A DNA stretch of 64,000 nt, from the NCBI GenBank assembly GCA_029259175.1, contig JAPDJH010000001.1, positions 128,001-192,000 of the forward strand, in the 5' to 3' direction. Both the position numbers and the translations under genes were made by a program. Shown one piece after another: positions 1-64,000 of this stretch; the first letter of the stretch is position 1, and each line of letters begins with the position of its first letter. The stretch is from Hadesarchaea archaeon (GTDB taxonomy: Archaea > Hadarchaeota > Hadarchaeia > Hadarchaeales > Hadarchaeaceae). The notes under the pieces are model-generated. The model saw nothing but the letters and a program-made list of their open reading frames with translations. It searched no databases and had not been told where the DNA came from.

Positions 1-1390
1 AGGCAATGTTGGGGAGGTTGGAGACGGACCAAACGGGCATCCAGGCGCCGATGCACACGAGCAGCAGGATGTCCCCACCGCCTAGGTGGTGCCAGAGGTT
101 CAAGAACCCCGCGACGAGCAGGGCCCCGAGCATTCCCAGCACGCCGAGCACCGGCAGGATGGTTTCGAAGCTGAGGGACTGTAAGTAGGGGTACTGAGAA
201 AAATCCCAAGCGCCCGCTATGCTCGCCGGAACGGGAGTGAAGTCAAGCCAGCACGCGATGTAGTAGACCGCCGCGGTCGCGGTGAGGGCTTTGACAAGAG
301 CCGCGTTAACGCGCAACGTCAGGGTGTCGACGGCGGCAACCGAGGCGACGAGTCCCAGAACCACCGCGAAGGGGAGCCAGTCCCACGGCGAGACGCCGGC
401 TCCGAGAGCGCCGGGCAACCAGAGGATGAGCCCGGTGGCCAAAACAAACATTGCAAGGCCAAACAGCTTCACTTGAGTTGTAAACTCAAGCGCTCCGGCT
501 GTCGCAAGTGTTGTGGCGCCCGGAAATCTGTGAAACCGAACTGATCCAAAAAGGTGTGCTTTTCTAAGCCCCGCTTTCAGCTTTATTCCTCCGACGATCA
601 AAGCAAAAGCCATCCCCATCAACATCCCTCCCCAAACGAGGTTCGCGGGATCTTGACCCTGCTGAACTTCATAAAATATCTTAAATGTTGGAAGCAACAG
701 GACACCGCCCGTTACAAGGCACGCCCACTCCCAGACCTCTCTCACCAAATCCTTCGGCTCCGCCACAGGTGAAAACCCTACCTTCACGAGATATCCAATT
801 AGGGAAATCGATACCACCATCCAGACCAAATGTTCAACCATCGGAGGAGATCCCACCAACCCGTAGATCTTGACGGCGAGAAATATGAGGGCCGAGAGGC
901 CCACCGCCATAAGCGCCGAGCCCCACATTTTTCTGGCGGACTTTGAAAGCTCGTGAAACTGCGATGATCCTGTTTTGACCGCGAACACGCTTATCGCCAT
1001 CAGAAGCGCCACCCAACATGTATTTTCCGACCCCAGCGAATTCCCAATCAAACCAAAAAGAATCAAAAGCGTCAAAACCGACAGGAACAGGCCAGCTCCC
1101 TCCAGCAGACAGCTTCCACCGACCCTTACTTCCTCATAGGGCACCTTCAACCCGATGATTGTCAGAGCCATCCCCATCGCCACCAAGAGCACTGAGGCCA
1201 GCGCGTTGGCGAAGGTGAGTGTTACACCGATTAGATCCTTTACCGTGATGAAGGCGAATATCAGCGCTCCAAGTCCCATGAAAACAAGCATAAATCCTGC
1301 AATCTTTCCCGTCGTCGTTCTGGTGATCCGTCGTTTTCTCTTGGGGATCCTTGGAATCTCGAACTCCACCACGTCTTTTCGTTTGGGCAC
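1..1390 (-). CDS. Polytopic membrane protein with C-terminal GxGD (A24/prepilin-peptidase-like) aspartic protease domain; 3' end lies outside the window
   Basis: Not in the ORF track because it has no stop in the window. Manual translation from GTG 1390 (GGTGA RBS upstream) is open to position 1: MPKRKDVVEFEIPR..., many hydrophobic helices, then SVAAVDTLTLRVN (first Asp) and HLGGGDILLLVCIGAWM (GxGD motif). Confidence 0.75.
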   Translation of the reverse strand, partial: MPKRKDVVEFEIPRIPKRKRRITRTTTGKIAGFMLVFMGLGALIFAFITVKDLIGVTLTFANALASVLLVAMGMALTIIGLKVPYEEVRVGGSCLLEGAGLFLSVLTLLILFGLIGNSLGSENTCWVALLMAISVFAVKTGSSQFHELSKSARKMWGSALMAVGLSALIFLAVKIYGLVGSPPMVEHLVWMVVSISLIGYLVKVGFSPVAEPKDLVREVWEWACLVTGGVLLLPTFKIFYEVQQGQDPANLVWGGMLMGMAFALIVGGIKLKAGLRKAHLFGSVRFHRFPGATTLATAGALEFTTQVKLFGLAMFVLATGLILWLPGALGAGVSPWDWLPFAVVLGLVASVAAVDTLTLRVNAALVKALTATAAVYYIACWLDFTPVPASIAGAWDFSQYPYLQSLSFETILPVLGVLGMLGALLVAGFLNLWHHLGGGDILLLVCIGAWMPVWSVSNLPNIA

Positions 1391-1394
1391 GGCG

Positions 1395-2822
1395 TCACCG
1401 CCTCTTCTCCTTTAGCTTACCCATCTTCTTCAGCTCCTCTATGCTACTTTCGAGTTGCTCGATGGTGACTCCAAGTTCTCTCGCGGCTTTTGTTTTTGAA
1501 ATTTTGCCGCGGTGCTTCACGATGTATGCCAGCACCTTTTCGTTCAGGTCGGCAGTTTTGCGGTCCTGTTTTTGGAAGGGGAAAGTCGATATGGCCTTGT
1601 GAATCCTGATTTCCAGGAGATCCATGGGAGGAACTTTATACGCGAAATCTCCCTCTTTTTCACTAACTTTTTCAACGCACTGAACCTCCAGCCACGGGTG
1701 CCGAATTATTCCGAAGAGCCTTCCCAGGAAGTAGAGGAGAGACCTCTTTTCGCGCAGATCTCTCACGGCCCAGATTTCCCCGTTGATTAAAAGTCTGCCC
1801 TCGTTTATTCCCGGCGCGTACTGAAGCAACAATCGGGGGCGCGTTTTTTTCAGAACGATGCCCTGAAGGTAAAGCCTGCCGGCAGTTCTGGTTTTCTTGA
1901 CAAGTTGCACCAGCCAATCAGTTGCCCTTTTTACTCTGTTGAACTCTCGCCTGAGCACATTGGGAGACCCGTCGAACATTATCTTGAGAGCGCCCGTTTC
2001 GCCCAACGCTCTTTCGACCGTCTTGTACATGTACCAGCCCTGAACATAGGGGTTGTCCTCCGAGGTGGGGTAGTAGACCCCGTCGTCGCCGACCCTCTCG
2101 GCCTCTATGAAAATTCTGTCGCCGAGCTTGGACGCGATGTATTCGGCCGCTCCCTCGACGAACGCCTGTCCTAGGAAATCCTTCTTGGAGAGTTCGGACA
2201 GGTCCCCTCTCACGGCGTTCATCAGGTAGTGTGTAAGCTCGTGGTAGAGCACCGTCTTCTCGAGGGCCGGATCATTGCACGCGAGGGGATTCACGAACAC
2301 GCGGTTCGGCGGTTTGAAAAGCCCCAGACACGCCTCCTTGAGTTCACCAGTGCCCAGTATCGGGTACCGGGTGAGCTTGAACTTGAAGCCGTGTTCACCC
2401 AACCACTTCATCAAATCCTCGAGTCTCGCTCTCCCGTCGTAAACTATTCGACCGCTCACTCTCCTTCTATCCACTGGTGTGATCTTTGGATCCTTCATAA
2501 GTTCAAGCGCGATCTCCCGAACGGCTTTTTCCTCCCCCTTCACAACGAGCCTAAATCGCTTTGGATACTTCCCGCCCGAGTACCAGATCGAGACAACAGA
2601 GGCGTTAGCGTATCCCTCAAAGTATTTCTTCAGAAACAGCTTGTTCCATTCTTCTGCTGATGTTTTCTTTTTTGCCGATCTGTTGAAGTGCTCCTTGAAA
2701 AGGATGTCTTCGAGAACTCCGTCAACGACTAAAGTTTCAACTTTCGGTGGGGGGGGCTCCGGGCAACGGGCTGAGATCGTATTTCCCCGTTCTGACTTTG
2801 AATCTAACGCGCGTTTCGCCAA
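1395..2822 (-). CDS. Zn metallopeptidase (HEXXH, gluzincin/IrrE-ImmA-like) with C-terminal winged HTH
   Basis: VLYHELTH...FVEGAAEY; C-terminus KISKTKAARELGVTIEQLESSIEELKKMGKLK. Start uncertain because it overlaps the upstream gene. Confidence 0.75.
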   Translation of the reverse strand: MAKRALDSKSERGNTISARCPEPPPPKVETLVVDGVLEDILFKEHFNRSAKKKTSAEEWNKLFLKKYFEGYANASVVSIWYSGGKYPKRFRLVVKGEEKAVREIALELMKDPKITPVDRRRVSGRIVYDGRARLEDLMKWLGEHGFKFKLTRYPILGTGELKEACLGLFKPPNRVFVNPLACNDPALEKTVLYHELTHYLMNAVRGDLSELSKKDFLGQAFVEGAAEYIASKLGDRIFIEAERVGDDGVYYPTSEDNPYVQGWYMYKTVERALGETGALKIMFDGSPNVLRREFNRVKRATDWLVQLVKKTRTAGRLYLQGIVLKKTRPRLLLQYAPGINEGRLLINGEIWAVRDLREKRSLLYFLGRLFGIIRHPWLEVQCVEKVSEKEGDFAYKVPPMDLLEIRIHKAISTFPFQKQDRKTADLNEKVLAYIVKHRGKISKTKAARELGVTIEQLESSIEELKKMGKLKEKRR

Positions 2823-4149
2823 GGTGCGACAGAAACCTGCATTTTTTGATTTCCAAACGCGAATACCGGTGCATCTGATGTCGTGCCTTGGGATCCCCGT
2901 GGACGAATAGAACGAGTTTCGGCCTCGCGCGTTTGATGTTCTCTATGATGTGCTTTGGGTGGGCGTGCCCCCTGATCTCGAACTTCTTCACCCTGCACTT
3001 GACGGTCAGCTCGGACTCGCCGATGCGAAACTTCCCTCCCTCCTCCATCTTCCACAGATGCCATCCCGGCCAGTCCTCGTCCTGATACCCGACGATGAAT
3101 ATGGCGCTCCTCTTCTCGTCAAAGATTTTAATCGCGAGATTGGAGCTCGCCCCCTCCTGCAGCGTGCCGGGAGTCGCGACGAATATGCTCGGCTTCTTGC
3201 TGTCCCTAATCTTCCTGAACCTCTCGTCGGCCTCGGGGTTCGCATCGACGCCCCGGGGAAAGTCGATGCGGGTGAAGCATTCCCATATGGTCGCCACCTT
3301 TTCCCTGTAAGCAGGGTCCTTCCCGATTACGTCCAGCATATGGTTCATCATCCCTATTGAGTAGCACGGAACTCTCGGGAGCTTTCCCTCCCTCATGGCG
3401 CTGGCAATCACATACATGATCTCCTGCGCTCTCCCGGTAGCGAACACGGGGATGAGGATTCTCCCCTTTTGCTGGAGCACGTTCTTCATCTCCTCGATGA
3501 GGCTGTTCTCCGCTGAAATGATGCTGGTGGTCGCATCTGGCCTCGAAAACTCCGCGCCGTACGTGCTCTCGGAGATCACCACATCGGCCTCCTCCCACTT
3601 CTCGAAGTTGCCGCCCATGCGCGTGTCGAAGGTGCAGATGTCGCCTGTGTAGAGTATCGTGGCTCCGTCCCAGTTCAGTACGATTTGGGCGGAGCCGGGT
3701 ATGTGCCCGGCGTCCCTGAAGACGGCGCTGATCCCGTCGTCGATCTGGAACGCTTCTCCGTATTCTCTCGTCTCCCACACATTCTCCGGCGGCAGGGGCG
3801 GCGAGGGTTCGCCTCTTCTCCTCCTCACCCTTACCGCGTCCTTGAGGATGATGTAGGAGAGCTCCTTGGTGAGCGGCGTGGAAAAAATTTTGAGATTTTT
3901 GTTCTTCTCGAGCAACCAGGGCAGGGCCCCGATGTGGTCTCGGTGCGAGTGAGTTATCAGCACCGCCAGCAGCTTCTTGCCTTTCAGCGGTTCGAAGTTG
4001 GGGATTTGGTCTTTTTTCGGCGATGTCCCGCAGTCCAGCATCACGTACCTCTCACCATCACCCACGAGGTAGCAGCTCCTGCCGACCTCGTCTGCCCCCC
4101 CGAGTGGCAAAAATTCTAAAAATTTCTTGGCGCCCGCTTGGTCGGTCAT
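2737..4149 (-). CDS. MBL-fold beta-CASP nuclease (CPSF/RNase J-like)
   Basis: PLGGADEVGRSC, THSHRDHIG, AGHIPGSA, YTGD, SESTYG, GRAQE, GHAH, VHGD. Start placed at ATG 4149 (MTDQAG), just after the upstream stop. Confidence 0.9.
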   Translation of the reverse strand: MTDQAGAKKFLEFLPLGGADEVGRSCYLVGDGERYVMLDCGTSPKKDQIPNFEPLKGKKLLAVLITHSHRDHIGALPWLLEKNKNLKIFSTPLTKELSYIILKDAVRVRRRRGEPSPPLPPENVWETREYGEAFQIDDGISAVFRDAGHIPGSAQIVLNWDGATILYTGDICTFDTRMGGNFEKWEEADVVISESTYGAEFSRPDATTSIISAENSLIEEMKNVLQQKGRILIPVFATGRAQEIMYVIASAMREGKLPRVPCYSIGMMNHMLDVIGKDPAYREKVATIWECFTRIDFPRGVDANPEADERFRKIRDSKKPSIFVATPGTLQEGASSNLAIKIFDEKRSAIFIVGYQDEDWPGWHLWKMEEGGKFRIGESELTVKCRVKKFEIRGHAHPKHIIENIKRARPKLVLFVHGDPKARHQMHRYSRLEIKKCRFLSHLGETRVRFKVRTGKYDLSPLPGAPPTES

Positions 4150-4154
4150 CAGCC

Positions 4155-4523
4155 TCACCGAGCCGAAGTAATTCCTCCCCACGGAAGATATACTTTGCTC
4201 ACCTGGAGTCCCAGCCTGATCCTGCCGCGGCCGATTGCGTTTTCCCACCAGTCAAAGGTCCAGGAGGACTTCAGGGCGGTTTTCACTATGATCTTGTCGT
4301 TCTTCCGCACGCACACTAGGTCCAGCTCCCCGTAGCAGACCCGCAGGGCCCGATCTCCCTCTGCCGCTACCATCCCTTCCCTCACGGCTCTCCTGCACAG
4401 CCTGAGGGCCGCGCTCGGATTGGATATGTTGAAGCGTTGCTTGAGCCTCAGAAGCGCGTGCTTGGTTACCACGAACTTCAGCTTCTTGTTGTCGTTCAGG
4501 TCAACCGCTTTTTCCATTTTCAT
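4155..4523 (-). CDS. DUF4258/RelE-like (BECR-fold) putative RNase toxin
   Basis: VVTKHALLRLKQRF...IIVKTA pattern; small and basic. Confidence 0.6.
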   Translation of the reverse strand: MKMEKAVDLNDNKKLKFVVTKHALLRLKQRFNISNPSAALRLCRRAVREGMVAAEGDRALRVCYGELDLVCVRKNDKIIVKTALKSSWTFDWWENAIGRGRIRLGLQVSKVYLPWGGITSAR

Positions 4524-4546
4524 ACCACAATAATTCTATAATACAA

Positions 4547-4600
4547 GTAGTATATAAATTTTTCTCTTTCTAATACTGGTGGTAAAGGTTTATATACTAC
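4547..4600. promoter_or_regulatory. Divergent promoter/operator: perfect 12-bp inverted repeat containing both TATA boxes
   Basis: GTAGTATATAAA (4547-4558) / TTTATATACTAC (4589-4600), between the RNase operon and the RHH gene. Confidence 0.7.
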
Positions 4601-4627
4601 AAGAGAACAGTAAAAGTGGTGAGGGAA

Positions 4628-4786
4628 GTGGCTGAGAGGAAGGGGAAGGTCACCAGCATCCGAATCAGGGATGAGGGGCTGTGGAAGGAGGCGAAGATGC
4701 TCGCGATAGAGGAAGACACCACCCTGAGCGAGCTGGTGGAGGATCTCTTAAGGAAAGAGCTCGCCAAGAAGAAGTCCGGAAAATAG
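4628..4786 (+). CDS. Ribbon-helix-helix (CopG-like) regulator/antitoxin, 52 aa
   Basis: Below ORF-track cutoff: MAERKGKVTSIRIRDEGLWKEAKMLAIEEDTTLSELVEDLLRKELAKKKSGK; GGTGAGG RBS. Confidence 0.8.
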   Translation: MAERKGKVTSIRIRDEGLWKEAKMLAIEEDTTLSELVEDLLRKELAKKKSGK

Positions 4787-4909
4787 CGGAAGTCAGCATG
4801 AGTGATAACATTAGCAGAAACTCAGGCATGAACCTCGAATGGGCATTGGTGTTTTGTTGAACTGTCGCGAACTAAAAAGGCGAAGGAAAAGCTACTGGGA
4901 GAGAGAATC

Positions 4910-5608
4910 GTGATAGCGGTTTATTATACTGAGAGCGAAACGGGAACGAAAATCTCATGCCCCCTCTGTAAAATGAAACGCGAAGAATGGTATGGCTTGG
5001 AGCCGGAGAACGATGCGGAGCGGAAAAAGCTGGAAGAAAAGCTTGGAGATATTGCAAGCTGGCTTGTTTGTGCGGAGTGCCTCGAAACCGCAGAGCAGAT
5101 ACTTGGCTGTGAGATAAGGCTTGTAACCGCCGAGGATGCAGCAAAGCTCGCTGACGAGCAACTCTCAGAAACCGTTCCCGAAGGGGTTGCAGAGTATATC
5201 AAAGCCGTGGCTGATGAGAAATGCCCGTTTTGCGGGCAACCCGCAGAAGTGAAATTCGAGTATCTTCCCAAGAGCGAAAATTGGGGTGCTTACCTCCCGT
5301 TTAGGCGTGTCATTCTCTCCTGCAGTTCCTGTGGCAGTGTGAAAAAAACAGCCCCGCGCATGGACGAACCTTTGGGGTACTTTGTGATCGGAACAATCCT
5401 TGGTTTTGATAATAGGGTTCTAGTGGTGGAAGTTGCTCCCTCCGCTCCATCGTTTGTGCCAGAGGATATTCGCATTCAAGATAAAGACAGAGAAATCCTT
5501 GTGCTCGAACACCAGTGCGACCCTGTGGTGCTCGGCACTTTCAAGACGGCAGGGGAACTTGTTGAAATCTTGGTGATAGGAAACAAAGCGATTAAGGTCG
5601 AGGGATGA
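4910..5608 (+). CDS. Hypothetical protein with multiple CxxC (two Zn ribbons)
   Basis: CPLC/CAEC and CPFC/CSSC pairs. Confidence 0.65.
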   Translation: MIAVYYTESETGTKISCPLCKMKREEWYGLEPENDAERKKLEEKLGDIASWLVCAECLETAEQILGCEIRLVTAEDAAKLADEQLSETVPEGVAEYIKAVADEKCPFCGQPAEVKFEYLPKSENWGAYLPFRRVILSCSSCGSVKKTAPRMDEPLGYFVIGTILGFDNRVLVVEVAPSAPSFVPEDIRIQDKDREILVLEHQCDPVVLGTFKTAGELVEILVIGNKAIKVEG

Positions 5609-5626
5609 AAGAAGCTATATATTAAC

Positions 5627-6004
5627 ATGCGGAATAACTTCGCTCGTCTGACGCCACGGGAACTCGAAAAGCTCTCCACCGACTTCTTTAGGAAAATGTG
5701 TGGGGAGGTCAAGTCAACACCATACGTGAAGGACTATAGAGCGGACGTCATAGCAGGGGAGGATGACATGTGGTGCTCGTCCAAGCACAGCCGAAGGCAC
5801 AATGTTGGAGGCGAAGTCCAACGAACACTTAGGATGACGCGGAAGCACGGGGCGAACAAGGCGGTGTTTATTACCTCCTCGAACTTTTACCCGGGAAGCG
5901 GAAAAGCATACAAAGGGGTGCCAATCGAGCTTAGAATTGCAACAGATTCTCCTAGCTACTGGAAAGAATTTCGAAGTTTTGGTGGCCTGGTTGCTAGCGT
6001 TTAA
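5627..6004 (+). pseudogene. mrr: Frameshifted Mrr-family (type IV) restriction endonuclease
   Basis: LTPRELEKL, DYRADVIA and KAVFITSSNF are in the listed frame. The catalytic VVLVQA (5770-5787) and FTREAEK (from 5886) lie in other frames. Confidence 0.65.
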
Positions 6005-6073
6005 ATAATAGCGGGTGCTCTTTTGAATCCCAACGTTTTTTATTTTCACCTCCAGAAAGTGATATGCGAAATC

Positions 6074-7051
6074 ATGAGAGTCTCCTTGCTAACAGAGATA
6101 GCTCCAGAGAATAAGCTTTTGAGTAGGATAGCTTCTGAAGCTAGAAACGCAAAGACCGCATTCATAGCGGTTTCATTTATTCAAAGGGAGGGTTTGAAAT
6201 ACTTCTTCGAAAGCATAAAAGGAATGTTAAATAAGGGAAAGCAAGTTACAATTTACACATCGGGTTACCTTCGAATTACTGAGCCAAACGCATTGGAGGA
6301 TCTGTTGAAATTGACTAAAAGCTACAATTCTTTAAAAGTCTATTTTAACCCGGACGACAGGTTCCATTCCAAATTCTTCTTGTTTGAAAAGCCGAACAAA
6401 ACTTATAGCCTTTTTTTGGGTTCTTCTAACATAAGCCTGGGCGGGCTGGCTGAAATTGGGGAGTTAAACGTCCATATTAGTGGCAAAATCTCAGACCAGA
6501 TTTACAGAGACTTGAAAATTGCGATTGACAATCTAAGAAAGAATAGGCGCTTTAAGAAAATTGACAGGGATGTGATATCACAATATAAAACACAATTTAG
6601 AAAACAGAGAAAACGAGAAAGGAGAGGCACGGGGGCGAGACCGGTTTACCACAAACCTTCTCTTCCACCGCTACCAACCTTGCCGGTTTATGTTGTTGTT
6701 GACGAATTCACTAGCGAGGAGATGAGGAAAATCAAAGAAAAACATCCAAGATGGAAAGATTACGTAGACTATATGTCGTCTCTCAACGGGTTGAAAAAAG
6801 GAGATCCCTTTCTTTTAATTAGAAACATTCGTGGGAGACCCAAAATGTTTAATGTTGCTCAATTTATCGAATATGATAGGATTGAAGGCATAGGAAAAAT
6901 TGCTCACATAGAGCCTTACTTCAAAAGAGATCGTCCTCTGAAAAATCTAGCGAAAAAGCTTAGACTCTCAGAGAAAAAGCTTTTGGAGAGGAAAAAATTG
7001 GATAACATTGAGATTGCCATATTGAGAAGAAACTTCAAGATAGACATTTAG
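6074..7051 (+). CDS. PLD-family (NgoFVII-like) nuclease with unassigned C-terminal domain
   Basis: IAVSFI, FHSKFFLFEK (HxK), LGSSNIS..GL...GELN. Likely start ATG 6074. Confidence 0.8.
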   Translation: MRVSLLTEIAPENKLLSRIASEARNAKTAFIAVSFIQREGLKYFFESIKGMLNKGKQVTIYTSGYLRITEPNALEDLLKLTKSYNSLKVYFNPDDRFHSKFFLFEKPNKTYSLFLGSSNISLGGLAEIGELNVHISGKISDQIYRDLKIAIDNLRKNRRFKKIDRDVISQYKTQFRKQRKRERRGTGARPVYHKPSLPPLPTLPVYVVVDEFTSEEMRKIKEKHPRWKDYVDYMSSLNGLKKGDPFLLIRNIRGRPKMFNVAQFIEYDRIEGIGKIAHIEPYFKRDRPLKNLAKKLRLSEKKLLERKKLDNIEIAILRRNFKIDI

Positions 7052-7201
7052 ATAGTGTGAATGACTTTTCCCTCTTTTAGCACTTCCGCAGACATAAGAT
7101 AGCGGAGCGTGAATAAACATGCCTCAGGAGGTTACATCTGCGGAACTTGTGCACATCAACAAGGCTTGTGTAAGTAGGTTTGCACTTAATCTACGGTTTC
7201 G

Positions 7202-7292
7202 TGGCGGGTGGCGGATCCCATCGGGGTTTCCTAAGGCCCATTCCGAGGACGATATCAATGGGAGACGACCCGAAGGCTCCCGCCACCCGCCG
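7202..7292. other. GC-rich nested hairpin, candidate ncRNA/cis element
   Basis: GGCGGGTGGCGG (7203-7214) pairs perfectly with CCGCCACCCGCC (7280-7291); inner stems TCGGG/CCCGA and CCCATT/AATGGG. Confidence 0.5.
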
Positions 7293-7420
7293 TAATAGAA
7301 TTTTGGTAGAGATTTTTAGAGGTTATGTTTGCTTGGGAGACACTTGTGGAGGACTACATCCCTTCTTCACAGAACTTTTTTGGAGGACGGACGGGCCCCT
7401 ATTTGTCATTAGAAAGCAAA

Positions 7421-8431
7421 TTAAATTTTTTCTAAGAGACCTAGCCAGTCCTGCTTGCTCTTGACTAGAAATCCGCTACTTGCTAGAAAACTGCCGTCTG
7501 GACGGTCTTTGATCGGCACGATGTGGATCGGATACTTCCCCTCTGGATCCAGCTCCTTTATTTTAGGATGCGCTCGAACCGCCTTCTCGGAGAAGATTCC
7601 GAGCCCAGCATAGATCTCTATTCTCCTTTTTTCTTTTCGCCCGGCCAAACGGCACTGCGCAATTATAGGAACACGAAGATCCAGACGGGCTTTCTCAACA
7701 AATCCGGGTATGTAGACGGGGGGTGGCTCGAATTCAGGAATGAGATCCCAAATTTCTTTTTCAGCTTCTTTGGTCAACACTCCAATTTCCCTGCCCAGCG
7801 GAAACAGTTTTTCGCGAATGATGCTAATGTGCTTAAAGAATGAAATCATGTGAGTAATCGGCACGCCACTCTTTACCAAGACAAAAACGTCAGAGTGCTG
7901 AACTTGAGCGCCGGGAAGCTCAAGCCAAGCTCCTTGAAATTTCGTGTCTTTAATGCTTACTCTCAGCCTGGGTTTTGTCCAATTGGCACCCGGTTTTTTG
8001 ATTTCAGAAATGTCGCGCGGGAGATATTTTTCTAAAGGCCCCCTTGTTTTGTCCACGCGCGCCTCAACTCCAAAATGCTCTTTCAAAAACTTCACGAACC
8101 CTATTTCGCCGAGCTCGCCACGCGTCGAGTCCGCCCACTTCTGTAACAGGTCGCGCTCCCCGCCGGTCCGGAAGTCTATCGAAGCATAGCTGAATGCAAG
8201 GCTGAGCCCCCGGATAACTGCTGTTGCGTACTCCTCCGTGTTCAGCCACACTAACCGATCCTGGAGGCGTGAGAGCCACTCCGCAACGTTTTCCCGTATT
8301 AGCTCGCCAACTCTCGTGGCGCTACGCACCAGCTTTTTTGACAAATCTTCCGCGGTTTCCTTTCTCAACCCGTGCTTTCTCATCACCCGTTTGACTTCCT
8401 CACGCACTTCCGCTTCCCAGTGCTTCATCAT
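7421..8431 (-). CDS. Putative type II restriction endonuclease, PD-(D/E)XK fold
   Basis: RGELGEIGF...PRDI...SIKDTK. Lies in an operon divergent from a C5-MTase. Confidence 0.65.
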   Translation of the reverse strand: MMKHWEAEVREEVKRVMRKHGLRKETAEDLSKKLVRSATRVGELIRENVAEWLSRLQDRLVWLNTEEYATAVIRGLSLAFSYASIDFRTGGERDLLQKWADSTRGELGEIGFVKFLKEHFGVEARVDKTRGPLEKYLPRDISEIKKPGANWTKPRLRVSIKDTKFQGAWLELPGAQVQHSDVFVLVKSGVPITHMISFFKHISIIREKLFPLGREIGVLTKEAEKEIWDLIPEFEPPPVYIPGFVEKARLDLRVPIIAQCRLAGRKEKRRIEIYAGLGIFSEKAVRAHPKIKELDPEGKYPIHIVPIKDRPDGSFLASSGFLVKSKQDWLGLLEKI

Positions 8432-8511
8432 TACCCATCCGATGCAATAAATTTAAGTTTTAAGTGCAGGCTCTCCCAACGGCTTCAAACCCTTGTGGAA
8501 CCGCGGTTTTC

Positions 8512-9108
8512 TTAGAGGAGCTTATCAAGCTCCGCGTAGAGCTCTTTTCTAGATAAAACAGTGCTATTCGTCTTCTTGAATTTCGCGCGGATCCGCCGGA
8601 GAAGCGCACGCACGCTCTCCGGCTTAAGCTGGCGCGAGCGTTTAACCAACCAAGACATTATCCGGGGATCGTTCTTAATTGCAGAATCAAAGAACTCCAC
8701 CCAAGTTCTCCATCTCTCCTGCGAGGCAACCTCTGGTGGCATTTTTGCAAGCTCATATGAATACCGGAATATAGGATGCCGGAGAAGAGTTTTTTCTGAA
8801 AATCTATGCACCGAAGCGTGGTACTGCGCTGCTTCCAGAAACAAAAACAGCTCTGTTTGCGGGAGAGCGAAAAGCTTTCTCGCTTTCTTCCACAAGCGCT
8901 CCAACTCCTTCCCAAACCAGTACCAGTACTCGGATCCGTATCTTCTAGCATTGGGGAAGCGATTCCGCATTCTCCGCTCAATAGTTGGCACTTCGGCGCT
9001 CAAATATGCGTCCACTCTGTCGGCGGTTTCTTTTTCTTGATAGGTTATTGCACCCCCGCCTGCTTTCTTGTAAAAGGGCTCGTCGCCACGGCGTACGAGA
9101 ACGGGCAC
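8512..9108 (-). CDS. Hypothetical protein, weakly DUF1016/YhcG-N-like helical domain
   Basis: YWYWFGKEL...RWRTWVEFFD; starts 2 nt after the GHKL gene stop. Confidence 0.55.
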   Translation of the reverse strand: MPVLVRRGDEPFYKKAGGGAITYQEKETADRVDAYLSAEVPTIERRMRNRFPNARRYGSEYWYWFGKELERLWKKARKLFALPQTELFLFLEAAQYHASVHRFSEKTLLRHPIFRYSYELAKMPPEVASQERWRTWVEFFDSAIKNDPRIMSWLVKRSRQLKPESVRALLRRIRAKFKKTNSTVLSRKELYAELDKLL

Positions 9109-9110
9109 GT

Positions 9111-11084
9111 TTATGCCCCCTTTTTCTCCAGTATGAGAGAAACCAAATCGGTTGAAGTTTTCAAAACTTCTTCAGCACTCATTTCTTTATCGAACGGTTT
9201 TAGTCCTTCCATAGCCATTATCTCAGCGACGGCGCGCGCTAGGAGCTCCACAGCATATTCATTTGTGCTTTCCTGATTTCGGCACCTCAGGCGGTACTGA
9301 GGGTGACTGGTGCTGATTTTTAACACATACCCTCCTTCTGGGTGGCTCTCTACTCTAAATTGCGGATTGAGCTCCTTTTCCCCAAATTTTCCTGAGAGCT
9401 TAGGTACATACTTGATATCGCGGAATATTCCAGTTGCTGGTGGCGGGTCCTGCTCAACCCACAGTGTAAAGATTGCTGTATCGAGTTTTTCGCCTTTATG
9501 ATGTCTTGGATGTTCCAAGCACTCTAGCTCAGCAATCAGCTTGCACCTCCCTGGTGCAAGCTTTCCTGCGCTTATCTGGACACGAAAATCTCCAATTTGT
9601 TTTTTCTCTCTTGGAGCTATATTTGCCCGCTTTTTGCGTAAAAGATCTTTGACGGTCACACCTGCCTGCTCGAGGCGCGCGCCAACTTCCACCCGCGCCT
9701 TGCAATCAGTTCTGTTTGCAACCTCTAAAGTAAACGATACTTCTTCTCCAAAATCAACGCGCGAGTAGCCTCTGGGAAGATTCAGATTTTTAAAAGCCAC
9801 ACCGATGTCCCGTGGCGAAACATGTGGGCGTCTCTTCCCTGGACGTCCTTCCGAAAGGGTAATACCTAGTTCCTTCAGCAGACGGTTAAAATCACGCAGG
9901 AGCTGGTAAAATCCGGCTGGCCTCTCTTTGACTTCAATACCCAGTTTCTCCTCAGCGAACCTGCGGAGTTCGTTAGCCAAGAATGCTCTTATTTGAGGCA
10001 CAATCCCTCGGCCAAAGGCGCTTGCCGTTCTTATGAATCCGTAGTGCGTTGGATCCTCCACTTTTTTCAGCAATTCTTCCGTGCCCATATCTCCTTCAAA
10101 AAATCCGTAGATACGATCCGCTTTCTCTGGCGGGAGATCTGTCAAATCGCTGACGGGAAATCTAGTAATAACCATTCCGCCTCGCAAGATCGCTATGCCT
10201 CGGACATCTTCTGGAGGGGGGGACTCAAGAAAACACAGATTGAGCATCTTTACGCGCGTAGACCTTTTGCCTCTCTTAAGCAGACAATCTCGCCTTATCC
10301 AAACTTTTACGCTTTTTGAATCCTCTGTCGGAAACCTCAACTCGCTCGGAACCTCAACTGTCTGCTCATCACTACCGTGCTTCAAAATTACGCGGAGAGA
10401 GCCATTTTCCAACAGTCGCCACCAAGTAGTTTGAATATACCTTTTAAACGATCCATTTAGAAAGGCTTCTTTCAGCTCTTCTACAGGGTCAACGATGATT
10501 ATCCTAGTCCCAACAGTCTGAAGAGGTTGCAAAGCAGGGAAATATTGCTTTAACATTGCTCGTGCTCTTGCTCCCTCCACGGGGTTGTCTAAATCGCCCA
10601 ACTTTCGGGCGCCCAGTCTGTACACTCCGTCCTTTCGGTAGGTATCGTACACTATAAGATGCTTTTTTGAGTTCATCACGAAAACAAATTTTCCTTGCCC
10701 CCGTGCCCCGCGCTTTGTCGGATCTGGACGCAGAAATGCGTAACCTTCAAAACGGCCCCATCTTTCTTCTTCTGGTAGATCGCGCCTCATTTCCTCCTCC
10801 GAAAGGATTCGGCCTGTAAGACCCGTTGTGCCACTGTCAGCAATAATGAAAAGCGGAGGGTTTGCTTCATCGATTAGCTCGAACCGCACTACTATCTGCC
10901 GTGCGTTAGGATCTTGGGCATCTACCGAATTCTGAAGCGCGTCCTTCTGGAGTGGATGAATTAAATTGTCTACGTGGTATAGATAGTTACGCTTGATGTT
11001 GTCAAGGACCCCCTCCCAAAAAGTAGGAGTCTGTCGTCGCGCTTCACTTATGCGCTTCTCAATTTTGTCAATGTTTACTATCAT
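9111..11084 (-). CDS. GHKL (Hsp90/MORC-like) ATPase with C-terminal beta-sandwich-like region
   Basis: KDALQNSVDA, IADSGTTGL, RGARGQGK, GTRI. Start placed at ATG 11084. Confidence 0.8.
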   Translation of the reverse strand: MIVNIDKIEKRISEARRQTPTFWEGVLDNIKRNYLYHVDNLIHPLQKDALQNSVDAQDPNARQIVVRFELIDEANPPLFIIADSGTTGLTGRILSEEEMRRDLPEEERWGRFEGYAFLRPDPTKRGARGQGKFVFVMNSKKHLIVYDTYRKDGVYRLGARKLGDLDNPVEGARARAMLKQYFPALQPLQTVGTRIIIVDPVEELKEAFLNGSFKRYIQTTWWRLLENGSLRVILKHGSDEQTVEVPSELRFPTEDSKSVKVWIRRDCLLKRGKRSTRVKMLNLCFLESPPPEDVRGIAILRGGMVITRFPVSDLTDLPPEKADRIYGFFEGDMGTEELLKKVEDPTHYGFIRTASAFGRGIVPQIRAFLANELRRFAEEKLGIEVKERPAGFYQLLRDFNRLLKELGITLSEGRPGKRRPHVSPRDIGVAFKNLNLPRGYSRVDFGEEVSFTLEVANRTDCKARVEVGARLEQAGVTVKDLLRKKRANIAPREKKQIGDFRVQISAGKLAPGRCKLIAELECLEHPRHHKGEKLDTAIFTLWVEQDPPPATGIFRDIKYVPKLSGKFGEKELNPQFRVESHPEGGYVLKISTSHPQYRLRCRNQESTNEYAVELLARAVAEIMAMEGLKPFDKEMSAEEVLKTSTDLVSLILEKKGA

Positions 11085-11216
11085 CACCAAGACCTTTTTC
11101 TTCCATTTATTTAATAACTCCTCAAACGCCCAGTAATAGCAAAATGAAAAGATGCGAGCGCTGAAAGTAGCATAAAACTCAAATCCCCAAGTCATCTAGA
11201 TAAATCTGGTGAAAGA

Positions 11217-12605
11217 GTGAAGCACAAGGTTGTATCGCTGTTTTCGGGAGCCGGCGGGCTGGATTTGGGTTTTGCTTCTTCAGGAAAATTTGAAATACTG
11301 CTGGCAAACGAAATCTTGGATCCCCCAGCTGAAACTTATTCGCTGAACTTTAAAGTTGAAAAAGTAAGCCAGCGCGTGTCCCTTCCATGCATTTTGAGGT
11401 CTGATGTTGCCGACCTGGACTTCTCAACGCTTCAGGGAAGTGAGATAGACGTCGTTATAGGAGGGCCACCGTGCCAAGACTTTTCAATAGTTCGAGGACC
11501 GGCGACGGAGAGGAAGGGAGTGGAGGTAAAACGAGGCAGGTTGTACGCGCACTTTGTGCGGGCTTTGATAAAATTGCAACCCAAGGTTTTCGTGTTCGAA
11601 AATGTTCCAGGCTTGAAAAGCTCCAACAATGGCTTGGCATATCGAACTATTTTAGAGGATTTTAAGAATCTTGGCATTCGATGGGCGGAGGTAAAGGAAG
11701 TTCTGGAGAAGCAGAACGGCAACGGGAAGAGCGTCGGCTACGAAGTAGTGTTCAGCGAAGTAGTGAATATGTCAAAATTGGGAGTTCCTCAAGCGCGGGA
11801 GAGGCTTATCATCGTCGGCGTGAGGCGTGATATTCTTCATGCAGGAGGTGGCGCTCGTTTGTGGAGGCTGGCTCAGCACCTCCGCACGGTCCTTAGCGGT
11901 TGTGGAAAAGCGGTTTCAGACTGCCCTCTAACCCCCATCGAAGCTTTTGAAGGGAAGCCTCTCCCAGAACTCCAAAGCGTATACGAGGACGTGATGAGGG
12001 AATATGCTGATGTCTTTTCCGAAGTTGCTACATCGACAGCGAAGGAGTGGAAGCGAAAAGTCTGGGACCGCCTCACGTTCGACGCGGTGAGAGACTACAC
12101 ATATATAAACGAAATAAAAGTGCCAGAAAACTGGCTTGAAAATGCCTTTAAGGAGCACGCGGAGCTTCTCGAGGAGCTTGGATACAAAGGCGTCAAAGTG
12201 GCGGAGATAGCGCCTCCAGACGGAAGCAATGCTAGGCCGAAAGAGTCCCGAACCGTCATCGAAAGGCTTAAGAGAATTCCGCCCGGGGCGAACCACGAAT
12301 TTGTAAGGGGAACCAAATGGGAGGTTGAAGGGCGGGGCATGAGCCTCATATACCGGCGCATCTTTCCCCTGAAGCCTGCGTATACGGTAGTAGCGTACGG
12401 TGGCGGTGGAACGTGGGGGTATCACTACGAGCGGGATCGAGGAATGCTTACCAACCGAGAACGGGCCCGGCTTCAAACATTTCCCGACTGGTTTTTGTTC
12501 TGCGGAGGGTGGGCGCAAGTTCGAGCGCAGATAGGCGAAGCTGTTCCGCCTCTTGCAGCAAAAAGGATTGCTAGCGCGCTTGATGAATTCTTGAAGCATG
12601 TCTGA
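11217..12605 (+). CDS. dcm: DNA (cytosine-5)-methyltransferase
   Basis: LFSGAGG, GGPPCQDFS, ENVPG, QARER, RERARLQTFPD, QIGEAVPP. Confidence 0.95.
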   Translation: MKHKVVSLFSGAGGLDLGFASSGKFEILLANEILDPPAETYSLNFKVEKVSQRVSLPCILRSDVADLDFSTLQGSEIDVVIGGPPCQDFSIVRGPATERKGVEVKRGRLYAHFVRALIKLQPKVFVFENVPGLKSSNNGLAYRTILEDFKNLGIRWAEVKEVLEKQNGNGKSVGYEVVFSEVVNMSKLGVPQARERLIIVGVRRDILHAGGGARLWRLAQHLRTVLSGCGKAVSDCPLTPIEAFEGKPLPELQSVYEDVMREYADVFSEVATSTAKEWKRKVWDRLTFDAVRDYTYINEIKVPENWLENAFKEHAELLEELGYKGVKVAEIAPPDGSNARPKESRTVIERLKRIPPGANHEFVRGTKWEVEGRGMSLIYRRIFPLKPAYTVVAYGGGGTWGYHYERDRGMLTNRERARLQTFPDWFLFCGGWAQVRAQIGEAVPPLAAKRIASALDEFLKHV

Positions 12606-12650
12606 ACTCGCTATCGACTTTTTAATTTGCCCGGAAGCAAATAAAAAATC

Positions 12651-13325
12651 GTGCGGGCGCAAGAGAAGAAGACTGAGTTCAGAAAGCAGATGATCAAGTG
12701 GTACAGAAGATACGGAAGGCACGATCTTCCGTGGAGGAAGACTTCCGATCCTTGGAAAATACTGCTAGCTACATTAATGCTCAGAAAAACAACAGCTCGG
12801 CAAACAGAGAAGATTTATAAGAAGTTCATAGAGCGCTATCCCAATCCCCAAAGCGTGTGTTCTGAAAGCGAGAAGAAAATCAGGTCAGTGATACGCCCGC
12901 TGGGGATAGAACACCAGCGCGCGCGCCTGATAAAGCGCTTGGCCTCAGAAATTGTGGAAAAATTTGGGGGAAATGTGCCAGCAGATATGCGCAAGCTGAA
13001 GTTACTTAAAGGGGTTGGCGAATACACCGCTTCAGAAGTTCTGCTTGTAGCTTACGGCGAGCCACGACCGCTTTTAGACCGTAACATGATTCGAGTAATA
13101 GAGAGAGTCTTCGGCATAAAATCAAAAAAAGCGCGACCCCACACGGATGCACAACTTTGGAAATTCTGTAAGAGCTTGCTTCCAAAGGATCCGGAGCTGG
13201 CAAAGGAATTTAACTACGGGGTGCTGGACTTTGCTAGCTCAATCTGCCAAATCACGCCGAAGTGCGAACGTTGCCCGCTACGCTTAATCTGCTATTATTT
13301 TGCCAGACGGAAAGTTGGCGCTTAA
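12651..13325 (+). CDS. HhH-GPD [4Fe-4S] mismatch glycosylase (MIG/MutY family; T:G repair)
   Basis: DLPWRKT, LMLRKTTA, LKGVGEYTA, LLDRNMIRV, CQITPKCERCPLRLIC; directly downstream of dcm. Confidence 0.85.
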   Translation: MRAQEKKTEFRKQMIKWYRRYGRHDLPWRKTSDPWKILLATLMLRKTTARQTEKIYKKFIERYPNPQSVCSESEKKIRSVIRPLGIEHQRARLIKRLASEIVEKFGGNVPADMRKLKLLKGVGEYTASEVLLVAYGEPRPLLDRNMIRVIERVFGIKSKKARPHTDAQLWKFCKSLLPKDPELAKEFNYGVLDFASSICQITPKCERCPLRLICYYFARRKVGA

Positions 13326-13554
13326 TCTTCATCAGAGCGCGACCGTTCTCGTCCCGAACGAAATCCTTTTTCTGTGCTCTCTTACCACGCAAGAAGATTC
13401 GAGCGGTTTATGCCCTTTTCCGCTTTCGGGATTTGGACACTCTTCGCTGGATGCCCCCCGCGGGACCTGCTCTTCCTACCAATCTGGGAAATTATAGGGC
13501 TTCTTTTTCGCAAAAAGGCTGCGTAAATCCTGCTTTGGTTTTACACATCCTGGC

Positions 13555-13583
13555 TATTTCACGATTAGATTTATATTTCACGA
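13555..13583 (+). promoter_or_regulatory. Direct-repeat operator flanking a TATA box
   Basis: TATTTCACGA at 13555-13564 and 13574-13583, around TTTATAT, upstream of the wHTH gene. Confidence 0.5.
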
Positions 13584-13604
13584 AAAATGAGGTAGACCGA
13601 CGCT

Positions 13605-15206
13605 ATGGGCAGGAACCCCGTCACGCGAAACGAAATAGCGAAGGTTCTTTCCGACCTCAAGCCGAGGAGCGTGAGAGAAATAGCCGAGGAAGCAGGTCTC
13701 ACTCCAAAAGTCGTTGGGGCTGCCCTGGACCGGATGTGGAGGGCAGGGCTGGTGCTCCGGACGAGGCAGCCCATCCGAGAGCGAACGAAGATCTTCAGGG
13801 GACGAGCTGGGACGAGTGAGAACCTGCGGTCCTACTACCTCTATGTGCTGAAGCCCGAAGGGAAGGAGAGGTTGAGAATTGGGGAACACGAGTTCGTCCC
13901 ATTCTCCACAGAGTACTTGGATGTGCGGGGAGGGGGGAGGATCAGCAAAGCGAAGCTGATTCTGGAGTTCCTGCGGAAGCACCGGGACAGGGCGTGGTTC
14001 TCCGTCGAGATAGCGGAGGCGCTGAAGGACAAGGGCGTGAAGGTGCGGGACATCATGCCCACCGTAAGGCGCTACCAGCGGAGGGGGCTGGTTTTCGTGA
14101 AGGGATTTACAACGGCTGGCGGGCGGGAGACCCCGACCGAGTATGGGTATGTCATCACTTGGCTTGATCGTGACAAGCCGATTGAGCGGGCGATTGAGGA
14201 GGCGCTGAAGCGGTATGAAGCCGCCCTGAACCGCAAGCGGCTCGAGTCACCTACGGTCGAGCGCTACAACCGCGTCCGCGAGCTTATCATAACCCAATCC
14301 AAGCTCGGGCACCTTACCGATGTGGAGTACATCACGAACCAGCTCCGCTGTTCGAGGTATCAGGCTCAGGATGCCCTTAAGAGGGTTCAGCAGCTCTTCG
14401 GCGACATAAAGGAGGTCAAGCTCTTCGACCTCTACAAGTTCTACTACCACGAGTCGATGCCGGAGGCGAAGCTCAGGGCAGCGATAAAGATGAAGGAGCA
14501 GTACATACGGGCACATGGCGGGCGGAAGCACCGTTATGGGCACAACTGGGAAGCGGTGGTGGAGTGGTTCGTCGAGACTTTCACTCCCGGGGCACGCTTC
14601 TGGGAGCAAAAGCACAGGGGGGAAGGGATGGATCCGCGGAGGATAACCCTCTACTTGATAAAGAATGTGGGGAAGCGGAGGCGACGGGCGGAGGTTGACC
14701 GCGTGTGGGAGGTGCGGGAGGATCCCTTCAGCCCACCGACCGTCAATGTGCTCTCCTGTAAAGCGGGGGTGGTGCGCAAGCAGGACATAGAGGACTTCTT
14801 TGAGGTTCTGCGCTGGAGCAAGGAGTTCGGGGCGGACACCCCGGACGGGAGGGTGATAAAGCAGGGAGTCGTCGGGAAGTTCGCCGCCGAGACCTTCGAC
14901 CCGCGTGAGAAAGTCAAGCTGAAGGACGGGACGGAGATAACCCTCTCCCAGTACGCGAGCAGGCTTGGCATCACCCTCATCAAGGCTTCCGACTTCAACG
15001 AAATGATGCGGAAGTGGGGATGTTCCCCGAAGGTGAATGTCCAGAAGATTTGTAAGTGGGCCAAGAACGAGAAAGAGGTCAGGGAGATCTTGACATCGAT
15101 TTACCAGAATCCATCGCGAGCCGAAGAAATCTTGGAAAAAGTTAGAGAACGAAACCTTCCGCTTTACCAGTTTGAGAAAAAACTTGAGGAGAGTGGAAAA
15201 TGTTAG
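13605..15206 (+). CDS. Multi-wHTH protein with C-terminal PD-(D/E)XK-like nuclease domain
   Basis: SVREIAEEAGLTPKVVGAALDRM and FSVEIAEALKDKGV (HTHs); NWEAVVEW...EVDRVW...LSCK. Confidence 0.65.
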   Translation: MGRNPVTRNEIAKVLSDLKPRSVREIAEEAGLTPKVVGAALDRMWRAGLVLRTRQPIRERTKIFRGRAGTSENLRSYYLYVLKPEGKERLRIGEHEFVPFSTEYLDVRGGGRISKAKLILEFLRKHRDRAWFSVEIAEALKDKGVKVRDIMPTVRRYQRRGLVFVKGFTTAGGRETPTEYGYVITWLDRDKPIERAIEEALKRYEAALNRKRLESPTVERYNRVRELIITQSKLGHLTDVEYITNQLRCSRYQAQDALKRVQQLFGDIKEVKLFDLYKFYYHESMPEAKLRAAIKMKEQYIRAHGGRKHRYGHNWEAVVEWFVETFTPGARFWEQKHRGEGMDPRRITLYLIKNVGKRRRRAEVDRVWEVREDPFSPPTVNVLSCKAGVVRKQDIEDFFEVLRWSKEFGADTPDGRVIKQGVVGKFAAETFDPREKVKLKDGTEITLSQYASRLGITLIKASDFNEMMRKWGCSPKVNVQKICKWAKNEKEVREILTSIYQNPSRAEEILEKVRERNLPLYQFEKKLEESGKC

Positions 15207-15268
15207 AAAATCTATGTAATGAAGCCATAGAATTGAGAGTTTATACTAATGGAAAGACTAAGTAGAAT

Positions 15269-15691
15269 TTGGTGAGCGCTGTGAAACATTGGTTGTGTAT
15301 CACCAACGAAGCCAATTGGGCGGTTGTGAAAACCAAGAAAGTATGGGGTGTTAATTCGAAACACGAAAAAGTAATGAATATGGTAGAGAAAGACGATAAA
15401 TTAGTTTTTTATGTGAAGCCTTTACGCATTGGAGGTATTTTCACCGCAATTTCCAAACCATATAAGGATGAGACTCCTATTTTTTCTGGAGGAGAATTTC
15501 CTTACAGAGTTAAGATTAAACCACTCGTGCTCCCGAAAAAATTCCTCGACTTTTACTCATTGTTTGGAAGACTCAAATTCATCACTCAAAAGAAGAAAAA
15601 AGGTTGGGGCGGGCACTTACAAGGAAAAGCTATGCGAATTATTCCAAAAGAAGATTTTGACTTGATCAAAAGAGAATTAGAGCGGATTTAA
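15269..15691 (+). CDS. EVE (PUA-like) domain protein
   Basis: HWLCITNEANW...VWGV...DKLVFYVK...FPYRVKIKP...MRIIPKEDF. Confidence 0.85.
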   Translation: MVSAVKHWLCITNEANWAVVKTKKVWGVNSKHEKVMNMVEKDDKLVFYVKPLRIGGIFTAISKPYKDETPIFSGGEFPYRVKIKPLVLPKKFLDFYSLFGRLKFITQKKKKGWGGHLQGKAMRIIPKEDFDLIKRELERI

Positions 15692-15703
15692 AGGTGATTT
15701 TTA

Positions 15704-17155
15704 ATGGAAGTGAATACTTCTGTAGCTGATTACACAACTTTCAAAAGTCAAAAAGAAAAGCATTTTGTAAGAAAAGAAAAAGTTTTTGGTCAGTTTATGA
15801 CTCCCGCCGAGGTGGCGGGTTTTATTGTAAGTTTCGCGATCCAATCACTCGAATATAAACCCAAGCTTGCCATTGATCCGGCGTGTGGCGATGGAATTTT
15901 TTTGAGAGAGCTTGTGAGAGCTGGAGTTCCCCATATTGTGGGTATTGATATAGATCCCGAAGTATCGGAATCGATCCCTCCGGATATTAAATCTCAGCCT
16001 AATGTAGAACTTATTATCCCCCAAGACGGGTTGGAGGACTCGAGATATGAAGGAAAAGCAGACATTGTCGTAGGCAATCCTCCTTTCAGTGCCAAATATG
16101 GGCGGATAAAAGACACCCGACTCTCGAATTTTGAATTAGGGAAACAAAAGACAAGTCAGGCAATAGAAATTTTATTTTTGGAGAAGTTTATACGATTAGC
16201 CAAAAACGGAGGGGTGATAGGAATCATTCTGCCTTTCGGTATTTTTGCCAATTTACCACTTCGGGATGTTCGAGAATTTATATTAAAAAACACCGAAGTT
16301 CTTGCCGTGGTTTCTTTACCACGTTTCATCTTTAGAAGCGTCTCCAACACAAGTTCGAAGACCTGTATTTTATTTGCCAGAAAGAGAAACTCTCCAAACA
16401 CTAAAGAAGTCTATATGTCTATTGTGAATCGAATAGAGGAATTGCCACTCCTTCTGGACAGAAAAGAACACGAATCACCAATGGCAAAATTTGTAAAATT
16501 AGAAGACCACATCCTTTATCCAGAATACTATCTTCTGTTTTCCGAACTCCCCAAAACATCATATCCGACAATGAAGTTAGGAGACTTGGTCGATATCTCC
16601 TGTGGCAGAACAGAATATGGGGAAAAGAGAAAATTCGTAGAAAAAGGCATTCCCTTTATTTCAGCAAAAACTGTTACGCAGCTCGGCATAGATTTCTCAC
16701 GAGATAGGAAGTTTGTCGAGCCTGGCAGTGAAATGGATAAGAAGAGCGCTCGTGTTAAGGTTGGCGATGTCGTCTTTGTTAGGGTTGGTGTTGGGTGTAT
16801 CGGAAGAGCAGCCGTAATTACAGATGAAAATGATCTTGGGGTTGTGGATGATTGGTCATACATCTTAAGAACGAAAAGAAACACTATTTCTCCATATTTC
16901 TTAGTTTTTTACCTCCAATCAAATTTCGTGCGCTCACTAATAAAAAAGTTAAGTAGAGGAGTTGGGACGGTGACCCTCCCACAAGCTCTTTTGAAACAAA
17001 TACGAATTCCTATTCCTGAAAAAGAGATTGAGAGAAAGCTTAAAAAAATTTATTTAGAGATGGTTAACGCGAGAAGAAAAGGAAAAACAATTCTGGCGAA
17101 AAAGAAATTTGAAGAAGGATTGTCCCTGTTAAAAAAAGAAGTTTTTCAAGAGTGA
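15704..17155 (+). CDS. N6-adenine DNA methyltransferase with C-terminal HsdS-like TRD (probable cognate M.PabI-like MTase)
   Basis: GQFMTP, IDPACGDGIF, VGNPPF; C-terminal KLGDLV...VKVGDVVFVR...IRIPIP; adjacent to the R.PabI gene. Confidence 0.88.
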   Translation: MEVNTSVADYTTFKSQKEKHFVRKEKVFGQFMTPAEVAGFIVSFAIQSLEYKPKLAIDPACGDGIFLRELVRAGVPHIVGIDIDPEVSESIPPDIKSQPNVELIIPQDGLEDSRYEGKADIVVGNPPFSAKYGRIKDTRLSNFELGKQKTSQAIEILFLEKFIRLAKNGGVIGIILPFGIFANLPLRDVREFILKNTEVLAVVSLPRFIFRSVSNTSSKTCILFARKRNSPNTKEVYMSIVNRIEELPLLLDRKEHESPMAKFVKLEDHILYPEYYLLFSELPKTSYPTMKLGDLVDISCGRTEYGEKRKFVEKGIPFISAKTVTQLGIDFSRDRKFVEPGSEMDKKSARVKVGDVVFVRVGVGCIGRAAVITDENDLGVVDDWSYILRTKRNTISPYFLVFYLQSNFVRSLIKKLSRGVGTVTLPQALLKQIRIPIPEKEIERKLKKIYLEMVNARRKGKTILAKKKFEEGLSLLKKEVFQE

Positions 17156-17270
17156 TTACTTTTCCAATAGCGGTTTGTTTTAAACTCAGGGGAGGACTTG
17201 AGGGTCAGGACCCAAGCAGTTAAAAACTTTCCACCATTATTAAGCAGGGGCCTGTGAAGGTGGTAAGAAC

Positions 17271-17936
17271 ATGGGTATTAAATGTAGAGTTCTTTCCGAT
17301 GACCAAAGAAATATTGTGGTAGAATTACCTATTACTTTGCCCACAGCCTTAGTTAGAATTAAAGATAAGGATGGAAATCCAGTTGGGAGTGTTAGACAAC
17401 AAAATCTAAGGAAAGGGTGGTATATCGAATGGCAAATTTCATATTTTGATGAAAATAAGGAACTTGTGGAATTAGGGGAAATGTTCAGACTACTGGTAGA
17501 ATTCGGAAAACTCAACGAAGCAGAAATAAAAGAACTTTACCAAAACATTCAAAAAAGGAACACATTTTTTGAAGAAATTTTTTCTGTTTGTTTAGAAGAG
17601 AGTAAAAAACCACCAGAATTCGAAGGGTTTGTGTTATGGTATAGGAAAAACCCAATTTTGAGAAAATATCTTTCTGATGGTTCCATCATCCACATAGAGT
17701 TAAGACATAAACAAAAAGCTGTGGGATACCAAGCTATGTTGTATCTATTTATTCCCATAGAAAATGTGAGATCGAAGGAAGGCGAATTGATAATAAACCG
17801 TCCCGCACGTCAAAAAGAGGTCGTTGTGTGGTTTCCAAAAAAAGAACACATTATAGAACTTGTAAAAGCGTTTTCTTGTATGTCGAGAAAGCATTTCGAG
17901 GATATTATGTCTATAGTTAGGAGTTTTCTTTGTTAA
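17271..17936 (+). CDS. R.PabI-family restriction DNA glycosylase (HALFPIPE fold), catalytic residues intact
   Basis: IVVELPIT.PT..VRIK, YIEWQISY, HKQKAVGYQAMLYLFIP and SRKHFED match R.PabI motifs as I recall them. Confidence 0.9.
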   Translation: MGIKCRVLSDDQRNIVVELPITLPTALVRIKDKDGNPVGSVRQQNLRKGWYIEWQISYFDENKELVELGEMFRLLVEFGKLNEAEIKELYQNIQKRNTFFEEIFSVCLEESKKPPEFEGFVLWYRKNPILRKYLSDGSIIHIELRHKQKAVGYQAMLYLFIPIENVRSKEGELIINRPARQKEVVVWFPKKEHIIELVKAFSCMSRKHFEDIMSIVRSFLC

Positions 17937-17961
17937 TTACCAAAAATGCCCAGAGGAGAAC

Positions 17962-18579
17962 ATGATCGTGCAAGTTCAAGGTGATAAATTAGTTGTGGAA
18001 TTTCCTCTTAGTCAACCAAAAAGTTCTTGGAGAGTCAGGTCAAAAAAAAGAAGAGGGCGAAGGGGCTGGAAAAAAGACCCGAATTTATGGATTTTTAGAC
18101 CCACTTTTGGAGACTTGATCTATGAAGGAGACATTTTCGAATGGATGATAAGTAATGAGGAACTGCGCGAGATACTTTATGTTGCAAAATGCATGGAAGC
18201 TGATTATTATGAAGAAATCAAGAAAGCCATACATAATTTGAACAAGTTTGAAAGTCACGTAGATATAACACTTGGTTGGGGCGTAAAAATCGAAGGTGAA
18301 CTGAGACCCAAACAAAAAAAAGGAGAAGAACTGACTCCCTGGTTTTTTATTTTGTTTCCATTGGATAGAAGTTCAAATGTCTACTATTTGAAAGATGCGA
18401 AAAACAACAAGATTGAAAATCCCATCAACCGAAAAATCAGAGCAGGAGATAGACTGGTTTGGGTTGTAGATCTCAATTGGCTCAAAACCATTATTCTTAA
18501 ATTGGCTGGATTGAGCGAGGATCATAAGGAAAAAATTATTAAGGAGGTCTTTGAACCAATTGATAATCTCAAGTTATAA
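17962..18579 (+). CDS. Divergent R.PabI-fold paralogue, probably catalytically impaired
   Basis: Colinear motifs LVVEFPLSQPKSSWRVR, FEWMISN, LRPKQK...WFFILFP, NRKIRAGD, LSEDHKEK. Confidence 0.7.
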   Translation: MIVQVQGDKLVVEFPLSQPKSSWRVRSKKRRGRRGWKKDPNLWIFRPTFGDLIYEGDIFEWMISNEELREILYVAKCMEADYYEEIKKAIHNLNKFESHVDITLGWGVKIEGELRPKQKKGEELTPWFFILFPLDRSSNVYYLKDAKNNKIENPINRKIRAGDRLVWVVDLNWLKTIILKLAGLSEDHKEKIIKEVFEPIDNLKL

Positions 18580-19257
18580 ATTTACTCTAAACAATCTTTT
18601 TTGAGCGAGCTGGTAGTATCTCTTATTTATTTCAAAACCGATAAACCGTCTTTTCAGTTGCTTACAAGCCACAGCAGTACTCCCGCTTCCGATGAAAGGA
18701 TCCAAAACCAAATCGCCTTCCTTAGAAAACATCCGTAAAATTTCTTTGATGAAGTGCTTGGGTTTAGGCGTTGGATGGTCTATAAACCCTTCGTCGGGTT
18801 CAACCAGCTTCCCCGGAGTATCAATGAAAAGATCTCTATTTCGGGAAATTATTTTTGGATTTCCTTTTTTGAAAACGAAACAAGACATATACTTGGTAAT
18901 ACCAATTGGAGATCTAACTGCTCCCTCAGGACAGTATAAAATAATTTGCCAAAAATATGTGAATGGATTGTGTTTGAACAAAGCAGGCAAAAATTTCGTG
19001 CTAAAAAATGTGATGAAAAAAGAGTTGTCTCTTAGCACCCTATAGCACTCGGGCAGAATTTTATAGAAAGTTGTCAAATTTTCGTCACTATAAACTCCTT
19101 CCTTACCAAGTCCGTAAGGTGGATCTGTAAGGATTAAATCTATTTTTCTGTTAGGTATTTTTTTGATCAGCTGGAGAGCATCGCCACAAATTATTTTATT
19201 AATGAAATCATCTGGAAACTTCAATTTCGAAATGTCATCGTTTCTTTGTGTGTCCAT
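18574..19257 (-). CDS. Class beta N4-C/N6-A DNA methyltransferase
   Basis: LILTDPPY precedes HPTPKP and VLDPFIGSGSTAVA. Confidence 0.9.
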   Translation of the reverse strand: MDTQRNDDISKLKFPDDFINKIICGDALQLIKKIPNRKIDLILTDPPYGLGKEGVYSDENLTTFYKILPECYRVLRDNSFFITFFSTKFLPALFKHNPFTYFWQIILYCPEGAVRSPIGITKYMSCFVFKKGNPKIISRNRDLFIDTPGKLVEPDEGFIDHPTPKPKHFIKEILRMFSKEGDLVLDPFIGSGSTAVACKQLKRRFIGFEINKRYYQLAQKRLFRVNL

Positions 19258-19688
19258 TTATCTCCCGATAAAATTCGGTTGGAGTTCCTTAAAAACAGAA
19301 AAACTGTTTTTATGTCGGGGAGCGAGTCTCTTTCTTTGATGGACTTCTCGGTAGCCTCCCAATCTGGTTTTCTTCCTTTTTCTATCTCAGCCACAGCGAA
19401 TACTGTATCCACTCCCACCGCGTTCACCTCCCGTAATCTCGCATTCTCTTCATTTCATAAAAATTTCCTGCCAGACTTTATCAATCGGAACGAGAGCTTC
19501 AAATATGACACATGGCAACCGAAATAGAAACCCCTCAATTACGACACGTCCAATACATAAGCCTTAGGTGAGTTTCCCAGCTTGGGAAAAATCTATTTCA
19601 AGAACGGTGCGGAGGCAGATTCATCTATGGCTCGACCACCACGTATTCTTGGACAGCAAACAGAAACGTCTATGTGGATTGGCGTTGT

Positions 19689-20267
19689 TTACTTAATTTT
19701 ACTCCATTTTCCAACATACCTTTCAGGATACATATGTAGATTCTTTTCAACTTTCAGACGGTATTTGGGAGGGATTTTTCTCTTGTATTCCTCATATGTA
19801 GGATAACGGCAGAGAAGACACGGATTGGTTTTTGGATGAGCAGCACCGAATTCCTTTCTTTTCCCCCTCCATATCATCTTCTTCACTTCTTCTCGCAACT
19901 CTCCGTGGGTGAATATTATGAATTCTTTCGGTTTGTGTCCTTCAAAAGTTACGAACACGCAATAATCAAATTTTTTCTGGATGATTTGCTTGCCAAGCCC
20001 AAAAGATGCATCAGCGTAGCCATCCTCATCAATCAACCCTGTTTTTACCTCCACTCTCTTCCCTTTATCTGGAAGATAAATGTCGGCGGATTTGTCTTCT
20101 CTTTCATCCAATATCTGAACTTTGTGCCCTCTCTTCAACAATTCAAGGGCGACTAAGTATTCCGCATATCTTTCCCTTAATTTTTTGTCAGAAATTTCAA
20201 CCTGATCCAAAATCCTCAACACTCTTTCAAGATATTTTACGATTAAACTCAGTTCCTTCTTTCTCAT
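19689..20267 (-). CDS. PD-(D/E)XK nuclease (putative REase)
   Basis: YAEYLVALELLKRG...ADIYL...RVEVKTG. Start ATG 20267. Confidence 0.7.
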   Translation of the reverse strand: MRKKELSLIVKYLERVLRILDQVEISDKKLRERYAEYLVALELLKRGHKVQILDEREDKSADIYLPDKGKRVEVKTGLIDEDGYADASFGLGKQIIQKKFDYCVFVTFEGHKPKEFIIFTHGELREEVKKMIWRGKRKEFGAAHPKTNPCLLCRYPTYEEYKRKIPPKYRLKVEKNLHMYPERYVGKWSKIK

Positions 20268-20668
20268 CGCCTTTACTTGTATTAGTGAGAAATAAATCTT
20301 CCCAAAATTTAGTATCCACCTGTCCACTCTAAGGAGGGTATGCCCCCTCCAAAATCCCGTGCCCTCTCTCCCTTTCAAGCCTCCTGATCTGATCGCCTCT
20401 GTGTTAAGACAGCCTCCTCGCAAAGCCTCGGCTTGGCTCAGCCCCCAAGCCCGGCTGTCTTGCGCTCAGCCCATTTTCAGGTAATTTTATGGGTACATGG
20501 GCTCCCGCAGTGTACAGGCGGATCCCAAATTCGCCCAAAAAGAAGCCCGTATAAACCTCCTTTTCCCCCTCTGCGTACTGGTGGAGCTGAAATTTAGGAG
20601 GCTAAAAATGGCGGTGAACTTTTCATTTTAACCCCAATGACGAATAAACATATCGGAGATGGGTTCGT

Positions 20669-21400
20669 ATGGGTTCGGCTCGGAGGTTAGAGGTCTCTTT
20701 CCCGATTGATACTGAAATGGCTGTGCGAACCGTTTTTGACAAGTTCCACGAAAAGTTAGGATATCCCAAGATACTTGAAAGCAGAGAAAAGTTTCCCGAC
20801 TACATTTTAGAAGATAGGAGAGGGAGAATAGTTCGTGCGGAAGCCAAACACTACGCCAGCGGAGCTAAAAGGTATAAAAAATTGGCTGAAAAGTGCGACT
20901 TGATAATATGCTGGTACGACGATTGGGGTGAGTGTCCCGTGCCCTGCTTGGAACTATGTAAGTATGTTAAAGCCAACCCGACCAAGGAAGTAATTGTTGT
21001 GCCCATCGGAAGGGGAAGAGAAAGACAATTAGATCCAGAAGTTGAGTGGCAAGTGATAAGAAAGAAGCACTTTTATCGATTACCATTTTGGGGGGGACCG
21101 AAGTATGAGGCAAAATACATCGCTTTCTATCACAGAGGAATTGAATACATAGCAAAACTAAAACTCCCATATGAAAAAACAACTTGGGGAAAAATTTACC
21201 GAGAAATTTATAGACTAACAAAAGATGAACGGTATAAACCAGAACCAGAATGGGAAAATGAACCCGCACTCAAATTGAAATTTGGTAGACTCATAAAAAT
21301 TAGAAAAATAGAGTTAAAGGGACCTTTTAGATTATGGCGTTACACTACTTTTGAAAAATTGTTGACGGCTAAAACGGTAGCTGAATTGACAGAAAAGTAA
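20669..21400 (+). CDS. PD-(D/E)XK nuclease fused to a C-terminal PUA-like domain
   Basis: FPDYIL...VRAEAK...CDLIICW; C-terminal half VIVVP..W..FYRLP..KYIAFY..IEYIAK. Confidence 0.65.
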   Translation: MGSARRLEVSFPIDTEMAVRTVFDKFHEKLGYPKILESREKFPDYILEDRRGRIVRAEAKHYASGAKRYKKLAEKCDLIICWYDDWGECPVPCLELCKYVKANPTKEVIVVPIGRGRERQLDPEVEWQVIRKKHFYRLPFWGGPKYEAKYIAFYHRGIEYIAKLKLPYEKTTWGKIYREIYRLTKDERYKPEPEWENEPALKLKFGRLIKIRKIELKGPFRLWRYTTFEKLLTAKTVAELTEK

Positions 21401-21402
21401 GG

Positions 21403-22143
21403 CTAATCTTCAACTATCGCAGCCCCACCCACCACCAAGTCCTGAGCCGCCGCGAACTCCTCCACGAGACTTGGCGGACAACGGGCTTCGCTGAGCAAAG
21501 CGAGTTTCGGCGTTAGCTTCCTCGCCACCACCCGCACCGAGTTCTCTCCCTTCTTCTTCCTCGCCACGGCTTTCGCATAGCCATCGGTTTCAAGCCTTCT
21601 CACTCGGTGTTCCCTTTTCGTGATGTGGGCGGGCAAATGCCACGAGGCTTTCACACTCGGGGAAGAAGGCTCAGCCCAGAGGCGGATGTAGGCACTCGGC
21701 ACCACCACGCAATCCAGAGGTGGCTCCAAACGCTTCAAATACCCATCTTTGACCACATACACCTTCCCGCCAATCCCCACGAACCGCCACCCCAACGGCT
21801 TCGCAAACCTCACCGCTTTGCCAGAAGGCTTGGTTTCCCCCATCAGTACCTCCAAAGGCACTTCGCAGTAAAGTTCAGCCTTCAGCCACTTTTGAAGTGA
21901 GAAAAAGTCCCTAACTCCCATCTCTATTTCTCGCTTGGCTCGTCTCAGGATCACCCGCCTTTCCGAGTGGTGTTCGTGCCTGATGCTTAGCCCCCCGACT
22001 TTGCTTTCCTCGTTCTCAAAGGGCAACTCAGCCAACGCCAGCCCTCTCGCAACCGTAAGCGGGATGGTCAGCCCGTATTTTTTGCCCTCTTGAACCAGCC
22101 GCACCAACCACCTCCGCCCCCGTTTAACGAACCAGAACCTCAT
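21403..22143 (-). CDS. Hypothetical basic protein
   Basis: 246-aa ORF overlapping the upstream ORF; no recognised motif. Confidence 0.55.
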   Translation of the reverse strand: MRFWFVKRGRRWLVRLVQEGKKYGLTIPLTVARGLALAELPFENEESKVGGLSIRHEHHSERRVILRRAKREIEMGVRDFFSLQKWLKAELYCEVPLEVLMGETKPSGKAVRFAKPLGWRFVGIGGKVYVVKDGYLKRLEPPLDCVVVPSAYIRLWAEPSSPSVKASWHLPAHITKREHRVRRLETDGYAKAVARKKKGENSVRVVARKLTPKLALLSEARCPPSLVEEFAAAQDLVVGGAAIVED

Positions 22144-22489
22144 CCCGCTCAGCCTCCGTGATTGGAATCCGCTGGTGAATGGGACAACGCTTGGCTTTCC
22201 CCTTCAGCAACTCCCCCAACATAGAAACCCATCCCATCGCCTCAACCCCTTCGCCCCGTGCCACGACATAGAAGTGGTTTCCATTCCGAGAGAGGGCGAT
22301 GTAACCGACTGGCTCCTTTTCATCCTCGCCGTTTTTCACGAGCACGACATAGTGCTTTTTGCCCCACACCATTTCCTCAAGCGCCGCGAGTTTACAAAAC
22401 GCCTTGAGTTTCCTCGCCGCGACAAACGCCCCACCGTTGGAGTTGCGGATGAGGTAGCCGATGACTCTGCCCGCCCTAAACCTCGCCAT
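22124..22489 (-). CDS. Hypothetical beta-rich protein
   Basis: 121-aa ORF, GGTGA RBS; internal GY(L/I)xxxxNG duplication. Confidence 0.55.
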   Translation of the reverse strand: MARFRAGRVIGYLIRNSNGGAFVAARKLKAFCKLAALEEMVWGKKHYVVLVKNGEDEKEPVGYIALSRNGNHFYVVARGEGVEAMGWVSMLGELLKGKAKRCPIHQRIPITEAERDEVLVR

Positions 22490-22523
22490 TCACCACTGTA
22501 CAGGCGGGAGGCATATAAGGTGG

Positions 22524-23288
22524 TTATCGGATCGTGTCTAAATTCTGAATAATCAACTGGAAAGAATTATGACCTATAAACCAAGCTCCCTCGTTGAATT
22601 TGATGGGCGAAACCTTAGCCTCCAGACACTCCTTCACAATTTTTTCTCTAATCTCGTGTTCTTTGTCGTTGTCTTCTACTATCCCAATCTTGGCGGCGAC
22701 CCTTCTCACCCAAGTATCAATCGGTTGAAAAAATTTCATATCTTCTATGCGGATTTTTCCCTCTCTCTCCAAGGAATATACCGTGGCTACATCCCTAAGA
22801 TAAATTGAGGCGATTTTCGGACCAACCGAATGGATCCTATCCAACTCCTTATAATGTTCTTCTACTTCCCCACGCTCAATTTTTGAAATGGTGTACTCCA
22901 CCAAACTCCCTTTATCTACGACCTCTCCCCTTGAAGCGAATTGTATGATTTCAACCGTCATTTGGATGTCTCTTCCCCTTCCAACTCTCCCTTTCCCAAT
23001 TACTTGTCTAAGCTCGTTTCTTATTCTTTGAAGTTCTCCATCTGTTACTCCTATAGTTTGGGGTGTAATGTGTTGCTTTAAAACATTCATCGCTCGCCTC
23101 TCAACTTTCTCTGAGATCGCGTCTCTGCGCCCCTGATAGAAAGAGCGTCTTAAAAGGAATTGAAGCCCTCCCCACCAATTCCTGCGTATCAAATCTCTGT
23201 TTTCAAAATCTCTTCCCAAATATTCCCCTTCATAACGGTTGCCGAAGTCTGCTATTTTTCTGATTTTGATTATTTTTTCCTGCTCCAT
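22524..23288 (-). CDS. HhH-GPD superfamily DNA glycosylase-like protein without Fe-S cluster
   Basis: LDRIHSVGPKIASIYLRD (HhH motif) and QPIDTWVRRV (catalytic Asp). Confidence 0.7.
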   Translation of the reverse strand: MEQEKIIKIRKIADFGNRYEGEYLGRDFENRDLIRRNWWGGLQFLLRRSFYQGRRDAISEKVERRAMNVLKQHITPQTIGVTDGELQRIRNELRQVIGKGRVGRGRDIQMTVEIIQFASRGEVVDKGSLVEYTISKIERGEVEEHYKELDRIHSVGPKIASIYLRDVATVYSLEREGKIRIEDMKFFQPIDTWVRRVAAKIGIVEDNDKEHEIREKIVKECLEAKVSPIKFNEGAWFIGHNSFQLIIQNLDTIR

Positions 23289-23430
23289 CTGATTTTTCTC
23301 TAACCTGACTCCTATTTATCTCGCTCTCGTAAGAACAAGTTTTGCTGGGATTTCGCCGTTCTCTATCATAATATTGGAAAATTTTTCGGTGTCGTGATCG
23401 CATTAATACTAATTCCGACCTTTCTTTACT

Positions 23431-23850
23431 GTGAGCCAAACCCACGCCCAGAGCACGGGTGTAAAGAGGGATTATCTTCCTCGTCCTGAATACCTACGAA
23501 AAAAGAGCTTGTGGGACTGGTTACGAGCCTGTGGCGTCCGTCCGCAGTTCATCGGGGCTATTGGTTTCTTTCTCAAGGTCTACCAACGCGCTAAACGCTT
23601 GGGGCTTCTTCCGTGCTTCACCTATCAGGATGTTGATGAACGCTTTCTCTCAATTTGCGCAAATTTGAATATGAAGCGGGAGACGGCTCGGCGTTTCGTG
23701 CGGTGGTGCTGTAGGCGCGGCTTGATTTATCTCGTCCCTGGAAGCCGCGAGAAGCTTGGCTACCACCTTTTTCTGGTAAGAGACGACACCTTCAACTTCC
23801 TGTTGGAATTGTGTCGATACGCAAAGCTCTTCAAGGAGGCGAGGCGATGA
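23431..23850 (+). CDS. Hypothetical protein, probable winged HTH
   Basis: NMKRETARRFVRWCCRRGLIYL. Confidence 0.5.
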   Translation: MSQTHAQSTGVKRDYLPRPEYLRKKSLWDWLRACGVRPQFIGAIGFFLKVYQRAKRLGLLPCFTYQDVDERFLSICANLNMKRETARRFVRWCCRRGLIYLVPGSREKLGYHLFLVRDDTFNFLLELCRYAKLFKEARR

Positions 23851-24518
23851 AGCGGGAAAGTCCTATCGAAGAATTCAGGCAGCGCCTTACGAAACAAATC
23901 CAAAAACTGCCCGACCCGTTTTGGTACACGCTCGCGGTGGGTGCGATCGGCTTTGGTCTCTTTTTGTTCTGGGATGTCCGGGTGATTGAGAGAACTTTTT
24001 CTAACTTGGTCGTAATCTACTTTATTTCCATCAGCACCGCTATCGCTTTGCTGAGCGCGTATGGTTCACGCGTGTATGCCGTGTGGCATAAAATCAAGGA
24101 TGAGTTGGACGCGTTCGCGGTCGTTTTCCCGCGGCGAGTGTGGGAAGATGCCGTTGCCTCCCGCGAACTCTCGCGCCTCTTAGGGGATCTCCACCATCGG
24201 CTCCGCCAACTCTATCCTGAAGCTCCAGAAACCCGCGTCGCTACTTTCTTGGCTGAGTTCGGAAAAGAAGCGGAGCGAATTTACAGAGAGCACGAGAGCG
24301 ACTTGGTCCGCCACGAAGCTCTCAAGCTCGCTTTCGAGAACCTAAGCAAGAAATACAGGATCCCCGTCGTGCTGAACATCCGTAAGGCAGAAACATACCC
24401 ACACCTCGGCGGCGCCTTCTGGCTCTTCGACATTCACCGCTTAGACGCCGACGAAGTGGGCCTGCTTAAACAAATCAAAGAGAGCATGCGAGTGTGGGGA
24501 GCAAAAAGAGAGGCATAA
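23847..24518 (+). CDS. Membrane protein, 2 N-terminal TM helices
   Basis: Hydrophobic segments FWYTLAVGAIGFGLFLFW and LVVIYFISISTAIALLSAY; ATGA overlap with the upstream gene. Confidence 0.65.
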   Translation: MKRESPIEEFRQRLTKQIQKLPDPFWYTLAVGAIGFGLFLFWDVRVIERTFSNLVVIYFISISTAIALLSAYGSRVYAVWHKIKDELDAFAVVFPRRVWEDAVASRELSRLLGDLHHRLRQLYPEAPETRVATFLAEFGKEAERIYREHESDLVRHEALKLAFENLSKKYRIPVVLNIRKAETYPHLGGAFWLFDIHRLDADEVGLLKQIKESMRVWGAKREA

Positions 24519-24525
24519 CCGCTTA

Positions 24526-25257
24526 CTATTCCTTTTCCTCTGGTTCTCTTTTTGGAAATTCGAATAAGGCAGGTTTCTTCGTTATCGGGAATGCGCCCGC
24601 CGACTCTCTTAAAGCCCAAACAGCTGCCGATGTCAGCGGATCTACTTTAAACAGGAGAAGCTCCTTCCACTCTCGTAAGCAATCTAAGAGTTGTTGTAGC
24701 TCCGAGTTTTCGGCTTTTTCTGGTAGTTCCACATAGAGTAGTGCGTTTTCAAATTTCATGAAAACCTCAGACAACGAATAATTGAGTTTCCTTCGCTTGC
24801 TTTTTTCCTTTCCTAGAGAAGACAGCAGGGCTTCATGTCTATTGACGATTTCCCTAAGGTAGCGGCTTACAAGTTCGTGAAATAGTTTATTCTTACACAA
24901 CTCGCTGAACTTCTTCTCAACAAGAGGTCGCCGTCTGCTCCCAAGAATAACATAAAGGGCGGGGGGCATGAAAAGGGAGGGATCCCCTTGGCTCAGGAAA
25001 AATTTACAGAATTTGCCCCAGTTTATTTCGTAGTGCTGGTGTTTGCCGATCTTCTTACTGAGCCTCACAACCCCTAACTTTCTCAATTTATGTAAATATT
25101 CGATCACGGTGGGCGGCTTGACCCCCATGGTTTCCGCGATATCTTTCGGGGTGGTTCTGCCCGCGCTCAGGTAGAGAAGCACATTTGATATGCCCACGCT
25201 CCTCGACGGGGACCTGATACTCCGCTGGAACTCATCCATCGGCATCCGATAGTACAT
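24526..25257 (-). CDS. ArsR-type wHTH transcriptional regulator with extended C-terminus
   Basis: TPKDIAETMGVKPPTVIEYLHKLRKLGVV. Confidence 0.8.
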   Translation of the reverse strand: MYYRMPMDEFQRSIRSPSRSVGISNVLLYLSAGRTTPKDIAETMGVKPPTVIEYLHKLRKLGVVRLSKKIGKHQHYEINWGKFCKFFLSQGDPSLFMPPALYVILGSRRRPLVEKKFSELCKNKLFHELVSRYLREIVNRHEALLSSLGKEKSKRRKLNYSLSEVFMKFENALLYVELPEKAENSELQQLLDCLREWKELLLFKVDPLTSAAVWALRESAGAFPITKKPALFEFPKREPEEKE

Positions 25258-25277
25258 CCGTTCACTTGCTTATAAGT

Positions 25278-25359
25278 GTTAGGGCATGCCAAACAGTTAG
25301 AGAAAATTAAACGATTAGGGTTAACCGAAACATTTAAATACCATTAGGTTTAACCTAAT
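25278..25359. promoter_or_regulatory. Three related palindromic operators in the divergent regulator/parB promoter
   Basis: ATTAGGTT-T-AACCTAAT (25343-25359, perfect), ATTAGGGTTAACCGAAA (25314-25330), GTTAGGGCATGCCAAAC (25278-25294); TATA TTTAAATA at 25333-25340. Confidence 0.7.
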
Positions 25360-25360
25360 T

Positions 25361-26179
25361 ATGGTGAGAGCACGAGAAACAAACAGCTGGGTCATAGGCT
25401 TGGGAGAAAAGTTCAAGTTCATCGACTTCAAACAAATCCCGCTCGCGGACATCCAGCCGAACCCCCATCCGCTCCGCGAGCACAGCTCTGGGTGGTTGCG
25501 CAGATTCACGAAACACTTGAAGCGCTTCGGTGTGGTGGTGGAACCACTAATCGTCACGCGCAACGGCGGAAGGAAATACACCATCGTCGCTGGGATGGGG
25601 CGCTACCTAGCAGCCAAGAGAGCAGGACTGAAGTCGCTTCCGGCAATTGTCGTGGAAATTGACGAAAAAACGGGCTACGTCCTTTCCCTAATCGAGAACC
25701 TGATAAGAAACGGCTTGAACCCAATCGACGAAGCGAGAGCTTATAAACAGTTGATGGAGTGGGGGTGGACTCAGGAGCAAATAGGTTATCTCATCGGAAA
25801 AGATCAGTCGTATGTTTCTCACAGAATTGGTTTGTTAAAGCTCCACCCAGAAGTCCAGCAAATGGTTAAGGAAGGCTACGAAGTCAGCAAAGCGGAAATC
25901 CTCTGCACAGTAAAAAACAAGGAACTACAACTCGAACTCGCCAGAAAGTCCGTGAACTGGAACTGTAACAGGCTCAGCGAAGAAGTCCGCAAACTTCAGA
26001 ATGGGGGAGTGAAGCAAACCCCAAAACCAAAACCCTACGAATGCGAGTTTAAGAAAGCGGTTGACGCCCTCGTGGAAGCCGCCGTCCAGCGGAACCTGGA
26101 AGGGGACTGCGAGAGGTGCCCCATCCGAGAGAAGTGCCCCGAGGTGGTGAATTTCGTGAGGAGGTTGTTCCAATGGTAG
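25361..26179 (+). CDS. parB: ParB/Spo0J-family protein with C-terminal CxxC
   Basis: IQPNPHPLR, EPLIV, IVAGMGRYLA, IENLIRNGLNPIDEA, WTQEQIGYLIGKDQSYVS. Confidence 0.85.
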   Translation: MVRARETNSWVIGLGEKFKFIDFKQIPLADIQPNPHPLREHSSGWLRRFTKHLKRFGVVVEPLIVTRNGGRKYTIVAGMGRYLAAKRAGLKSLPAIVVEIDEKTGYVLSLIENLIRNGLNPIDEARAYKQLMEWGWTQEQIGYLIGKDQSYVSHRIGLLKLHPEVQQMVKEGYEVSKAEILCTVKNKELQLELARKSVNWNCNRLSEEVRKLQNGGVKQTPKPKPYECEFKKAVDALVEAAVQRNLEGDCERCPIREKCPEVVNFVRRLFQW

Positions 26180-27630
26180 GAGGAAAGAAATTCAAGAAGG
26201 TGGAAGGCTACGACGAGCCGCTGGAAATTTGGGAACTACCGAAGATGAGCCCGAAAAAACAACGGGAGCACTATGTCCCCGAGAGTTTTGAACACCGAGC
26301 GAGAATGGATGTGCTACTATGCCGAAAAATCATCGAGGAATACACGGAGCCTGGGGAACTCATCTTAGATCCGATGGCTGGAATAGGTACAACCTTGGTT
26401 GAGGGAGCCTTGCTAAATCATGATGTCATCGGTGTGGAGCTTGAGAAAAAATATGTGGAGATCACAAAAAAGAACATAGAGAAGTTAGAACGATATAGGA
26501 CTCTCGCCCCGAAAGGCAAAGCCATCATAATCCACGGGGACAGTCGCCATCTCTCGCAAATACTCGCCGAGAAAGTGGACTCGGCGGTGTTTTCGCCTCC
26601 GTATTTCATCCCCGTTGGAAAAGTCACTGAAGGTACCCTGCTCTGGAGAATAATGAATGGGAAGGGGCGTTACAAAGACACCATAGGGGGGACGAAGAGC
26701 TATGTGCCTTTCACCCAACATCCAGACAACATCCACAAGTTACGGAGATATGGAAATGTAGATAGCATAGTTAGTAGCCCGCCCTACGGCACTGAGGGGT
26801 TCGCTTCCAAGGATAAGAACCGCACCACCTACTTCCGACAGCTCGGTGCGAAGGTGGGCAAGTACACACGGAAAGATGCTTACAAAAGTCCACACAACAT
26901 TGCCAACTTGAAGTATGTAGAAATAGAAGCAATCGTTTGCTCTCCTCCCTACGGGGACTCGGTGAAAAACAGTGATGATCCAGAGAGGTTAGCCCGAGCG
27001 ATGGAGAGACGCGGCTGGGGCAACCATCACACGCCTGGGCGATTGCGCGGGCTGAAGGTGATATGTAGCGGCTACTCCGATAACAAAGACAACATCGGGA
27101 ACCTCCCCTATGGTAAAATCGGGGCTATCCTTAGCTCGCCACCATACTCTGAAGGCATCGGACACCAAGCGAAGAAGAAAGGTGGAAAGTACTGGCGCTA
27201 CCGCGAGCTAAATCTGCTATACACGGGTTGCTTGAGCAAGGACAATATTGCGAGGCTCAAGCATGGAGATGTCAACTCCGTGATAAAGGAGGAGAAGGAG
27301 CGAAAAAAGCAACAGGAAACATATCTTGAAGCAATGTACAAAATCTACTGCGAGTGCTTTAAAGTTCTCAAACCTGGAGGGAAAATGGTTTTGGTTGTTC
27401 GCCCCTTCTATAAAAACAAAAAGTTAATCCGCCTTGACTTGGACACTCGGAAACTATGCGAACTTGCTGGCTTTCGCTTCCTGGAGGCGAAACTCGTTCC
27501 GGCAAACAAATCGGTTTGGCGCCACATTTACGAGAAGAAGAACCCCAAAGCGAAGAAATCTCTCGTCAACTACGAGTTTGTCCTCGTGTTTGAGAAGCCA
27601 GCGGAAAGGGAGGTGGGCGGAAATGGCTGA
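26173..27630 (+). CDS. N4-C/N6-A DNA methyltransferase with four tandem SPPY modules
   Basis: ILDPMAGIGTT, GVELE, HGDSR, SPPY x4, YLEAM...FKVLKPGG. Start ATG 26173. Confidence 0.85.
   Translation: MVGGKKFKKVEGYDEPLEIWELPKMSPKKQREHYVPESFEHRARMDVLLCRKIIEEYTEPGELILDPMAGIGTTLVEGALLNHDVIGVELEKKYVEITKKNIEKLERYRTLAPKGKAIIIHGDSRHLSQILAEKVDSAVFSPPYFIPVGKVTEGTLLWRIMNGKGRYKDTIGGTKSYVPFTQHPDNIHKLRRYGNVDSIVSSPPYGTEGFASKDKNRTTYFRQLGAKVGKYTRKDAYKSPHNIANLKYVEIEAIVCSPPYGDSVKNSDDPERLARAMERRGWGNHHTPGRLRGLKVICSGYSDNKDNIGNLPYGKIGAILSSPPYSEGIGHQAKKKGGKYWRYRELNLLYTGCLSKDNIARLKHGDVNSVIKEEKERKKQQETYLEAMYKIYCECFKVLKPGGKMVLVVRPFYKNKKLIRLDLDTRKLCELAGFRFLEAKLVPANKSVWRHIYEKKNPKAKKSLVNYEFVLVFEKPAEREVGGNG
26572..27267 (+). 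repeat. Four intragenic protein-level repeats (~51-65 aa)
   Basis: Unit: (V/I)(D/E/G)(S/A)xxxSPPY-variable loop-(D/H)NIxxL(K/P/R)xG. SPPY codons start at 26593, 26776, 26941 and 27136. Confidence 0.9.
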
Positions 27631-28042
27631 GAATACCAACGAAGTAAGGATCAACACCGAAATCCGTGGCGAACCCGCTCGGTGGCTTGAGGAGTGGATA
27701 GCAAAGGGCTATGTCTCCTCGTATCGGGACGCCGTGGTGTGTGCCCTGAGAGCCCTACACGAGGAGATAGTCGAGGAGGACATAAAGGACGGGCAGCGGA
27801 GAACCGCCCTAAGGTGCCTCGGCGAGGAAGTCCCGAACAACGGCAATGGCAGGAAGCGGCTGAACTTCACGCTCAACGGGAAGGCTGCCGAATACCTGCG
27901 GGAACTACAAAAGAGGGGGTTGGTTCTCAAAACCCCCGACGCCATCGTTCAGGCGTTCAGAGCATTACATAAGAAAGTGGTTGAGCAGGAACTGAAGGAG
28001 ATTCAGCATAAGCGGGTGTTGAAAGAGCTGGGATACGAATGA
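27623..28042 (+). CDS. Tandem RHH-domain protein
   Basis: RINTEIRG...GYVSSYRDAVVCALRAL is repeated as RLNFTLNG...GLVLKTPDAIVQAFRAL; GGAGGTG RBS. Confidence 0.7.
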   Translation: MAENTNEVRINTEIRGEPARWLEEWIAKGYVSSYRDAVVCALRALHEEIVEEDIKDGQRRTALRCLGEEVPNNGNGRKRLNFTLNGKAAEYLRELQKRGLVLKTPDAIVQAFRALHKKVVEQELKEIQHKRVLKELGYE

Positions 28043-28212
28043 ACAAGCATCAGTGCTCCGAAGGCTCTTTTGCCCAGTGTGGGGCGTGAGGCGATTTAGG
28101 TGTCAAACCAGTCTTTTGAAAACTCGTTTGTTTTCCAGTTCTGAAAATCGTGAAATACAAACGGGGAGTTGTTTCTACCCCGCGGGACCACATCACGCTA
28201 TCTTGCGTCCAT

Positions 28213-28797
28213 TCATCGCTCCTTTGGGCAAAACTCCCGGCGGGGTGGCTGGACTTCCACGACGATCTTCTCCCCCTTCCGCAAGTGCTCGAGCAGCTCG
28301 CGCTCCTCCGGGTCTGTGACCTTCCGCTCGAGGTACTCCCAGTCGATTTGGTCAGCGTACATCGCCAGAAGCTCTTGGAGATCTGTGATGTCCTTGCCCC
28401 TGCGGAAGCTCAGCTTGGATCTGATGATGTCCTCCAGCGAGGCTATCGCGAGTTCCTTCCCCAAGAACCTGACTTTTCTTGCCCGCCGAAAGACCTCCTC
28501 ATCTTCCTCGAGAATCAAATCCACTCCGTAGCACTCGGGGGTCTTCAGCAGGGCCATTCCGAGCTTGTGGAAGTCCTCGCCGCGAAAGGCGAAGCCCCTG
28601 CGGGTGAACTCTTGGACTACGCGCTCCCACTGAGAGCCAGAGACTGCTAAGAGGATGTCGACATCACGAGTGACCCGGATGTAGTCGTAAAGGGCGCAGG
28701 CGACAGCACCCGTCAGGACGTACTCGATGTGGAGTTCACTGAGGATATCAACTGCCTTCAGTGTCACGCGCCCCAGAGGGCCGAGCTTATCCTGCAC
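28213..28797 (-). CDS. DUF6036/AbiEii-like nucleotidyltransferase
   Basis: YVLTGAVA...RVTRDVDILL...SLEDIIRSKL..R.KDITD. Confidence 0.75.
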   Translation of the reverse strand: MQDKLGPLGRVTLKAVDILSELHIEYVLTGAVACALYDYIRVTRDVDILLAVSGSQWERVVQEFTRRGFAFRGEDFHKLGMALLKTPECYGVDLILEEDEEVFRRARKVRFLGKELAIASLEDIIRSKLSFRRGKDITDLQELLAMYADQIDWEYLERKVTDPEERELLEHLRKGEKIVVEVQPPRREFCPKER

Positions 28798-29116
28798 GTC
28801 TGCCCGCCTCTCTTATCGCGATGAGAAAACTGAAATTCGCATCCAGCTCACGGAATCTTTGGGCTATTTTGTTCGGGCTGAGCTCTGCAGAGGACCGCAA
28901 CAGTTTCCTCCCCCTGGCCGTGAGCCTCCAGCCGCCCCAGATGGGGTTCTCCACGTAGCCCTCCTGCTTGAGCCCGCTGAGCATCTTGGCCACGGCCCCT
29001 CTGCTCTTCCCCATCCGCTTGACGAGATCGCGGACTTGGGCGACCGGAAGCTCCCCACGCCTGCAGAGCTCCTCGACGATCCTGAGCAAGCGCACCGATT
29101 CCGGTCCCGGCTTCAT
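28787..29116 (-). CDS. wHTH protein, probable antitoxin/regulator
   Basis: KSRGAVAKMLSGLKQEGYVE...WRLTARG. ATG 29116 is preferred because the listed GTG lies inside the operator. Confidence 0.7.
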   Translation of the reverse strand: MKPGPESVRLLRIVEELCRRGELPVAQVRDLVKRMGKSRGAVAKMLSGLKQEGYVENPIWGGWRLTARGRKLLRSSAELSPNKIAQRFRELDANFSFLIAIREAGRRAG

Positions 29117-29134
29117 CTTCACCCGAATCAAGTT

Positions 29135-29163
29135 AGGTAACACTAGGTATATATGTGTTACCT
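29135..29163. promoter_or_regulatory. Inverted-repeat operator around a TATA box
   Basis: AGGTAACAC (29135-29143) / GTGTTACCT (29155-29163) flanking TATATA. Confidence 0.7.
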
Positions 29164-29225
29164 CATGTCTTTATTGTTCATCAAACCTTAACAATAGAAT
29201 ATGATGAAAAATATAACAAACCTCG

Positions 29226-30350
29226 TTATCTCCTGCTCAGGCGCCTAATCCACTCGGCGAAAAAAATGTCGCCGATTTTCCCCATCTTATCGGGAGGAAT
29301 CCTCTCGACAATCCCTTTCTTCTCTAAAGCGTCATACGCTTTTTTCACATGGGAGGCCGACCTCATGCCGTACCTTTCGATAAATCTTGCTGAAAAGATG
29401 TTCGCATCAGGTTCAAGCGACATCCCACGGAGAAGGTTTCGTTGCCCCCTTCCCCTGAGCAAGTCCCATATCTGCTCATATTCCGCAGAATGGTGGGCGA
29501 TAATACGATCTATCGCTTCCTCTATGATCGAGGCGTCTCTAACATTTTTGTTCAAATTCCAGATCTCGTGGCAGAGCTGCTGAGTGAAATATGGGTGGCC
29601 TTCGGTGTAGTCCAAAATTTTTCCGGCTATCTCCTCCCGGATGCTCCCCCCTGCCTTATGAAACTTCTCGATGATAAAGCGCTTGAACTCTTTGAGAGGG
29701 ATCCTTCCCAGCTCCATCGGCTTGGCGAACCTGAAGAGAGGGCGATCTTCCCGAGAAAACATCTCCAGCAACAATCGGCGCTTGCTCCCAGCGAAAATGT
29801 AGGATGCATGGGCATGGCGTTCGAACTTTGCCTTCATGAGCTTCTCGAGCTTCAACCCGTTGAAATGGAGGATCTCTTGGAACTCGTCGAACGCGATGAT
29901 GACACGTTTTCTCTTTTCCTTCGCAACCATCTCAGGGAGTTCTAGGGCTTCCGCCATTTCTGGTGGGGTTATCTCCCTAGCAATGCTGACTTTCAGACCA
30001 TCTGGCGTTGTGGTGAAGCTGGGGCGCAGGCTAGACAAGAACTTTGTTGCTGACTTGATGGCTCTTTCTATCCTCCCGTAGGCCGCAGCCAAGACCGTCT
30101 CCACAATCCTTTCTGCGAGCGCAGTTTCAGAATCCACCTCATAGAGCTTTATGTGGACGAGAATCGCCTTTTCCCCAAGGCGCCGAGAGAATTCGGCAAT
30201 CAGGGAGGATTTTCCAATTCGTCGAGGGGTGAGCATGAGCACACTTTTTCCAGACAATAGCTCCTGTCGAAGTTCTTTCAGCTCTTGCTCTCGGTCCACG
30301 AAGTTCTCGCCGAAGACTTCAACTCCATACACAAATGGATTCGTTCCCAT
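29226..30350 (-). CDS. Archaeal ATPase (STAND/ATPase_2 family)
   Basis: NPF, FVDREQEL, PRRIGKSS, IAFDEFQ, GHPYFTQ. Confidence 0.88.
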   Translation of the reverse strand: MGTNPFVYGVEVFGENFVDREQELKELRQELLSGKSVLMLTPRRIGKSSLIAEFSRRLGEKAILVHIKLYEVDSETALAERIVETVLAAAYGRIERAIKSATKFLSSLRPSFTTTPDGLKVSIAREITPPEMAEALELPEMVAKEKRKRVIIAFDEFQEILHFNGLKLEKLMKAKFERHAHASYIFAGSKRRLLLEMFSREDRPLFRFAKPMELGRIPLKEFKRFIIEKFHKAGGSIREEIAGKILDYTEGHPYFTQQLCHEIWNLNKNVRDASIIEEAIDRIIAHHSAEYEQIWDLLRGRGQRNLLRGMSLEPDANIFSARFIERYGMRSASHVKKAYDALEKKGIVERIPPDKMGKIGDIFFAEWIRRLSRR

Positions 30351-30390
30351 GTCATCTATTTAACATGAAAGTTTCCTTTTTATACTTTTT

Positions 30391-30416
30391 GGTTAATAAC
30401 TTTTTAGTTAATAACC
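30391..30416. promoter_or_regulatory. Tandem GTTAATAAC boxes, putative operator
   Basis: GGTTAATAAC-TTTTTA-GTTAATAACC upstream of the ATPase gene. Confidence 0.45.
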
Positions 30417-30496
30417 TACTTGTAATCTGTGCTGACCATTCTTTTTTGACATCGAGAAAAACCTTTTCCCGAGCCCGAGCATAGAGTAGTGAAACC

Positions 30497-30872
30497 ATGG
30501 TGAAGATAATGGCGGTGGACGATCGCCCCGAGACTCTGGGTCTGATCGAGAAGATAGTCAAGCGGGCGGGCCACGAGTTCGTGGGGTGCTCGAGCGGCGA
30601 GGAGTGCCTGGAAATCTACGAGCGGGAAAAGCCCGACTTGATTCTGCTCGACATCCTCCTGCCTGGGATGGACGGCTATGAAGTCTTCGAAAAAAATCAA
30701 GGAGCGGAACCCGAAGCAGCTGATCGCGTTCCTCTCAGCCCTCGACATCGCCCCGCGGACCATCGTCAAGCTCAAGCGCTACGGCAACCCGCCCTACATC
30801 ACCAAGCCATTTGATCCGGACGAGCTGGTTCAGCGAATTGAGGAAATCTTGAAGCGTGGGGATCAAACTTGA
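30497..30872 (+). pseudogene. Single-domain response regulator with +1 frameshift in an A7 run
   Basis: VDD...LLDILLPGMDG in one frame; IAFLSA...YITKPFD in another. A7 run at 30690-30696; A6 restores the frame. Confidence 0.85.
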
Positions 30873-31702
30873 ATATCATTTATGTGGTGACGGCGGCTCT
30901 CGGAGGCCTCGTGGTTTTGGAACTCTTCATCATTCTGAACTCACTCCGCTACACCCGCCAGCTCCTGCGGATCAAAGACCGGCACGAGGCCGAGCTCCGA
31001 CGCGCCCACGAGAAGCTAAAATCTGTGGACCGGCTCAAGACCGAGTTCATGAACATGGCGGCCCACGAGCTCAAGACCCCGCTCGTCCCCATGGTGGGCT
31101 ATCTCCAGCTAATCGACAAGTCCAAGCTGGACCCGGAGGACCGGGAGAATCTGGAAATCGCCATCCGGAACACCAAGCGTTTGCAGCAGCTCGTCCAGGA
31201 CATCCTCGATATCGCCAAGCTCGAGTCGCGGGTGATGAAGTTCAACTGGGAGGATGTGGATCTGACCCGGGTGATCAAGGACTGCACGTCAAGCATTGCC
31301 CCGCTCGCCGAAGAAAAGGGCCTCTACGTGAAAACCGTGATGCCGAAAAAGCTCCCGCCCGTCCGCGGCGACTTCATGCGGTTAAGCCAGGTGCTGACCA
31401 ACCTGCTCAACAACGCCGTGAAGTTCACCGATCGCGGAGGGATCACGGTGCGGGCGCGCAGGAGCGGAGACCAAGTGATTGTGGAGGTCATCGACACGGG
31501 GATCGGCATATCGAAGAAAGACCAGCGAAAGCTCTTCCGCAAGTTCTACCAGACTGAGGCGGGCAAAAAGAAGTTCGGCGGCACCGGCCTTGGCTTGGCC
31601 ATATGCAAGCAGATCATCAAATTCCACCGCGGGCGGATCTGGGTTCACAGCACCCCCGGGAAGGGGTCTACCTTCGCGTTCAGCCTGCCCGTCAGGCAGT
31701 GA
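30869..31702 (+). CDS. Sensor histidine kinase (1 TM, HisKA + HATPase_c)
   Basis: AHELKTPL, NLLNNAVKF, DTGIGI, GTGLGL. Confidence 0.92.
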   Translation: MNIIYVVTAALGGLVVLELFIILNSLRYTRQLLRIKDRHEAELRRAHEKLKSVDRLKTEFMNMAAHELKTPLVPMVGYLQLIDKSKLDPEDRENLEIAIRNTKRLQQLVQDILDIAKLESRVMKFNWEDVDLTRVIKDCTSSIAPLAEEKGLYVKTVMPKKLPPVRGDFMRLSQVLTNLLNNAVKFTDRGGITVRARRSGDQVIVEVIDTGIGISKKDQRKLFRKFYQTEAGKKKFGGTGLGLAICKQIIKFHRGRIWVHSTPGKGSTFAFSLPVRQ

Positions 31703-31887
31703 GTCCGGGGACTGCGCACAGCAGGTCTTCACCATTCAGTGAAATATGAGTGTACTGAACTTGTTCACTCCTGAGCGTGTTTAACCATAAGAACTCGTAT
31801 CATTGGAACTCGCACTTCCAATGGTTTAAAAGCGATTAGAAATACGACTTCCAAAAAAATAAAAAAGGGTTGCTCGCGATATTGGGT

Positions 31888-32013
31888 TGGGCTGGCGGCC
31901 ATAGCGGCGGGGCCACACCCGGTCTCGTCCGATCCCGGAAGTTAAGCCCGCCAGCGATCCGGGTGGTACTGTGGTGCGAGAGCCCACGGGAGGCCCGGGA
32001 CGCTGCCAGCCCA
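31888..32013 (+). rRNA. rrf: 5S rRNA (archaeal)
   Basis: GGCGGCCATAGCGGCGGGG..ACACCCGG...GAAGTTAAGCC...GCTGCC; terminal helix TGGGCTGGC/GCCAGCCCA. Confidence 0.95.
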
Positions 32014-32053
32014 CTAAAAAGTTTTTAGTTTGGACTCCGCATCTATTCTCGGT

Positions 32054-32131
32054 GCCCTGGTGGTGTAGCCCGGTCTAACATGGAGCCCTGTCGAGGCTCC
32101 GCCCCGGGTTCAAATCCCGGCCAGGGCGCCA
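32054..32131 (+). tRNA. tRNA-Asp(GTC), CCA encoded
   Basis: Acceptor stem GCCCTGG/CCAGGGC; anticodon arm GAGCC-CTGTCGA-GGCTC; T-loop GGTTCAAATCC. Confidence 0.97.
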
Positions 32132-32157
32132 GTTTTTATCAGGGGCTCCGGGAAGAT

Positions 32158-32560
32158 CTAGCTTGTCGTTCGCTGGCAACGGGGCCTACCCGCCGCCTTG
32201 CAGTACCCCCTATCGAAGAGCCTGCTCAGCTTGTGGAAGACCTCTGAGTAAACGACCGCGTTGATGCCCAGCCCTTCCCTCAGCAACGTCCGGAGCTTTT
32301 CAATCGCCGCTTTATGCTCGGGGGCGTTCTCAACCTCTGCAAAAATCCAGACGTTCGAGCCAACGATGATCAGCTGAACCACTGCTCCTCCTCGAGCTTT
32401 TCAAGCAAGTCCCTTGTGATTTCAACCTTGCTTCTCAGCGGGTGAAGAACGATGTCTCCCAGTAACGGATCATTCCGGGGCACGATCTTGCCCGCCCTTC
32501 TAATCACCAGCTCCTCCCCGCCTCCTCAGGATCAAGGACTGTTTCGGCTTCAGTTTCCAC
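32158..32560 (-). pseudogene. Remnant antitoxin + truncated VapC (PIN) pair
   Basis: IIVGSNVWIFA (catalytic D replaced by G)...VYSEV, then truncated; upstream antitoxin tail ...RDLLEKLEEEQWFS*. Confidence 0.6.
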
Positions 32561-32603
32561 ATCTCAATAGACATAATATACATGCCTACACAATAATTAT
32601 TCG

Positions 32604-32831
32604 ATGGCAAAAACAATCGCGATATCTGATGAGGCTTATGAAAAGCTTGTGAAAATCAAGCTCCCGGGGGAGAGCTTCAGCGATGTGATAATAAAGACTC
32701 TGAAGAGAGCAGGACTTTCAGATATAGCCGGTTCGAAAACCGTCACGAAAAAGGAGTGGAAGCGGGTCGTAAAGGCCTTTCAGGCTCAAAGGGAACTCGA
32801 TGAAAGGAGAAGGCGGCGGTTGATGAAGTAG
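32604..32831 (+). CDS. vapB: VapB-type antitoxin (DUF217/UPF0330)
   Basis: MAKTIAISDEAYEKL...GESFSDVI. Confidence 0.85.
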   Translation: MAKTIAISDEAYEKLVKIKLPGESFSDVIIKTLKRAGLSDIAGSKTVTKKEWKRVVKAFQAQRELDERRRRRLMK

Positions 32832-32840
32832 TGTGATCTC

Positions 32841-33162
32841 ATGTTGCTCTTTGATACGGGTTACCTCATCGATCTCATCAATGGCGACGAGGGTGCAATT
32901 AGAATCGCGAACGAGGTTGACGCTGCTGAGGCTTTTCGAAAAAGCCGAAAGGGAGTTGGAAAGATTTGAAATCTTGCCGTACACCATCGAGATAGCGAAA
33001 CTCGCCGCCAAAATTGATGCCGAACTCACGCGGAGAGGCACGCCAATAAGTTTTGCCGATGTTATGATCGCGGCCACTTCGCTTCACCACGGTCTCACCT
33101 TAGTAAGCAGAAACGTGAAACACTTTGTAAGAATCCAAAATCTCAAGATCAGGCAATATTGA
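32841..33162 (+). pseudogene. vapC: VapC PIN toxin with internal deletion/frameshift
   Basis: MLLFDTGYLIDL from ATG 32841 is in a different frame from the C-terminal ADVMIAATS...SRNVKHF. Confidence 0.75.
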
Positions 33163-33230
33163 ACAATCGAATTTCTCGTTAAAAATAAAACACGAGTTCG
33201 AACCCCGAGCAGGGTACCAGCCATCGAGAA

Positions 33231-33532
33231 ATGGAGAAAATAGAAAGATTCACGAAGGGGTCAAGCTATGAGCGCTTCGCGAAAAACGAAATGCTCCAAA
33301 GCGCGTTTTGAGGGAGCTGATAGTGATAGCCGAGATAGTCAAAGAAAGGCTGTCAGAAACCCTGAAGAAAAAATATCCGCAAATCCCGTGGAGCGCAATA
33401 GCCGGGATGCGGGACAAGCTCGCCCACTCCTATCTCGACGTGGATGTGGATTTCAGGATCGTGTGGAGCGTGGTGAAAGAAGAGCTGCCGCCCCTCAAGC
33501 GAGCCATCGAGAAAATCATCCGCGAGATCTGA
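33231..33532 (+). pseudogene. HepT/DUF86 HEPN toxin, frameshifted
   Basis: MEKIERFTKG...NEMLQSA, frame change, then ...IPWSAIAGMRDKLAHSY (Rx4H). Confidence 0.75.
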
Positions 33533-33602
33533 CTAGGCCCCAAAATGGTTTGAGCATCGACGTTGAGCGAATCGAATGGTGGCATGAACTCAAAAAAGCC
33601 AA

Positions 33603-34769
33603 CTATTTCCTCACCAGCCCCGCGACCAGCTCCACGTGCGGTGTCCACGGAAACATGTCTAAAAGGCGGATCGGTTCCCTCAGCTCATAGCTCTCTTCCA
33701 GCGACCTCAAGTCGTGGGCCATAGTGGCCGGATTGCACGAGACGTAAATGAGTTTCTCGATTTCTGACTTCTTCAGCAGTCTCACGGCTTTCGGATGCAT
33801 TCCCGCCCTAGGCGGATCTACGATCCCAACCGTGGCCTCGAGCCGCTCCAGTTTTTCTACCTTTGCTTCGGTAACCGAGAAATTGTCCACCCCGTTTAGT
33901 TCCGCGTTTCTCCGGGCATCCTCGACTGCAAGCGGATCTGCCTCGATCCCGGTCACCCGCGCGAAGTTATCGCTGAGCGAAATCCCGAAGAGCCCGACCC
34001 CGCAGTAGAGATCCGCCAGAACATCGCCTCCCTCTGCGAGCTCGCGAACCACCTCGACGAGCCGCTCGGCCATCCGGCTGTTGGTCTGGAAGAAGGAGTA
34101 AGGGCTGAGCTGGAACTCGAAATGCCCAACGCGCTCTGAAAGCGGCTCTCCAGCGTATCTCACCACCTTCCCGACCGAGATGTCTGCCGGCCCCTCGTAC
34201 ACCGCCAGCGCGAACCCGGTGCAGCCGAGCTCCTCTCCGAGCCGGCAGAACTCGTCGAAGGAGAACTCCTCCTTGGCCGCCAGAACTATGACCGTGCGCC
34301 TGCCGGTGTTCTTCCCCTCGCGGACAACCAAGTACCGCACTAGTCCTCGCTTTCGCCGCAGGTCGTAAGGCAGTAGGCCCTGCGTCCGCAGAAAATCCCG
34401 GAAGCCGTTCCGGACTCTGTCAGCCTCTTCTGACTGGAGCAGGCACCGCTCGATATCGACTACCGCGTACTTCGATTTCAGCTTTCGCAGACCAATCTTG
34501 GGCCCAGGAGCCACCACGTAGTCCATTCGGTTGCGGTAGAACCACTCCTCCGCGGCTCTCACCGGCTCTTCGAACGAGGCCTCCAGCTCCATTCGCTCGA
34601 AAACCCGGCGAACCCCTTCGACCTTTATCAGGAGCTGTGACTCGTAGGAGTAGTTCTGAAGCGCACACCCGCCACAGACACCAAAATAAGGACATCGCGG
34701 CTCGGCGCGCTCGAGCTTCTCGTCCAGATCAGAAACCACCGACTGCCACATGAGGACTCCCACGTTCAC
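33603..34769 (-). CDS. RlmD/TrmA-family RNA uracil-5-methyltransferase ([4Fe-4S])
   Basis: CPYFGVCGGC, YRNRMD, FFQTN, DLYCGVG, DPPRAG, YVSCNP, DMFPWTPHVE. Confidence 0.92.
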   Translation of the reverse strand: MNVGVLMWQSVVSDLDEKLERAEPRCPYFGVCGGCALQNYSYESQLLIKVEGVRRVFERMELEASFEEPVRAAEEWFYRNRMDYVVAPGPKIGLRKLKSKYAVVDIERCLLQSEEADRVRNGFRDFLRTQGLLPYDLRRKRGLVRYLVVREGKNTGRRTVIVLAAKEEFSFDEFCRLGEELGCTGFALAVYEGPADISVGKVVRYAGEPLSERVGHFEFQLSPYSFFQTNSRMAERLVEVVRELAEGGDVLADLYCGVGLFGISLSDNFARVTGIEADPLAVEDARRNAELNGVDNFSVTEAKVEKLERLEATVGIVDPPRAGMHPKAVRLLKKSEIEKLIYVSCNPATMAHDLRSLEESYELREPIRLLDMFPWTPHVELVAGLVRK

Positions 34770-35407
34770 CTCTGAAAGCGCTCCAAAACCCGCTCAAGCT
34801 CACGATCCAGCCGCGCCTCGTCATCCACCTCGTTGCGCACCACCACCAACTCCGCTGGTGCGCGCGACCGCAGCTCCTCCTCCGACCGCAGATAGAGTTC
34901 CTCCATGTCGTCATATCGGTAGTATTGCTCCATGATGTCGCTCGGCGCGATGTGGTCGTCAAGGGTTTTCCCGCCCCCCTCCCTGAATCGCCTCACGTTG
35001 CGCTGTACGCACACGTCAAACGGACAGTAAATGTAGAGCAAGAGAGAGCGCCGAAGCACGTCCGCGTCGAAATTTCTTAGGGCCTCCAGATATCGGTCGC
35101 GCGCGAACTCCACAAAGATAACTTTGTCCTCTCGTGCTTCCCGCTTGAGCCTCTGGTTGATCTCCTTGAGCACGTCGTCTAACAAGGTGAAGTCCGTAAC
35201 AACGAAACCGCCCTCCTTTCTGTAGTGGCGTTTGAATTCCTTGTCTCGATCCAGCAGTTCCTTCAAAATCGGAAAATCGTCTATCCGTGTGACTTCCAAG
35301 CCGCGTTCGCTCAGTTTTGCTGAGAGTTTCTTATAAATCAGGGATTTTCCACACCCTGGTCTCCCCAGAAGGAACACGAAAGACGGCATCATCAAAAAAG
35401 AGAGCAT
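34766..35407 (-). CDS. P-loop kinase-like protein
   Basis: LLGRPGCGKS Walker A; VIFVEF. Confidence 0.75.
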   Translation of the reverse strand: MLSFLMMPSFVFLLGRPGCGKSLIYKKLSAKLSERGLEVTRIDDFPILKELLDRDKEFKRHYRKEGGFVVTDFTLLDDVLKEINQRLKREAREDKVIFVEFARDRYLEALRNFDADVLRRSLLLYIYCPFDVCVQRNVRRFREGGGKTLDDHIAPSDIMEQYYRYDDMEELYLRSEEELRSRAPAELVVVRNEVDDEARLDRELERVLERFQR

Positions 35408-35450
35408 TTTTCTTCTTTAAAAGTCTCCTCCAACCAAAGAACTCGCGGGC

Positions 35451-35693
35451 GTGCAAGTGCAGCTCACCATCCTGCTCGTGGTGCTCGGGATTGGGTGGCA
35501 GATCTCTTTGCGATACGTGAAAACCCGTCGGACCAAGCTCGCAGCGCGTCCTTCGCTGGACCACCTCTTGGCCAAGGCCGAGCTCGAAGTGCTCCGAACT
35601 CTGGAGAAGAAGCTGGCGGCCAAACCCGACGACCCGAAGCTCAAAACCATACGGCGAAGGGTGATGGATCTTGAACTACAATCAGGTGTGTAG
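35451..35693 (+). CDS. Small membrane-anchored hypothetical protein
   Basis: N-terminal hydrophobic helix; first gene of the pilus-ATPase cluster. Confidence 0.5.
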   Translation: MQVQLTILLVVLGIGWQISLRYVKTRRTKLAARPSLDHLLAKAELEVLRTLEKKLAAKPDDPKLKTIRRRVMDLELQSGV

Positions 35694-36216
35694 ATCGTTG
35701 TACACGATCTCTCAAATCCCTCCGACCCAGCCCGCACGAATTCGAGAATCGTGGCTGCGGGTGAAAAGGGAACTGGAAATTCTCCGCGCGATCAGCGCAG
35801 ACAGCTTCTTGCAGTCCCTTTTGAGCAAGACCGAGAAAGCCGCTGCCCTTCTCTTCCGCTCCCTGATGGCAAAAAGAGGTGCCATGAGAGAGGAGTGGAG
35901 AAAGATTGCCGAAATGGATGCCGAAAGATTTCTGGACTGCATAAGCGAGCTCCACGAATATCTGGAAAACGAAAAACAGCGGCTCGAACCGCTCTTCTCG
36001 CGTGCATTCTTCGTGTTGAACCAGTGCATCGACCCCCACCGTCTCTTCCAAGAATTGCGAAAGGCTGGAGCTCTGCGAGAGGACACGTGGGCGTTGCTAA
36101 ATCTCTTCGGCCCCAAAGAACTGTGCACGCACCGAGTCCAACAACGCATTCAGTTGCTCGCCCGCTTATTGTTCGAGCTACGGGAGGTTGACACCGTTGA
36201 TGCGGAAAGAAGATAG
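35671..36216 (+). CDS. Hypothetical helical protein
   Basis: 181-aa ORF in the operon; start uncertain. Confidence 0.55.
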   Translation: MNYNQVCRSLYTISQIPPTQPARIRESWLRVKRELEILRAISADSFLQSLLSKTEKAAALLFRSLMAKRGAMREEWRKIAEMDAERFLDCISELHEYLENEKQRLEPLFSRAFFVLNQCIDPHRLFQELRKAGALREDTWALLNLFGPKELCTHRVQQRIQLLARLLFELREVDTVDAERR

Positions 36217-36346
36217 AGCTCTGCTGGCCAGACATGGGGCTCAGCTCCAAAAGTTGGGAATCGAGATCCAATGGATACGCCAGAAGCTGGAGCTCTTGGA
36301 AAAGCGCGTTGGCTGGCTCGAAGACCGCATCGGGGGAGGAATTTGA
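36200..36346 (+). CDS. Small coiled-coil protein, 48 aa
   Basis: Below ORF-track cutoff: MRKEDRALLARHGAQLQKLGIEIQWIRQKLELLEKRVGWLEDRIGGGI; its stop overlaps the TTG start of the ATPase. Confidence 0.5.
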   Translation: MRKEDRALLARHGAQLQKLGIEIQWIRQKLELLEKRVGWLEDRIGGGI

Positions 36347-38526
36347 AGCACTGGGTGTCTCGAGCCGGTGGAGAACTAATCCTGACGGTGGAGTGTCAAT
36401 CATGCCAATCGGAAGGGGCTGTAGAATCTTCCCCCGTATGCCTCAAACACGTGCTGGAGCTACTGAGAGAGAACCCGGATGTCTCGAGAGTCGTGCTTCG
36501 CTCCAAGTGCACGCGCGAGTACTCGGGTGAGGGTCTCGAAATTTTAAAACAACACGCCGAACTCCTGAGAAAGGAAAAGAGACTTCCGTTGATCCAGTTC
36601 GGGGATGGCAAGTGCAATCGCTGCGAGACGCCCAGGCTGAACAAACTGAAACAGGTATTCCACTGCTTGGCAGAGCGACCGGCAGAGGGCGCCAAGCAAC
36701 TCGAACACTTCCGGCGAGAACTACGCTCGAAACTCCGGCGTGGATCGAAGCGGTGCGTTCGGTGCAGGCAACGATTTCTCGAGGAGGTGATCCAGCCGCT
36801 GCTGCTGACTCTCCAGCACAATCAGCTCACCCGTCTTCTCGGCCAGGGCAAAACCATGGAAGAAATTCTGCGACCCCTTCTGCGCCCCGCATTCGTGCCG
36901 ACACGATTCGAACTGGACATCCCGTCCACGGCAACGCTCGTAAGCTCATATGATGTGGGAGAAACCAAAATCCAGATCTACTACAACCGAGAGAAACTGC
37001 AACATCTCTACTTTGTGGTCCCGCCCGAGTACAGCATGCCATGGGAGAAGATAGAGTTGCTGGCCCGCGCGAGGGAGAAACTGCTGGAAGATCCCCCGGA
37101 ATTCGATTCGAACCTCTGCGGGGCCAGACAAAAAGTGAAAAACCGGATTGAAGAAATCCTGCTCGAACTAATAGCAGGAGAACAATGCCCGTGCTCCGAG
37201 GAAGAACTCTCCCTGCTCGCGTCTTACCTGACACGGTTCACCATCGGACTGGGGATCGTGGAGGTGCTCCTCGCTGACCCAAAAATCCAAGACATATACA
37301 TCGATTCCCCCTGCGGCGAAACACCGGTGTACATCAACCACCGGGACTTTCAGGAGTGTGAGACCAACATCTACATGTCGGAGGAAGAACTCGAAGCGCT
37401 CATCTCCAAGCTCAGGCTCATAAGCAAGCGTCCGTTCTCCGAAGCCCACCCGGTTCTGGACGCCCAAGTGGATGAGACCAGAATAACGGCCGTAGGGCCT
37501 CCGCTGAGTCCCGGCGGAATCGCACTCGCCATCAGGCGCCACAAGCCCACCCCTTGGACTCTGCCCCAGATGGTTCGGAGCAAGCTCCTCACCCCCTTCG
37601 CCGCGGGATTGCTCAGTCTTTTGGTGGACGGAAAAACAACGGTGCTCATAACTGGGAGCCGGGGTGCTGGTAAGACCTCACTGCTGGGGGCGCTCATCAC
37701 TGAGATAGCCCCGCGTTACAGAATCATCACGATCGAAGACACGTCGGAACTCCCGGTGCGCCAGTTAAAACGGGCGGGGTACAAGATCGAAAGTCTGTGC
37801 AATCGATCGTCGGTTTCCGGATCGGGGATAGAACTGGGGGTCGAGGAATCGCTCCGAACGGCCTTGCGCCTGGGAGACTCCGTGCTGGTGATCGGAGAGG
37901 TGCGCGGGCCGGAGGCAAAAATCCTGTACGAGGCGATGCGCATCGGAGCCGCCGGCAACACGGTGATGGGAACCATTCACGGATCCTCCGCGCGGGACGT
38001 GTTCGAGCGGGTGGTATTCGATCTCGGCGTCCCACCCACATCATTCAAGTCCACCGATGTGATTCTCACCGTCGCTCCCATTCACCTCCACGGCGGTCTG
38101 TACTGGAAGCGGCGCTTGGTGCAGCTCGTCGAAGTCCGGAAGAACTGGAAAAACGGGACAGAGCCGTCTTTTTACAAACTCTTGGACTATGATGTGTCTT
38201 CCGATTCGCTAAAAATCGGCGGATTGCGGAAATCCGAGGTCTTGCAGCGGGTCGCGCAGAAATGGGGCACTTCCACGCGCGAGGTCCTGAAGAACTTGGA
38301 ACTGAGAGCCAAGATCTGCTCGCGCTTGGTCGCCATGTCGGAAAAACACGGACTCCCGCAGCTGCTGGAGGTCGACTTTGTTGTCCGCTCCAATCTCAAA
38401 TGGCGCGGATATCTTGAACGCTCCTACGGGCGCCGCCCCTCTAACCGTCGGGTATACGCGAAATGGACGAGGTGGTTGGCAAATGAGGTTTCTGATTTGG
38501 AAACGAGAAAAAGAGGAACACCCTGA
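36343..38526 (+). CDS. Type IV pilus/type II secretion ATPase (VirB11/FlaI-like) with Cys-rich N-terminus
   Basis: GSRGAGKTS, TIEDTSEL, LRLGDSVLVIGEVRG, GTIHG. TTG start with GGAGG RBS. Confidence 0.9.
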   Translation: MKHWVSRAGGELILTVECQSCQSEGAVESSPVCLKHVLELLRENPDVSRVVLRSKCTREYSGEGLEILKQHAELLRKEKRLPLIQFGDGKCNRCETPRLNKLKQVFHCLAERPAEGAKQLEHFRRELRSKLRRGSKRCVRCRQRFLEEVIQPLLLTLQHNQLTRLLGQGKTMEEILRPLLRPAFVPTRFELDIPSTATLVSSYDVGETKIQIYYNREKLQHLYFVVPPEYSMPWEKIELLARAREKLLEDPPEFDSNLCGARQKVKNRIEEILLELIAGEQCPCSEEELSLLASYLTRFTIGLGIVEVLLADPKIQDIYIDSPCGETPVYINHRDFQECETNIYMSEEELEALISKLRLISKRPFSEAHPVLDAQVDETRITAVGPPLSPGGIALAIRRHKPTPWTLPQMVRSKLLTPFAAGLLSLLVDGKTTVLITGSRGAGKTSLLGALITEIAPRYRIITIEDTSELPVRQLKRAGYKIESLCNRSSVSGSGIELGVEESLRTALRLGDSVLVIGEVRGPEAKILYEAMRIGAAGNTVMGTIHGSSARDVFERVVFDLGVPPTSFKSTDVILTVAPIHLHGGLYWKRRLVQLVEVRKNWKNGTEPSFYKLLDYDVSSDSLKIGGLRKSEVLQRVAQKWGTSTREVLKNLELRAKICSRLVAMSEKHGLPQLLEVDFVVRSNLKWRGYLERSYGRRPSNRRVYAKWTRWLANEVSDLETRKRGTP

Positions 38527-39925
38527 TATCGCCCAACACCTTACCGCTCTAGCCGTTGAGCTGGAGATGCACCAGAACCTCGAAGTGGCACTTGTACGGG
38601 CGGCAGAATCACTGGATGAGAAAGCGAAGCCAAGTGGCAAAAAGCTGTTTCGGTTTTTGCTGTCCTCAACCCCTTTGAGCGAGCATCAGCTGGTGGAAGA
38701 ACCAGACAATCCCTCCGTAATTCGAAGGGCGTGGTGCCTCCTCCAGCGCTCCACCAAAATGCGTGAGGGGGAAAACCGCCACCTAACTCTGAACCAGGCC
38801 GTGGGTATGGTGCTCAACGATTTGTGCGAAAGCACCAAAAAATTCGTGGGCAAAACCCATCTCAAAATATTGCTCCTCTACGGGATCGGCGTGCTGGCAC
38901 CGCTGATTCTCGCTGGTTTGATTCCAGCGTGGACCCTCATCGGCGGCAGTGCGAACACGCTCCATATAGCCCTCATATACTGTGGGATCCTTCCTGTGCT
39001 CGTGTTCTGGCTCATCAACCAGATACTGGCCGAACGCCCGCCCCTCATCCAGCCGCCGCAGATCCCCTTGCCGCCGCTCACGCTCAAGATGGTCGGTTTT
39101 GCCCTCCCTTCGCTGGGAATTCTGGTCGCGGCAAGGATTGGCGGTCTGGAAGGGTTTCCGCTCGTGTTCGCGGGGCTGTGGACGGCCGTGCTCGCCGTAG
39201 GGATTGTTCTCATAATCTGGGTGAAGGAACCCTATCTCCGGCGGAAGAGAGCAGAGGAGGCTGAGAGCGAGCTCCCAGACGCACTGCTGGAGATCGGGAG
39301 CATGCTCAAAGAGGGCCTTCCAATCGAAGAAGTCCTGAACAAAACGGCTAAAACCAGAAGCGGACACGAACTCGGCAAAATGGTGAGACGGATACACGCG
39401 ACGCGCCTCATGGGCGAAGACATCGATCAATCACCAGCGGGCGACTCGGTTGTATCAGAGCGCGCGTGGAGGCATTTGCAGATGGTTATCCGCCTCGCCA
39501 AGCGGAGTTCTGAAGCAGCGGGCGGGTGTATAATCCGGATTGCCCACCACTTGAAACGGCTCGAAGAGATCAAACAGGAGATCAAGCTCGCGCTTCAGGA
39601 ACTGACTTCGTCCATGCGCTCGGTGGCCCTCTTCTTCGCGCCGCTGGTGATAGCCATAACCGCACGGATGCACGAGATTATCGAAAAACGCGGGGGCGGA
39701 TTCCTCACATCGACGACCAGCGGCTCTGCCGGGGTGGTCGCCGCGTTTGGGGCCTACTCGGTGATCCTCAGCGGGCTGTTGCTGTACTTCGCTGTGGGAT
39801 TAGAGCTGGGCGACGATCGCATCGTGAAGCGGTTGGCTGTGGGGATCGGCTGCATTATCGCCTTGGCGGTTTTTACACTCAGCTGGATGGCCGGGGGCGT
39901 CCTGCTCACGTTCTTGGCCGTTTGA
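38483..39925 (+). CDS. TadC/FlaJ-like membrane platform protein
   Basis: Multiple TM helices, ESELPDALLEIGSML..GLPIE; follows the ATPase. Confidence 0.8.
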   Translation: MRFLIWKREKEEHPDIAQHLTALAVELEMHQNLEVALVRAAESLDEKAKPSGKKLFRFLLSSTPLSEHQLVEEPDNPSVIRRAWCLLQRSTKMREGENRHLTLNQAVGMVLNDLCESTKKFVGKTHLKILLLYGIGVLAPLILAGLIPAWTLIGGSANTLHIALIYCGILPVLVFWLINQILAERPPLIQPPQIPLPPLTLKMVGFALPSLGILVAARIGGLEGFPLVFAGLWTAVLAVGIVLIIWVKEPYLRRKRAEEAESELPDALLEIGSMLKEGLPIEEVLNKTAKTRSGHELGKMVRRIHATRLMGEDIDQSPAGDSVVSERAWRHLQMVIRLAKRSSEAAGGCIIRIAHHLKRLEEIKQEIKLALQELTSSMRSVALFFAPLVIAITARMHEIIEKRGGGFLTSTTSGSAGVVAAFGAYSVILSGLLLYFAVGLELGDDRIVKRLAVGIGCIIALAVFTLSWMAGGVLLTFLAV

Positions 39926-39962
39926 CCTTGGAAATTTAAACAGGAAAAACCAGAGTTTACTC

Positions 39963-40799
39963 GTGAGACGGATGGAGAGGGTGACCACCGCCACGTTTCG
40001 CGAGCTAAAAGCCCGCGGAGAGCCGATAGTCATGGTCTCCGCGTACGATTATCTGACAGCCAAATTCTCCGACGAGGCGGGAGTGGACTCAATTCTCGTG
40101 GGGGATTCGCTTGCCGGCAACGTGCTGGGGTACGCCAACACGCTTCCGGTGACGATGGAAGAGATGCTGCACCACACACGGGCGGTGGCCCGAGGAGCAC
40201 GCAGGGCGCTGGTGGTGGGCGACATGCCGTTCATGTCGTATCAGGCGAGCGTCGAGGAGGCCGTCCGCAATGCCGGACGATTCGTGAAGGAAGCGGGGGC
40301 GCAGGCAGTAAAGGTAGAGGGCGGTTCGGGCGTCCACGACAAGATCGAAGCAATAGTGAAGGCGGGCATCCCGGTCATGGGGCACTTGGGCCTGACACCC
40401 CAGTGGATATACCAGCTGGGAGGGTACAAGGTGCAGGGGAGGTCTGCGAGTGCGGCGAGACAGCTCGTGCGCGAAGCCCGATTGTTGGAGGAGCTCGGTG
40501 TCTTCAGCCTGGTTCTGGAATGCGTTCCGTGGCGAGTGGCGAAACGCATAACCAGAAGCCTTCAAATCCCGGTCATCGGATGCGGGGCGGGGCCCTACTG
40601 CGACGGCCAGGTGCTTGTTCTTCACGATTTGATCGGGCTCACCGAGAAGACCCCGAAATTCGTGAAACGCTACGCCGAGGTGGGGCAGATCATAAAAGAA
40701 TCCCTTCGGCGCTACCGGGACGAGGTGAAAAAGCGCGAGTTTCCCACTCTCGCGCACTCCTACGGAACAAAAAGGAAGAAACGGACTCAACAAGTTTAA
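39963..40799 (+). CDS. panB: Ketopantoate hydroxymethyltransferase
   Basis: SAYDY, ILVGDSL, DMPFMSY, VKVEGG, GHLGLTPQ, DGQVLV. Confidence 0.97.
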   Translation: MRRMERVTTATFRELKARGEPIVMVSAYDYLTAKFSDEAGVDSILVGDSLAGNVLGYANTLPVTMEEMLHHTRAVARGARRALVVGDMPFMSYQASVEEAVRNAGRFVKEAGAQAVKVEGGSGVHDKIEAIVKAGIPVMGHLGLTPQWIYQLGGYKVQGRSASAARQLVREARLLEELGVFSLVLECVPWRVAKRITRSLQIPVIGCGAGPYCDGQVLVLHDLIGLTEKTPKFVKRYAEVGQIIKESLRRYRDEVKKREFPTLAHSYGTKRKKRTQQV

Positions 40800-40845
40800 A
40801 TAAATGCGTGTTGAAGACTAAGCGATTGATAAGGGAGGTGAATGG

Positions 40846-41010
40846 ATGGCATATGTGGTAAAGTCGATGGTTAGAAAGTTGCTCAAAGGGATGAGGGCGA
40901 GTGAGGACTTCTTCACCAGCCTGGACGCTCTCGTTGCTGACCAGGTGAAGAAAGCAATTCAGCGAGCAAAGGCGAACGGTAGGAAGACTGTCCGAGGCTG
41001 CGACCTCTAA
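40846..41010 (+). CDS. Small histone-fold protein (DUF1931/face-to-face type), 54 aa
   Basis: Below ORF-track cutoff: MAYVVKSMVRKLLKGMRASEDFFTSLDALVADQVKKAIQRAKANGRKTVRGCDL; GGAGGTG RBS; T-rich terminator downstream. Confidence 0.88.
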   Translation: MAYVVKSMVRKLLKGMRASEDFFTSLDALVADQVKKAIQRAKANGRKTVRGCDL

Positions 41011-41040
41011 AAGCCCTCATTCCTTCATATTTTTTCTTTT

Positions 41041-41430
41041 TTACTTGACCCGCTCGATTTTTCTTCTCCCCAAAGCCTGGATGTACTCTACTTCGACGCC
41101 TTCCTTGACCTCGCCGCGCAGATTGATGGGAATCGGAAGTTCGAAGGTCTCATATGTGTTCAAATCCATGAGCTGCGCGTGAGTGCCCACAACCGCCAGC
41201 ACCTGCGCCGAGCCTCTCTCGATGATGGGGACTTCCACCGTTGCGCTCGTGGGGCGAATTATGGTGTGCTTCTGGGAATCGAACAGGCCGATCGCGTCGA
41301 TTTTTGCTTTGGCGTGGCCGTGCTTCCCTGGCGCCGAAACAGTGATGCCCACAATCCTGCACGGCTCGTTGTCGATGATAACGAATCGGCCCTCCTTGAG
41401 CTTTCCAACTTCAACGACCTCCTTCGTCAT
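41041..41430 (-). CDS. eif5a: Translation factor aIF5A
   Basis: SAPGKHGHAKA hypusine motif. Confidence 0.97.
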   Translation of the reverse strand: MTKEVVEVGKLKEGRFVIIDNEPCRIVGITVSAPGKHGHAKAKIDAIGLFDSQKHTIIRPTSATVEVPIIERGSAQVLAVVGTHAQLMDLNTYETFELPIPINLRGEVKEGVEVEYIQALGRRKIERVK

Positions 41431-41506
41431 CGCGACACCTTTTTCTCATATCCGAACTCGTTTAAAAAAGTGGCGGCGAAGTTAAAAACTCGGTCTTGAA
41501 ATTTGT

Positions 41507-42316
41507 ATGGTGGCCATGAAGCTCGGAATTGTAGCGAAAACACAGCTTGCCGAGGCCGTGGAGCTCAGTCGCAAGGTGCTGGAGATCGCCGGGGAGGAGA
41601 GAGTAGTTCTGGGACCCCAGATATCGCAGGCCCTAAACGCCACGTTCAGACCCGAAGAATTCAAAAGTGTTGGCGCGGTCATCGCGATAGGAGGGGACGG
41701 CACGGTTCTGCGCGCTCATCGTTTGGTTGTGGAAAAACCGGTGATTGGAATCAACGTCGGGGAGCGAGGATTTCTGGCGGAAGCCGAGCCGGCAGAAGTG
41801 GAGGCCGTGGTGGAGAATTTGTTGAAAAAGCGCTTCGAGGTCTTGGAAGCGCCCAAGCTGGCTCCAACGGTGAAAGGGCGAGAACTGCCGGACGCCGTGA
41901 ACGACATTGTAGTTCTGCCGAGAAAAGTGGGCAAGACCATATCGCTGGAAGTGTTCATCGACAAAGAGTTCGCCTTTCGGTTTCGAGGAGACGGGATAGT
42001 GGTGGCCACACCCACTGGGAGTACCGGATACGCACGGTCGGCTGGGGGCTCGATACTGGATCCGCAGACGGACACTCTCACGCTGGTGCCCATCTGTCCA
42101 TCCGCGCCGCAGGCCCCAAAGCTCGTCGTGCCATCGAGAAGAGAGATCGTGGTCAAGGCGGTTCGGCCGGGGGAGAGAGGAGTCGTGGTGGTGGACGGAT
42201 ACCAAGAGGCCGAACTGGGACTTGACGAAACCGTGAGCATTAGGAAATCCAAAACCGTGGCAAAATTCGTGGTGTGGAAAAAATTTTACCGGAAACTCGA
42301 GGAGAAGCTCCTGTGA
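41507..42316 (+). CDS. nadK: NAD kinase
   Basis: GGDGTVL, AVND, GDGIVVATPTGSTGY. Confidence 0.93.
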   Translation: MVAMKLGIVAKTQLAEAVELSRKVLEIAGEERVVLGPQISQALNATFRPEEFKSVGAVIAIGGDGTVLRAHRLVVEKPVIGINVGERGFLAEAEPAEVEAVVENLLKKRFEVLEAPKLAPTVKGRELPDAVNDIVVLPRKVGKTISLEVFIDKEFAFRFRGDGIVVATPTGSTGYARSAGGSILDPQTDTLTLVPICPSAPQAPKLVVPSRREIVVKAVRPGERGVVVVDGYQEAELGLDETVSIRKSKTVAKFVVWKKFYRKLEEKLL

Positions 42317-42792
42317 CCGTGTACGTGCTGGACACCTCTGCCTTTTTGCACGTGACCCCCACCACCCTCCGAGGAGAACTCCTCACGGCGAAGGAGGTCA
42401 TTGAGGAAGCGAAGAGCTTGGAGCTGCAGACCAAAGTGGAGACTGCTTTGGTTCAAGGAGTGGTCAAGGTGGTGAGCCCATCCAGCAGCGCCCTCAGAAA
42501 GGTGAAGCAAGAGATGAAGCGGACGGGCGACAGGCTCTCGGTGGCTGACATCAAGGTGCTGGCCATAGCACTCGAGCGGAAAGAAGAAAATCCCGTGCTT
42601 TTGACGGACGATTACGCAATGCAAAATCTGGCGGAGCGGCTGGGAGTGAGGTATCGGGCGCTCCGCACGCCCGGAATCAAGAAAACCCTAAAATGGATTC
42701 GGTGGTGCCCCGCTTGCAAGAAAGAGGTAAAAGCGAATGCGAAGGAGTGTCCCGTGTGTGGAACCAAAACCTGCCGGAGGGCACTCGGCTGA
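42313..42792 (+). CDS. nob1: Nob1 endonuclease (PIN + Zn ribbon)
   Basis: VLDTSAF, LSVADI, TDDYAMQN, CPAC/CPVCG. Confidence 0.9.
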   Translation: MTVYVLDTSAFLHVTPTTLRGELLTAKEVIEEAKSLELQTKVETALVQGVVKVVSPSSSALRKVKQEMKRTGDRLSVADIKVLAIALERKEENPVLLTDDYAMQNLAERLGVRYRALRTPGIKKTLKWIRWCPACKKEVKANAKECPVCGTKTCRRALG

Positions 42793-42856
42793 AAACAAGC
42801 AAGTTTATAAAGCGGAAGCAGAATTTCTCTTGAGCGGAACGGAGGGGTGAAACGGG

Positions 42857-43543
42857 TTGTTAGGTGGAAAACTCGAAACCGAAGCATTCAAGATCTTGAA
42901 AAACAACGCCAAAGCCGTGTACGACGTGGTAAAAAAGTTTGAGGAATTCATGAACGCCTACTTCGTGGAGGAGAATCTCGACAAAGCCGAACAGTTGGGG
43001 AGAGAGGTCTCGTCACTCGAAACGAAAGCCGATAAGGGGCGACGGGACTTTTTGGCGGTGCTGCACAAGGGGGCCTTCCTGCCGGCATTTCGAGGCGACC
43101 TCGCTTGGCTGGCCGAAAGACTTGACCGGGTAGCGGACACCACGGAGGGGGCGATGCGAGCGGTGCTGCTCCGAAAACAGTTGTTACAGGCCATCAAAAA
43201 GGCCGAAAAGAGAAGCCGCCGGGTAAGGGAGTGGAGACAGCGCTTCTCGAAGATGGCCCAGCTGACCACGCAAACGGTAGAAGTGCTCAAAGAGGCTGTC
43301 GAAGCGCTCGAGAAAGATATCGACACGGCACTCCGCAAAGCGAAGGACGTGGACAGTTTAGAACACGAAGTCGATTTGATAGAGCAGGAGACCGTTAACG
43401 ACCTCTACGAGCTGGAGAAGCTTCTCGATCCTTTAAGTGTCGTGCAGCTAGCCGATATCTTGCGCAGAACTGGTAACATCTCCGATCGCGCAGAGGATAT
43501 GAGTGACTCGATTGCTATTCTAGCTATGACTCTCACCATGTGA
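42857..43543 (+). CDS. DUF47/TIGR00153 Pit accessory protein
   Basis: LETKADKGRR, AFLPAFRGD, LEHEVD, ISDRAED; next to the pit genes. Confidence 0.88.
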   Translation: MLGGKLETEAFKILKNNAKAVYDVVKKFEEFMNAYFVEENLDKAEQLGREVSSLETKADKGRRDFLAVLHKGAFLPAFRGDLAWLAERLDRVADTTEGAMRAVLLRKQLLQAIKKAEKRSRRVREWRQRFSKMAQLTTQTVEVLKEAVEALEKDIDTALRKAKDVDSLEHEVDLIEQETVNDLYELEKLLDPLSVVQLADILRRTGNISDRAEDMSDSIAILAMTLTM

Positions 43544-43669
43544 GAAAAGCTCTAACAGCGCTAACAAAATCCATACCACCAGTAGTCCCAAATAGGGATT
43601 ATCGGCACACCAGCCGACGGCCAATCCGGCCAGCACGCTCAGCACGCCCAGCATCTGCCATCGCTCCAT
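43520..43669 (-). CDS. 49-aa membrane microprotein (paralogue A)
   Basis: MERWQMLGVLSVLAGLAVGWCADNPYLGLLVVWILLALLELFSHGESHS; starts 1 nt after the pit stop. Confidence 0.7.
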   Translation of the reverse strand: MERWQMLGVLSVLAGLAVGWCADNPYLGLLVVWILLALLELFSHGESHS

Positions 43670-43670
43670 C

Positions 43671-44729
43671 TCATGCCCCCATCAACAACCATGTTAGTCC
43701 AAAAGCTATCGCTATAGGCACAAGCGGGGTGAGCACCCAAGCGAGTGAAATTATTCCTATCTTTTTCCCTCGCACGGTCGAGACGCCTCCGACCAAGCCC
43801 GCGCCTATGACCCCTCCAACTGCAGAGTGGCTGGTAGACACCGGCATTCCAAACATTGTGAGAATGTATACGGTTACGGCCGTGCCAGCCTGGGCCGCGA
43901 AAGCTGTGGGCGGTGCGAGCACGGTGATGTGCTTTCCCAGCGTTTCGATCACGCGATGGCTGAACATAATGGCCCCGCACGCGATAGCCGCGCCTCCAAA
44001 GATCTTCAACAACCCCATATCGAAGCCGGGATTGGCCGCTCCTACTGCACCCACAGCATTTCCCACATCGTTGGCGCCGAAGGAGTATGCCACAAAACAT
44101 GCGGTGAGTATGGTGAGTATCCCGTAGAGCTTGTTGAGCTCGACCACATCGCGAACACGGTGGAGAAAAACGCTAGACACGTGATAGATCAGGAAAGCGA
44201 AAAATATGGCACTCGGGACCGTAAGGATCCAAGAGAGTACGATCTGAGCGAGCTTCGCATAGCTGAGCTGAACTCCCGGCCCCGAAAGGGCCGGCGGAGA
44301 GAAGAAAACCAGAGCCAAGCCCGACCCCAGCACGCCACCCACGATGGAGTGGGAAGTTGAAACTGGAAGGCCGAGTCTGGTCGCTGAGGCCACCCACAAC
44401 GCTGCGGCGAGAATTGCAGCCAAAGCGCCCACCGGCACATAGGTGAAGGGGGTGGGCGATGCTCCGGCCGGTAAGTTGAGGTTTTCCAAACTTACGGCGT
44501 TCTCGTTTTCGAACAACACTATGCCTTTCCCTATCGTCTTCATCACGTATTCTCCTTGCAGAACTGCTCCTGCAATTGCGAAACAGGCAAACAGAATGAC
44601 AGCACGTCTCAAAGGCAGAATGCCCGCACCAACCGAGGTTGCCATAGAGTTGGCTGCGTCGTTCCCACCCATGCTCCAGCCCATGAAGAAAGCCGTTGCA
44701 AACGTTGCCAGCAACAACCATTCAATCAA
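43671..44729 (-). CDS. pit: PiT-family inorganic phosphate transporter
   Basis: GGNDAAN, GLPVSTSH, GANDVGN. Confidence 0.93.
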   Translation of the reverse strand: MIEWLLLATFATAFFMGWSMGGNDAANSMATSVGAGILPLRRAVILFACFAIAGAVLQGEYVMKTIGKGIVLFENENAVSLENLNLPAGASPTPFTYVPVGALAAILAAALWVASATRLGLPVSTSHSIVGGVLGSGLALVFFSPPALSGPGVQLSYAKLAQIVLSWILTVPSAIFFAFLIYHVSSVFLHRVRDVVELNKLYGILTILTACFVAYSFGANDVGNAVGAVGAANPGFDMGLLKIFGGAAIACGAIMFSHRVIETLGKHITVLAPPTAFAAQAGTAVTVYILTMFGMPVSTSHSAVGGVIGAGLVGGVSTVRGKKIGIISLAWVLTPLVPIAIAFGLTWLLMGA

Positions 44730-44799
44730 TTTTTCACCGTCTTTATTACGCAGGAAAAATAAAAATTGTTGACACTTAAAAGAGAGAGTGGGAAGCGCG

Positions 44800-44949
44800 A
44801 TGGAAAGGTGGCAGGTTACCTATCTCGCCGGACTTGCTGTGGGGCTCCTGTTGGGGTATCTGGTCGAACCCCACTTGGGAGCCGCTTTCATAATTCTCTA
44901 TATATTGGGTGCTGAGATGGTGTTTTCAACTCGTGCTCAGAAAAAGTGA
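44800..44949 (+). CDS. 49-aa membrane microprotein (paralogue B)
   Basis: MERWQVTYLAGLAVGLLLGYLVEPHLGAAFIILYILGAEMVFSTRAQKK. Confidence 0.7.
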   Translation: MERWQVTYLAGLAVGLLLGYLVEPHLGAAFIILYILGAEMVFSTRAQKK

Positions 44950-45950
44950 ATCAAATACGTGAGCAAGAACGCAACGGCCATGGCCGAGAGAGTGGTCACA
45001 AACCACATGAGTGCGATTGTCGCCATTTTGCGTCCCCGAACAGCGCGCACACCCTTGACCAGACCCGCCCCCAGCACTCCACCAACAATGGACTGAGATG
45101 TGGATACCGGCAGGCCCCACTGAGTGAAGGTGTGAACGGTAAGCGCGGCAGCCAGCTGGGCAACGAAAGCAGTCATCGGCTCCAGCCGGGTGATTCCCTC
45201 ACCGACCGTTCGCATCACCCGACGACCATACGTGATGCCACCCACGGCAACAGCCACCGCTCCAAAAAGGGCCAGCTGTTGTGCAAAGCCGGCACCGAGA
45301 GATTCCTTCCCCACTGCATACATGGCGGCCATTGCGGTGCCCACATCGTTTGCCCCCATCACGTACGCCACATAGCAGCCGCTGAACAGAACCATAACGG
45401 AAAATAGCAGATTGACGGTCGTAATGGATTTTATCCTGCGCACTGGTATGGAAGCCAGCTTGTAGATGATGTAGGCGAAGAAAGCTGCGCTGAAAGGCGT
45501 GATCACCCAGGCCGAGAAGATGGTCAGCAATTTTCCTGTGTGCACTTCGGTAGGAACCTCGCCCCAAGCGCTCATAGCGAAACCAGCACCCACAAGAGCT
45601 CCGATTATGGCTTGGTGCGTGGAAACGGGGACGCCAAAGTAAGTTGCAACGGTGACCCACACGCCTGCTATAAGCATTGAAATGACGACGACCTCGGGCA
45701 TAGAGCTCAGCGGGGATGGGCCACCAGCCGGGTTGGTGATTATTCCCTCCCCGACAGGCTTCATCACCTTGTATCCTTCAAGCATTGCTCCGAGAATCAC
45801 GAAAATTGCGAGCAGGGCCACTGCCCGCCGAAAGTTGATCACGTGAGCACCCACCGAGGTGCCCATGGCGTTGGCCGTATCGTTGGATCCGATGTTCCAC
45901 CCAATGTAGAACGTCGCGGTTAGCGCTAGCAACGTAACGATTTCGAGCAT
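44937..45950 (-). CDS. pit: PiT-family inorganic phosphate transporter
   Basis: GSNDTAN, GVPVSTHQ, GANDVG, GLPVSTSQ. Confidence 0.93.
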   Translation of the reverse strand: MLEIVTLLALTATFYIGWNIGSNDTANAMGTSVGAHVINFRRAVALLAIFVILGAMLEGYKVMKPVGEGIITNPAGGPSPLSSMPEVVVISMLIAGVWVTVATYFGVPVSTHQAIIGALVGAGFAMSAWGEVPTEVHTGKLLTIFSAWVITPFSAAFFAYIIYKLASIPVRRIKSITTVNLLFSVMVLFSGCYVAYVMGANDVGTAMAAMYAVGKESLGAGFAQQLALFGAVAVAVGGITYGRRVMRTVGEGITRLEPMTAFVAQLAAALTVHTFTQWGLPVSTSQSIVGGVLGAGLVKGVRAVRGRKMATIALMWFVTTLSAMAVAFLLTYLIHFF

Positions 45951-45963
45951 TTGAGAGACCTCA

Positions 45964-46455
45964 TTAGAGTTCTACTATCTCGGCTTCGAGAGAGGAGAGA
46001 TCCAGCAAGGCTACGGTTTGCCGGCCCGTAAGATAGCCGCAGACCTCCCCCGGATTGATTACCAGAGCCTTGTCTCGTGAGATCCCGGCTCGGTGGGTGT
46101 GCCCGCGAACCACCACATCGAACAGGCCCGATCTGGCAAGAGCCTCGACTACGCGTTCGCTCGTGCCGTGAAGCAAGGCTATCTTCCGGCCGGCCAGCTC
46201 AAGGGTTGCGAACTCTCCCAAGGGTTTTACACCGATTTCCCCAAATTTCACCGTAATAAAACTCCGATCGCCTTCGTTGTTGCCCCACACGTAGTAGAGC
46301 TTTGCGTTGAGCTTTGCGAATCGTGGGGCCACGAAGGGAGAAACGAGGTCGCCAGCATGTAACACGTGTTTCACGCCCTGCCGGTTGAAGAACTCGATTG
46401 CCCGGTCGACCGCGTCGATCCGGTCGTGGGTGTCGGACATCACACCTATCTTCAT
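45964..46455 (-). CDS. YfcE/MJ0936-like metallophosphoesterase
   Basis: MSDTHD, HAGD, GNNE, LHG, GHTH, NPGE. Confidence 0.9.
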   Translation of the reverse strand: MKIGVMSDTHDRIDAVDRAIEFFNRQGVKHVLHAGDLVSPFVAPRFAKLNAKLYYVWGNNEGDRSFITVKFGEIGVKPLGEFATLELAGRKIALLHGTSERVVEALARSGLFDVVVRGHTHRAGISRDKALVINPGEVCGYLTGRQTVALLDLSSLEAEIVEL

Positions 46456-46474
46456 CCCCGTCACCACCACCATT

Positions 46475-47644
46475 TCACGCGGCCCGTTTATAATTGTTTG
46501 AGCCCTCAGCAACTAGCTTGAGGATTTCCAAAACCAGATTTCCAGTGCGCTCCACCGATTTTGGTTTGAGTTTGTCAGGCAGGTCATCCGGAGTGTGAAG
46601 ATATCTGTAGCTTCGAAGCCTCGCGTTTGGAATGCCGAACATTCGGGCCCGTCGATCGGGATTGGGTGCGTCGTCGTCCATGGTGAGGGTCGAGGCCTGA
46701 TAGCCCCGCTTGCTGAAGGGCATGTGATCGTGGCGAGCGCGGGCCATCCACCACGGGCGGATTCCCACCCGCATTGATTGACCAGCGCGCGCGATAAGTT
46801 CGTTCAGCTTTCGAGAAGTCCGAAGCTTGAAAAACATGCCATTGCCTTCTACGTAATACGGCCTAGTCCCGTATCCAACGGTGTCGAGATTGAGAACCAG
46901 CGCATCGGATGGAACGAGGCGCGATTTTGCCAGATGTTTGCTCCCCGCTAGACCGTGCTCTTCGGCCCCCGTGAACACCACGTGAACACGCAAATTGGGG
47001 AAAGGCCGCTCCACGAGAGCGGCAGCAATCGTCAACAAGACTGCAACACCTGAAGCGTTGTCGTTCGCCCCCGGAGAGGGTCGAGATTTGAAAACCAGCG
47101 ATTCTACGAGCAGCGTGCCCGCCAGCAGAACACCACATCCCATCACAATCCAAAGGGGTGCGAAAGAGAAAATTCTCAATGCTACGCCGAGGGTGAAGAG
47201 CAGCAAAAACAGTGATCTCAGGTGGCGGATGAAACCGCGGGGACGCAACCACGCGCTATCGTAGTGTGCCATGAGCGCCACTGTCCGGGGGGCGCGGGGA
47301 TCTCCAATCGTGCTCACGATGTTTCGGCTTTTCCGTCGCGGCAGTAGGTGAGGCAGCCACCAGTTCGACAAAAGCGATGCGAGCCAGAGCACCGCACCGT
47401 GCAGAGGCGCTAGCAGGGGCTGAAGAACCGCTCCCAGCAGAAAAGCAAAAGAGCGAGCACGTGTGCGCATTCTAGCATCCACAAAGCTGAACTCTTGGAC
47501 TCGGAAGGAAACGCCTAGCGCTTTCAGTCTCTCGGTGATGTAGGTGGCTGCCAGGTCAGATCCGCGCGTGCCGGCGACTCTTGGCCCGATTTCGTAGGCG
47601 AGTTTGTCCAAATGCTCGAACGCCTGCGCTGTCTGGAATTCCAT
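46475..47644 (-). CDS. M28-family membrane aminopeptidase
   Basis: AHYDS, GANDNASG, GAEEHG, NLDTVG, HTPDD. Confidence 0.88.
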   Translation of the reverse strand: MEFQTAQAFEHLDKLAYEIGPRVAGTRGSDLAATYITERLKALGVSFRVQEFSFVDARMRTRARSFAFLLGAVLQPLLAPLHGAVLWLASLLSNWWLPHLLPRRKSRNIVSTIGDPRAPRTVALMAHYDSAWLRPRGFIRHLRSLFLLLFTLGVALRIFSFAPLWIVMGCGVLLAGTLLVESLVFKSRPSPGANDNASGVAVLLTIAAALVERPFPNLRVHVVFTGAEEHGLAGSKHLAKSRLVPSDALVLNLDTVGYGTRPYYVEGNGMFFKLRTSRKLNELIARAGQSMRVGIRPWWMARARHDHMPFSKRGYQASTLTMDDDAPNPDRRARMFGIPNARLRSYRYLHTPDDLPDKLKPKSVERTGNLVLEILKLVAEGSNNYKRAA

Positions 47645-47689
47645 CCGAACCCTTCGAATTTTATATCCGATACACAAAAAGTTTGAATT

Positions 47690-47774
47690 GCGGGGGTAGC
47701 CAAGCCAGGTCAACGGCGCCAGACTCAAGATCTGGTCCCGTAGGGGTTCGTGGGTTCGAATCCCACCCCCCGCA
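47690..47774 (+). tRNA. tRNA-Leu(CAA)
   Basis: Acceptor stem GCGGGGG/CCCCCGC; CCAGA-CTCAAGA-TCTGG; long variable arm; GGTTCGAATCC; TTTATAT promoter upstream. Confidence 0.96.
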
Positions 47775-47779
47775 CTAAT

Positions 47780-48140
47780 TTACCGGTAAAATTTGAGAAA
47801 GTTGATTTTTCGAGATTCCCGAGCCTAGCTCTTGTGGAACTACTTTGCAAAAGAAGTTTGACGGCTTTTTCTCTCCAGCAGCGGCGAGTGAAATCTACAG
47901 AAGCACGAAACAACCGTGAGCACGATTAAAGATCCTTCAGTTACAAACATCGCTGGCTCATTAGACCACCAGCAACTCGCCGTAGGGCACAACGCCTTCG
48001 TGCCTGCAATTTTGAGCTGGCGGAAGGCAGGGTTTTCCTAGTTCCCGCTGTATAGCGTGAGGTTTCCGAGTTCTCTTCGCTCGAGCAACCCTGCCTCGTG
48101 AAAAGTGCTCAAGTAGTGCTTGGCAGAACCTGGGCTACCA
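47780..48140 (-). pseudogene. Degraded wHTH-minimal nucleotidyltransferase (MNT) gene
   Basis: GSPGSAKHYLSTFHEAGLLERRELGNLTLYSGN*ENPAFRQLKIA (TAG at 48038-48040), followed by a frameshifted IVLxG remnant. Confidence 0.6.
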
Positions 48141-48147
48141 TAAAAAA

Positions 48148-48450
48148 TCAAGTAACACGCGGCCAGAACAAAATGGTTCTCTGCCGTCTCACTTTGGGCG
48201 GACGCCGGGCCCTGACCACCTTCCGAATCTTGAACCGTCCGTACACGACCTTCTCACGCCTGCGCAGCTTCTCTTTCCACCGCTCGTAGACCGAGACAGA
48301 AATCGGTATGAGGTTGCGCGCGAGATTTTCAATCGTGTAGGCCTGAAGCGCGTAGGACTTGCCAGTTCGCTTCGGATCGTCCAGCTCGCACTCCAAGTAA
48401 ATCACGTAGCCGCGGGGATCGTACAACTTGAAACGATGTTTTCTAGGCAT
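48148..48450 (-). CDS. Hypothetical basic protein
   Basis: MPRKHRFKLYDPRG...; no motif recognised. Confidence 0.55.
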   Translation of the reverse strand: MPRKHRFKLYDPRGYVIYLECELDDPKRTGKSYALQAYTIENLARNLIPISVSVYERWKEKLRRREKVVYGRFKIRKVVRARRPPKVRRQRTILFWPRVT

Positions 48451-48539
48451 TGTGACCATCCATTCATGCGATCCAATCCATTTAGCCGAAGCGGTGCGCG
48501 AGACACATATATTAGGGAACTGATTCTAGAGAGTGAAGG

Positions 48540-49559
48540 ATGCGAGAGATAGGAGTGGGAATCGCGGGTATGGGCTTTATGGCCCGCATGCACTCGCGCG
48601 CCCTGTCGAGAATACCAAACACCCGAGTCGTCGCCGCGTGGTCCAAGTTCCCCCACGAGCACGAGCGCTTCCGCGAGTTCACGCGCAAGCTCGGACTCGA
48701 GGTCTCCCGGTATTATGTGGATCTGAACCAGTTCTTGGAGGATCCAGAAATAGACGCCGTTATATGTGCAATCCCATGGAAGTTCATCTACCCAATCGCC
48801 CGCGAAATCATCCAGAACGGCAAGCCGGTGCTTTTGGAGTGCCCGCCCGGAGCCACCCCTGCAGAAATAGACAAACTGAACCGGCTGGCCCGAGCGCGCG
48901 GGGCGCCCGTGATGCCCGGGCACTGCTATCGCTTCGCCCCCTGCTTCAGAAAAGTCAAGGAGCTCATCTCCAAGCTGGGTCGGCCGGAACTCGTGAGCTT
49001 CCGGGAACTGGTGCCGGCGGCCAGCTTGGCGCGCCAGTGGGCTCCCGACTCCTGGATCTGGAAAAAAGAGCACGGTGGTCCCCTGCCGACCATGACCGTG
49101 TTCGCAATGGATCTCGCCCGGTGGCTCGCCGAATCCGAGGCAAGCACTCTCTATGCGTCGCTCTCGCTCTCACGCCTCAAATCCCTGAGAATCCTCGGCT
49201 ACGCAACAACCATCACCATACGGTTCAAAAACGGCACTGTGTGGAATTCGGAATTCACCAATCTGGTCAACGAGGCACGCGGTTCTCTAATGAACTTGGA
49301 AGTTATGAGCGAGAGATATGTTACACGTGTAACAAGCCCCGAACACGTCGAACTCTTCACCGAGAAAAAAAGAGAGTGGATGCTCGAACTGGAGCGCCCG
49401 GAGCGCTGGGGACACCAGGACCAGGATCTCCACTTCATCAACGACGTGGTCTCAAAAGGAAAACCCCCAGCCGTCACGTTAAAGGACGCAGAGAAAGCGT
49501 TCCGCCTCTCGCTCGCAGCTCTCCGCTCGGCTCGCCAAAACAGGCCGGTGCGTCTCTAG
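48540..49559 (+). CDS. Gfo/Idh/MocA oxidoreductase
   Basis: GIAGMGFMA, DPEIDAV, GKPVLLECP. Confidence 0.88.
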   Translation: MREIGVGIAGMGFMARMHSRALSRIPNTRVVAAWSKFPHEHERFREFTRKLGLEVSRYYVDLNQFLEDPEIDAVICAIPWKFIYPIAREIIQNGKPVLLECPPGATPAEIDKLNRLARARGAPVMPGHCYRFAPCFRKVKELISKLGRPELVSFRELVPAASLARQWAPDSWIWKKEHGGPLPTMTVFAMDLARWLAESEASTLYASLSLSRLKSLRILGYATTITIRFKNGTVWNSEFTNLVNEARGSLMNLEVMSERYVTRVTSPEHVELFTEKKREWMLELERPERWGHQDQDLHFINDVVSKGKPPAVTLKDAEKAFRLSLAALRSARQNRPVRL

Positions 49560-50456
49560 CTCGGCGGAGGTTTCGGCTTTTTCAGCAGAGCTGAAATCCG
49601 CTTGAGATAGCGTTCTTCCATCTTCCGGTCTTCCCAGGCCTTCTTCCACGCCCGCTTGAACTTGGAAAGCACGTCGGTCTCGGGTATCTGGAGCTTCAAG
49701 AGCTTTTTAGCAATCTTCCGCATCGCAACAGACGAAGGAGCTCGCGGATACGCGGCAGTCACCGGCAGATTGCGCTTGAAGGCATCGTCGAGCAACTCGT
49801 CGTATTCTATCATCCTGCTATCATCCCGAGCAGGGGCACCACTTCACTGGCATAATCCATCCACCCCTTCAAGTTGGGCAGCCCTATCGGAACCTTGTTG
49901 AGAACCGTGCCTATCGGCTTCAGCCCAAGCATGCCCTCCAAGCCTATCGATGTCTGCTTCGAAGAAAAGATTGAACCCACGTCCGGAGTAACTACAAAAA
50001 CAATCGCATCCGAAACCGCGGTAAGAATGAAGTGCTCAAAGGTCACTGATGGCGGTGTATCTATCACGATGTAGGAGAAATACTCACGAAGACGCTTCAT
50101 AACTGGTTCAAACCGCTTGACGGTGTCGCTCACGTATTTTATCACATTGCGAGTTTCTGGCGGCAGAAAACGCGCACCAGCCGGCAGAATTGAGAGCTGC
50201 GGATAGAGCCAGCGCCCACGCGATTTGAGCTGGCACCGATAAATCGCGTCCGCTAGATCGTACTTGCCCTTCAGCACTTGGGCAAACGTAATATCCGTTT
50301 TGGGGGTATCTTGAGCTCCACCATGCGAACGTAGATGTCGCCGTCGAACAGCAGAACTAAATCCGATTACAGCTTGCTCATCCAAGCCGAAATCCTCATC
50401 GCCACCGTCGACTTGCCGACTCCTCCCTTCGTTCCCAGAATCGATATCGCGGGCAT
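49556..50456 (-). pseudogene. MinD/ParA-family ATPase, disrupted
   Basis: GTKGGVGKST from ATG 50456; in-frame TAA at 50367-50369; frameshift near 50300; IVIDTPP; 11-nt tandem duplication at 49807-49826. Confidence 0.85.
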
Positions 50457-50603
50457 TTCACTTCAGCCCCTTCCCCTCCGGCTCGGTGCTGGGATCTGCA
50501 AACGCATGGGCGGTGCTCTCGTCACCTCTCTAGCCAGCTTGCCTGCTTTCCCCGCAATAAAACTTTTCTCACCACAGCCTCATCCTAGATCCATGCCACT
50601 CGA

Positions 50604-50799
50604 TTATTTCTTAAGCGCGATCTTATTCGACTGCAACAAGCAGTCGAACGCCACGCAGAAGGTCTGATGCCTGACCTTGCGCGGCAGATTTTTCCAAAGC
50701 TGTGTTTTCGCCGAATTCTCCGGAGTGCTCGCGCGCAAAGTTTTCGATCATCAGGAGGGTCTCCAGCGTAGGGGAACAGGATGCTCGCTCGGCCTCCAT
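50604..50799 (-). pseudogene. Frameshifted small archaeal wHTH-like gene
   Basis: SPTLETLLMIENFAREHSGEFG, frame change, then KTQLWKNLPRKVRHQTF...LLQSNKI. Confidence 0.5.
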
Positions 50800-50850
50800 C
50801 ATAGGTTCTTTGGAATTATATCAATTTATATACAATTCGGTCGAGAGGGG

Positions 50851-51453
50851 CTAGCGAGCGGACATGCGGACAAAATTCCGCAACATCTGCAGTCCGACCT
50901 TTCCACTCTTCTCCGGATGGAACTGGGTTCCCACTACCCTTTCGGTGGCGAGAACCGCCGGGACACGCGTTCCGTACTGGGTGGATGCCACGACGAGGGT
51001 ACTGTCCGCTGGCTCAACATAATAGGAATGAACGAAGTACACATACGCTCCGTTCGAAACTCCTTCAAGAAAGGGGTGCTCACGCTCGATGGTGAGAGTG
51101 TTCCACCCCATGTGTGGTACCTTAACCCCCGCGGGCAGTTTGACAACTTTGCCGGCGAACACTCCCAAACCCTCCGATCCGCCTCCCTCCTCGCTCCAAT
51201 CCATGAAGAGTTGCAGCCCCAGGCACACACCCAAAACGAATTTGCCGTCTTCGATGCACTTCCTCATCAGCTCGCGGTCGATGCTCCGCATGGCGCTGGC
51301 ATGGGCGCCCACACCAGGCAGGACTACGATAGACGCTCGTCTGATATCTGCTGGGTCATCGGAAATCAGCACTCTTGCTCCGGCCATCTCCATGCCGCGC
51401 CTTATGCTGTGCAGATTTCCCACGCCGTAGTTCAGGATAACGGCCTCAACCAT
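50851..51453 (-). CDS. hisH: IGP synthase glutaminase subunit
   Basis: YGVGNL, LPGVG, GVCLG, VPHMGWN, QFHPEKS. Confidence 0.96.
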   Translation of the reverse strand: MVEAVILNYGVGNLHSIRRGMEMAGARVLISDDPADIRRASIVVLPGVGAHASAMRSIDRELMRKCIEDGKFVLGVCLGLQLFMDWSEEGGGSEGLGVFAGKVVKLPAGVKVPHMGWNTLTIEREHPFLEGVSNGAYVYFVHSYYVEPADSTLVVASTQYGTRVPAVLATERVVGTQFHPEKSGKVGLQMLRNFVRMSAR

Positions 51454-52211
51454 TACACTCTCACCGGGATCCCCCTCTCCGCCAAGTAGCGCTTAACGTC
51501 CATCACGGAATACATTCCGAAATGGAAGATGCTGGCCGCCAAAGCCGCGTCTGCATCCGTGTGTTTTAAAACTTGGAAGATGTGCTCCGGATTACCGGCC
51601 CCGCCCGAAGCGATCACCGGAATGCGCACGGCAGAACAGACCGCCTGGGTGAGTTCGAGATCGTATCCCTGTTGCGTACCATCCGCATCTATGCTGGTAA
51701 GGAGAATCTCTCCAGCTCCGAGCTCCTCCACCCTCTTCGCCCACCACACGGCGTCGATCCCCGTGGGCTTGCGACCCCCATAGGTGTACACTTCCCACTT
51801 CCCCTGCGCGATTCGCTTGGCATCGATGGCAATGACCACGCACTGACTCCCAAATCTGTCCGCCGCCTCTCGAACCAGCTCGGGTCGCTCGACCGCTGCC
51901 GTGTTTATACCAACTTTGTCGGCGCCCGAGTTCAGCATGCGCTCCATGTCTTGCAGAGAACGCACCCCCCCTCCGACCGTCAACGGAATGAAAAGCTGTT
52001 CAGCTGTCCGCTCAACCACATCGTACATGGTCTCGCGCCCTTCCGGCGATGCGCCCACATCGAGAAACACCACTTCATCAGCCCCCTGCTCCTCGTACAC
52101 GCGAGCGAGTTCCGCGGGATCTCCCGCGTCCCTCAAATTCCTGAACTTCACGCCCTTGACCACCCGACCGCGATTTACGTCCAGACACGGAATTATTCTC
52201 TTCGACAGCAT
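51453..52211 (-). CDS. hisF: IGP synthase cyclase subunit
   Basis: [35 protein letters not shown]. Confidence 0.97.
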
Positions 52212-52262
52212 GCAACTCACTGATTGGATATCGTGCCTCGGGGGTAAAAACGTAGTTCCGCT

Positions 52263-53873
52263 TTACTCCAGCAGAATCCGTTCGAGCACCTCGGTCTCGA
52301 TGCGCTCAAGAGGCGGGATGCCCGTAACAGCTGCCGCCCTCTCGTTCAGCGAAGCCAAATCCTCGCGCGAAATGAGGTGGAGCTTCCACTTTCGCACGCC
52401 AGCCATCAGCTGCTGTAAACCCACCCCAATCCGGTCACTCAGATAGGTGTAGAGACCGATCGCCGGAAAGGGTATGCGGTCGAAGCGCTCACCGTACTCC
52501 TCTTTCAACCGGGGGATGGTAACAAAAAACTGGTACGGATCAGTGCCGTACTGCTGGGCGAAATCCCGCGGGAGCTTGTTCTTGCCCGCCAGCTCTGTAA
52601 AATAGGCCGCCTTCATCACTGCTGTGAGCGGTGCGCGCGCCATGGTTATCGCTTTGACCAAGGGCCCATCGCCGAAGTTGCTCATGGCTATGCTCTTGAA
52701 GATTTGCGTTTCATTGATGAACCCCCCAGCCATGCTGATGTCGGGCACAAAGCACCCGTTTTCCTTCAGGATGCGAGCGCACCGGAGCACTTGAGCCTCC
52801 AAGTACACCGTGGGCGTGCCCATCTCGTTCATCATTGGGACGGGGCTCATGCCGGTCCCCCCGCCAGCCCCATCAAAGATGACGTAATCGACTTTGGCTT
52901 CGGAAGCCACCCTCATCGTCCAAGCAACGTCAGCGGGGCGATAAGATCCCGTCTTCAGACCGACTTTTTTCGCCCCCTGCTCCCTCAACCATTCAACGTC
53001 CTCAACGAAATCCCTTCTGTTCGGCATCCCCACCCTGCTGTGCCGCTCGAAGCTCTTGATCACCCCCGACTCGAACGCCCTCCTGACCACAGGACTTTCC
53101 GGGTCGGGAATCACGATGTACCCGCGCTTTTTGTACATCAGTGCTTTTTCCAGACTCGTGGTTCTTATCTCGCCTCCAATGGCCTTCGCTCCTTGGCCCC
53201 ACTTTCGCTCAATGACGTTCACTTCGAGTTTCGATATCGCATACACGTCAACCCCGCTCCGCTGATCCTCAACGTTCGTTTGGACTGCGATGTCTCCATA
53301 TTTTCCGTCCCAAAACTCCCTGTACTTGCTGACTCGGTACTCGAGATCCCGAGAGTAGGTCACCTTGCCCTTGCTGTACCTCGCCTCTGGATCTACTCCG
53401 CAAACGTTCTCACCCACCACGAGCATCACTCCCGCAAGGGCTGCGCCAATTGCCAGCCCATCCCAGTTAGTCCTCGCAACCGCGGTTGAGCCAAAAGCTC
53501 CGGTCACGATTGGAAGCTTGATCGGGATGCCGCCAAACTCCGACTCAGTGTTCACGTTTTCAAAAAACGCGACGTCTGGGTCGGCTTCGACTCCTTCTGC
53601 CCCCCGAAGCTTGGAGAGGATGGTAAAGTGGGACCAGTCAAGACCGTAGTCCTTCAAAGCCGCTGCCGTGCTTGCACCATAGTGTGCCTGATCGGGATAA
53701 AGAACCTCGCGACCGCGAAAAGCCGAGAGTCCGACCTCACACAGGAAGGGACACTCCTTCACGCAGATCGGGCACATCCCACTCGTGGGGCTGACGTCCT
53801 TCACCCGCGTTCTAGTCCCCGTGGTGGACTGGGCGTTGAGATAGGCCGAGTTGCGCGTGACCCGCTCAGTCAT
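52263..53873 (-). CDS. FMN-binding glutamate synthase family protein
   Basis: CPICVKEC..LCE, KWGQGAKAIGGE, DGAGGGTGMSP. Confidence 0.9.
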   Translation of the reverse strand: MTERVTRNSAYLNAQSTTGTRTRVKDVSPTSGMCPICVKECPFLCEVGLSAFRGREVLYPDQAHYGASTAAALKDYGLDWSHFTILSKLRGAEGVEADPDVAFFENVNTESEFGGIPIKLPIVTGAFGSTAVARTNWDGLAIGAALAGVMLVVGENVCGVDPEARYSKGKVTYSRDLEYRVSKYREFWDGKYGDIAVQTNVEDQRSGVDVYAISKLEVNVIERKWGQGAKAIGGEIRTTSLEKALMYKKRGYIVIPDPESPVVRRAFESGVIKSFERHSRVGMPNRRDFVEDVEWLREQGAKKVGLKTGSYRPADVAWTMRVASEAKVDYVIFDGAGGGTGMSPVPMMNEMGTPTVYLEAQVLRCARILKENGCFVPDISMAGGFINETQIFKSIAMSNFGDGPLVKAITMARAPLTAVMKAAYFTELAGKNKLPRDFAQQYGTDPYQFFVTIPRLKEEYGERFDRIPFPAIGLYTYLSDRIGVGLQQLMAGVRKWKLHLISREDLASLNERAAAVTGIPPLERIETEVLERILLE

Positions 53874-53970
53874 TCCACCACATCTGCGGATGTGTTTTTC
53901 CCTGCAAGCTCATCACCGTTTCGTACACTTTCTCCAAACCCAAAAGATAGGCAGGCAACTACATTTAACT

Positions 53971-54675
53971 CTAACGGATAAGGAGAGGAAGCAAATCGAG
54001 GAGTTCCCGAAGGCTCCCAATGGTGAAATCTGCCTGTTCTTCATCATGCCACTGGCGCCTGAACACGCGAACGGTGCGCATTCCCGCGGCCTTTCCTCCC
54101 CGGATGTCTGTGTAGGGCTTGTCGCCCACGACGACGCATTCAGGAGGAGATGCGCCCAGCTTGGATGCGGCGAGCAGAAATGGCTCCGGATCTGGTTTGG
54201 GCCTCGGGGTATCCTCTCCCGCAACCACGACAAAATCGAAGAACCGAAGAATCGGCATCGAAGCGATCCTGCTCCGCTTGAGACCCGGAGTTCCATCCGT
54301 GTCGGTGATAAGGGCAAGTTTGAAACCCCGGCGCCTCAGCTCTCGAAGGGTGGGCTCAGCATCCGGAAACGGCTGGTTGAGTTCGGTGAAAGTGGTCCAA
54401 TACAAGCGCGTGAGCTCGGAGAGCTGTGATGCGGAAAAGGGCGGAGCGCCCAAGCGCGAAGCCAGCTCCTGCCACCACTCGTCCCGATTGTAGCTGCGCT
54501 TGATACTTCGCTCAATCTCGATCCGCCAGAGTTCTGAGAGAACGCGGTCGCAGGAGAGACCGCGCGAAGAGAGAAACTGGGTCGCACGTCTGGCTACTGC
54601 CTCGATTGCCGCGCGGATCCCCCGCTCCGCATCAGTCAGGGTTTCATCCAGATCGAAAAGGAATGCACGGATCAT
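53971..54675 (-). CDS. HAD-family hydrolase
   Basis: FDLDETL, KPDP, VGDKPYTDI. Confidence 0.9.
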   Translation of the reverse strand: MIRAFLFDLDETLTDAERGIRAAIEAVARRATQFLSSRGLSCDRVLSELWRIEIERSIKRSYNRDEWWQELASRLGAPPFSASQLSELTRLYWTTFTELNQPFPDAEPTLRELRRRGFKLALITDTDGTPGLKRSRIASMPILRFFDFVVVAGEDTPRPKPDPEPFLLAASKLGASPPECVVVGDKPYTDIRGGKAAGMRTVRVFRRQWHDEEQADFTIGSLRELLDLLPLLIR

Positions 54676-55337
54676 GGAATTTCTCCCCGACCGCCGCAGA
54701 AGCGCGTGATGTAGTCGATCGTTAGCTCAGCTGTTTCGTGCAATTTTTCTTCTGAAATTCCAGGAACACCGCAGATCAGAAGGAGGACTTCCGTTGTCTG
54801 CTCGGTGACTTTCGTCTCGTTCGAGTCGCGATACGGATAGATGGCTATCAGCTTTCTGCTGTCGCTAACCACCGGCTCATTCCCTTTGAGAATCTCGGGT
54901 TCCAGCATCCCGATTCCACGAAACGTTTCTCCTGGACGCGCTCTCCTGAGCAACAGCTCCCCCTCAATCTTGTTATGATCAAACGCTCCGATAGCAATGC
55001 CCGTGCTGGCCGAAGCCAGATTGTATGCGTCGACCACCGTGTTTATCCGAGGGAAAGGTTTGCCCGCCACCACCCTTCGAAGCAGCGCCTCTCCGGAGGG
55101 GCGGGTCTTAGTGGGGTCTATGCCTATCCGCCAGTAGAAGTCCCGATAAGCTCGAAAAACGGGCTGGTTTTTAATCGAATCGAGCGAATAGCGCGACTTC
55201 AAGTCCCGAACCACCGACTGCTTAAACTCTTCGAGTTCCGGGCTTTCTTTCCGAACGGCGACTCCGTGCACGTGCGCCACCAGCGCTTTTAGCTCGGGAA
55301 AACGGCTCGCGAGCTCCGCTTCTACCTTCAGCCACAT
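54672..55337 (-). CDS. B3/B4 (PheT-like) tRNA-editing domain protein
   Basis: GIDPTKTRPSGEALLRR, INTVVDAYN. Confidence 0.88.
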   Translation of the reverse strand: MWLKVEAELASRFPELKALVAHVHGVAVRKESPELEEFKQSVVRDLKSRYSLDSIKNQPVFRAYRDFYWRIGIDPTKTRPSGEALLRRVVAGKPFPRINTVVDAYNLASASTGIAIGAFDHNKIEGELLLRRARPGETFRGIGMLEPEILKGNEPVVSDSRKLIAIYPYRDSNETKVTEQTTEVLLLICGVPGISEEKLHETAELTIDYITRFCGGRGEIP

Positions 55338-55386
55338 GAAATCCCTCTTTTCTTCACCCTGCGAGCTTTAATGGTGTTGTGGCTGG

Positions 55387-56217
55387 TCACCTCGATAGAT
55401 ATCGAACAGCCAAAAACGCCCCCAGCGCAAAAATCACAAGCGTGAAGGCTCCCAAAAAGACGAAATCGAGAACTAACGTGGAAACATCCATTTCGAACAC
55501 TGTGAGCTGTCGGATAGCGTCTGTAAAATAGCTAATCGGGTTAACCCGCGCAATCGTTTGAAGCCAAGAGGGCATCATTGAAAACGGAACGAAGACATTG
55601 CTGGCAAACATGAAAGGCAGGTTAACAAGGTTCACGAGGGCCATGGGGGTTTCAAACCTCGTGGCTCGCACAGCCATTGCAACAAAGATAGTGGACAGTC
55701 CCATGCTGAGCAAGCATATGGCAAGAATTATCGGCAATAGATTTAGAGGAGAAAAGGTGCTGCTGAAAGAGAGGCCTAGCATCGCTGCCACTCCCAAGAT
55801 TACAAACGCTTGAAAGAGCGATCGAACCGCTGCGTTAAGACCCTTGGCGATCACCACCGTTGCTCTAGACACCGGGGTGCTCAATACCTTGTCAAGAAAT
55901 CCGAGACGGCGATCCCACACTATGGACATCCCACCAAACATGCTCGTGAACATGATAGTGAACGAAATCATGCCTATGGCCATGTAGGAAAAATAGTCAG
56001 AAGTACCAAAAGTGGAACGCATTATCTGTTGGCCAAGATCGGGGGGCAAATTCGAAAGCATGGCCCCGAGATTCATGGCCTTGCCGAACAGCACCATCCA
56101 CACGATGGGTTGCACGATTGTCACGAGAAGAACTATCGGATTGTTGAACCACTTTTTGAGTTCTCGCTTCGTAAGCGTCCATGTGCCGTGAAGACGGTAG
56201 AAGCCAAAACCCCTCAC
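55387..56217 (-). CDS. ABC-2 type permease
   Basis: 6 TM helices, DRRLGFL, NPISY. Confidence 0.9.
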   Translation of the reverse strand: MRGFGFYRLHGTWTLTKRELKKWFNNPIVLLVTIVQPIVWMVLFGKAMNLGAMLSNLPPDLGQQIMRSTFGTSDYFSYMAIGMISFTIMFTSMFGGMSIVWDRRLGFLDKVLSTPVSRATVVIAKGLNAAVRSLFQAFVILGVAAMLGLSFSSTFSPLNLLPIILAICLLSMGLSTIFVAMAVRATRFETPMALVNLVNLPFMFASNVFVPFSMMPSWLQTIARVNPISYFTDAIRQLTVFEMDVSTLVLDFVFLGAFTLVIFALGAFLAVRYLSR

Positions 56218-57212
56218 GTCCTAGCCCTCCTGATCGTAACCAGCTGTCGGTGCACGTCGTCGGGTGATTTCTCCGCATCGCGGATGGAACGCCCAGTGAA
56301 CTCCAAATACACATCGTTCAGGGTTGGCTCGCTAAGGGACAGCTTGGTTACAGAAACACCGTGCTTCCTCAGAACCTCGATTATTCTGGGAGCGGTGAGA
56401 CGTCCAAGGGAAGCTTTAATCCGATAGGTCTCGTTCTGTCGGATGACCTCTTTGACGTTCTTCACTCGTTTGATGATTCGAGACACGTCAGCTCTGGTAT
56501 CGACAGAGAGAACAATGATATCGCCCCCAAGATTTTTCTTGAGATCTCCCGGACGGCCAATCACCAGAATCCGACCGCGGTCGATTATGGCAATGCGATC
56601 ACAAAGCGCATCAGCCTCCTCTAAATAATGAGTGGTCATGAAAATGGTTATCCCATATTCCCGCCTTAGTTTTCGGATGTACTCCCAAATGGTCGTTCTA
56701 GTCTGAACATCAAGCCCCAGCGTAGGTTCGTCGAGAAAAAGCACTTTGGGTCTGTTGATCAGCCCACACGCCAGCTCCAGTCGCCGCCGCATCCCTCCCG
56801 AATAGAATTCAACCGGTTTGTCCTTGAACCGGGAGAGATTCACCAGATCCAAGAGCTGTGCCGCTCGGCGCTTGGCAACTTCGCGTGGAATACCATAGAG
56901 GCTGGCGCACAGCATGACATTTTCATAACCGGTGAGATCTTCATCAGCAGTATATTCCTGCGGCACCACGCCGATAACTTGACGCACCATGGAATCCTCT
57001 TTGACCACGTCGTATCCAAAAACACTGGCGCGTCCTGACGTGGGTTTGAGAACCGTTGTCAGCATTTTAATAGTGGTGGTCTTGCCAGCGCCGTTTGGGC
57101 CGAGGAATCCAAAGATCTCACCAGCGCGAACCACGAACGAAACGCGGTCGACTGCAGTCAAACCATTGAACACTCTGGTCAACTTCTCTGCCACGATAAC
57201 ATTTTTAACCAT
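56214..57212 (-). CDS. DrrA-like ABC ATP-binding protein
   Basis: GPNGAGKTT, YSGGM, FLDEPT. Confidence 0.93.
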   Translation of the reverse strand: MVKNVIVAEKLTRVFNGLTAVDRVSFVVRAGEIFGFLGPNGAGKTTTIKMLTTVLKPTSGRASVFGYDVVKEDSMVRQVIGVVPQEYTADEDLTGYENVMLCASLYGIPREVAKRRAAQLLDLVNLSRFKDKPVEFYSGGMRRRLELACGLINRPKVLFLDEPTLGLDVQTRTTIWEYIRKLRREYGITIFMTTHYLEEADALCDRIAIIDRGRILVIGRPGDLKKNLGGDIIVLSVDTRADVSRIIKRVKNVKEVIRQNETYRIKASLGRLTAPRIIEVLRKHGVSVTKLSLSEPTLNDVYLEFTGRSIRDAEKSPDDVHRQLVTIRRART

Positions 57213-57214
57213 CC

Positions 57215-57757
57215 TTACCCCTCCACGTGCTCCGCCAGCTTTTCTAGTTTCTTCGACGTCTCCTCCAAAATTTGAACCATTCGATCGGCGGCCCGTTTAG
57301 AAAAATCTGCCTCGAGTCTTCGCCTCGCGTCGATCAGAGAACAAAACAGCCGGTGGACAGCTTCTCTTATTTTTCGTGCTTCATTTTCCGGGAGTTCGGA
57401 AAGAATCGTGAAGAATAGGGGCATCAGCAGTCTCTTCTTATCTTCAAACTGCTTTTTCAATTCTCTGAGTTCCTTCAGAAACTGTCTGCCTTTCGAAGTC
57501 AGAATATACCGTTTCATTCCTCCTTCCGCTTCCGATATTTCGGCAAGGCCTTCTCGGGTGAGCGCTGAGAGCAACGGATATATGGATCCCGGACGTGGGA
57601 TCCAGCACCCGTTTGTTTGTTCTGCGATCTCTCTAACAATTTCAGAGCCCGAGCGGGGACGCTGTCTTAAGAGTTCGAGAACCCAATAGCGCAAAAGACC
57701 CTTGGGAACTGCCGACATGTGCCTCGCCCAGCGAGAACACGGAAATCCGTATTTCAT
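57215..57757 (-). CDS. PadR-family regulator
   Basis: PRSGSEI...PRPGSIYPLL...YILTSKG. Confidence 0.88.
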   Translation of the reverse strand: MKYGFPCSRWARHMSAVPKGLLRYWVLELLRQRPRSGSEIVREIAEQTNGCWIPRPGSIYPLLSALTREGLAEISEAEGGMKRYILTSKGRQFLKELRELKKQFEDKKRLLMPLFFTILSELPENEARKIREAVHRLFCSLIDARRRLEADFSKRAADRMVQILEETSKKLEKLAEHVEG

Positions 57758-57758
57758 T

Positions 57759-57786
57759 ATATCGATGATGATATCAACGATGATAT
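57759..57786. promoter_or_regulatory. Two overlapping ATATC-N6-GATAT palindromes (probable PadR operator)
   Basis: Palindromes at 57759-57774 and 57771-57786, between the TTTAAA TATA box and the PadR ATG. Confidence 0.65.
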
Positions 57787-57821
57787 TTAAAAATTTGAGG
57801 GGGAGACGCAAAAATAGATAG

Positions 57822-58577
57822 ATGCGACTGGGAATCGCAGAGTTCTCTCTCCCCGGACAGGGGCTGGAAGAAAAACTGCAAACAGCCGAACACAAGCGGC
57901 TATGGATAGAGGTCGCAAATGACGGGGTGCCTTGGAAGTGCTGGAGGTGGAAATCCCTCCTGCCCTCTTACCGCGTGCGGGTGCGCTCCGTACAGGCCTT
58001 CTTGCAGCATCGGCTCAGCTTGTTGTCCAAATCCGAAGTGGAGCGAAAAGCCGCTCTGAATCATGTGATACAAACAATCGAGTTCGCGTCATTGGTGTCC
58101 GCCAAGCACGTGGTGGTGGTCCTATGCTACGGGAAACCTGAAGTCGAGGATGCTGATGAACAGAGCGTACGTGCTTTGGGCGAGATGGCGAAGGTGGCCG
58201 AGGACGCGGGAATCACCTTGGGGCTGGAACCTTTGGATCATGCGCGGACGAACTATAGACCGACGACCGAAGCGGTGTGGGAAATCGTCAAGCTCGTAAA
58301 CAACGATCACCTGAAACTCATGATAGATACCGGACACGCGTGGAATAACGGAGAGAACGTTGTAGAGATATTGGAAAGATTCAGAGACGTGGTATCGGAG
58401 ATTCACTTAAAAGATTCGGAATCAAAAGCACCCGGACTGGGAGCACTAGACTTTGAGCCGATAGTTAACGTCTGTGCTAACGCCAAAGGGTTGAAATGCT
58501 TAGAGTACTGCCCCAGGTCGAATCCAACAGCCGAACTCGAAAAAGCTCTGCAGACCGTTGCAAAGCTCAAGCAGTGA
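57822..58577 (+). CDS. Sugar phosphate isomerase/epimerase (TIM barrel)
   Basis: GLEP, DTGH, IHLKD, PGLGALDF, LEY. Confidence 0.85.
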   Translation: MRLGIAEFSLPGQGLEEKLQTAEHKRLWIEVANDGVPWKCWRWKSLLPSYRVRVRSVQAFLQHRLSLLSKSEVERKAALNHVIQTIEFASLVSAKHVVVVLCYGKPEVEDADEQSVRALGEMAKVAEDAGITLGLEPLDHARTNYRPTTEAVWEIVKLVNNDHLKLMIDTGHAWNNGENVVEILERFRDVVSEIHLKDSESKAPGLGALDFEPIVNVCANAKGLKCLEYCPRSNPTAELEKALQTVAKLKQ

Positions 58578-59586
58578 TTACAACCTTCAAACACTCTTTT
58601 GCCTCAACCACCAATCGGAATGCTTCTTGGATGCGGTCGAGAGGGAAGCGATGTGTAATGAGATCTCGAAGTGGCAGAGCGTTCTTCGCCAGTAAATCCA
58701 GTGATTGCTCCAAGTCGCGCGGAGCCGCTCCGTACGAGGTGAGCAAACGGATCTCGTTGCGCCAGTACTCGGTCACGGGGATTCTAAGCTGAACCTCGGG
58801 GGGCGGGACCGCGAAGAAAACAACCGATCCTCCGCGCTCGACACACTTCAAGGCCTGCTCCGCGGCACTAGGAGCTCCGGTGCACAAGATCACGTGATCG
58901 GCCAGACGTCCACCGTTAAGCTCGCGGAGTCCTTTTGGCACATCGGTTCGGGCGTCGAGGACTGCGTCCGCCCCGAAACGGCTCGCAGCTTGTTTGCGAT
59001 ACTCCGAGATATCCGTGGCGACCACCAACGAAGCCCCCTGGCGCCTAGCCAGCATCACGTGGAGCAGTCCAGAAACCCCGCTTCCCAAAACGAGAACCGA
59101 GTCCCCGGCCTGCACGCCTGAGAGTCGTTGTGCTCGAATCACACAAGCAAGTGGCTCCAACAGAGTTCCGACCTCATAGGAGATGTGAGGTGGAAGGTGG
59201 TACACGCCGCGCTCAGCGTTGATCGCCGGCACCCGGATGTACTCGGAAAATCCTCCCGGATCGTAATTGGTGGTGTGAAGTGTTTCACAGGCCGTTTCAT
59301 GACCGCGCGCACAGTAACGACAAGACCCACACGGAACGTGGTGGGAGACAAAAACACGGTCCCCCACTTTGACCCGCGAAACGCCCTCGCCCACTTCCAC
59401 TACCTCACCCGTTGCTTCGTGTCCAAGCACGCGCGGGGCCTTGGGAACTCTATACCACTCGAGCACATCACTTCCACATATCCCGCACGCGTGCATTTGC
59501 ATCAAAAACTCTCCCGGGCCTATCCGTGGAACCGGGCGCTCCTCAATCCGGATATCGCGGTTGTTGTAGTATACGGCCACTCGCAT
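58567..59586 (-). CDS. Zn-dependent (sorbitol/threonine-type) dehydrogenase
   Basis: CGICGSD, GHEATG, CxxCxxC, GSGVSG. Confidence 0.92.
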   Translation of the reverse strand: MRVAVYYNNRDIRIEERPVPRIGPGEFLMQMHACGICGSDVLEWYRVPKAPRVLGHEATGEVVEVGEGVSRVKVGDRVFVSHHVPCGSCRYCARGHETACETLHTTNYDPGGFSEYIRVPAINAERGVYHLPPHISYEVGTLLEPLACVIRAQRLSGVQAGDSVLVLGSGVSGLLHVMLARRQGASLVVATDISEYRKQAASRFGADAVLDARTDVPKGLRELNGGRLADHVILCTGAPSAAEQALKCVERGGSVVFFAVPPPEVQLRIPVTEYWRNEIRLLTSYGAAPRDLEQSLDLLAKNALPLRDLITHRFPLDRIQEAFRLVVEAKECLKVVITA

Positions 59587-59634
59587 TCCGCTCAAAAACA
59601 CCTTCTCATAGGAAGAATAAGAGCTTTCCAACTG

Positions 59635-60720
59635 TTAGCTTCGGATGCTCTTTGAAACTGCAAGGCCCGCAAGAGTTAACGCACACGCAAACAAAAACAC
59701 CGCTCGCATCCCGAAGAACTCAGAAATGGAGCCCCCTAACAACGGGCCAATCACCGCCGCGAGACTTATGGTCGAGCCAAGAACCCCCGTGGACGTCGCT
59801 CGCTCTACATTTTTTTCCAGCAAGTGCAAAAGAGAGCCAACGTAGAGGGCGCTCCACGCTATTCCAAGTAGCAACTGGACTGGGATGAGCTGAAGATAGG
59901 AGAAGCTAAAATGGTACGAGGCAAACACAACAGCTGAGAGCAAGAGTCCGAGTCTTAGAAGCTGTCCACCTTCTCCGCCCCGAGCTGTTCGCCCAATCAG
60001 ACCCATGAACAGAAACTGGCTGCCGGTGTTCAGAGCCATAATCAGTCCCACCCAAAAAATGCTGGCTCCGAGTTCTTCCCGCAGAAAGAGGGGGAACACG
60101 ATCCACATGGCCTGAGCCCCCGTGTGCCTCAACAAATAAGAAGCGTAAACTGCCGAATTCTCGCGAACCACCGTCCAGAACGGCCGTATGCGCACCAGCG
60201 GTTCCCGAAGCTCGCGAAAACCGAGCGACAACAAGAAGCCTGTAAAGAAGAAGAGGCCTGAAACGGCAAAAGCCAAAAACCAGTCGGAGAGCAGTCCTCC
60301 AAGCAGATAACCCGTGAACCATCCGAGCGAGCCAAATCCGGCGAACCACCCAACGCGCCGCCGATACCCGGAGCGGCCCGAGATATAGGCGAGCAAGGGA
60401 AAAGTGAACACCCCGATAGACAAACCGGCAAACCACCGGACTAAGACCATCGAAAACAGATCGTGCATGAAGACTTGGAGTGTGAATGTGAGAGCCGCCA
60501 GAGCGAAACCGGCTTGGATGAAGATCAAACGACGGCGTGTCAGATCAGAAAGGCAGCCGAAGAACGAGTAAGAAAAGAGAGAAGCGATACCATACGCCGT
60601 TCCAACTGTTCCGAGCTCTACAAAGGAAAGGCCGAGATCCCGGGCCAGCAAGGGCACGAACAGCCAAGAGAGCGATACCCCCACATTGCCAAAAAACATT
60701 AACGAATAGGCTGTGCGCAT
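59635..60720 (-). CDS. MFS transporter
   Basis: ~12 TM helices, GCLSDLTRRR motif A. Confidence 0.85.
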   Translation of the reverse strand: MRTAYSLMFFGNVGVSLSWLFVPLLARDLGLSFVELGTVGTAYGIASLFSYSFFGCLSDLTRRRLIFIQAGFALAALTFTLQVFMHDLFSMVLVRWFAGLSIGVFTFPLLAYISGRSGYRRRVGWFAGFGSLGWFTGYLLGGLLSDWFLAFAVSGLFFFTGFLLSLGFRELREPLVRIRPFWTVVRENSAVYASYLLRHTGAQAMWIVFPLFLREELGASIFWVGLIMALNTGSQFLFMGLIGRTARGGEGGQLLRLGLLLSAVVFASYHFSFSYLQLIPVQLLLGIAWSALYVGSLLHLLEKNVERATSTGVLGSTISLAAVIGPLLGGSISEFFGMRAVFLFACALTLAGLAVSKSIRS

Positions 60721-60766
60721 GGAGACCCTTTAACCCGTAGGACTGCGCCTTTTTAGAGTAGTTGTC

Positions 60767-61573
60767 TCAGCCAGATGTCGTGGCTCGCTTAGTCTCCTCA
60801 AAGACCTGCTGAGCCTCCTTGGGGGTCGCGTTCTCATGAATGATGGCCCGGATCGCTTTGGCCATCGCTACCGGGTAGTCGTGCTGCCAGATGTTCCGAC
60901 CGAGGTTGACTCCAATCGCGCCCTTTTGAATGGCATCGTACACCCAATTGAAAACCTCGAGTTCTGAATCCACCTTCGGTCCGCCGGCGATTACAATTGG
61001 TACGGGGCACCCGTCGACCACTTTTTCGAAACCCTCCTCGCAGTAATAGGTCTTGACCACTCGCGCGCCGAGCTCTGCGGCGATTCGGCTGGCGAGGGCA
61101 AGATAGCGGGCATCGCGTTTCTCCAGCTCCGCTCCCACGGCTGTCACGGCCATGGCCGGTATTCCGTAGTCCTCACACTCGTCCACTAAGCGGGCGAAGT
61201 TGAGTAGGGTCTGGTGTTCCCCCGGTGCCCCAACAAAGATCGACATAGACACAGCGCAGGCGTTGAGCCTTATTGCCTCTCTGACCGAGGTGATCTGACC
61301 TTCTTGGTCCAGCTCGGCGCGGCGAGCCATGCTCGTCCCGCCCGAGACCCGAAGGATAATTGGTTTGTCCACCGTGGGGTCAATGCAGTTGCGGAGAATG
61401 CCGCGCGTCAGCATTATCGCGTCAGCATACGGTAGAAGGGGCTTGATGGTCTCACCCGGCTTCTCCAGCTTGCGGGTTGGCCCTTGGAAATACCCGTGGT
61501 CGATCGGGATGAACAGCGCTCGGCCGTCGCGCTGAATCAACTTGGAGAGCCGGTTGCGCATTCCCCAGTCCAT
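60767..61573 (-). CDS. lsrF: LsrF-like class I aldolase/thiolase
   Basis: MDWGMRNRL, DHGYFQGPT, VKTYY, AGGPK, GRNIWQ. Confidence 0.88.
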   Translation of the reverse strand: MDWGMRNRLSKLIQRDGRALFIPIDHGYFQGPTRKLEKPGETIKPLLPYADAIMLTRGILRNCIDPTVDKPIILRVSGGTSMARRAELDQEGQITSVREAIRLNACAVSMSIFVGAPGEHQTLLNFARLVDECEDYGIPAMAVTAVGAELEKRDARYLALASRIAAELGARVVKTYYCEEGFEKVVDGCPVPIVIAGGPKVDSELEVFNWVYDAIQKGAIGVNLGRNIWQHDYPVAMAKAIRAIIHENATPKEAQQVFEETKRATTSG

Positions 61574-61700
61574 CCGGTCACCTCACGCAAGTGATTTGGC
61601 TTCCACAGTTATAAGTTTAGCCGGTGAATTTCTTACCCGCGCTAAGGTTTTCCCCTTTTGGAACGATATCGTTTAAGCCGCAGATCTTGCCGAAGCCATG

Positions 61701-61919
61701 CTATGGCTGTTGCTTGGGCCGGACGATCAGATACCCGTGATCTATGAGCCAATAGTGGAACTCGCGCGCGCTGTGTAAACACCCCTGTTTACAGATTTCG
61801 CGGATGCGCTCGTATTCCTCCGAGCCTTTCTCTTTGGTGTCGAGCAGTCGCTGGACGGGGCACCCCACATCTCTGCAGAACTCCCGGCTGCGGTACTCCT
61901 GGTAGCCCTCGGGAATCAT
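61701..61919 (-). CDS. Small Cys/His-containing hypothetical protein
   Basis: MIPEGY...FCRDVGC...CKQGC...FHYWL. Confidence 0.65.
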   Translation of the reverse strand: MIPEGYQEYRSREFCRDVGCPVQRLLDTKEKGSEEYERIREICKQGCLHSAREFHYWLIDHGYLIVRPKQQP

Positions 61920-62076
61920 CGGATGAACTAACAACTCAAAAGGTAAAAAACAGTCGGAAAACTCGGATTTCAAAACCATCAGACTGAAAGTCTCGGTGCG
62001 CGAACATCGAAAAACTGAATCGAATCCCCTTTCAGGGTAAGGATTAAAACCCATCGTTCAATGAAGAAATGATAGC

Positions 62077-62238
62077 ATGCCCGTGTGTAGCTCGTGCAAC
62101 CGCGAGATCCCGCCAGCCGAAGTGGCCGTTCACTTCCCGTGCCCCAACTGCGGAGAGACAGAAATCTGGCGGTGTTCCAAGTGTCGCCAGCTGAGCAAGG
62201 AGTACACCTGCTCGGCGTGCGGGTTCACCGGCCCGTGA
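62077..62238 (+). CDS. DUF1610/HVO_2753-family Zn-finger protein
   Basis: Below ORF-track cutoff: MPVCSSC...FPCPNCG...WRCSKCR...[11 protein letters not shown]; conserved position upstream of aEF-1beta. Confidence 0.9.
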
Positions 62239-62247
62239 GGTGAGCGA

Positions 62248-62508
62248 ATGGCAAAAGTCGCTGTCACTCTCAAATTGATGCCCGAGGGTCTGGATGTTGA
62301 CCTCGGTCGCCTCGAGCAGCAGGTGCGGGAGCTCGCGGAGGTGTACTCGGTGTCGAGAGAGCCCATAGCTTTTGGACTTCAGGCTCTCAAAGTCACCGTG
62401 TTGGTGGAGGACGCCGCCGGAGCCAGCGACCAAGTGGAGGAAGCCCTGACCAAGCTCCCGGGTGTGAGCAACGTCCAAGTAGTCAGCTTAACGCGTGTGC
62501 TGGAGTGA
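62248..62508 (+). CDS. ef1b: Elongation factor 1-beta
   Basis: LKLMPE, EPIAFGL. Confidence 0.93.
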   Translation: MAKVAVTLKLMPEGLDVDLGRLEQQVRELAEVYSVSREPIAFGLQALKVTVLVEDAAGASDQVEEALTKLPGVSNVQVVSLTRVLE

Positions 62509-62510
62509 CT

Positions 62511-63533
62511 TTAGAGCTCCCAGTACTCTCTCAGCGCATGCTTCAGTCTTTCTATCGATGGTGGTGCTTTTCGTTTTTTTGGCGCGTCAAACCGCTCCCC
62601 CTGCATGGCCTTTACCATATACGTGGCACTCTCGCCTAGAGCCTGCAAGTCATATCCGCCTTCCAACACCACGAGCACCCTATGTTTGCACAGACGCCCA
62701 GCTACGTCACAGACCACGCCCATCATCCAGCCGTACATCTCGGAAGAAAGCAGAAGAGAGGTGAGCGGATCGCGCTGGTGCGCGTCAAATCCCGCTGACA
62801 CCGCTATGAACTCCGGCTTGAACTGCTCAGCGAGGGGTACAAAAACGTCCTCTATGGCCGTCCGATACTCCGCGTCCCCGCTTTCAGGCAGCATGGGGAC
62901 ATTGGCCGTGAACCCTTCTCCTTCTCCCACTCCTATCTCATCCACTCTTCCCGTTCCCGGGTACAGGGGCGATTGATGAAAAGAAATGTAGAACACCTCC
63001 GGGTCCTCAAAAAAGATGTCTTGCGTGCCGTTTCCGTGATGGGCATCGAAATCCAAGATGAGCGTGCGCTTGAGACCAAACTCCTGCTGGATTTTTCGGA
63101 TCGCTATCGCGATATTATTGAAGTAGCAAAACCCTCCTCCAGCGCTTCTGAGAGCGTGGTGTCCGGGTGGTCTGACAAGAGCAAAGGAGTTCTGAACCTC
63201 TCCTCTCCACGCCGCTCTCGCACCCTCGATCGCTCCTCCCGCGGAGAGCAAAGCGAGCTCATAGGTCTGCTTTCGTGTGGGCGTGTCCCCATCTATCGGG
63301 ATCTCCGAGGCGCTGAGCCTTCGAACCAGCTCAACATATTCAGCGCTGTGAACCGCGCGCACATCTCCTACCTTTGCCGGCTTTGGCTGTCGGACGGGAG
63401 TGGATGGAGAATCCCAGAGTCCAGCCCTTTCCAAGCCATCGATTATCGCGTTCAGGCGTTCGGCTCTCTCCGGATGCCCCCACCCAGTATCGTGCTCCAG
63501 ATACCGGGGAGTGTAAACGAGCAAAGTCTTCAT
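62511..63533 (-). CDS. Histone deacetylase-family amidohydrolase
   Basis: HPERAER, RPPGHHA, DFDAHHGNGT, SAGFD, LEGGY. Confidence 0.93.
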   Translation of the reverse strand: MKTLLVYTPRYLEHDTGWGHPERAERLNAIIDGLERAGLWDSPSTPVRQPKPAKVGDVRAVHSAEYVELVRRLSASEIPIDGDTPTRKQTYELALLSAGGAIEGARAAWRGEVQNSFALVRPPGHHALRSAGGGFCYFNNIAIAIRKIQQEFGLKRTLILDFDAHHGNGTQDIFFEDPEVFYISFHQSPLYPGTGRVDEIGVGEGEGFTANVPMLPESGDAEYRTAIEDVFVPLAEQFKPEFIAVSAGFDAHQRDPLTSLLLSSEMYGWMMGVVCDVAGRLCKHRVLVVLEGGYDLQALGESATYMVKAMQGERFDAPKKRKAPPSIERLKHALREYWEL

Positions 63534-64000
63534 TTCTTCTCCTCCAGCTCCGCGCGTTTGATGAGGTAATAACCGCGGGTTCCCATCCACTGCTTTTCAG
63601 CCTCCAGAATTCTTATCTTTTTCTTGAAAATCGGACCATCGACAACAAAGGTTTCGTATTCGCCGCCTTCCCCCACAGGATTTATTTGATAGCGATGACA
63701 GATCCGCAAGAATTCTTCTACAGCGGGGGCATCAAACGTCCTGCCGAGCCAGCGCTCGTCTAAACCATGGGCTGCGACTCCGGTGATCAGAATTTCGAAT
63801 CCCGAATCGACTTCCGCTTTCAGCACCTCTTCGGGCTGGCGCCCCCAGAGTGGTGCTATGGACTCCAAACCCAACTCCCTGCAGACGCTGTCGATTCTCG
63901 ATTTTTGATATCGCGACGCCACCGCACCGCTGACGACCCCTTCAGCATCGGCCTCCGCGAGCGCTTGCTTGAGAATCTCCACCTCCCGTTCCGGGTCCGT
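63530..64000 (-). CDS. dph6: Diphthine-ammonia ligase (5' end outside window)
   Basis: SGAVASRYQ, APLW, GEGGEYETFV. Confidence 0.9.
   Translation of the reverse strand, partial: TDPEREVEILKQALAEADAEGVVSGAVASRYQKSRIDSVCRELGLESIAPLWGRQPEEVLKAEVDSGFEILITGVAAHGLDERWLGRTFDAPAVEEFLRICHRYQINPVGEGGEYETFVVDGPIFKKKIRILEAEKQWMGTRGYYLIKRAELEEKK

Follow-up and report, generated by a model that had tools for sequence, protein, structure and literature searches.

Genes and features of the locus

The window discussed here, a 64,000-nt stretch of the genome of a vent archaeon of the Hadarchaeota, begins with a compact run of leftward genes that faces a short rightward one. First in the leftward unit comes a small gene (4155-4523, minus strand; an ORF of 122 aa), and behind it lie two ORFs that we treat as the halves of a split fusion gene, a beta-CASP half (2737-4158, minus strand, with a likely start at GTG 4158 or ATG 4149; 2737-4248 and 503 aa at full open length) and an HEXXH half (1395-2822, minus strand; 475 aa). 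A membrane gene follows on the same strand, and the window holds its first 463 codons at 1-1390 (ORF 2-1390), open at the window edge; recovery of the upstream contig, as the initial annotation had advised, completes it as a polytopic protein of 660 aa (full ORF L002:14408-16390), with 592 nt to the left of the window. The run then continues tightly with a 102-aa ORF with two TM segments (6-nt spacer) and a 248-aa ORF with a hydrophobic segment at its N-terminus (82-nt gap), and an InlB-B-repeat ORF lies near the cluster. Four packed minus-strand genes had been proposed here, and all of the ORFs are indeed present, but the count does not hold: the beta-CASP and HEXXH ORFs are one frameshifted gene, and the cluster therefore amounts to three genes plus the downstream ORFs. 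An apparent overlap between the small gene and the beta-CASP ORF likewise vanishes at the likely start, where GTG 4158 overlaps the TGA stop as GTGA.

Divergent from the cluster is an RHH gene (4616-4786, plus strand), an ORF of 56 aa from its first GTG, the length of 52 aa given for it earlier fitting a later GTG. It heads a rightward run of nuclease genes, in which a Zn-ribbon protein, an Mrr_cat protein and a PLD nuclease follow at 4910-7051 with 18-nt spacers. Its profile matches are weak and all fall under the curated cut-offs (RHH_4, 16.5 against 25, E 8.9e-3; DUF6364, 20.1 against 27.3, E 8.9e-4; Antitox_RHH, E 9.3e-3), and it also matches Arc-like repressors in PHROG at E 1.2e-3 and 1.7e-3. 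The divergent promoter region (4547-4600, assigned to neither strand) contains, just as first described, a perfect 12-bp inverted repeat over both TATA boxes, GTAGTATATAAA at 4547-4558 and TTTATATACTAC at 4589-4600, and a TTTATATA box lies inside each arm, directed at that arm's own gene. The repeat extends to 17 nt at 88% and is the sole perfect one of at least 12 bp with a loop of up to 60 in the 64-kb window, where 0.37 would be expected on average from Markov simulations; when the 92-bp intergenic region was shuffled 20000 times, such a repeat arose in only 23 cases. We think it likely that this is a putative RHH operator, and the symmetric repeat with its TATA boxes would probably let the RHH protein repress both promoters.

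The split nuclease-peptidase gene and its relatives

It had been supposed that nuclease and protease were separate partner genes, and here our view departs most clearly from the initial annotation, since sequence comparison shows one fusion protein instead, from a single gene whose frame shifts by +1 within a C8 homopolymer (2749-2756, minus strand). The 86-nt overlap of the two ORFs is this frameshift: when the break is bridged with an X, the read-through aligns in one piece with the intact fusions of 931-938 aa in Hadarchaeales MAGs (874 columns, 48% identity), and it gives single HSPs of 854-875 columns with P0138, P0123, P0139 and P0141. P0123 aligns to both window ORFs, and the two alignments join at its residue 481. 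The practical lesson at this locus is that what looks like two overlapping genes is a frameshift. The predicted domain order of the restored protein is a beta-CASP metallo-nuclease, a ferredoxin/ACT-like domain, a gluzincin HExxH peptidase and an HTH-like tail.

What the break means for this particular copy is a different matter, and the fusion gene in the window may be dead or switchable. The C8 run is identical in contigs from three sequencing runs of one study (0 differences, 0 indels), a comparison made at word depths of 5.3, 25 and 13.8 between contigs, which hide minority variants. A frameshift this reproducible would suit a plain pseudogene, killed at the homopolymer and carried in a cluster of decaying, functionless cargo, and it would also suit that reading that the HEXXH half lacks a good start of its own, with the database gene call beginning at residue 94, within the conserved ferredoxin-like domain, and that the surrounding element, for which no attR was found, is possibly degraded. 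Both halves are nevertheless otherwise open (503 and 475 codons) and keep HSHRDH, HELTH and the invariant E223, which points to a very recent event or to continued use, and we regard a plain pseudogene as doubtful, if far from negligible. A second idea is that the C8 run acts as a switch, either by slipped-strand length variation or by +1 ribosomal or transcriptional slippage on CCC-C, so that part of the cell population would make full-length protein. Bacterial genes for restriction and surface proteins often contain homopolymer contingency loci, +1 slippage occurs readily on CCC-C, and the break falls exactly in the homopolymer with the frames intact on both sides. All of the contigs carry C8, however, with any minority variants hidden in them, the sequence around the break has no adjoining stimulatory stop or structure, the 0-frame stop comes only 4 codons downstream and, to our knowledge, homopolymer or slippage switches are barely documented in archaea; such a switch is, in our opinion, improbable.

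The nuclease call for the first half stands on firm ground, with Lactamase_B (62.5 bits, cut-off 22.7), Beta-Casp (49.6, cut-off 27.7) and RMMBL PF07521 (26.6, cut-off 21.6) all over their Pfam cut-offs and with HSHRDH, an HxHxDH motif, visible in the translation. Because the RMMBL module is present, the enzyme is more likely to be an RNase. The same MBL, beta-CASP, RMMBL order and the HxHxDH motif are found in aCPSF1/FttA, aCPSF2 and CPSF73, from which the window protein differs in lacking KH domains, in being fused to a zincin and in residing on a mobile island. Although aCPSF1 (TIGR03675) is the best NCBIfam match, its score of 220 bits is set against a cut-off of 580, over model positions 163-614 only, and we do not assign the protein to that family. 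Cas14 of type VII CRISPR was rejected too (NF045584, 195.5 bits against a cut-off of 800); the beta-CASP core is common to both over model positions 6-425 of 612, and there are no cas genes among the ORFs scanned around the cluster. Indeed, the window protein appears from sequence identity to belong in a distinct clade with fused forms: its identity to the N-terminal half of each of the fusions P0123, P0138 and P0139 is 54%, as against 35% at most to any stand-alone protein. Locus scans with the beta-CASP protein found no match in genome contigs or viral contigs, and a 639-aa beta-CASP protein is encoded elsewhere in the same genome.

The HEXXH half is predicted to be a gluzincin (M1/thermolysin-like, clan MA). 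Its layout is a ferredoxin/ACT-like domain (residues 28-118, VIA Z about 7-8 to ACT/NikR/S6-like folds), a gluzincin HExxH domain (residues 120-304, VIA Z 8-10.4 to M1/thermolysin-type catalytic domains over some 160-175 residues), a beta-rich domain and a C-terminal HTH-like module, in a structure model of moderate quality (mean pLDDT 62.8). HELTH occupies residues 194-198 (H194, E195, H198), helices are predicted at 185-205 and 216-233, and the invariant E223 and near-invariant E227 both lie on the helix that follows the HELTH helix. The C-terminal segment, 416-474, is common to eight otherwise unrelated proteins, and HTH_PafC and EutK_C match the half weakly. Of the earlier idea that this is a protease of the IrrE/ImmA/CapP type, the first part survives, in that fold and ligand pattern suggest a real zincin, but the type is not borne out by sequence: Peptidase_M78 (PF06114) reaches 13.3 bits against a gathering score of 22 (E 0.074). 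IrrE-type structures do not occur among the best 50 fold matches listed for the model, which leaves room for one lower down. With clan MA gluzincins and IrrE/ImmA the window protein shares an HExxH helix followed by a helix with an invariant Glu, whereas no Pfam peptidase family rises over threshold here (M9 13.9 bits, M78 13.3 bits). Among solved structures there is no useful sequence match for the protein or its profile, Foldseek against the PDB returns nothing for the model at E<=0.001, and nor does a viral fold library, in which M48 and SprT-like entries match weakly; a word-index search returned only the query itself, and scans with the HEXXH alignment A1 found no match in genome contigs or viral contigs.

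The fusion family itself is, as far as sequence searches can tell, rare, small and patchy. An exhaustive HMMER search gave 16 matches, with seven proteins matching the HEXXH core; an N-terminal MBL/beta-CASP region is present in six of these, and the seventh is a 251-aa fragment. Its members come from Hadarchaeales MAGs, from a single Thermococcus MAG and from unbinned contigs, and of 66 genomes in the phylum two, that of the window among them, were found to contain the HEXXH family. In short forms HExxH is retained and the C-terminal tail is of DNA-binding type; long forms have a large surface domain, with the InlB-B repeat forming the ectodomain, as well as a transmembrane helix. In all four of the aligned long forms the catalytic Glu is lost, and the family can therefore do without peptidase activity. 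A metagenome scan provided two usable long-form loci, L006 and L007, as the basis of a neighbourhood comparison; both have thymidylate kinase and dNMP kinase as neighbours, and L006 also topoisomerase I, so that these neighbourhoods look chromosomal rather than defensive, and neither of them contains a RelE-like or A24-like partner gene. A search with the long-form alignment A3 added one weak bacterial match among genome contigs. The family furnishes a defined set of proteins with which to test how a nuclease is coupled to a protease or a pseudo-protease.

The membrane protein and the small gene

The membrane gene, 4 nt after the stop of the fusion gene, had been called a GxGD membrane protease, and the call is supported at the level of a domain: the C-terminal half is predicted to be an aspartyl peptidase domain of A24 (GxGD) type, though a divergent one. 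With an order-specific A24 HMM the protein reaches 33.8 bits (E 7.2e-9, rank 2 of 6323 genome ORFs; block shuffles reach 7.6 bits at most), and HHalign joins it to archaeal A24 prepilin peptidases at 92.5% and E 4.8e-7 over 283 columns, with Pfam PF01478 giving only 9.5 bits against a cut-off of 26.5. Its GGGD, with D440, aligns to the GGD that holds the second catalytic Asp of canonical A24 enzymes, and the GGGD then GA..P pattern and a collinear C-terminal PF.P..L.G helix are common to both. For the first catalytic Asp the alignment is uncertain, D355 falling one column off the canonical residue in HHalign, in a region left unaligned by HMMER. The protein is also longer, at 660 aa against about 225-430 aa for canonical genes in relatives; it has an additional polytopic region of 340 aa at the N-terminus, and some 100 aa are inserted as well. 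A word-index search of 5.8 billion proteins found no relative but the protein itself, and there is no useful sequence match among solved structures.

Archaeal A24 enzymes include the type IV prepilin peptidases PibD, FlaK and EppA, and one could imagine that the membrane protein is an element-borne prepilin peptidase that matures the small membrane proteins encoded downstream, which would then serve a surface or transfer structure, with the nuclease-protease gene as an unrelated neighbour. The A24-like domain with its GGGD, the 102-aa two-TM and 248-aa ORFs that follow and the nearby InlB-B-repeat ORF, whose repeat recurs in the ectodomain of the long forms, are all in keeping with this. On the other side, neither an assembly ATPase or platform protein nor a recognisable pilin came up in the Pfam and PHROG scans of surrounding ORFs, the 4-nt spacer links the membrane gene to the fusion gene, and the N-terminus of the 248-aa protein, MKLGRTH, has by eye no charged residue ahead of its Gly, where prepilin motifs usually have one; we think this arrangement distinctly unlikely. 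The genome carries its own canonical A24 peptidase elsewhere.

The product of the small gene had been described as a RelE-fold RNase, and the fold lists do lean towards such toxins, if weakly, but membership of the family is not borne out: there is no Pfam match even at E<=10 and no NCBIfam or PADLOC match. We therefore go no further than a weak suggestion, from a predicted structure, that the protein is RelE/ParE-like in fold. The single-sequence AF2 model, of low confidence (pLDDT 52.9), has a b-a-a-b-b-b-b topology, whose b-a-a-b-b-b part resembles RelE/ParE toxins; its top VIA match is a Pyrococcus hypothetical protein (Z 6.5), matches 2-24 are entries for toxin-antitoxin or contact-dependent-inhibition toxins (Z 4.3-5.4), and the best Foldseek match has E 0.049, with nothing at E<=0.001 in the PDB. 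In Atlas the protein scores 0.90 at best, to unnamed clusters, and 0.85 to a RelE-superfamily cluster, and in PHROG it matches families of unknown function (E 1.1e-3 and 3.4e-3). Sequence searches gave no tblastn match at E<=1 in 50,697 phage records, only the protein itself plus one chance-level match (E 0.049) in 66 genomes of the phylum, and no useful match among solved structures. Could the small gene and the RHH gene simply be a toxin-antitoxin pair, a RelE-like toxin with an RHH antitoxin, that stabilises the element independently of the downstream genes? RelE/ParE-type entries dominate both fold lists, and the RHH protein has its weak Antitox_RHH match, but the two genes are divergent rather than co-transcribed and every score is under significance, and RelE/ParE toxins differ further in their sequence-family match, identifiable catalytic residues and adjacent co-transcribed antitoxin; we consider such a pair very unlikely.

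A mobile element and a possible role in conflict

The cluster lies between a tRNA-integrase-primase module, in which an intron-bearing tRNA (55 bits) adjoins a tyrosine integrase and then a prim-pol/helicase, and a dense restriction-modification island, with at least four restriction-modification-type modules to the right. For the primase, the only match is to the prim-pol domain of haloarchaeal plasmids (26-36% identity), which places the element in no known plasmid family. Synteny with the congener G003 breaks directly past the same tRNA and so gives no borders for the element; a second copy of the tRNA 3' end, as an attR, was found neither on the contig nor in the window. A conjugation, pilus or virion module had been named as a setting that would undo the defence idea, and Pfam and PHROG scans of most of the larger surrounding ORFs found no pilus, virion or conjugation gene. 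No RNA runs containing the stretch are listed. Considering all of this, we favour, at slightly better than even odds (about 0.55), the reading that an integrated plasmid-like element carries the stretch as a cargo operon, with the fusion gene as the operon's core. The small gene, possibly RelE-like, would lie upstream of that core, and the membrane gene and small membrane ORFs downstream; we infer that the fusion protein would serve in conflicts that set the element against its host or against rival elements, with the nuclease, more likely an RNase, as effector, the peptidase as a processing or gating domain, and the present copy either newly inactivated or turned off at the homopolymer.

A defence role is a guess from context, and the initial proposal of a protease-gated defence or abortive-infection system found no direct support. 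As first framed, four separate proteins would form this system, with an HEXXH sensor that frees or activates nuclease and RNase effectors, aided by the membrane protease. The surroundings are certainly rich in restriction-modification genes, the nuclease, zincin and aspartyl-peptidase domains are real and the spacing is tight, but nuclease and protease share one polypeptide in six of the seven core-matching relatives, the zincin does not reach the IrrE/ImmA level, and PADLOC (PADLOC-DB 2.0) gave no system-level match, only stray weak ones to LmuA (15.6 bits) and CasR (14.9 bits). Two other partners, the small and membrane proteins, have no homologues in the collections searched, so that the operon as a whole is a singleton and conservation lends no support to the linkage of its parts, and L006 and L007 lack such partners; we see the four-protein system as a long shot. 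Quite unlikely, too, is an elaborate version of the conflict idea, in which the beta-CASP-ACT-zincin-HTH protein is the effector of an undescribed conflict system of archaeal mobile elements, a ligand- or protease-gated RNase that works with an A24-like intramembrane protease and whose expression is switched at the C8 run by length change or +1 slippage; if true, it would join the very few contingency loci known from Archaea.

Returning to the fusion gene at the core of the proposed cargo operon, its architecture appears undescribed: no CPSF73-type nuclease covalently fused to a thermolysin-like peptidase turned up in the literature searched (term listings), and 'peptidase' was absent from the archaeal beta-CASP literature found, bar one unrelated mention. 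The nearest comparison might be with the polyvalent proteins (Iyer et al. 2017, PMC5512222), multidomain proteins of phages and conjugative elements in which nucleic-acid enzymes are linked to a zincin-like HExxH-plus-Glu domain whose proposed task is polypeptide processing, and of which a paucity in archaea is noted. In that paper 'lactamase' has 0 occurrences, as has 'beta-CASP' in its term listing; the window protein has two catalytic domains only, and DNA co-delivery is not among its known features. The likeness to what is described there lies in a multidomain protein of a mobile element that unites a zincin-like domain with a nucleic-acid enzyme.

One fusion gene broken at a C8 run

The initial annotation described four minus-strand genes opposite a small plus-strand gene, and while all four minus-strand ORFs, the plus-strand ORF (56 aa) and the intervening inverted repeat are indeed present, the gene count needs correction: the middle two ORFs, encoding a beta-CASP protein (2737-4248) and a HEXXH protein (1395-2822), make up one fusion gene, split by a reproducible frameshift. 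A word-index search with the HEXXH protein returned nothing beyond the query's own record, a gene call of 382 aa. Exhaustive HMMER searching returned 16 proteins, namely the query itself, seven that match the HEXXH core and eight that match the last 60-90 residues only. An MBL/beta-CASP domain lies N-terminal to the HEXXH region in six of the seven core-matching proteins, the seventh being a 251-aa fragment. In P0123 (938 aa, labelled Candidatus Hadarchaeales), residues 26-481 are 54% identical to the window beta-CASP ORF and residues 481-887 are 42% identical to the HEXXH ORF, the two alignments joining at one residue.

The minus strand here reads ...ccc gga gCC CCC CCC acc gaa agt tga, with a run of eight Cs at 2749-2756, across which the second ORF lies in the +1 frame. 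When the two frames are bridged with an X, the read-through of 950 residues aligns in single HSPs with four related fusions, over 874 columns (48%) with P0138 and P0123, 854 columns with P0139 and 875 columns (41%) with P0141. The window beta-CASP is also closer to such fused proteins (54, 45, 40 and 35-37% identity) than to any of 3144 stand-alone relatives, to which identity is at most 35% in a search limited to proteins of up to 823 aa. The stretch is present in three runs, all from one hydrothermal-vent study, and their separately assembled Logan contigs (word depths 5.3, 25 and 13.8) show 0 differences and 0 indels, so the frameshift is reproducible, with the qualification that the three runs may underlie the assembly itself and that contigs conceal minority variants. 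The window copy may be dead, may be produced as two pieces or may be switchable at the C8 run.

Domains and relatives of the fusion protein

The beta-CASP call of the initial annotation holds, since the N-terminal half matches Lactamase_B, Beta-Casp and RMMBL in Pfam and has an intact HSHRDH motif. We rejected two more specific identities for this half, aCPSF1 (220 bits) and Cas14 (195 bits), both far under cut-off; a separate 639-aa beta-CASP gene lies elsewhere in the genome. The second half was modelled with AlphaFold2 from a 12-sequence alignment (mean pLDDT 62.8, and mostly 75-93 across residues 130-300). Compared with 48,161 chains, residues 120-304 of this predicted model match the catalytic domains of M1 aminopeptidases, leukotriene A4 hydrolase, thermolysin and an uncharacterised hydrolase (3cmn) at Z 8-10.4 over 155-175 aligned residues. 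Helix 185-205 carries H194, E195 and H198, and the next helix, 216-233, an invariant E223, which is the gluzincin pattern, and the model shows the HEXXH part with a predicted zincin fold. The protease call is upheld to this extent, but the IrrE/ImmA label attached to it is unearned, because M78 (13.3 bits), M9 (13.9 bits) and the other Pfam peptidase families all fall below threshold. Elsewhere in the model, residues 28-118 resemble ACT, NikR-C and S6-type ferredoxin-like domains (Z about 7-8), and the last 60 residues form an HTH-like module common to otherwise unrelated proteins, for which HTH profile matches are weak and model confidence is low.

The family comes in short and long forms. 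The short forms are the window copy, P0123, P0138, P0139 and P0141, the last a full-length member of the cluster of P0124, and HExxH is kept in the window copy, P0123 and P0124. Among the closest relatives are the NCBI entries MEM2618649.1, MEM4972886.1 and MEM2619480.1, and P0141 comes from a 29-kb JGI contig. Their ends vary, from the HTH-like tail of the window copy to the zinc ribbon of P0123, which is likewise found at the C-terminus of a fragment, P0125, while P0141 stops soon after the core. The long forms (P0126, P0127/P0142, labelled Thermococcus sp., P0129 and an ORF of metagenome locus L007; 1179-1612 aa) continue from beta-CASP and the HEXXH region into a transmembrane helix and then a large domain with InlB B-repeats, and in all four long forms aligned the catalytic Glu is replaced by Leu or Thr, leaving H-x-x-x-H. 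A further relative, P0136, has a DnaJ-like start and retains HELAH. The family is rare, since our HEXXH profile matches just two of the 66 genomes in our collection for the phylum, this one included, and the other match is weak (E 3.6e-6); no convincing relative emerged from the species-representative genomes, either with this profile or with a long-form one.

Long-form genes at two metagenome loci (L006:8243-11656 and L007:8477-13183) adjoin genes for thymidylate kinase, dNMP kinase and large InlB-repeat surface proteins; both loci look chromosomal, and nothing in either neighbourhood resembles the window's other proteins. The long forms present a membrane-anchored nuclease architecture of beta-CASP, HxxxH pseudo-zincin, TM helix and InlB-B-repeat ectodomain. 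Within the Creative-Commons subset of the full-text literature we found no description of a beta-CASP-peptidase fusion, and in the matched text of archaeal beta-CASP papers the term 'peptidase' is absent save for one unrelated mention; the fusion may be undescribed, with the proviso that absence from this subset falls short of proof. As side observations, a LAGLIDADG-bearing intein splits a topoisomerase I gene beside one long form (L006:3555-6899), and a 413-aa ORF (L007:4761-6002) containing a TnpB-type, Cas12f1-like TNB domain lies a few kb from the other long-form gene.

Neighbouring proteins and the inverted repeat

The membrane ORF extends past the window, with 592 nt of its gene outside it; it encodes 660 aa, and beyond a 6-nt spacer comes a 102-aa two-TM ORF and then, another 82 nt on, a 248-aa ORF. 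Pfam at default filters gave no match to the membrane protein. A six-frame genome scan with PF01478 gave 59.9 bits to a canonical A24 gene, located at C1:69697-70023, and 9.5 bits within the membrane protein. The canonical gene occurs once each in 26 of the 31 related genomes searched, this genome included. Trained on the 25 of these genes whose loci were recovered, an HMM gives the 660-aa protein 33.8 bits (E 7.2e-9), second among 6323 genome ORFs, the next reaching 15.0 bits. The match falls in two collinear pieces, one over residues 407-501 with HHLGGGDILLLVCIGAWMP and one over residues 601-650 with GYPFVPAMLIGLL; block-wise shuffling produced a score in 946 of 1000 cases, the best being 7.6 bits. 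HHalign aligned residues 268-658 over 283 columns (probability 92.5%, E 4.8e-7), placing D355 one column off the canonical first Asp, and an Atlas feature search agrees with the A24 likeness, at only 0.81. By these sequence comparisons the membrane protein ends in a divergent A24-like domain, its C-terminal half, in which the GxGD aspartate is kept and D355 is a candidate for the first catalytic Asp; this bears out, at the level of the domain, the GxGD membrane protease originally proposed. N-terminal to it lies a 340-aa polytopic region.

For the 122-aa protein, read at the outset as a RelE-fold RNase, we have a lead. A single-sequence model is poor (pLDDT 52.9; order b-a-a-b-b-b-b). RelE, ParE, YoeB, HigB and CdiA-type toxins fill rows 2-24 of the VIA fold comparison (Z 4.3-5.4) and predominate in the Foldseek list (best E 0.049), and this weak resemblance hints at a possible RelE/ParE-like protein. 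No family matched in Pfam, NCBIfam or PADLOC, and searches of its phylum and of phage records found no relatives.

The perfect 12-bp inverted repeat (arms 4547-4558 and 4589-4600) was confirmed, and the window has no other of this type; it is not remarkable window-wide (simulated mean 0.37 per window) and is unlikely by chance within its 92-bp spacer (23 of 20000 shuffles). Each arm contains TTTATATA, about 20-28 nt from the respective start codon, a spacing that would fit two near-leaderless divergent archaeal promoters. The RHH identity of the 56-aa protein comes from several sub-threshold but mutually consistent profile matches, and its gene leads a rightward run, with 18-nt spacers, of a Zn-ribbon protein, Mrr_cat and a PLD nuclease, so that the repeat may control two nuclease-bearing units. 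To the left, on the plus strand at L002:12614-13261 (window -2386 to -1739; L002 being C1:113001-133000, taken because the contig carries on leftward beyond the window), a 215-aa ORF without signal peptide carries an InlB B-repeat (Flg_new_2, 23.1 bits) of the type seen in the long-form ectodomain and is overlapped by a 221-aa ORF in a different frame; this may be coincidence or a remnant.

A mobile, restriction-rich setting

The source genome is 1.3 Mb in 23 contigs and 90.9% complete, and the nearest relatives of a DUF763 host gene in the flank, 63-75% identical, come from MAGs that carry the label Hadarchaeota, Hadesarchaea or Hodarchaeaceae. Farther left stand an intron-bearing tRNA (L002:5624-5712; Rfam 55 bits, unnamed by ARAGORN) and a tyrosine integrase gene (L002:5694-6956; 420 aa, intact, zinc ribbon at the C-terminus), whose 3' end overlaps that of the tRNA; together they span window -9376 to -8044. 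Then, before the cluster, come an HTH gene, one for a prim-pol/helicase of 915 aa and a PadR-like gene. A search of the whole contig found no further copy of the tRNA end, and no attR was found. Synteny with a congener stops at the same tRNA, which may be a recurrent integration site; in that genome (G003:C3:84000-103000, about 3900-14300 of the locus) the tRNA is followed by some 10 kb without similarity to this genome.

To the right of the cluster lies a dense restriction-modification/defence-type island (4910-27630). Besides the Zn-ribbon protein (weak PDC-M01B match), Mrr_cat and the PLD nuclease, which is mREase_IV/DrmC-like, it encodes R.Pab1, a type II REase (PADLOC 180 bits), a C5 methylase, HhH-GPD and EVE proteins, an N6 methylase with specificity domain, N4/N6 methylases and a ParB-methylase fusion; several ORFs of 200-700 aa (9111-11195, 19689-24518) have no family. 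GC falls to 0.38-0.43 in parts of the island, against 0.55-0.57 farther right. The cluster sits in a mobile, restriction-rich setting, and the ORFs scanned with Pfam or PHROGs include no gene of a pilus, virion or conjugation module, the alternative setting named in the initial annotation.

We infer that the cluster would serve a mobile element in conflict with its host or with rival elements, the nuclease acting as effector and the peptidase as a processing or gating domain, a role that would echo the zincin-processed polyvalent proteins of bacterial elements, as PMC5512222 presents them. Four observations speak against a defence reading, the original proposal of a protease-gated defence or abortive-infection system included: PADLOC gave no system match for the cluster, the operon is a singleton, the long-form loci look chromosomal, and the long forms have lost the catalytic Glu. 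Beyond the island, at 28213-29140, a DUF6036 nucleotidyltransferase ORF overlaps a 137-aa opposite-strand ORF, with an archaeal ATPase_2 gene next to it, and this, close to a tRNA-Asp (32054-32131), could represent another module of toxin-antitoxin-like or mobile-element type.

Follow-up and report, generated by a model that had tools for sequence, protein, structure and literature searches.

A rare divergent HALFPIPE-fold protein beside a canonical PabI-type glycosylase in a Hadesarchaea archaeon, and its possible role as an autonomous partner of an M.PabI-type methyltransferase

The window, a stretch of 64,000 nucleotides of Hadesarchaea archaeon DNA, contains a low-GC island at 15207..19600, recognised from its composition profile and the genome-wide GC (~0.35-0.40 in the island vs 0.53 in the genome), which carries five genes. 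The first of them (15269..15691, forward strand) encodes a stand-alone EVE (PUA-like) domain protein of 140 aa that matches PF01878 with E 5.7e-11 and, below the cut-off of that model, NF002008 with E 1.1e-33. It lies directly upstream of M1 (15704..17155, forward strand), a gamma-class N6-adenine DNA methyltransferase of 483 aa with a C-terminal TRD of the M.PabI type, matched by PF02384 (73 bits), PF07669 (47 bits) and, in the TRD, PF01420 (37 bits). Gene A (17271..17936, forward strand, 221 aa), which starts 115 bp beyond M1, encodes a canonical R.PabI-family restriction DNA glycosylase, and it is followed in the same direction, after a spacing of 25 bp, by gene B (17962..18579, 205 aa), assigned from its predicted fold and its family HMM to a rare and divergent HALFPIPE-fold family. 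Upstream of both A and B, 7-9 nt from the ATG, lies a purine-rich stretch that resembles a ribosome-binding site. The fifth gene, M2 (18574..19257, reverse strand), is convergent with B, the two 3' ends overlapping by 6 nt, and encodes a small beta-class N6/N4 DNA methyltransferase of 227 aa with a DPPY motif (PF01555, 116.5 bits), whose closest PDB sequences are methylases of the DpnA type, CcrM and MboIIA. The open reading frames for EVE, M1, A and B listed in an earlier note on this DNA are all present; M2 was absent from that list. A search for tRNA genes and att repeats at the island found no tRNA and no convincing att repeat. Between positions 15269 and 19257 there is a single GTAC, where dinucleotide shuffles predict 5.4 (p 0.027), and the host genome is without GTAC avoidance (O/E 1.01). 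With two HALFPIPE-fold R-type genes and two methyltransferases, the locus forms a composite PabI-type restriction-modification island.

R.PabI of Pyrococcus abyssi is the founding HALFPIPE restriction DNA glycosylase and targets GTAC; its structures include PDB 2DVY, 3WAZ, 5IFF and 6L2N, and it has been studied by cell-free expression and AP-site assays. Restriction glycosylases are known from one family and, according to the literature search, the characterised members all target GTAC and use the same catalytic triad, described for R.PabI as Tyr68, His211 and Asp214 (PMC10273834). Protein A is a plain member of this family. It aligns with R.PabI (PDB 2dvy) over residues 10-220 with E 7.2e-29, scores 39 bits against PF09522 (cut-off 25), and agrees with an alignment of 29 family sequences in all 22 invariant columns, among them E53, W54, Q55, Y58, Q148, H208 and D211, of which Y58, H208 and D211 represent the triad. 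Together with 7 metagenome proteins it forms one clade with 99% support. Having full-length homology, an intact triad and an M.PabI-type neighbour, A is, judged from its sequence, an ordinary homodimer-type R.PabI adenine glycosylase, presumably with GTAC as its target.

The relationship of B to this family is far more distant. Searches with B against Pfam, NCBIfam and PDB sequences gave no match (no Pfam model, PF09522 included, at E<=0.1, the 25-bit gathering cut-off of PF09522 not being reached), a single-sequence phmmer search against PDB returned nothing at E<=10, and a direct BLASTP comparison of A with B was weak (E 0.002). When the two families are compared, hhalign joins them over 126 columns with a probability of 95.1% and E 3.2e-8, and an HMM built from 13 B-family sequences matches canonical PabI proteins over their whole length, at best with E 7e-11 (the protein of locus L011); the colinearity of A and B described earlier is therefore real and extends over the full length. 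The AF2 model of B (pLDDT 91.7, pTM 0.87) retrieves R.PabI and R.CcoLI chains as the top 14 Foldseek matches (E 2.5e-8, TM 0.65). In VIA-align it superposes on R.PabI with Z 17.2 and an rmsd of 3.1 Å over 176 of its 205 residues, and on R.CcoLI/R.HpyAXII (PDB 7CFA), the bacterial bifunctional HALFPIPE glycosylase/AP lyases, with Z 14.1, the next unrelated fold reaching Z 3.3. By this predicted structure the whole of B belongs to the HALFPIPE superfamily, as the earlier note had expected, and the profile comparisons show sequence homology to R.PabI proteins as well.

Several features set B apart from R.PabI, to which it is 17-22% identical in structure-based alignments. It is without some ~11 residues after the EW strand, and it has gained a basic insert at residues 28-38, the KKRRGRRGWKK stretch already noticed earlier, as well as a family-specific hairpin insert of roughly 15 residues (~136-153) that holds a nearly invariant Asp145. 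In R.CcoLI, insertions near the active site change the HALFPIPE chemistry by adding a Lys71-dependent AP lyase activity (PMC7806768); the beta-sheet insertion after its Tyr has no equivalent in B, which carries a deletion there, and R.CcoLI keeps Tyr52, His222 and Asp225 as a set, whereas B does not. The B family is rare, with 18 representatives at E<=1e-3 among 1.84 billion proteins. Across 13 aligned members, E60, M62, F129, L165, W167 and F197 are invariant and seven further columns nearly so, including W61, R119, P126, D145 and H188. Orthologues at 47-65% identity retain open frames; over six pairs dN is 0.24-0.47 and pS 0.68-0.90, and in the three pairs where dS is computable dN/dS is 0.12-0.25, synonymous sites being otherwise saturated. 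B orthologues are under purifying selection, and the neutral decay that had been considered for B was not observed. Within the HALFPIPE superfamily, the B proteins make up a rare sister family of their own that is not known to have been described before. A literature search, covering main texts and few subscription journals, found no paper on a divergent, tandem or heterodimeric PabI-fold protein, in agreement with the earlier note, which knew of no described heterodimeric restriction glycosylase.

On a mapping made by mixed sequence alignment only, Tyr68, His211 and Asp214 correspond in B to Asn65, His188 and Lys191, so that the R.PabI-type triad is incomplete. The changes from A to B pointed out previously, EWQISY to EWMISN, SRKHFED to SEDHKEK and KQKAVGYQ to KQKKGEELT, can all be read in the aligned translations, and the loss of the Tyr and Asp equivalents holds, His211 being kept. 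Among the 13 family members, Asn stands at the Tyr68 position in 10, Tyr in 2 and Trp in 1; the His211 position is His in 12; at the Asp214 position K, R, G, M, S or D occurs, an acidic residue in one member and a basic one in 11. Elements retained in B are Glu63, the wedge-loop Pro, the KQ(K/R) loop (Lys154-Gln155-Arg156 in R.PabI) and His211. Several base-reading positions are altered, with Gln65 replaced by Met and Gln161, Met163 and Tyr165 changed, when mapped onto the residues given in PMC7806768 section 7, and the target of B may therefore not be GTAC. Since the Tyr68 and Asp214 positions are unconserved in the family, B, if catalytic, must use a remodelled active site. The variability resembles that of a former active site under relaxed constraint, and it would suit a non-catalytic binder too. 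Nevertheless, the missing residues are no proof of inactivity, because reduced activity is left in R.PabI Y68F (PMC7229829) and sequence-specific cleavage persists in R.CcoLI D225N (PMC7806768). The description of B as "apparently inactive" in the earlier note stands for the two lost residues, while the inactivity itself is not established.

The surroundings of B-family genes in other genomes are informative about its partner. At L002, at L003/L004 (99.7% identical in DNA, hence one element seen twice and counted once) and at L005, a B-family gene lies tail-to-tail and overlapping with an orthologue of M1, and the only PabI-like sequence is B itself. This gene order is the one given for archaeal PabI systems, whose M.PabI homologues are gamma-type enzymes with a C-terminal TRD placed tail-to-tail with the R gene (PMC4615327 section 5). 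M1 of the window shares this architecture, and it differs in lying upstream of and co-directional with the R gene, as at L019, and in being preceded by an EVE gene; EVE genes adjoin M1-type methyltransferases in three of 14 full-length M1 loci (the window, L013 and L020). L002 and L003/L004 have no canonical PabI gene and are the only two A-less B loci with sufficient flank, L005 being cut off on its upstream side and too short to judge PabI absence; as both are metagenome contigs, a PabI gene elsewhere in those genomes is possible. Summed over the B+M1 modules of L002, L004 and L005, GTAC occurs once against 8.0 expected, which is weak evidence.

M1 orthologues (45-55% identity) have canonical PabI as their tail-to-tail partner in 10 loci and a B-family gene at L002-L005. 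In the M1 tree the B-linked enzymes form one clade (SH-aLRT 96) nested in a 99-supported clade with nine A-linked ones. Their TRD is conserved as much as the catalytic part; for the B-linked L004 and the A-linked L018 enzymes, identity is 0.71 in the TRD and 0.65 in the catalytic part. This conservation suggests that B-linked and A-linked enzymes probably methylate the same site. M2 orthologues (61-75% identity) adjoin canonical PabI and a gamma methyltransferase of roughly 378 aa in 14 loci. Three gene layouts were found: PabI with an M.PabI-type methyltransferase; PabI with a 378-aa gamma methyltransferase and a conserved small beta methyltransferase; and B with an M.PabI-type methyltransferase. 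They suggest that methylases and HALFPIPE genes have been exchanged as modules.

Gene A is equally found without B. Among species-representative genomes, none of 79 other PabI loci holds a B gene. In a genome of the same genus (G043), M1 (494 aa), A (224 aa, 66% identical to A of the window) and M2 (237 aa, 81% identical and convergent with A) are intact, and of B only 79 N-terminal residues are left. A second remnant, in G155, does not adjoin an M1-type gene. These remnants are reminiscent of the decay that R.PabI genes are reported to undergo frequently (PMC4615327 section 5; PMC10273834). Of six independent places with a B-family sequence, five have an M1-type gene beside it (the window, G043, L002, L003/4 and L005) and two have A, in sister species, at different positions and with B-family genes of different subtypes; this repeated adjacency could reflect a functional tie to A as well as to M1. 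B occurs without A and A without B, so neither protein needs the other, and the proposal that B is a subunit or regulator of A draws no support from the distribution of the two genes.

With the same kind of methyltransferase, B stands alone elsewhere, and it therefore probably works by itself and not as the subunit of a neighbour. The best explanation, to which a probability of about 0.5 may be given, is that B acts autonomously as a divergent restriction-type protein of the HALFPIPE fold, with the M.PabI-type methylase M1 as its partner. Under this explanation B would form its own halfpipe dimer and bind M1 target sites that are unmethylated, most likely GTAC or a site containing GTAC. It would then damage or block the bound DNA, through a remodelled active site if it is catalytic, and methylation by M1 would protect the host from it.

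A tentative alternative, appreciably less probable, is that B has given up glycosylase chemistry and become a catalytically dead HALFPIPE pseudoenzyme, which binds DNA sequence-specifically with base flipping, at PabI/M1 sites, or binds PabI itself, and serves as a shield, an antitoxin-like moderator or an anti-restriction factor. Within the island of the window it would make A less toxic, for instance by covering sites that await methylation; on mobile elements, B and M1 would be a two-part kit against PabI-type restriction, shielding incoming DNA until it is methylated. The B family fails to conserve the two residues whose mutation most impairs excision and retains the DNA-contact elements Glu63, wedge-loop Pro, KQ(K/R) and His211, by the roles assigned in PMC10273834 and PMC7229829, and the basic residue at the Asp214 position together with the RRGRRG insert would favour DNA binding. 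The L002 module adjoins a putative integrase-like ORF and a large putative primase/helicase-like ORF, both read from translations only, and B-type genes have come to lie beside A twice. On the other hand, B occupies the R position of the archetypal tail-to-tail PabI unit and decays as R genes do (G043, G155); A functions without it in all 79 other loci, so a moderator is not generally needed; and the activity kept by the Y68F and Asp-to-Asn mutants tells against equating lost residues with lost catalysis.

Heterodimeric Type II restriction enzymes of the BbvCI and Bpu10I type have one catalytically distinct or inactive subunit, and their subunit genes travel together. The window resembles them in having two homologous R genes side by side with two methyltransferases, and the earlier note had proposed that A and B pair as a heterodimer to form a restriction glycosylase that has one active site and excises bases strand-specifically or at asymmetric sites. 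This is unlikely. In its favour, the two genes are adjacent and co-directional, both with a ribosome-binding-like stretch of their own, a B-type gene also once lay beside A in G043, and the shared fold is one that dimerises in R.PabI (PMC10273834 section 2.4). At L020 there is another tandem pair of PabI paralogues, in which a copy close to R.PabI overlaps by 10 nt the start of a divergent A' (His211 to Asp, Asp214 to Val). But A' has no relative in 5.8 billion clusters and, by the B-family HMM, lies outside the B family, so that the tandem arrangement is not shared across the family as a conserved feature. The genes of an obligate two-subunit enzyme would be expected to co-occur wherever either is found, whereas A and B each occur without the other, each methyltransferase type occurs with canonical PabI alone, and the constant neighbour of B is M1. 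A facultative A/B heterodimer may exist in this one organism, although nothing in the data calls for one. That B is a decaying or functionless PabI-gene duplicate, as its two lost catalytic residues and the truncated relatives in G043 and G155 might suggest, is very improbable given its intact frame, its confident model, the constraint on its orthologues and the 13 invariant or nearly invariant columns across diverse members.

The autonomous reading and the pseudoenzyme reading of B bear differently on restriction by base excision. If B is active, the HALFPIPE scaffold supports a second mode of base-excision or DNA-damaging restriction, possibly directed at another base or site. If B is inactive, its role as a pseudoenzyme would be to control or counteract such restriction, and no earlier protein-level antagonist or moderator of a restriction glycosylase is known.

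The five genes of the island were confirmed, by ORF listing and base composition, within a low-GC stretch (GC 0.35-0.40, versus 0.53 for the genome). On the forward strand, an EVE gene (15269-15691, 140 aa, PF01878 match) is followed by the methylase gene M1 (15704-17155, 483 aa), by A, the canonical R.PabI-type gene (17271-17936, 221 aa; RE_R_Pab1 at 39 bits, cut-off 25), and, after a spacing of 25 bp, by B, the divergent PabI-fold gene (17962-18579, 205 aa, without any family match). The fifth gene, absent from the earlier note, encodes the small beta methylase M2 on the reverse strand (18574-19257, 227 aa; N6_N4_Mtase, 116.5 bits), and its 3' end overlaps that of B by 6 nt. Because M1 matches the N6_Mtase, Eco57I and Type I specificity-domain models, it is classed as an adenine methylase of the gamma class that carries a TRD of its own. 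Judged by its sequence, A is an ordinary R.PabI: its match to 2dvy, the sequence of the R.PabI crystal structure, spans residues 10-220 (E 7.2e-29), and it retains every one of the 22 columns that are invariant in an alignment of 29 family members, among them the equivalents of Glu63, Tyr68, Gln155, His211 and Asp214.

B found no match in Pfam, NCBIfam or the PDB sequences, and direct BLASTP relates it to A weakly (E 0.002). Profile-profile comparison of the A and B families gave a probability of 95% (E 3.2e-8), and an HMM of 13 B-family sequences matches canonical PabI ORFs over their whole length, the best E value being 7e-11. The AlphaFold2 model of B, built from an alignment of four sequences only, is confident (pLDDT 91.7, pTM 0.87). 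In keeping with the fold proposed in the earlier note, this model matches the HALFPIPE fold of R.PabI: Foldseek returned R.PabI/R.CcoLI chains only (E 2.5e-8, TM 0.65), the first unrelated match lying at E 0.05, and VIA-align superposed 176 of the 205 residues with an rmsd of 3.1 Å (Z 17.2; next fold, Z 3.3). From profiles and predicted structure, the relation between B and A is real and the fold common to both, but B belongs to a separate family. Besides the window's own protein, three B-family clusters are present in an index of 5.8 billion clusters, and in a complete HMMER search 18 of 1.84 billion representatives reached E<=1e-3. A pattern scan of species-representative genomes returned no member, and neither did IMG/VR. 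An intact B occurs in 1 of 66 genomes of the window's own phylum, with a remnant in one; the 401 genomes sampled from the phylum of genome G066 contain only one canonical PabI and one 40-aa B remnant. In genome G155, a 40-aa remnant (locus L091, 1486-1608) has no methylase nearby.

The decisive evidence on B is its genomic context. Scanning metagenomes with the B alignment yielded four loci, L002-L005, and in each of them B stands tail-to-tail with, and overlaps, an M1 orthologue (477-484 aa, 51-60% identity). Since L003 and L004 are one element, their DNA being 99.7% identical, and L005 ends just upstream of B, the independent loci with readable flanks number two: L002, with 5.0 kb upstream and 2.5 kb downstream, and L004, with 1.3 kb and 6 kb, respectively. 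Neither set of flanks contains a canonical PabI gene; only B resembles any of 29 PabI proteins. Across the independent places with a B-family sequence, an M1-type gene adjoins it in five of six and a PabI gene in two of six. According to section 5 of PMC4615327, the R and M genes of archaeal PabI systems are arranged tail-to-tail and the archaeal M.PabI homologues are gamma-type enzymes with a C-terminal TRD, an architecture shared by M1. The reading preferred here, with a probability of about 0.5, is that B would act on its own as a restriction-type protein, with M1 serving it; it probably works without PabI.

The converse survey, in which each species was represented by a single genome, yielded 79 distinct PabI loci; neither tblastn nor an HMM search outside the PabI gene itself showed a B-family protein at any of them. 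Co-occurrence therefore speaks against the subunit pairing of A and B put forward in the earlier note, with B found without PabI in L002 and L004 and PabI without B in 79 of 79 loci. PabI and an M1-type methylase occur together at 10 loci, nine of them tail-to-tail and one, L019, co-directional as in the window; L013 and L020, both among the ten, have in addition an EVE gene beside M1. At 14 further loci from very different phyla (L007-L009, L011, L027, L028, L045, L048, L050, L055, L071-L073 and L079), PabI is accompanied by a gamma methylase of about 378 aa and by an M2-type methylase with 61-75% identity to that of the window; the hosts include Nanoarchaeota, Woesearchaeota, Saccharibacteria, Parcubacteria, Omnitrophota, Ignavibacteria and others. 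Thus, both methylases of the window are themselves PabI-associated types. In L048, M2 forms part of a 440-aa ORF. Section 5 of PMC4615327 makes no mention of a PabI layout with two methylases. A partnership of B with M2 only is disfavoured, since in other places the genes of the M2 type keep company with canonical PabI, in these 14 loci and in the same-genus genome G043, and are never seen with B outside the window. Loci L022-L069, which include many Verrucomicrobiota MAGs, hold numerous longer PabI homologues (about 260-320 aa, with 28-33% identity to A) that have no M1- or M2-like neighbour by BLAST labels.

Residues were mapped on a mixed L-INS-i alignment of nine PabI-type and 13 B-family proteins, a sequence alignment and not a coordinate superposition, in which the two families are colinear, as had been said of A and B. 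The roles of the R.PabI residues are those described in sections 2.4 and 3.1 of PMC10273834, section 7 of PMC7806768, and PMC7229829. In the B family, the wedge-loop Pro27 is retained in most members, Arg32 is Arg or Lys, Glu63 is invariant, the Lys154-Gln155-Arg156 loop is mostly retained and His211 is retained in 12 of 13. Tyr68 is replaced by Asn in 10 proteins and by Trp in one, two keeping Tyr; Asp214 becomes K, R, G, M or S, with Asp in a single member; the base-reading Gln65 is an invariant Met; and Gln161, Met163 and Tyr165 are altered. B is also without some 11 residues after the EW strand, and has in addition a basic insert and a hairpin peculiar to the family, in which Asp145 is nearly invariant. 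The motif pairs quoted earlier for A and B (EWQISY/EWMISN, SRKHFED/SEDHKEK and KQKAVGYQ/KQKKGEELT), as well as the KKRRGRRGWKK insert, can all be read in the translations, and the alignment places Asn at the Tyr68 and Lys at the Asp214 position of B, so both equivalents appear to be lost, as claimed. The description of B as apparently inactive holds only in part: two catalytic residues are missing, but inactivity does not follow automatically, since R.PabI Y68F is reduced in activity and not abolished (in the text of PMC7229829) and R.CcoLI D225N still cleaves sequence-specifically (in that of PMC7806768). These same residues bear on the possibility that B binds without catalysing, in a protective or moderating capacity; their loss suits such a role, the residual activity of the mutants leaves room for catalysis, and the proposal is rated less probable than the preferred reading.

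A functional heterodimer of A and B, as imagined in the earlier note, is improbable. In its favour, B-type genes lie beside A in two sister species. The order in G043 is M1 (494 aa), a 79-aa ORF, A (224 aa, 66% identical) and a convergent M2 (237 aa, 81% identical). The small ORF (L086, 1435-1674), between intact M1 and PabI genes, is 54% identical over its first 57 residues to P0042, the B-family protein closest to it, after which the similarity ends; it is a truncated B of another subtype, on the opposite side of A compared with the window. This adjacency could point to a link with A, or just to the need of B for M1, and the intact A next to a truncated B implies that A does not need B. Tandem PabI paralogues occur more than once, given the window and L020, a locus of a Desulfurellaceae MAG (3783-7084). 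There, a gene closely resembling that of P. abyssi R.PabI overlaps by its 3' end the start of a second PabI-like ORF, A' (4478-5236, 252 aa), by 10 nt, and M1 and then EVE follow on the other strand. A' is very divergent: the Tyr is kept, but His211 is replaced by Asp and Asp214 by Val. However, it is not a B-family member, and since it has no relatives in the protein index it was rejected as a sign of a recurrent two-paralogue design. Prediction of the A+B complex scored 0.00 in both runs, without controls, and weighs neither for nor against binding.

B is under selection. Among the window, L002, L004 and L005, its amino-acid identity is 47-65%, with pS of 0.68-0.90 (saturated) and dN of 0.24-0.47; the neutral decay that was looked for did not appear, dN/dS being 0.12-0.25 in the three of six pairs with computable dS. 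That B is junk, for which its truncation in relatives might speak, is very improbable next to these values. The remaining probability goes to something not considered.

The preferred reading of the island is a composite of modules that can be exchanged: EVE-M1-A, as also arranged in L019, L013 and L020, to which a B gene and an M2 methylase are added. A search for tRNA genes at its borders found none. An imperfect 17-nt direct repeat of 82% identity (15207-15223 and 19588-19604) brackets it, with no integrase nearby; this sole candidate border is too weak to use and may well be due to chance. At 11217-13325, a C5-cytosine DNA methyltransferase (PF00145, 182 bits) is directly followed by an HhH-GPD base-excision glycosylase (PF00730, 60 bits); the pair looks like a methylase with a mismatch-repair glycosylase, so several genes for DNA modification lie in this neighbourhood. 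The ORF immediately before the island on its upstream side (13605-15206, 533 aa) has an N-terminal winged helix (ArsR/MarR-like, weak matches); the GC of this ORF, 0.57-0.60, exceeds the genome mean, and the ORF is missing from the G043 locus. Three ORFs of 243-246 aa (19689-20423, reverse; 20669-21400, forward; 21403-22143, reverse) gave no match to a Pfam or NCBIfam family above threshold, nor any relative among the fetched loci; two show, by eye, D...E-x-K-like stretches and could be candidate nuclease folds.

The host genome (G000) shows no avoidance of GTAC, the R.PabI target, with 2719 sites observed and 2684 expected (O/E 1.01), even though its PabI system is apparently intact. Such a count agrees with a recently acquired low-GC island as well as with efficient methylation, and says little. 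Within the modules, GTAC counts are 1 versus 5.4 expected for the island (p 0.027), 1 versus 8.0 summed over the B+M1 modules and 1 versus 16.7 summed over four PabI+M1 modules, all small numbers obtained with dinucleotide shuffles that ignore coding constraints. In the methylase tree, rooted on the 378-aa class, the B-linked M1s form one clade (SH-aLRT 96) within a 99-supported clade that contains nine A-linked M1s, and the M1s of the window and of L020 branch outside the latter. Between the B-linked L004 and the A-linked L018, identity is higher in the TRD (0.71) than in the catalytic part (0.65). The conserved TRD, the GTAC scarcity in the modules and the lack of avoidance in the host bear only indirectly on the target site.

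Searches of the open literature, covering main texts and including PMC4615327, PMC10273834, PMC7806768 and PMC7229829, turned up no mention of a family like B, a tandem PabI pair or a heterodimer. B is a member of an undescribed sister family of restriction glycosylases, and the simplest reading of its history is that a B-type gene replaced a PabI gene beside a methylase of unchanged specificity. Given its changed base-reading residues, B may recognise another site, or a longer one, in which the methylated base is still included.

What the first reader, a model, noticed from the sequence alone, without database searches (positions are those of the whole stretch)
26173..27630. DNA methyltransferase with one SAM-binding site and four tandem catalytic (SPPY) + variable-loop cassettes
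Seen: a single motif I, then four units, each a beta strand + SPPY, an unrelated basic loop of roughly 30-45 aa, and (D/H)NIxxLx(Y/H)G; a fifth truncated unit start; then single downstream motifs. All four SPPY are intact although their codons have diverged, which suggests selection. Known: amino-MTases have one motif IV; multispecific phage C5-MTases multiply only their TRDs. Inference: alternative catalytic-strand/specificity cassettes dock into one Rossmann core, giving multispecific or switchable methylation, with recombination between the conserved ends shuffling cassettes. It may act as anti-restriction protection for the mobile element.
Basis: partly seen in the sequence, partly recalled or inferred. 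Interest (0 to 1): 0.85.

Follow-up and report, generated by a model that had tools for sequence, protein, structure and literature searches.

The report
Methyltransferase with four plug-in catalytic cassettes
This gene encodes a DNA-methyltransferase-like enzyme with one cofactor-binding core but four tandem copies of its catalytic strand, each with a different loop, and it belongs to a large, mostly viral, undescribed family carrying 1 to 11 such cassettes, probably a new way to give one enzyme several target specificities.

Summary
ORF 26173-27630 (485 aa) has one motif I, four intact SPPY motifs (aa 141, 202, 257, 322), each preceded by a beta4-like strand and followed by a basic 32-42 aa loop and an N-I-x-x-L element. 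A truncated fifth unit and one C-terminal half-domain follow. It is a PF01555-type amino-methyltransferase in permuted order (X-I-II-III-IV-...-VIII) with no separate TRD.

This is a family trait. The 232 fetched homologues carry 1-11 SPP[YFWH] units, with length about 226 + 64 aa per unit. The loops fall into discrete, conserved types. These almost never repeat within a protein (10 same-type pairs against 41 +/- 6 expected) and occur at first, middle or last position. The strand and motif are equally conserved at all positions. Two 96%-identical viral genes differ by one whole cassette. Nine homologues also carry cassettes N-terminal to the SAM lobe. Relatives are mostly viral.

Best reading (about 0.55): each cassette is an alternative catalytic strand plus recognition loop that completes the single Rossmann core, giving multispecific protective methylation. 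No methylation or structural data exist, and substrate and docking are inferred. Seven literature searches found no description. Ongoing recombination within this gene is not supported.

The parts
25361..26179 (+). ParB/Noc-like gene (272 aa); its stop codon overlaps the methyltransferase start by 7 nt
   Evidence: PF02195 ParB_N 6.2e-16 and PF17762 HTH_ParB 7.3e-19; TIGR00180 at 97 bits against a cutoff of 58; the overlap is read
26173..27630 (+). Multi-cassette amino-methyltransferase ORF (485 aa plus stop)
   Evidence: PF01555 at 98.2 bits (cutoff 26.7) in two stretches in permuted order, and PF01170 at 56.2 bits
26173..26574 (+). N-lobe, aa 1-134: motif X (H-R-A-R-M), beta1/motif I (aa 63-74, nt 26359-26394), beta2, beta3 with G-D-S, and alphaC
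   Evidence: AF2 pLDDT 82-97 with strands E63-66, E84-89, E117-121; matches the C-terminal half of beta-class MTases 2zie, 5hek and 6pbd
26575..26754 (+). Cassette 1, aa 135-194: strand, SPPY 141-144, loop (singleton type), D-N-I-H-K-L
26755..26916 (+). Cassette 2, aa 195-248: strand, SPPY 202-205, loop (type shared with P0002 and P0003), H-N-I-A-N-L
   Evidence: loop 47% identical to the P0002 loop
26917..27114 (+). Cassette 3, aa 249-314: strand, SPPY 257-260, loop of the commonest type (H-T-P-G-R-L-R; 65 cassettes in 60 proteins), D-N-I-G-N-L
   Evidence: loop helices 270-298 reach pLDDT about 90; docks between beta1 and beta5 in the three-chain model
27115..27267 (+). Cassette 4, aa 315-365: strand, SPPY 322-325, loop of the S-E-G-I-G-H type (47 cassettes in 47 proteins), D-N-I-A-R-L
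27268..27315 (+). Remnant of a fifth unit, aa 366-381: strand-like D-V-N-S-V-I without SPPY, then a linker
27316..27630 (+). C-lobe, aa 382-485: alphaD (E-T-Y-L...), K-P-G-G, beta5, alphaE, beta6-beta7, and the stop codon
   Evidence: AF2 pLDDT 86-98 with E404-409, E435-443, E467-474; aligns to residues 68-99 of 2zie
27623..28042 (+). Downstream 139-aa ORF that overlaps the methyltransferase stop by 8 nt; no family match
   Evidence: 0 PHROG families; the 202-aa ORF that contains it has 0 Pfam families
19300..28200 (.). Approximate strain-specific segment holding the parB-MTase module; no DNA match in 12 related genomes
   Evidence: matches exist only for window about 15.7-19.2 kb and from about 28.3 kb on

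Best explanation
The gene encodes a TRD-less, circularly permuted PF01555-type amino-methyltransferase with motif order X-I-II-III-IV-V-VIII. Its likely substrate is DNA. The segment [beta4 strand - SPPY - variable basic loop - N-I-G-N-L element] has been multiplied four times between a single SAM-binding N-lobe and a single C-lobe. I infer that each cassette is a self-contained 'catalytic strand plus recognition loop' module. Only one cassette at a time can fill the beta4 slot between beta1 and beta5 and so complete the Rossmann core, while the others loop out as flexible excursions. One polypeptide species would then yield several site specificities. That would protect the DNA of a virus or mobile element against several restriction systems. 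It would be the amino-methyltransferase counterpart of the multispecific C5-methyltransferases of Bacillus phages. Shown here: the architecture, the family-wide modularity, selection on every cassette, and the viral association. Inferred: DNA as the substrate, one specificity per cassette, and alternative docking.
For: (1) Family trait. In 232 fetched homologues the number of SPP[YFWH] motifs is 1 (5 proteins), 2 (22), 3 (49), 4 (49), 5 (46), 6 (31), 7 (16), 8 (5), 9 (6), 10 (2) and 11 (1). Length is about 226 + 64 aa per motif, r = 0.89. (2) Every cassette is constrained alike. The strand pattern V/I-D-x-I/V-I/V-T before SPPY has the same or higher information content in middle (582) and last (205) units as in first units (198). 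The Asp at position -6 is found in 83% of first, 88% of middle and 92% of last units. (3) The 1023 loops cluster into 303 groups: 25 types have at least 8 members and 43 have at least 5. The top types occur about once per protein (65 cassettes in 60 proteins, 64 in 64, 60 in 59, 47 in 47). There are 10 same-type pairs within a protein, against 41.3 +/- 6.3 in 2000 shuffles with a minimum of 20. (4) Types occur at first, middle and last positions. In 9 of 232 proteins, complete cassettes of the same types lie N-terminal to the SAM lobe. This placement argues against a contiguous structural repeat array. (5) Within a type, loop identity (0.42-0.68) is similar to core identity in the same protein pairs (0.48-0.60). 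Loops of different types are 0.31 identical. (6) Whole-cassette indel: the MTases of viral loci L096 and L098 are 96% identical (477/498) and differ by one 61-aa cassette. (7) Structure prediction. The single-cassette homologue P0025 folds confidently (pLDDT 87.4, pTM 0.84) with beta4 docked at E132-137 and its loop 144-173 disordered. With the same 69 sequences, the four-cassette protein has both lobes above 90 but no strand anywhere between residues 121 and 404, and its first SPPY is below 50. (8) Three-chain model of N-lobe 1-133, C-lobe 376-485 and internal cassette 240-314. ipSAE was 0.87, 0.87 and 0.83, against a best control of 0.17. That mark was reached by 58 of 80 solved complexes and 2 of 110 mismatched pairs. 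The runs agree in at least 81% of contacts, and partner pLDDT is at least 56. Cassette residues 252-255 touch beta1 (63-67) and beta5 (403-406), and the N-I-G-N-L end (308-314) touches the start of alphaD. (9) The loop right after motif IV is one of the DNA-recognition loops in CcrM, and SPPY is motif IV of an N4-cytosine MTase (passages of PMC10406627). (10) Viral association. Of 36 IMG/VR loci examined (out of 79 returned), 31 carry 2-7 units. Their neighbours include terminase, portal, family B polymerase, a replisome organiser and other MTases. The nearest ESM-Atlas clusters are 76-93% viral. (11) In the window the gene is translationally coupled to parB. It lies in a segment with no DNA match in 12 relatives. 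Of 40 relatives, only one has a strong protein match.
Against: No methylation, binding or structural experiment exists for any member. No member is present in cultured phages or PLSDB plasmids: 0 records cover at least 80% of the query. Exchanging a central beta-strand is kinetically demanding, and I know of no natural precedent (recalled). The undocked cassettes would be long and largely disordered, with pLDDT below 50. The pass may only reflect likeness to solved methyltransferase folds, since it is in effect a split single chain. Only cassette 3 was tested. AF2's failure to dock any strand may be an artefact of the alignment of repeats. Loops 1 and 4 are poorly conserved against the nearest homologue (29% and 22%), and loop 1 is a singleton type. 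By fold, the closest solved structures to the single-cassette homologue are the tRNA m2G enzymes Trm11, Trm14 and TrmN, so an RNA substrate is not excluded. The loop types were defined by similarity, so the within-type identity is partly circular. The homologue set was gathered with a four-cassette query and is biased towards multi-cassette members.
Confidence: 0.55

Rival explanations
1. Only one cassette, for example the first (contiguous with alphaC) or the last (contiguous with alphaD), is ever catalytic. The other units form an expanded TRD-like or DNA-clamping array, and their SPPY is kept for structural reasons.
For: There is one SAM site, so only one active centre can exist at a time. 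The loops are basic and Gly-rich: K+R is 18.6% against 15.1% overall, and 65% have net positive charge. This composition would suit non-specific DNA binding. Some types prefer the last position (type 4: 22 of 34; type 12: 11 of 12).
Against: The strand and SPPY are conserved equally at all positions. The same loop types occur at first, middle and last positions and even N-terminal to the SAM lobe. AF2 predicts no folded array. An isolated beta-strand plus SPPY cannot form a base-binding pocket outside the sheet (established knowledge of the fold, PMC7544214 passages).
Confidence: 0.2
2. The enzyme does not act on DNA. It is an RNA (Trm11/Trm14-like m2G) or protein amino-methyltransferase, and the cassettes address several RNA or protein substrates.
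For: The top Foldseek hits for the single-cassette homologue are Trm11 (6zxw, 5e71), Trm14 (3tm5) and TrmN (3tma). TIGR01177 scores 2.6e-15 and PF01170 scores 56 bits. The linear motif order matches these RNA enzymes.
Against: PF01555 scores higher (98 bits). By sequence, all the best PDB matches are DNA MTases (2zie, DpnA, CcrM, N4CMT). No THUMP or other RNA-binding domain was found. The gene is accessory and virus-borne, and it sits next to parB and other DNA MTases.
Confidence: 0.1
3. Cassettes act in trans. Spare strands insert into the cores of other protomers (domain swapping), building oligomers or filaments on DNA rather than providing alternative specificities.
For: Beta-class MTases are generally dimeric (passages of PMC7544214). 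The three-chain model shows that a cassette can complement a core it is not covalently linked to.
Against: With one core per 1-11 cassettes, most cassettes would still be unused. This reading does not explain the discrete, non-redundant loop types. No oligomer prediction was run.
Confidence: 0.1
4. The extra units are decaying duplications or an assembly artefact and have no function.
For: Loops 1 and 4 diverge strongly from the nearest homologue. A relative (G014) carries a truncated copy.
Against: All four SPPY motifs are intact with diverged codons. The pattern is family-wide and conserved. Contigs of three runs carry the identical sequence.
Confidence: 0.03

Closest known systems
Beta-class N4-cytosine / N6-adenine DNA methyltransferases (Pfam PF01555; e.g. 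TTHA0409 2zie, DpnA 5hek, CcrM 6pbd, rotifer N4CMT 8s9n)
   Same: Best sequence matches. Shared features are motif X and motif I of the D-P-x-x-G-x-G-T-T kind, an S/D-P-P-Y motif IV, an I-G-x-L/E element after the motif IV loop, and alphaD with K-P-G-G. In CcrM the loop after motif IV helps to read the DNA (PMC10406627).
   Different: The order is permuted, with the SAM lobe first (query 39-102 aligns to chain 214-277, and query 380-411 to chain 68-99). There is no separate TRD. Motif IV with its strand and loop is present four times here, and 1-11 times across the family.
Multispecific C5-cytosine methyltransferases of Bacillus phages (SPR, phi3T, rho11s, H2)
   Same: One catalytic core carries several tandem, exchangeable specificity modules of about 40-60 aa with conserved ends. 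They are phage-borne and protect against several restriction systems. This is recalled knowledge. Trautner 1996 and Walter 1992 were seen only in the reference list of PMC7544214.
   Different: These enzymes use different chemistry and belong to a different family (no PF00145 hit). Their modules are TRDs only. Here each module also carries its own catalytic motif and central beta-strand, which implies that the core itself is remodelled.
Trm11 / Trm14 / TrmN tRNA m2G methyltransferases (PF01170 with THUMP)
   Same: They have the same linear order of motifs and are the closest solved folds to the single-cassette homologue. PF01170 matches residues 59-107.
   Different: There is no THUMP domain. 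Sequence similarity is weaker than to DNA MTases. The genes are accessory and viral rather than housekeeping. These enzymes have a single D-P-P-Y.
ParB-associated phage and plasmid DNA methyltransferases (ParB_N-MTase fusions)
   Same: The gene is translationally coupled to a ParB gene. A ParB_N-PF01555 fusion sits next to a family member in viral locus L106.
   Different: Here ParB is a separate full-length protein with an HTH domain. ParB adjacency was seen in only 1 of the 20 viral loci whose neighbours were scanned.

Membership tests
PF01555 N6_N4_Mtase / beta-class amino-MTase | Significant match to the family HMM | tested here: met
   98.2 bits against a gathering score of 26.7, E = 8.6e-28, two stretches
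PF01555 N6_N4_Mtase / beta-class amino-MTase | Motif order IV ... TRD ... X-I (catalytic motif N-terminal to the SAM motif) | tested here: not met
   Residues 10-100 match profile positions 134-221. The PDB alignments are permuted. Motif I is at aa 66, before all four SPPY motifs
PF01555 N6_N4_Mtase / beta-class amino-MTase | A single motif IV | tested here: not met
   Four SPPY motifs at aa 141, 202, 257 and 322
PF01555 N6_N4_Mtase / beta-class amino-MTase | Methylates the exocyclic amino group of A or C in DNA | not testable with these tools
   No member is present in cultured phages or plasmids, and no methylome data are available
Gamma-class amino-MTase (PF02384 N6_Mtase, M.TaqI-like) | Order X-I-II-III-IV-...-VIII followed by a C-terminal TRD, plus a PF02384 match | tested here: not met
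   The motif order fits. However, there is no PF02384 hit at E <= 0.01, and the protein ends about 10 aa after beta7, so there is no C-terminal TRD
Multispecific phage C5-MTases | C5-MTase core (PF00145) | tested here: not met
   No PF00145 hit for P0001
Multispecific phage C5-MTases | Several tandem, non-redundant specificity modules in one polypeptide | tested here: inconclusive
   The modules are discrete, non-redundant and shuffled, but whether each confers a specificity was not tested
Trm11/Trm14 (UPF0020 with THUMP) | PF01170 catalytic domain match | tested here: met
   56.2 bits against a cutoff of 22.3, but only residues 59-107 are matched
Trm11/Trm14 (UPF0020 with THUMP) | N-terminal THUMP RNA-binding domain | tested here: not met
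   No THUMP hit. TIGR01177 scores 56.6 bits against a cutoff of 316

The most novel reading that the evidence does not exclude
This would be a natural 'alternate-frame folding' enzyme. Two half-Rossmann lobes clamp any one of up to eleven tethered cassettes, each made of a central beta-strand, the catalytic SPPY and a recognition loop. One polypeptide would then give a mixture, or a switchable set, of site-specific methyltransferases. The cassette types would form a portable, readable specificity code that viruses shuffle to match their hosts' restriction repertoires.
Probability: 0.45. Interest if true: 0.92.

Novelty: new variant of a known kind. Interest (0 to 1): 0.82.

Why it matters
Amino-methyltransferases are described as having one motif IV, with specificity residing in a TRD. 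Here hundreds of mostly viral enzymes multiply the catalytic strand itself, together with a short recognition loop. If each cassette confers a specificity, three things follow. First, it would be a new structural principle: alternative central strands completing one core. Second, it would be the first multispecific amino-methyltransferase family. Third, it would provide a compact module library (at least 25 recurrent loop types) for predicting or engineering methylation specificity and for reading virus-host restriction conflicts from metagenomes. The idea can be tested directly with one expression construct and long-read methylome sequencing.

Tried and rejected
(1) Ongoing recombination or cassette-number variation. 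The gene has no direct repeat longer than 21 nt. Contigs of three hydrothermal-vent metagenome runs from one study, two of which may be the source of this DNA, match the gene without differences or joints. Contigs drop rare variants, so this cannot show that variants are absent. No RNA holder was listed.

(3) A genome-contig scan with the single protein found nothing. The alignment-based scan gave 80 loci. Of the 23 I examined, only L001 (3 units), L002 (5) and L008 (2) were multi-cassette. Fifteen actinomycete, Chloroflexota and other loci had one SPPY. L036 had two, one of them an upstream SPPH that is probably chance. Four showed none in the ORF I picked.

(4) No integrase or phage structural gene was found around the gene. 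There were 0 Pfam or PHROG families for the seven ORFs between 19689 and 24518.

(5) Literature: seven full-text searches found no description of tandem motif IV or SPPY units. One search was too broad to be useful.

(6) A sheet-extension or solenoid model for the repeats was considered. I rejected it because AF2 predicts no strands in the array and because cassettes also occur N-terminal to the SAM lobe.

(7) Inteins, frameshifting and internal starts as ways of selecting a cassette were considered but not tested. Nothing in the sequence suggests them.
Full report
OBSERVATION. The ORF at 26173-27630 (+) encodes 485 aa. Its ATG overlaps the stop of an upstream ParB gene (ATGGTAG) and follows a GAGGAGG. 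A 139-aa ORF begins 8 nt before its stop codon. The protein has one motif I (D66-P-M-A-G-I-G-T-T) and four SPPY motifs at aa 141, 202, 257 and 322, each encoded by different codons. Each SPPY is preceded by a beta4-like strand. Each is followed by a 32-42 aa loop with net charge +3 to +5 and then by a D/H-N-I-x-x-L-x-x-G element. After the fourth unit comes a strand-like remnant without SPPY, and then a single alphaD / K-P-G-G / beta5-beta7 half. The units are old at the DNA level: the longest direct repeat is 21 nt at 76% identity.

WHAT KIND OF ENZYME. Pfam gives PF01555 (N6_N4_Mtase) at 98.2 bits in two stretches. Residues 10-100 match the C-terminal part of the profile (134-221). PF01170 scores 56 bits. 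By sequence, the best solved relatives are the beta-class DNA amino-methyltransferases TTHA0409 (2zie), DpnA, CcrM and rotifer N4CMT. They align in permuted order: query 39-102 aligns to chain 214-277, and query 380-411 to chain 68-99. The protein is therefore a beta-class-like enzyme opened where the TRD would sit. Its order is X-I-II-III-IV-V-VIII, and it has no TRD at either end. A single-cassette homologue (P0025, 281 aa) folds into a confident, complete methyltransferase domain (pLDDT 87.4, pTM 0.84). Its beta4 is docked and only the post-SPPF loop (144-173) is of low confidence. The nearest solved folds with the same linear order are the tRNA m2G enzymes Trm11, Trm14 and TrmN. This keeps an RNA substrate formally open, but there is no THUMP domain.

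A FAMILY TRAIT. Searches gave 624 hits at E <= 1e-3 among the 7997 candidates scored. In the representative library they gave 5503 hits, 383 of them at E <= 1e-30. In the 232 proteins fetched, the number of SPP[YFWH] motifs runs from 1 to 11: 5, 22, 49, 49, 46, 31, 16, 5, 6, 2 and 1 proteins respectively. Length is about 226 + 64 aa per motif, r = 0.89. The set was gathered with a four-cassette query, so it over-represents multi-cassette members. Named sources include Deltaproteobacteria, Methermicoccaceae and Patescibacteria MAGs, and Gammaproteobacteria, Bathyarchaeota and Thermoproteota MAGs. The actinomycete and Chloroflexota relatives I examined have a single SPPY.

THE CASSETTES ARE MODULES UNDER SELECTION.
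(i) The strand pattern V/I-D-x-I/V-I/V-T before SPPY is as informative in 582 middle and 205 last units as in 198 first units. The Asp at position -6 occurs in 83%, 88% and 92% of first, middle and last units. S-P-P is fixed by my definition of a unit, but the flanking residues are not.
(ii) The 1023 loops cluster into 303 groups. Twenty-five types have at least 8 members, 43 have at least 5, and 184 are singletons. Each large type has its own conserved residues (counts).
(iii) A type almost never occurs twice in one protein. There are 10 same-type pairs, against 41.3 +/- 6.3 expected and a minimum of 20 in 2000 shuffles.
(iv) Types occur at first, middle and last positions.
(v) Within a type, loops are about as conserved (0.42-0.68 identity) as the N- and C-lobes of the same protein pairs (0.48-0.60). 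Loops of different types are 0.31 identical. This comparison is partly circular, because the types were defined by similarity.
(vi) Against its nearest homologue P0002, the window protein keeps loops 2 and 3 (47% and 50% identity; lobes 60% and 64%). Loops 1 and 4 have diverged (29% and 22%), although their strand and SPPY are kept at 63-80%.
(vii) Two viral genes (L096 and L098) are 96% identical (477/498). They differ by one whole 61-aa cassette plus a 23-aa loop indel, with a small diverged patch at the junction that suggests recombination with another allele.
(viii) In 9 of 232 proteins, complete cassettes of the same types lie N-terminal to the SAM lobe, some directly after the initiator Met, in addition to those between the lobes. 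There is still only one C-lobe.

STRUCTURE PREDICTIONS. AF2 was run on the four-cassette protein with the same 69-sequence alignment as the control. It gives both lobes pLDDT above 90. It places no strand anywhere between residues 121 and 404, and the first strand and SPPY (137-149) fall below 50. Only the helices of loop 3 (270-298) are confident. The predictor thus commits to a docked beta4 when there is one candidate and to none when there are four.

A three-chain model was built from N-lobe 1-133, C-lobe 376-485 and the internal cassette 240-314. It scored ipSAE 0.87, 0.87 and 0.83, against a best control of 0.17. That mark was reached by 58 of 80 solved complexes and 2 of 110 mismatched pairs. 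The runs agree in at least 81% of contacts, and partner pLDDT is at least 56. Cassette residues 252-255 contact beta1 (63-67) and beta5 (403-406), and the trailing N-I-G-N-L (308-314) contacts the start of alphaD. This shows that an internal cassette looks competent to fill the canonical slot. It may simply reflect likeness to solved folds. Only one cassette could be tested.

MECHANISM (inferred). With one SAM site, more than one SPPY can be catalytic only if the strands occupy the beta4 slot alternately. The layout [alphaC]-{strand-SPPY-loop-NIGNL}n-[alphaD] is what such register shifting needs. For any docked cassette, the upstream and downstream cassettes leave and re-enter at points that are adjacent in the native fold. 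In CcrM the loop immediately after motif IV is one of the DNA-recognition loops, and SPPY is motif IV of an N4-cytosine enzyme (passages of PMC10406627). In a TRD-less enzyme this loop is therefore the natural specificity determinant. I put about 0.55 on alternative docking giving multispecific DNA methylation. The base modified (m4C or m6A) is not determined.

CONTEXT. Thirty-six of the 79 IMG/VR loci were examined, and 31 carry 2-7 units. Forty-eight flanking ORFs from 20 of these loci were scanned. They include terminase, Mu-type portal, family B polymerase, replisome organiser, ERCC4, other PF01555 MTases and one ParB_N-MTase fusion. The nearest ESM-Atlas clusters are 76-93% viral. No cultured phage or PLSDB plasmid holds a full-length relative.

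In the window the gene forms a parB-MTase-ORF139 unit. It lies in a segment of about 9 kb (about 19.3-28.2 kb) with no DNA match in 12 related genomes. An RM-rich island lies on one side and 5S rRNA plus tRNA-Asp on the other. Among 40 relatives, only G014 has a strong protein match, and that copy is truncated just after its first SPPF. No integrase or phage structural gene was recognised nearby. The genome is 1.3 Mb in 23 contigs, and the holding runs are hydrothermal-vent metagenomes.

COMPARISON AND NOVELTY. The functional analogue is the multispecific C5-methyltransferases of Bacillus phages. That comparison is recalled; the references were seen only in the reference list of PMC7544214. 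Those enzymes multiply TRDs only. Here each module also carries the catalytic motif and a central strand. The gene passes the PF01555 HMM test but fails the beta-class defining order and the single-motif-IV feature. It is not a gamma-class (PF02384), C5 (PF00145) or THUMP-type enzyme. Seven full-text searches found no description of tandem motif IV or SPPY units. REBASE, subscription journals and supplementary files could not be searched. I rate it a new variant of a known kind. The bolder reading, a natural alternate-frame-folding enzyme, is still open.

LIMITS. Everything about activity, substrate, specificity and docking is inference from sequence comparison and structure prediction.

Noticed in passing
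window 6023-19257: Dense restriction-modification and defence island. It holds a PLD/NgoFVII-like endonuclease (6023-7051), a C5 MTase (11217-12605) next to an HhH-GPD glycosylase (12651-13325), an EVE domain protein (15269-15691), an N6_Mtase fused to a type I S-like domain (15704-17155), an R.Pab1-like endonuclease (17271-17936) and a conventional PF01555 MTase (18574-19257, minus strand). Part of it (15.7-19.2 kb) is shared at 66-76% DNA identity with same-genus genome G003.
   Followed up: partly
window 31891-32131: 5S rRNA (31891-32011, 101 bits) directly followed by tRNA-Asp (32054-32131). Both are conserved in relatives and bound the variable region on its right side.
   Followed up: partly
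P0132, P0143, P0200, P0071, P0032, P0019 (also P0021, P0044, P0195): Homologues with one or two complete cassettes N-terminal to the SAM-binding lobe, some starting right after the initiator Met, in addition to cassettes between the lobes. They are hybrids of beta-order and gamma-order.
   Followed up: yes
L162 (G014:C43) nt 1426-1929: A same-family genome carries a truncated copy. It has the N-lobe and the first strand with SPPF, then a stop 7 residues later. No C-lobe was seen in the other frames of the 3.4-kb locus.
   Followed up: partly
window 28213-29143 (minus strand): A DUF6036 nucleotidyltransferase (28213-28797) overlaps a MarR-like wHTH gene (28787-29143), which may be a toxin-antitoxin-like pair. 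It is followed by an archaeal-type ATPase_2 gene (29226-30350).
   Followed up: no
L096 vs L098 (IMG/VR): Besides the whole-cassette difference, these near-identical viral genes differ by a 23-aa indel inside another loop and by a locally diverged alphaD start. This suggests patchwise recombination.
   Followed up: partly
L003-L057 (Acidimicrobiales, Micromonospora, Actinoplanes, Dactylosporangium and others): Cultured actinomycetes carry single-SPPY relatives with the same permuted order. These could be the nearest experimentally tractable members.
   Followed up: no
window 19689-24518: Seven ORFs of 121-254 aa have no Pfam match; six have no PHROG match, and one (19689-20423) has a marginal one (E 6e-4). 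All lie inside the strain-specific segment.
   Followed up: no
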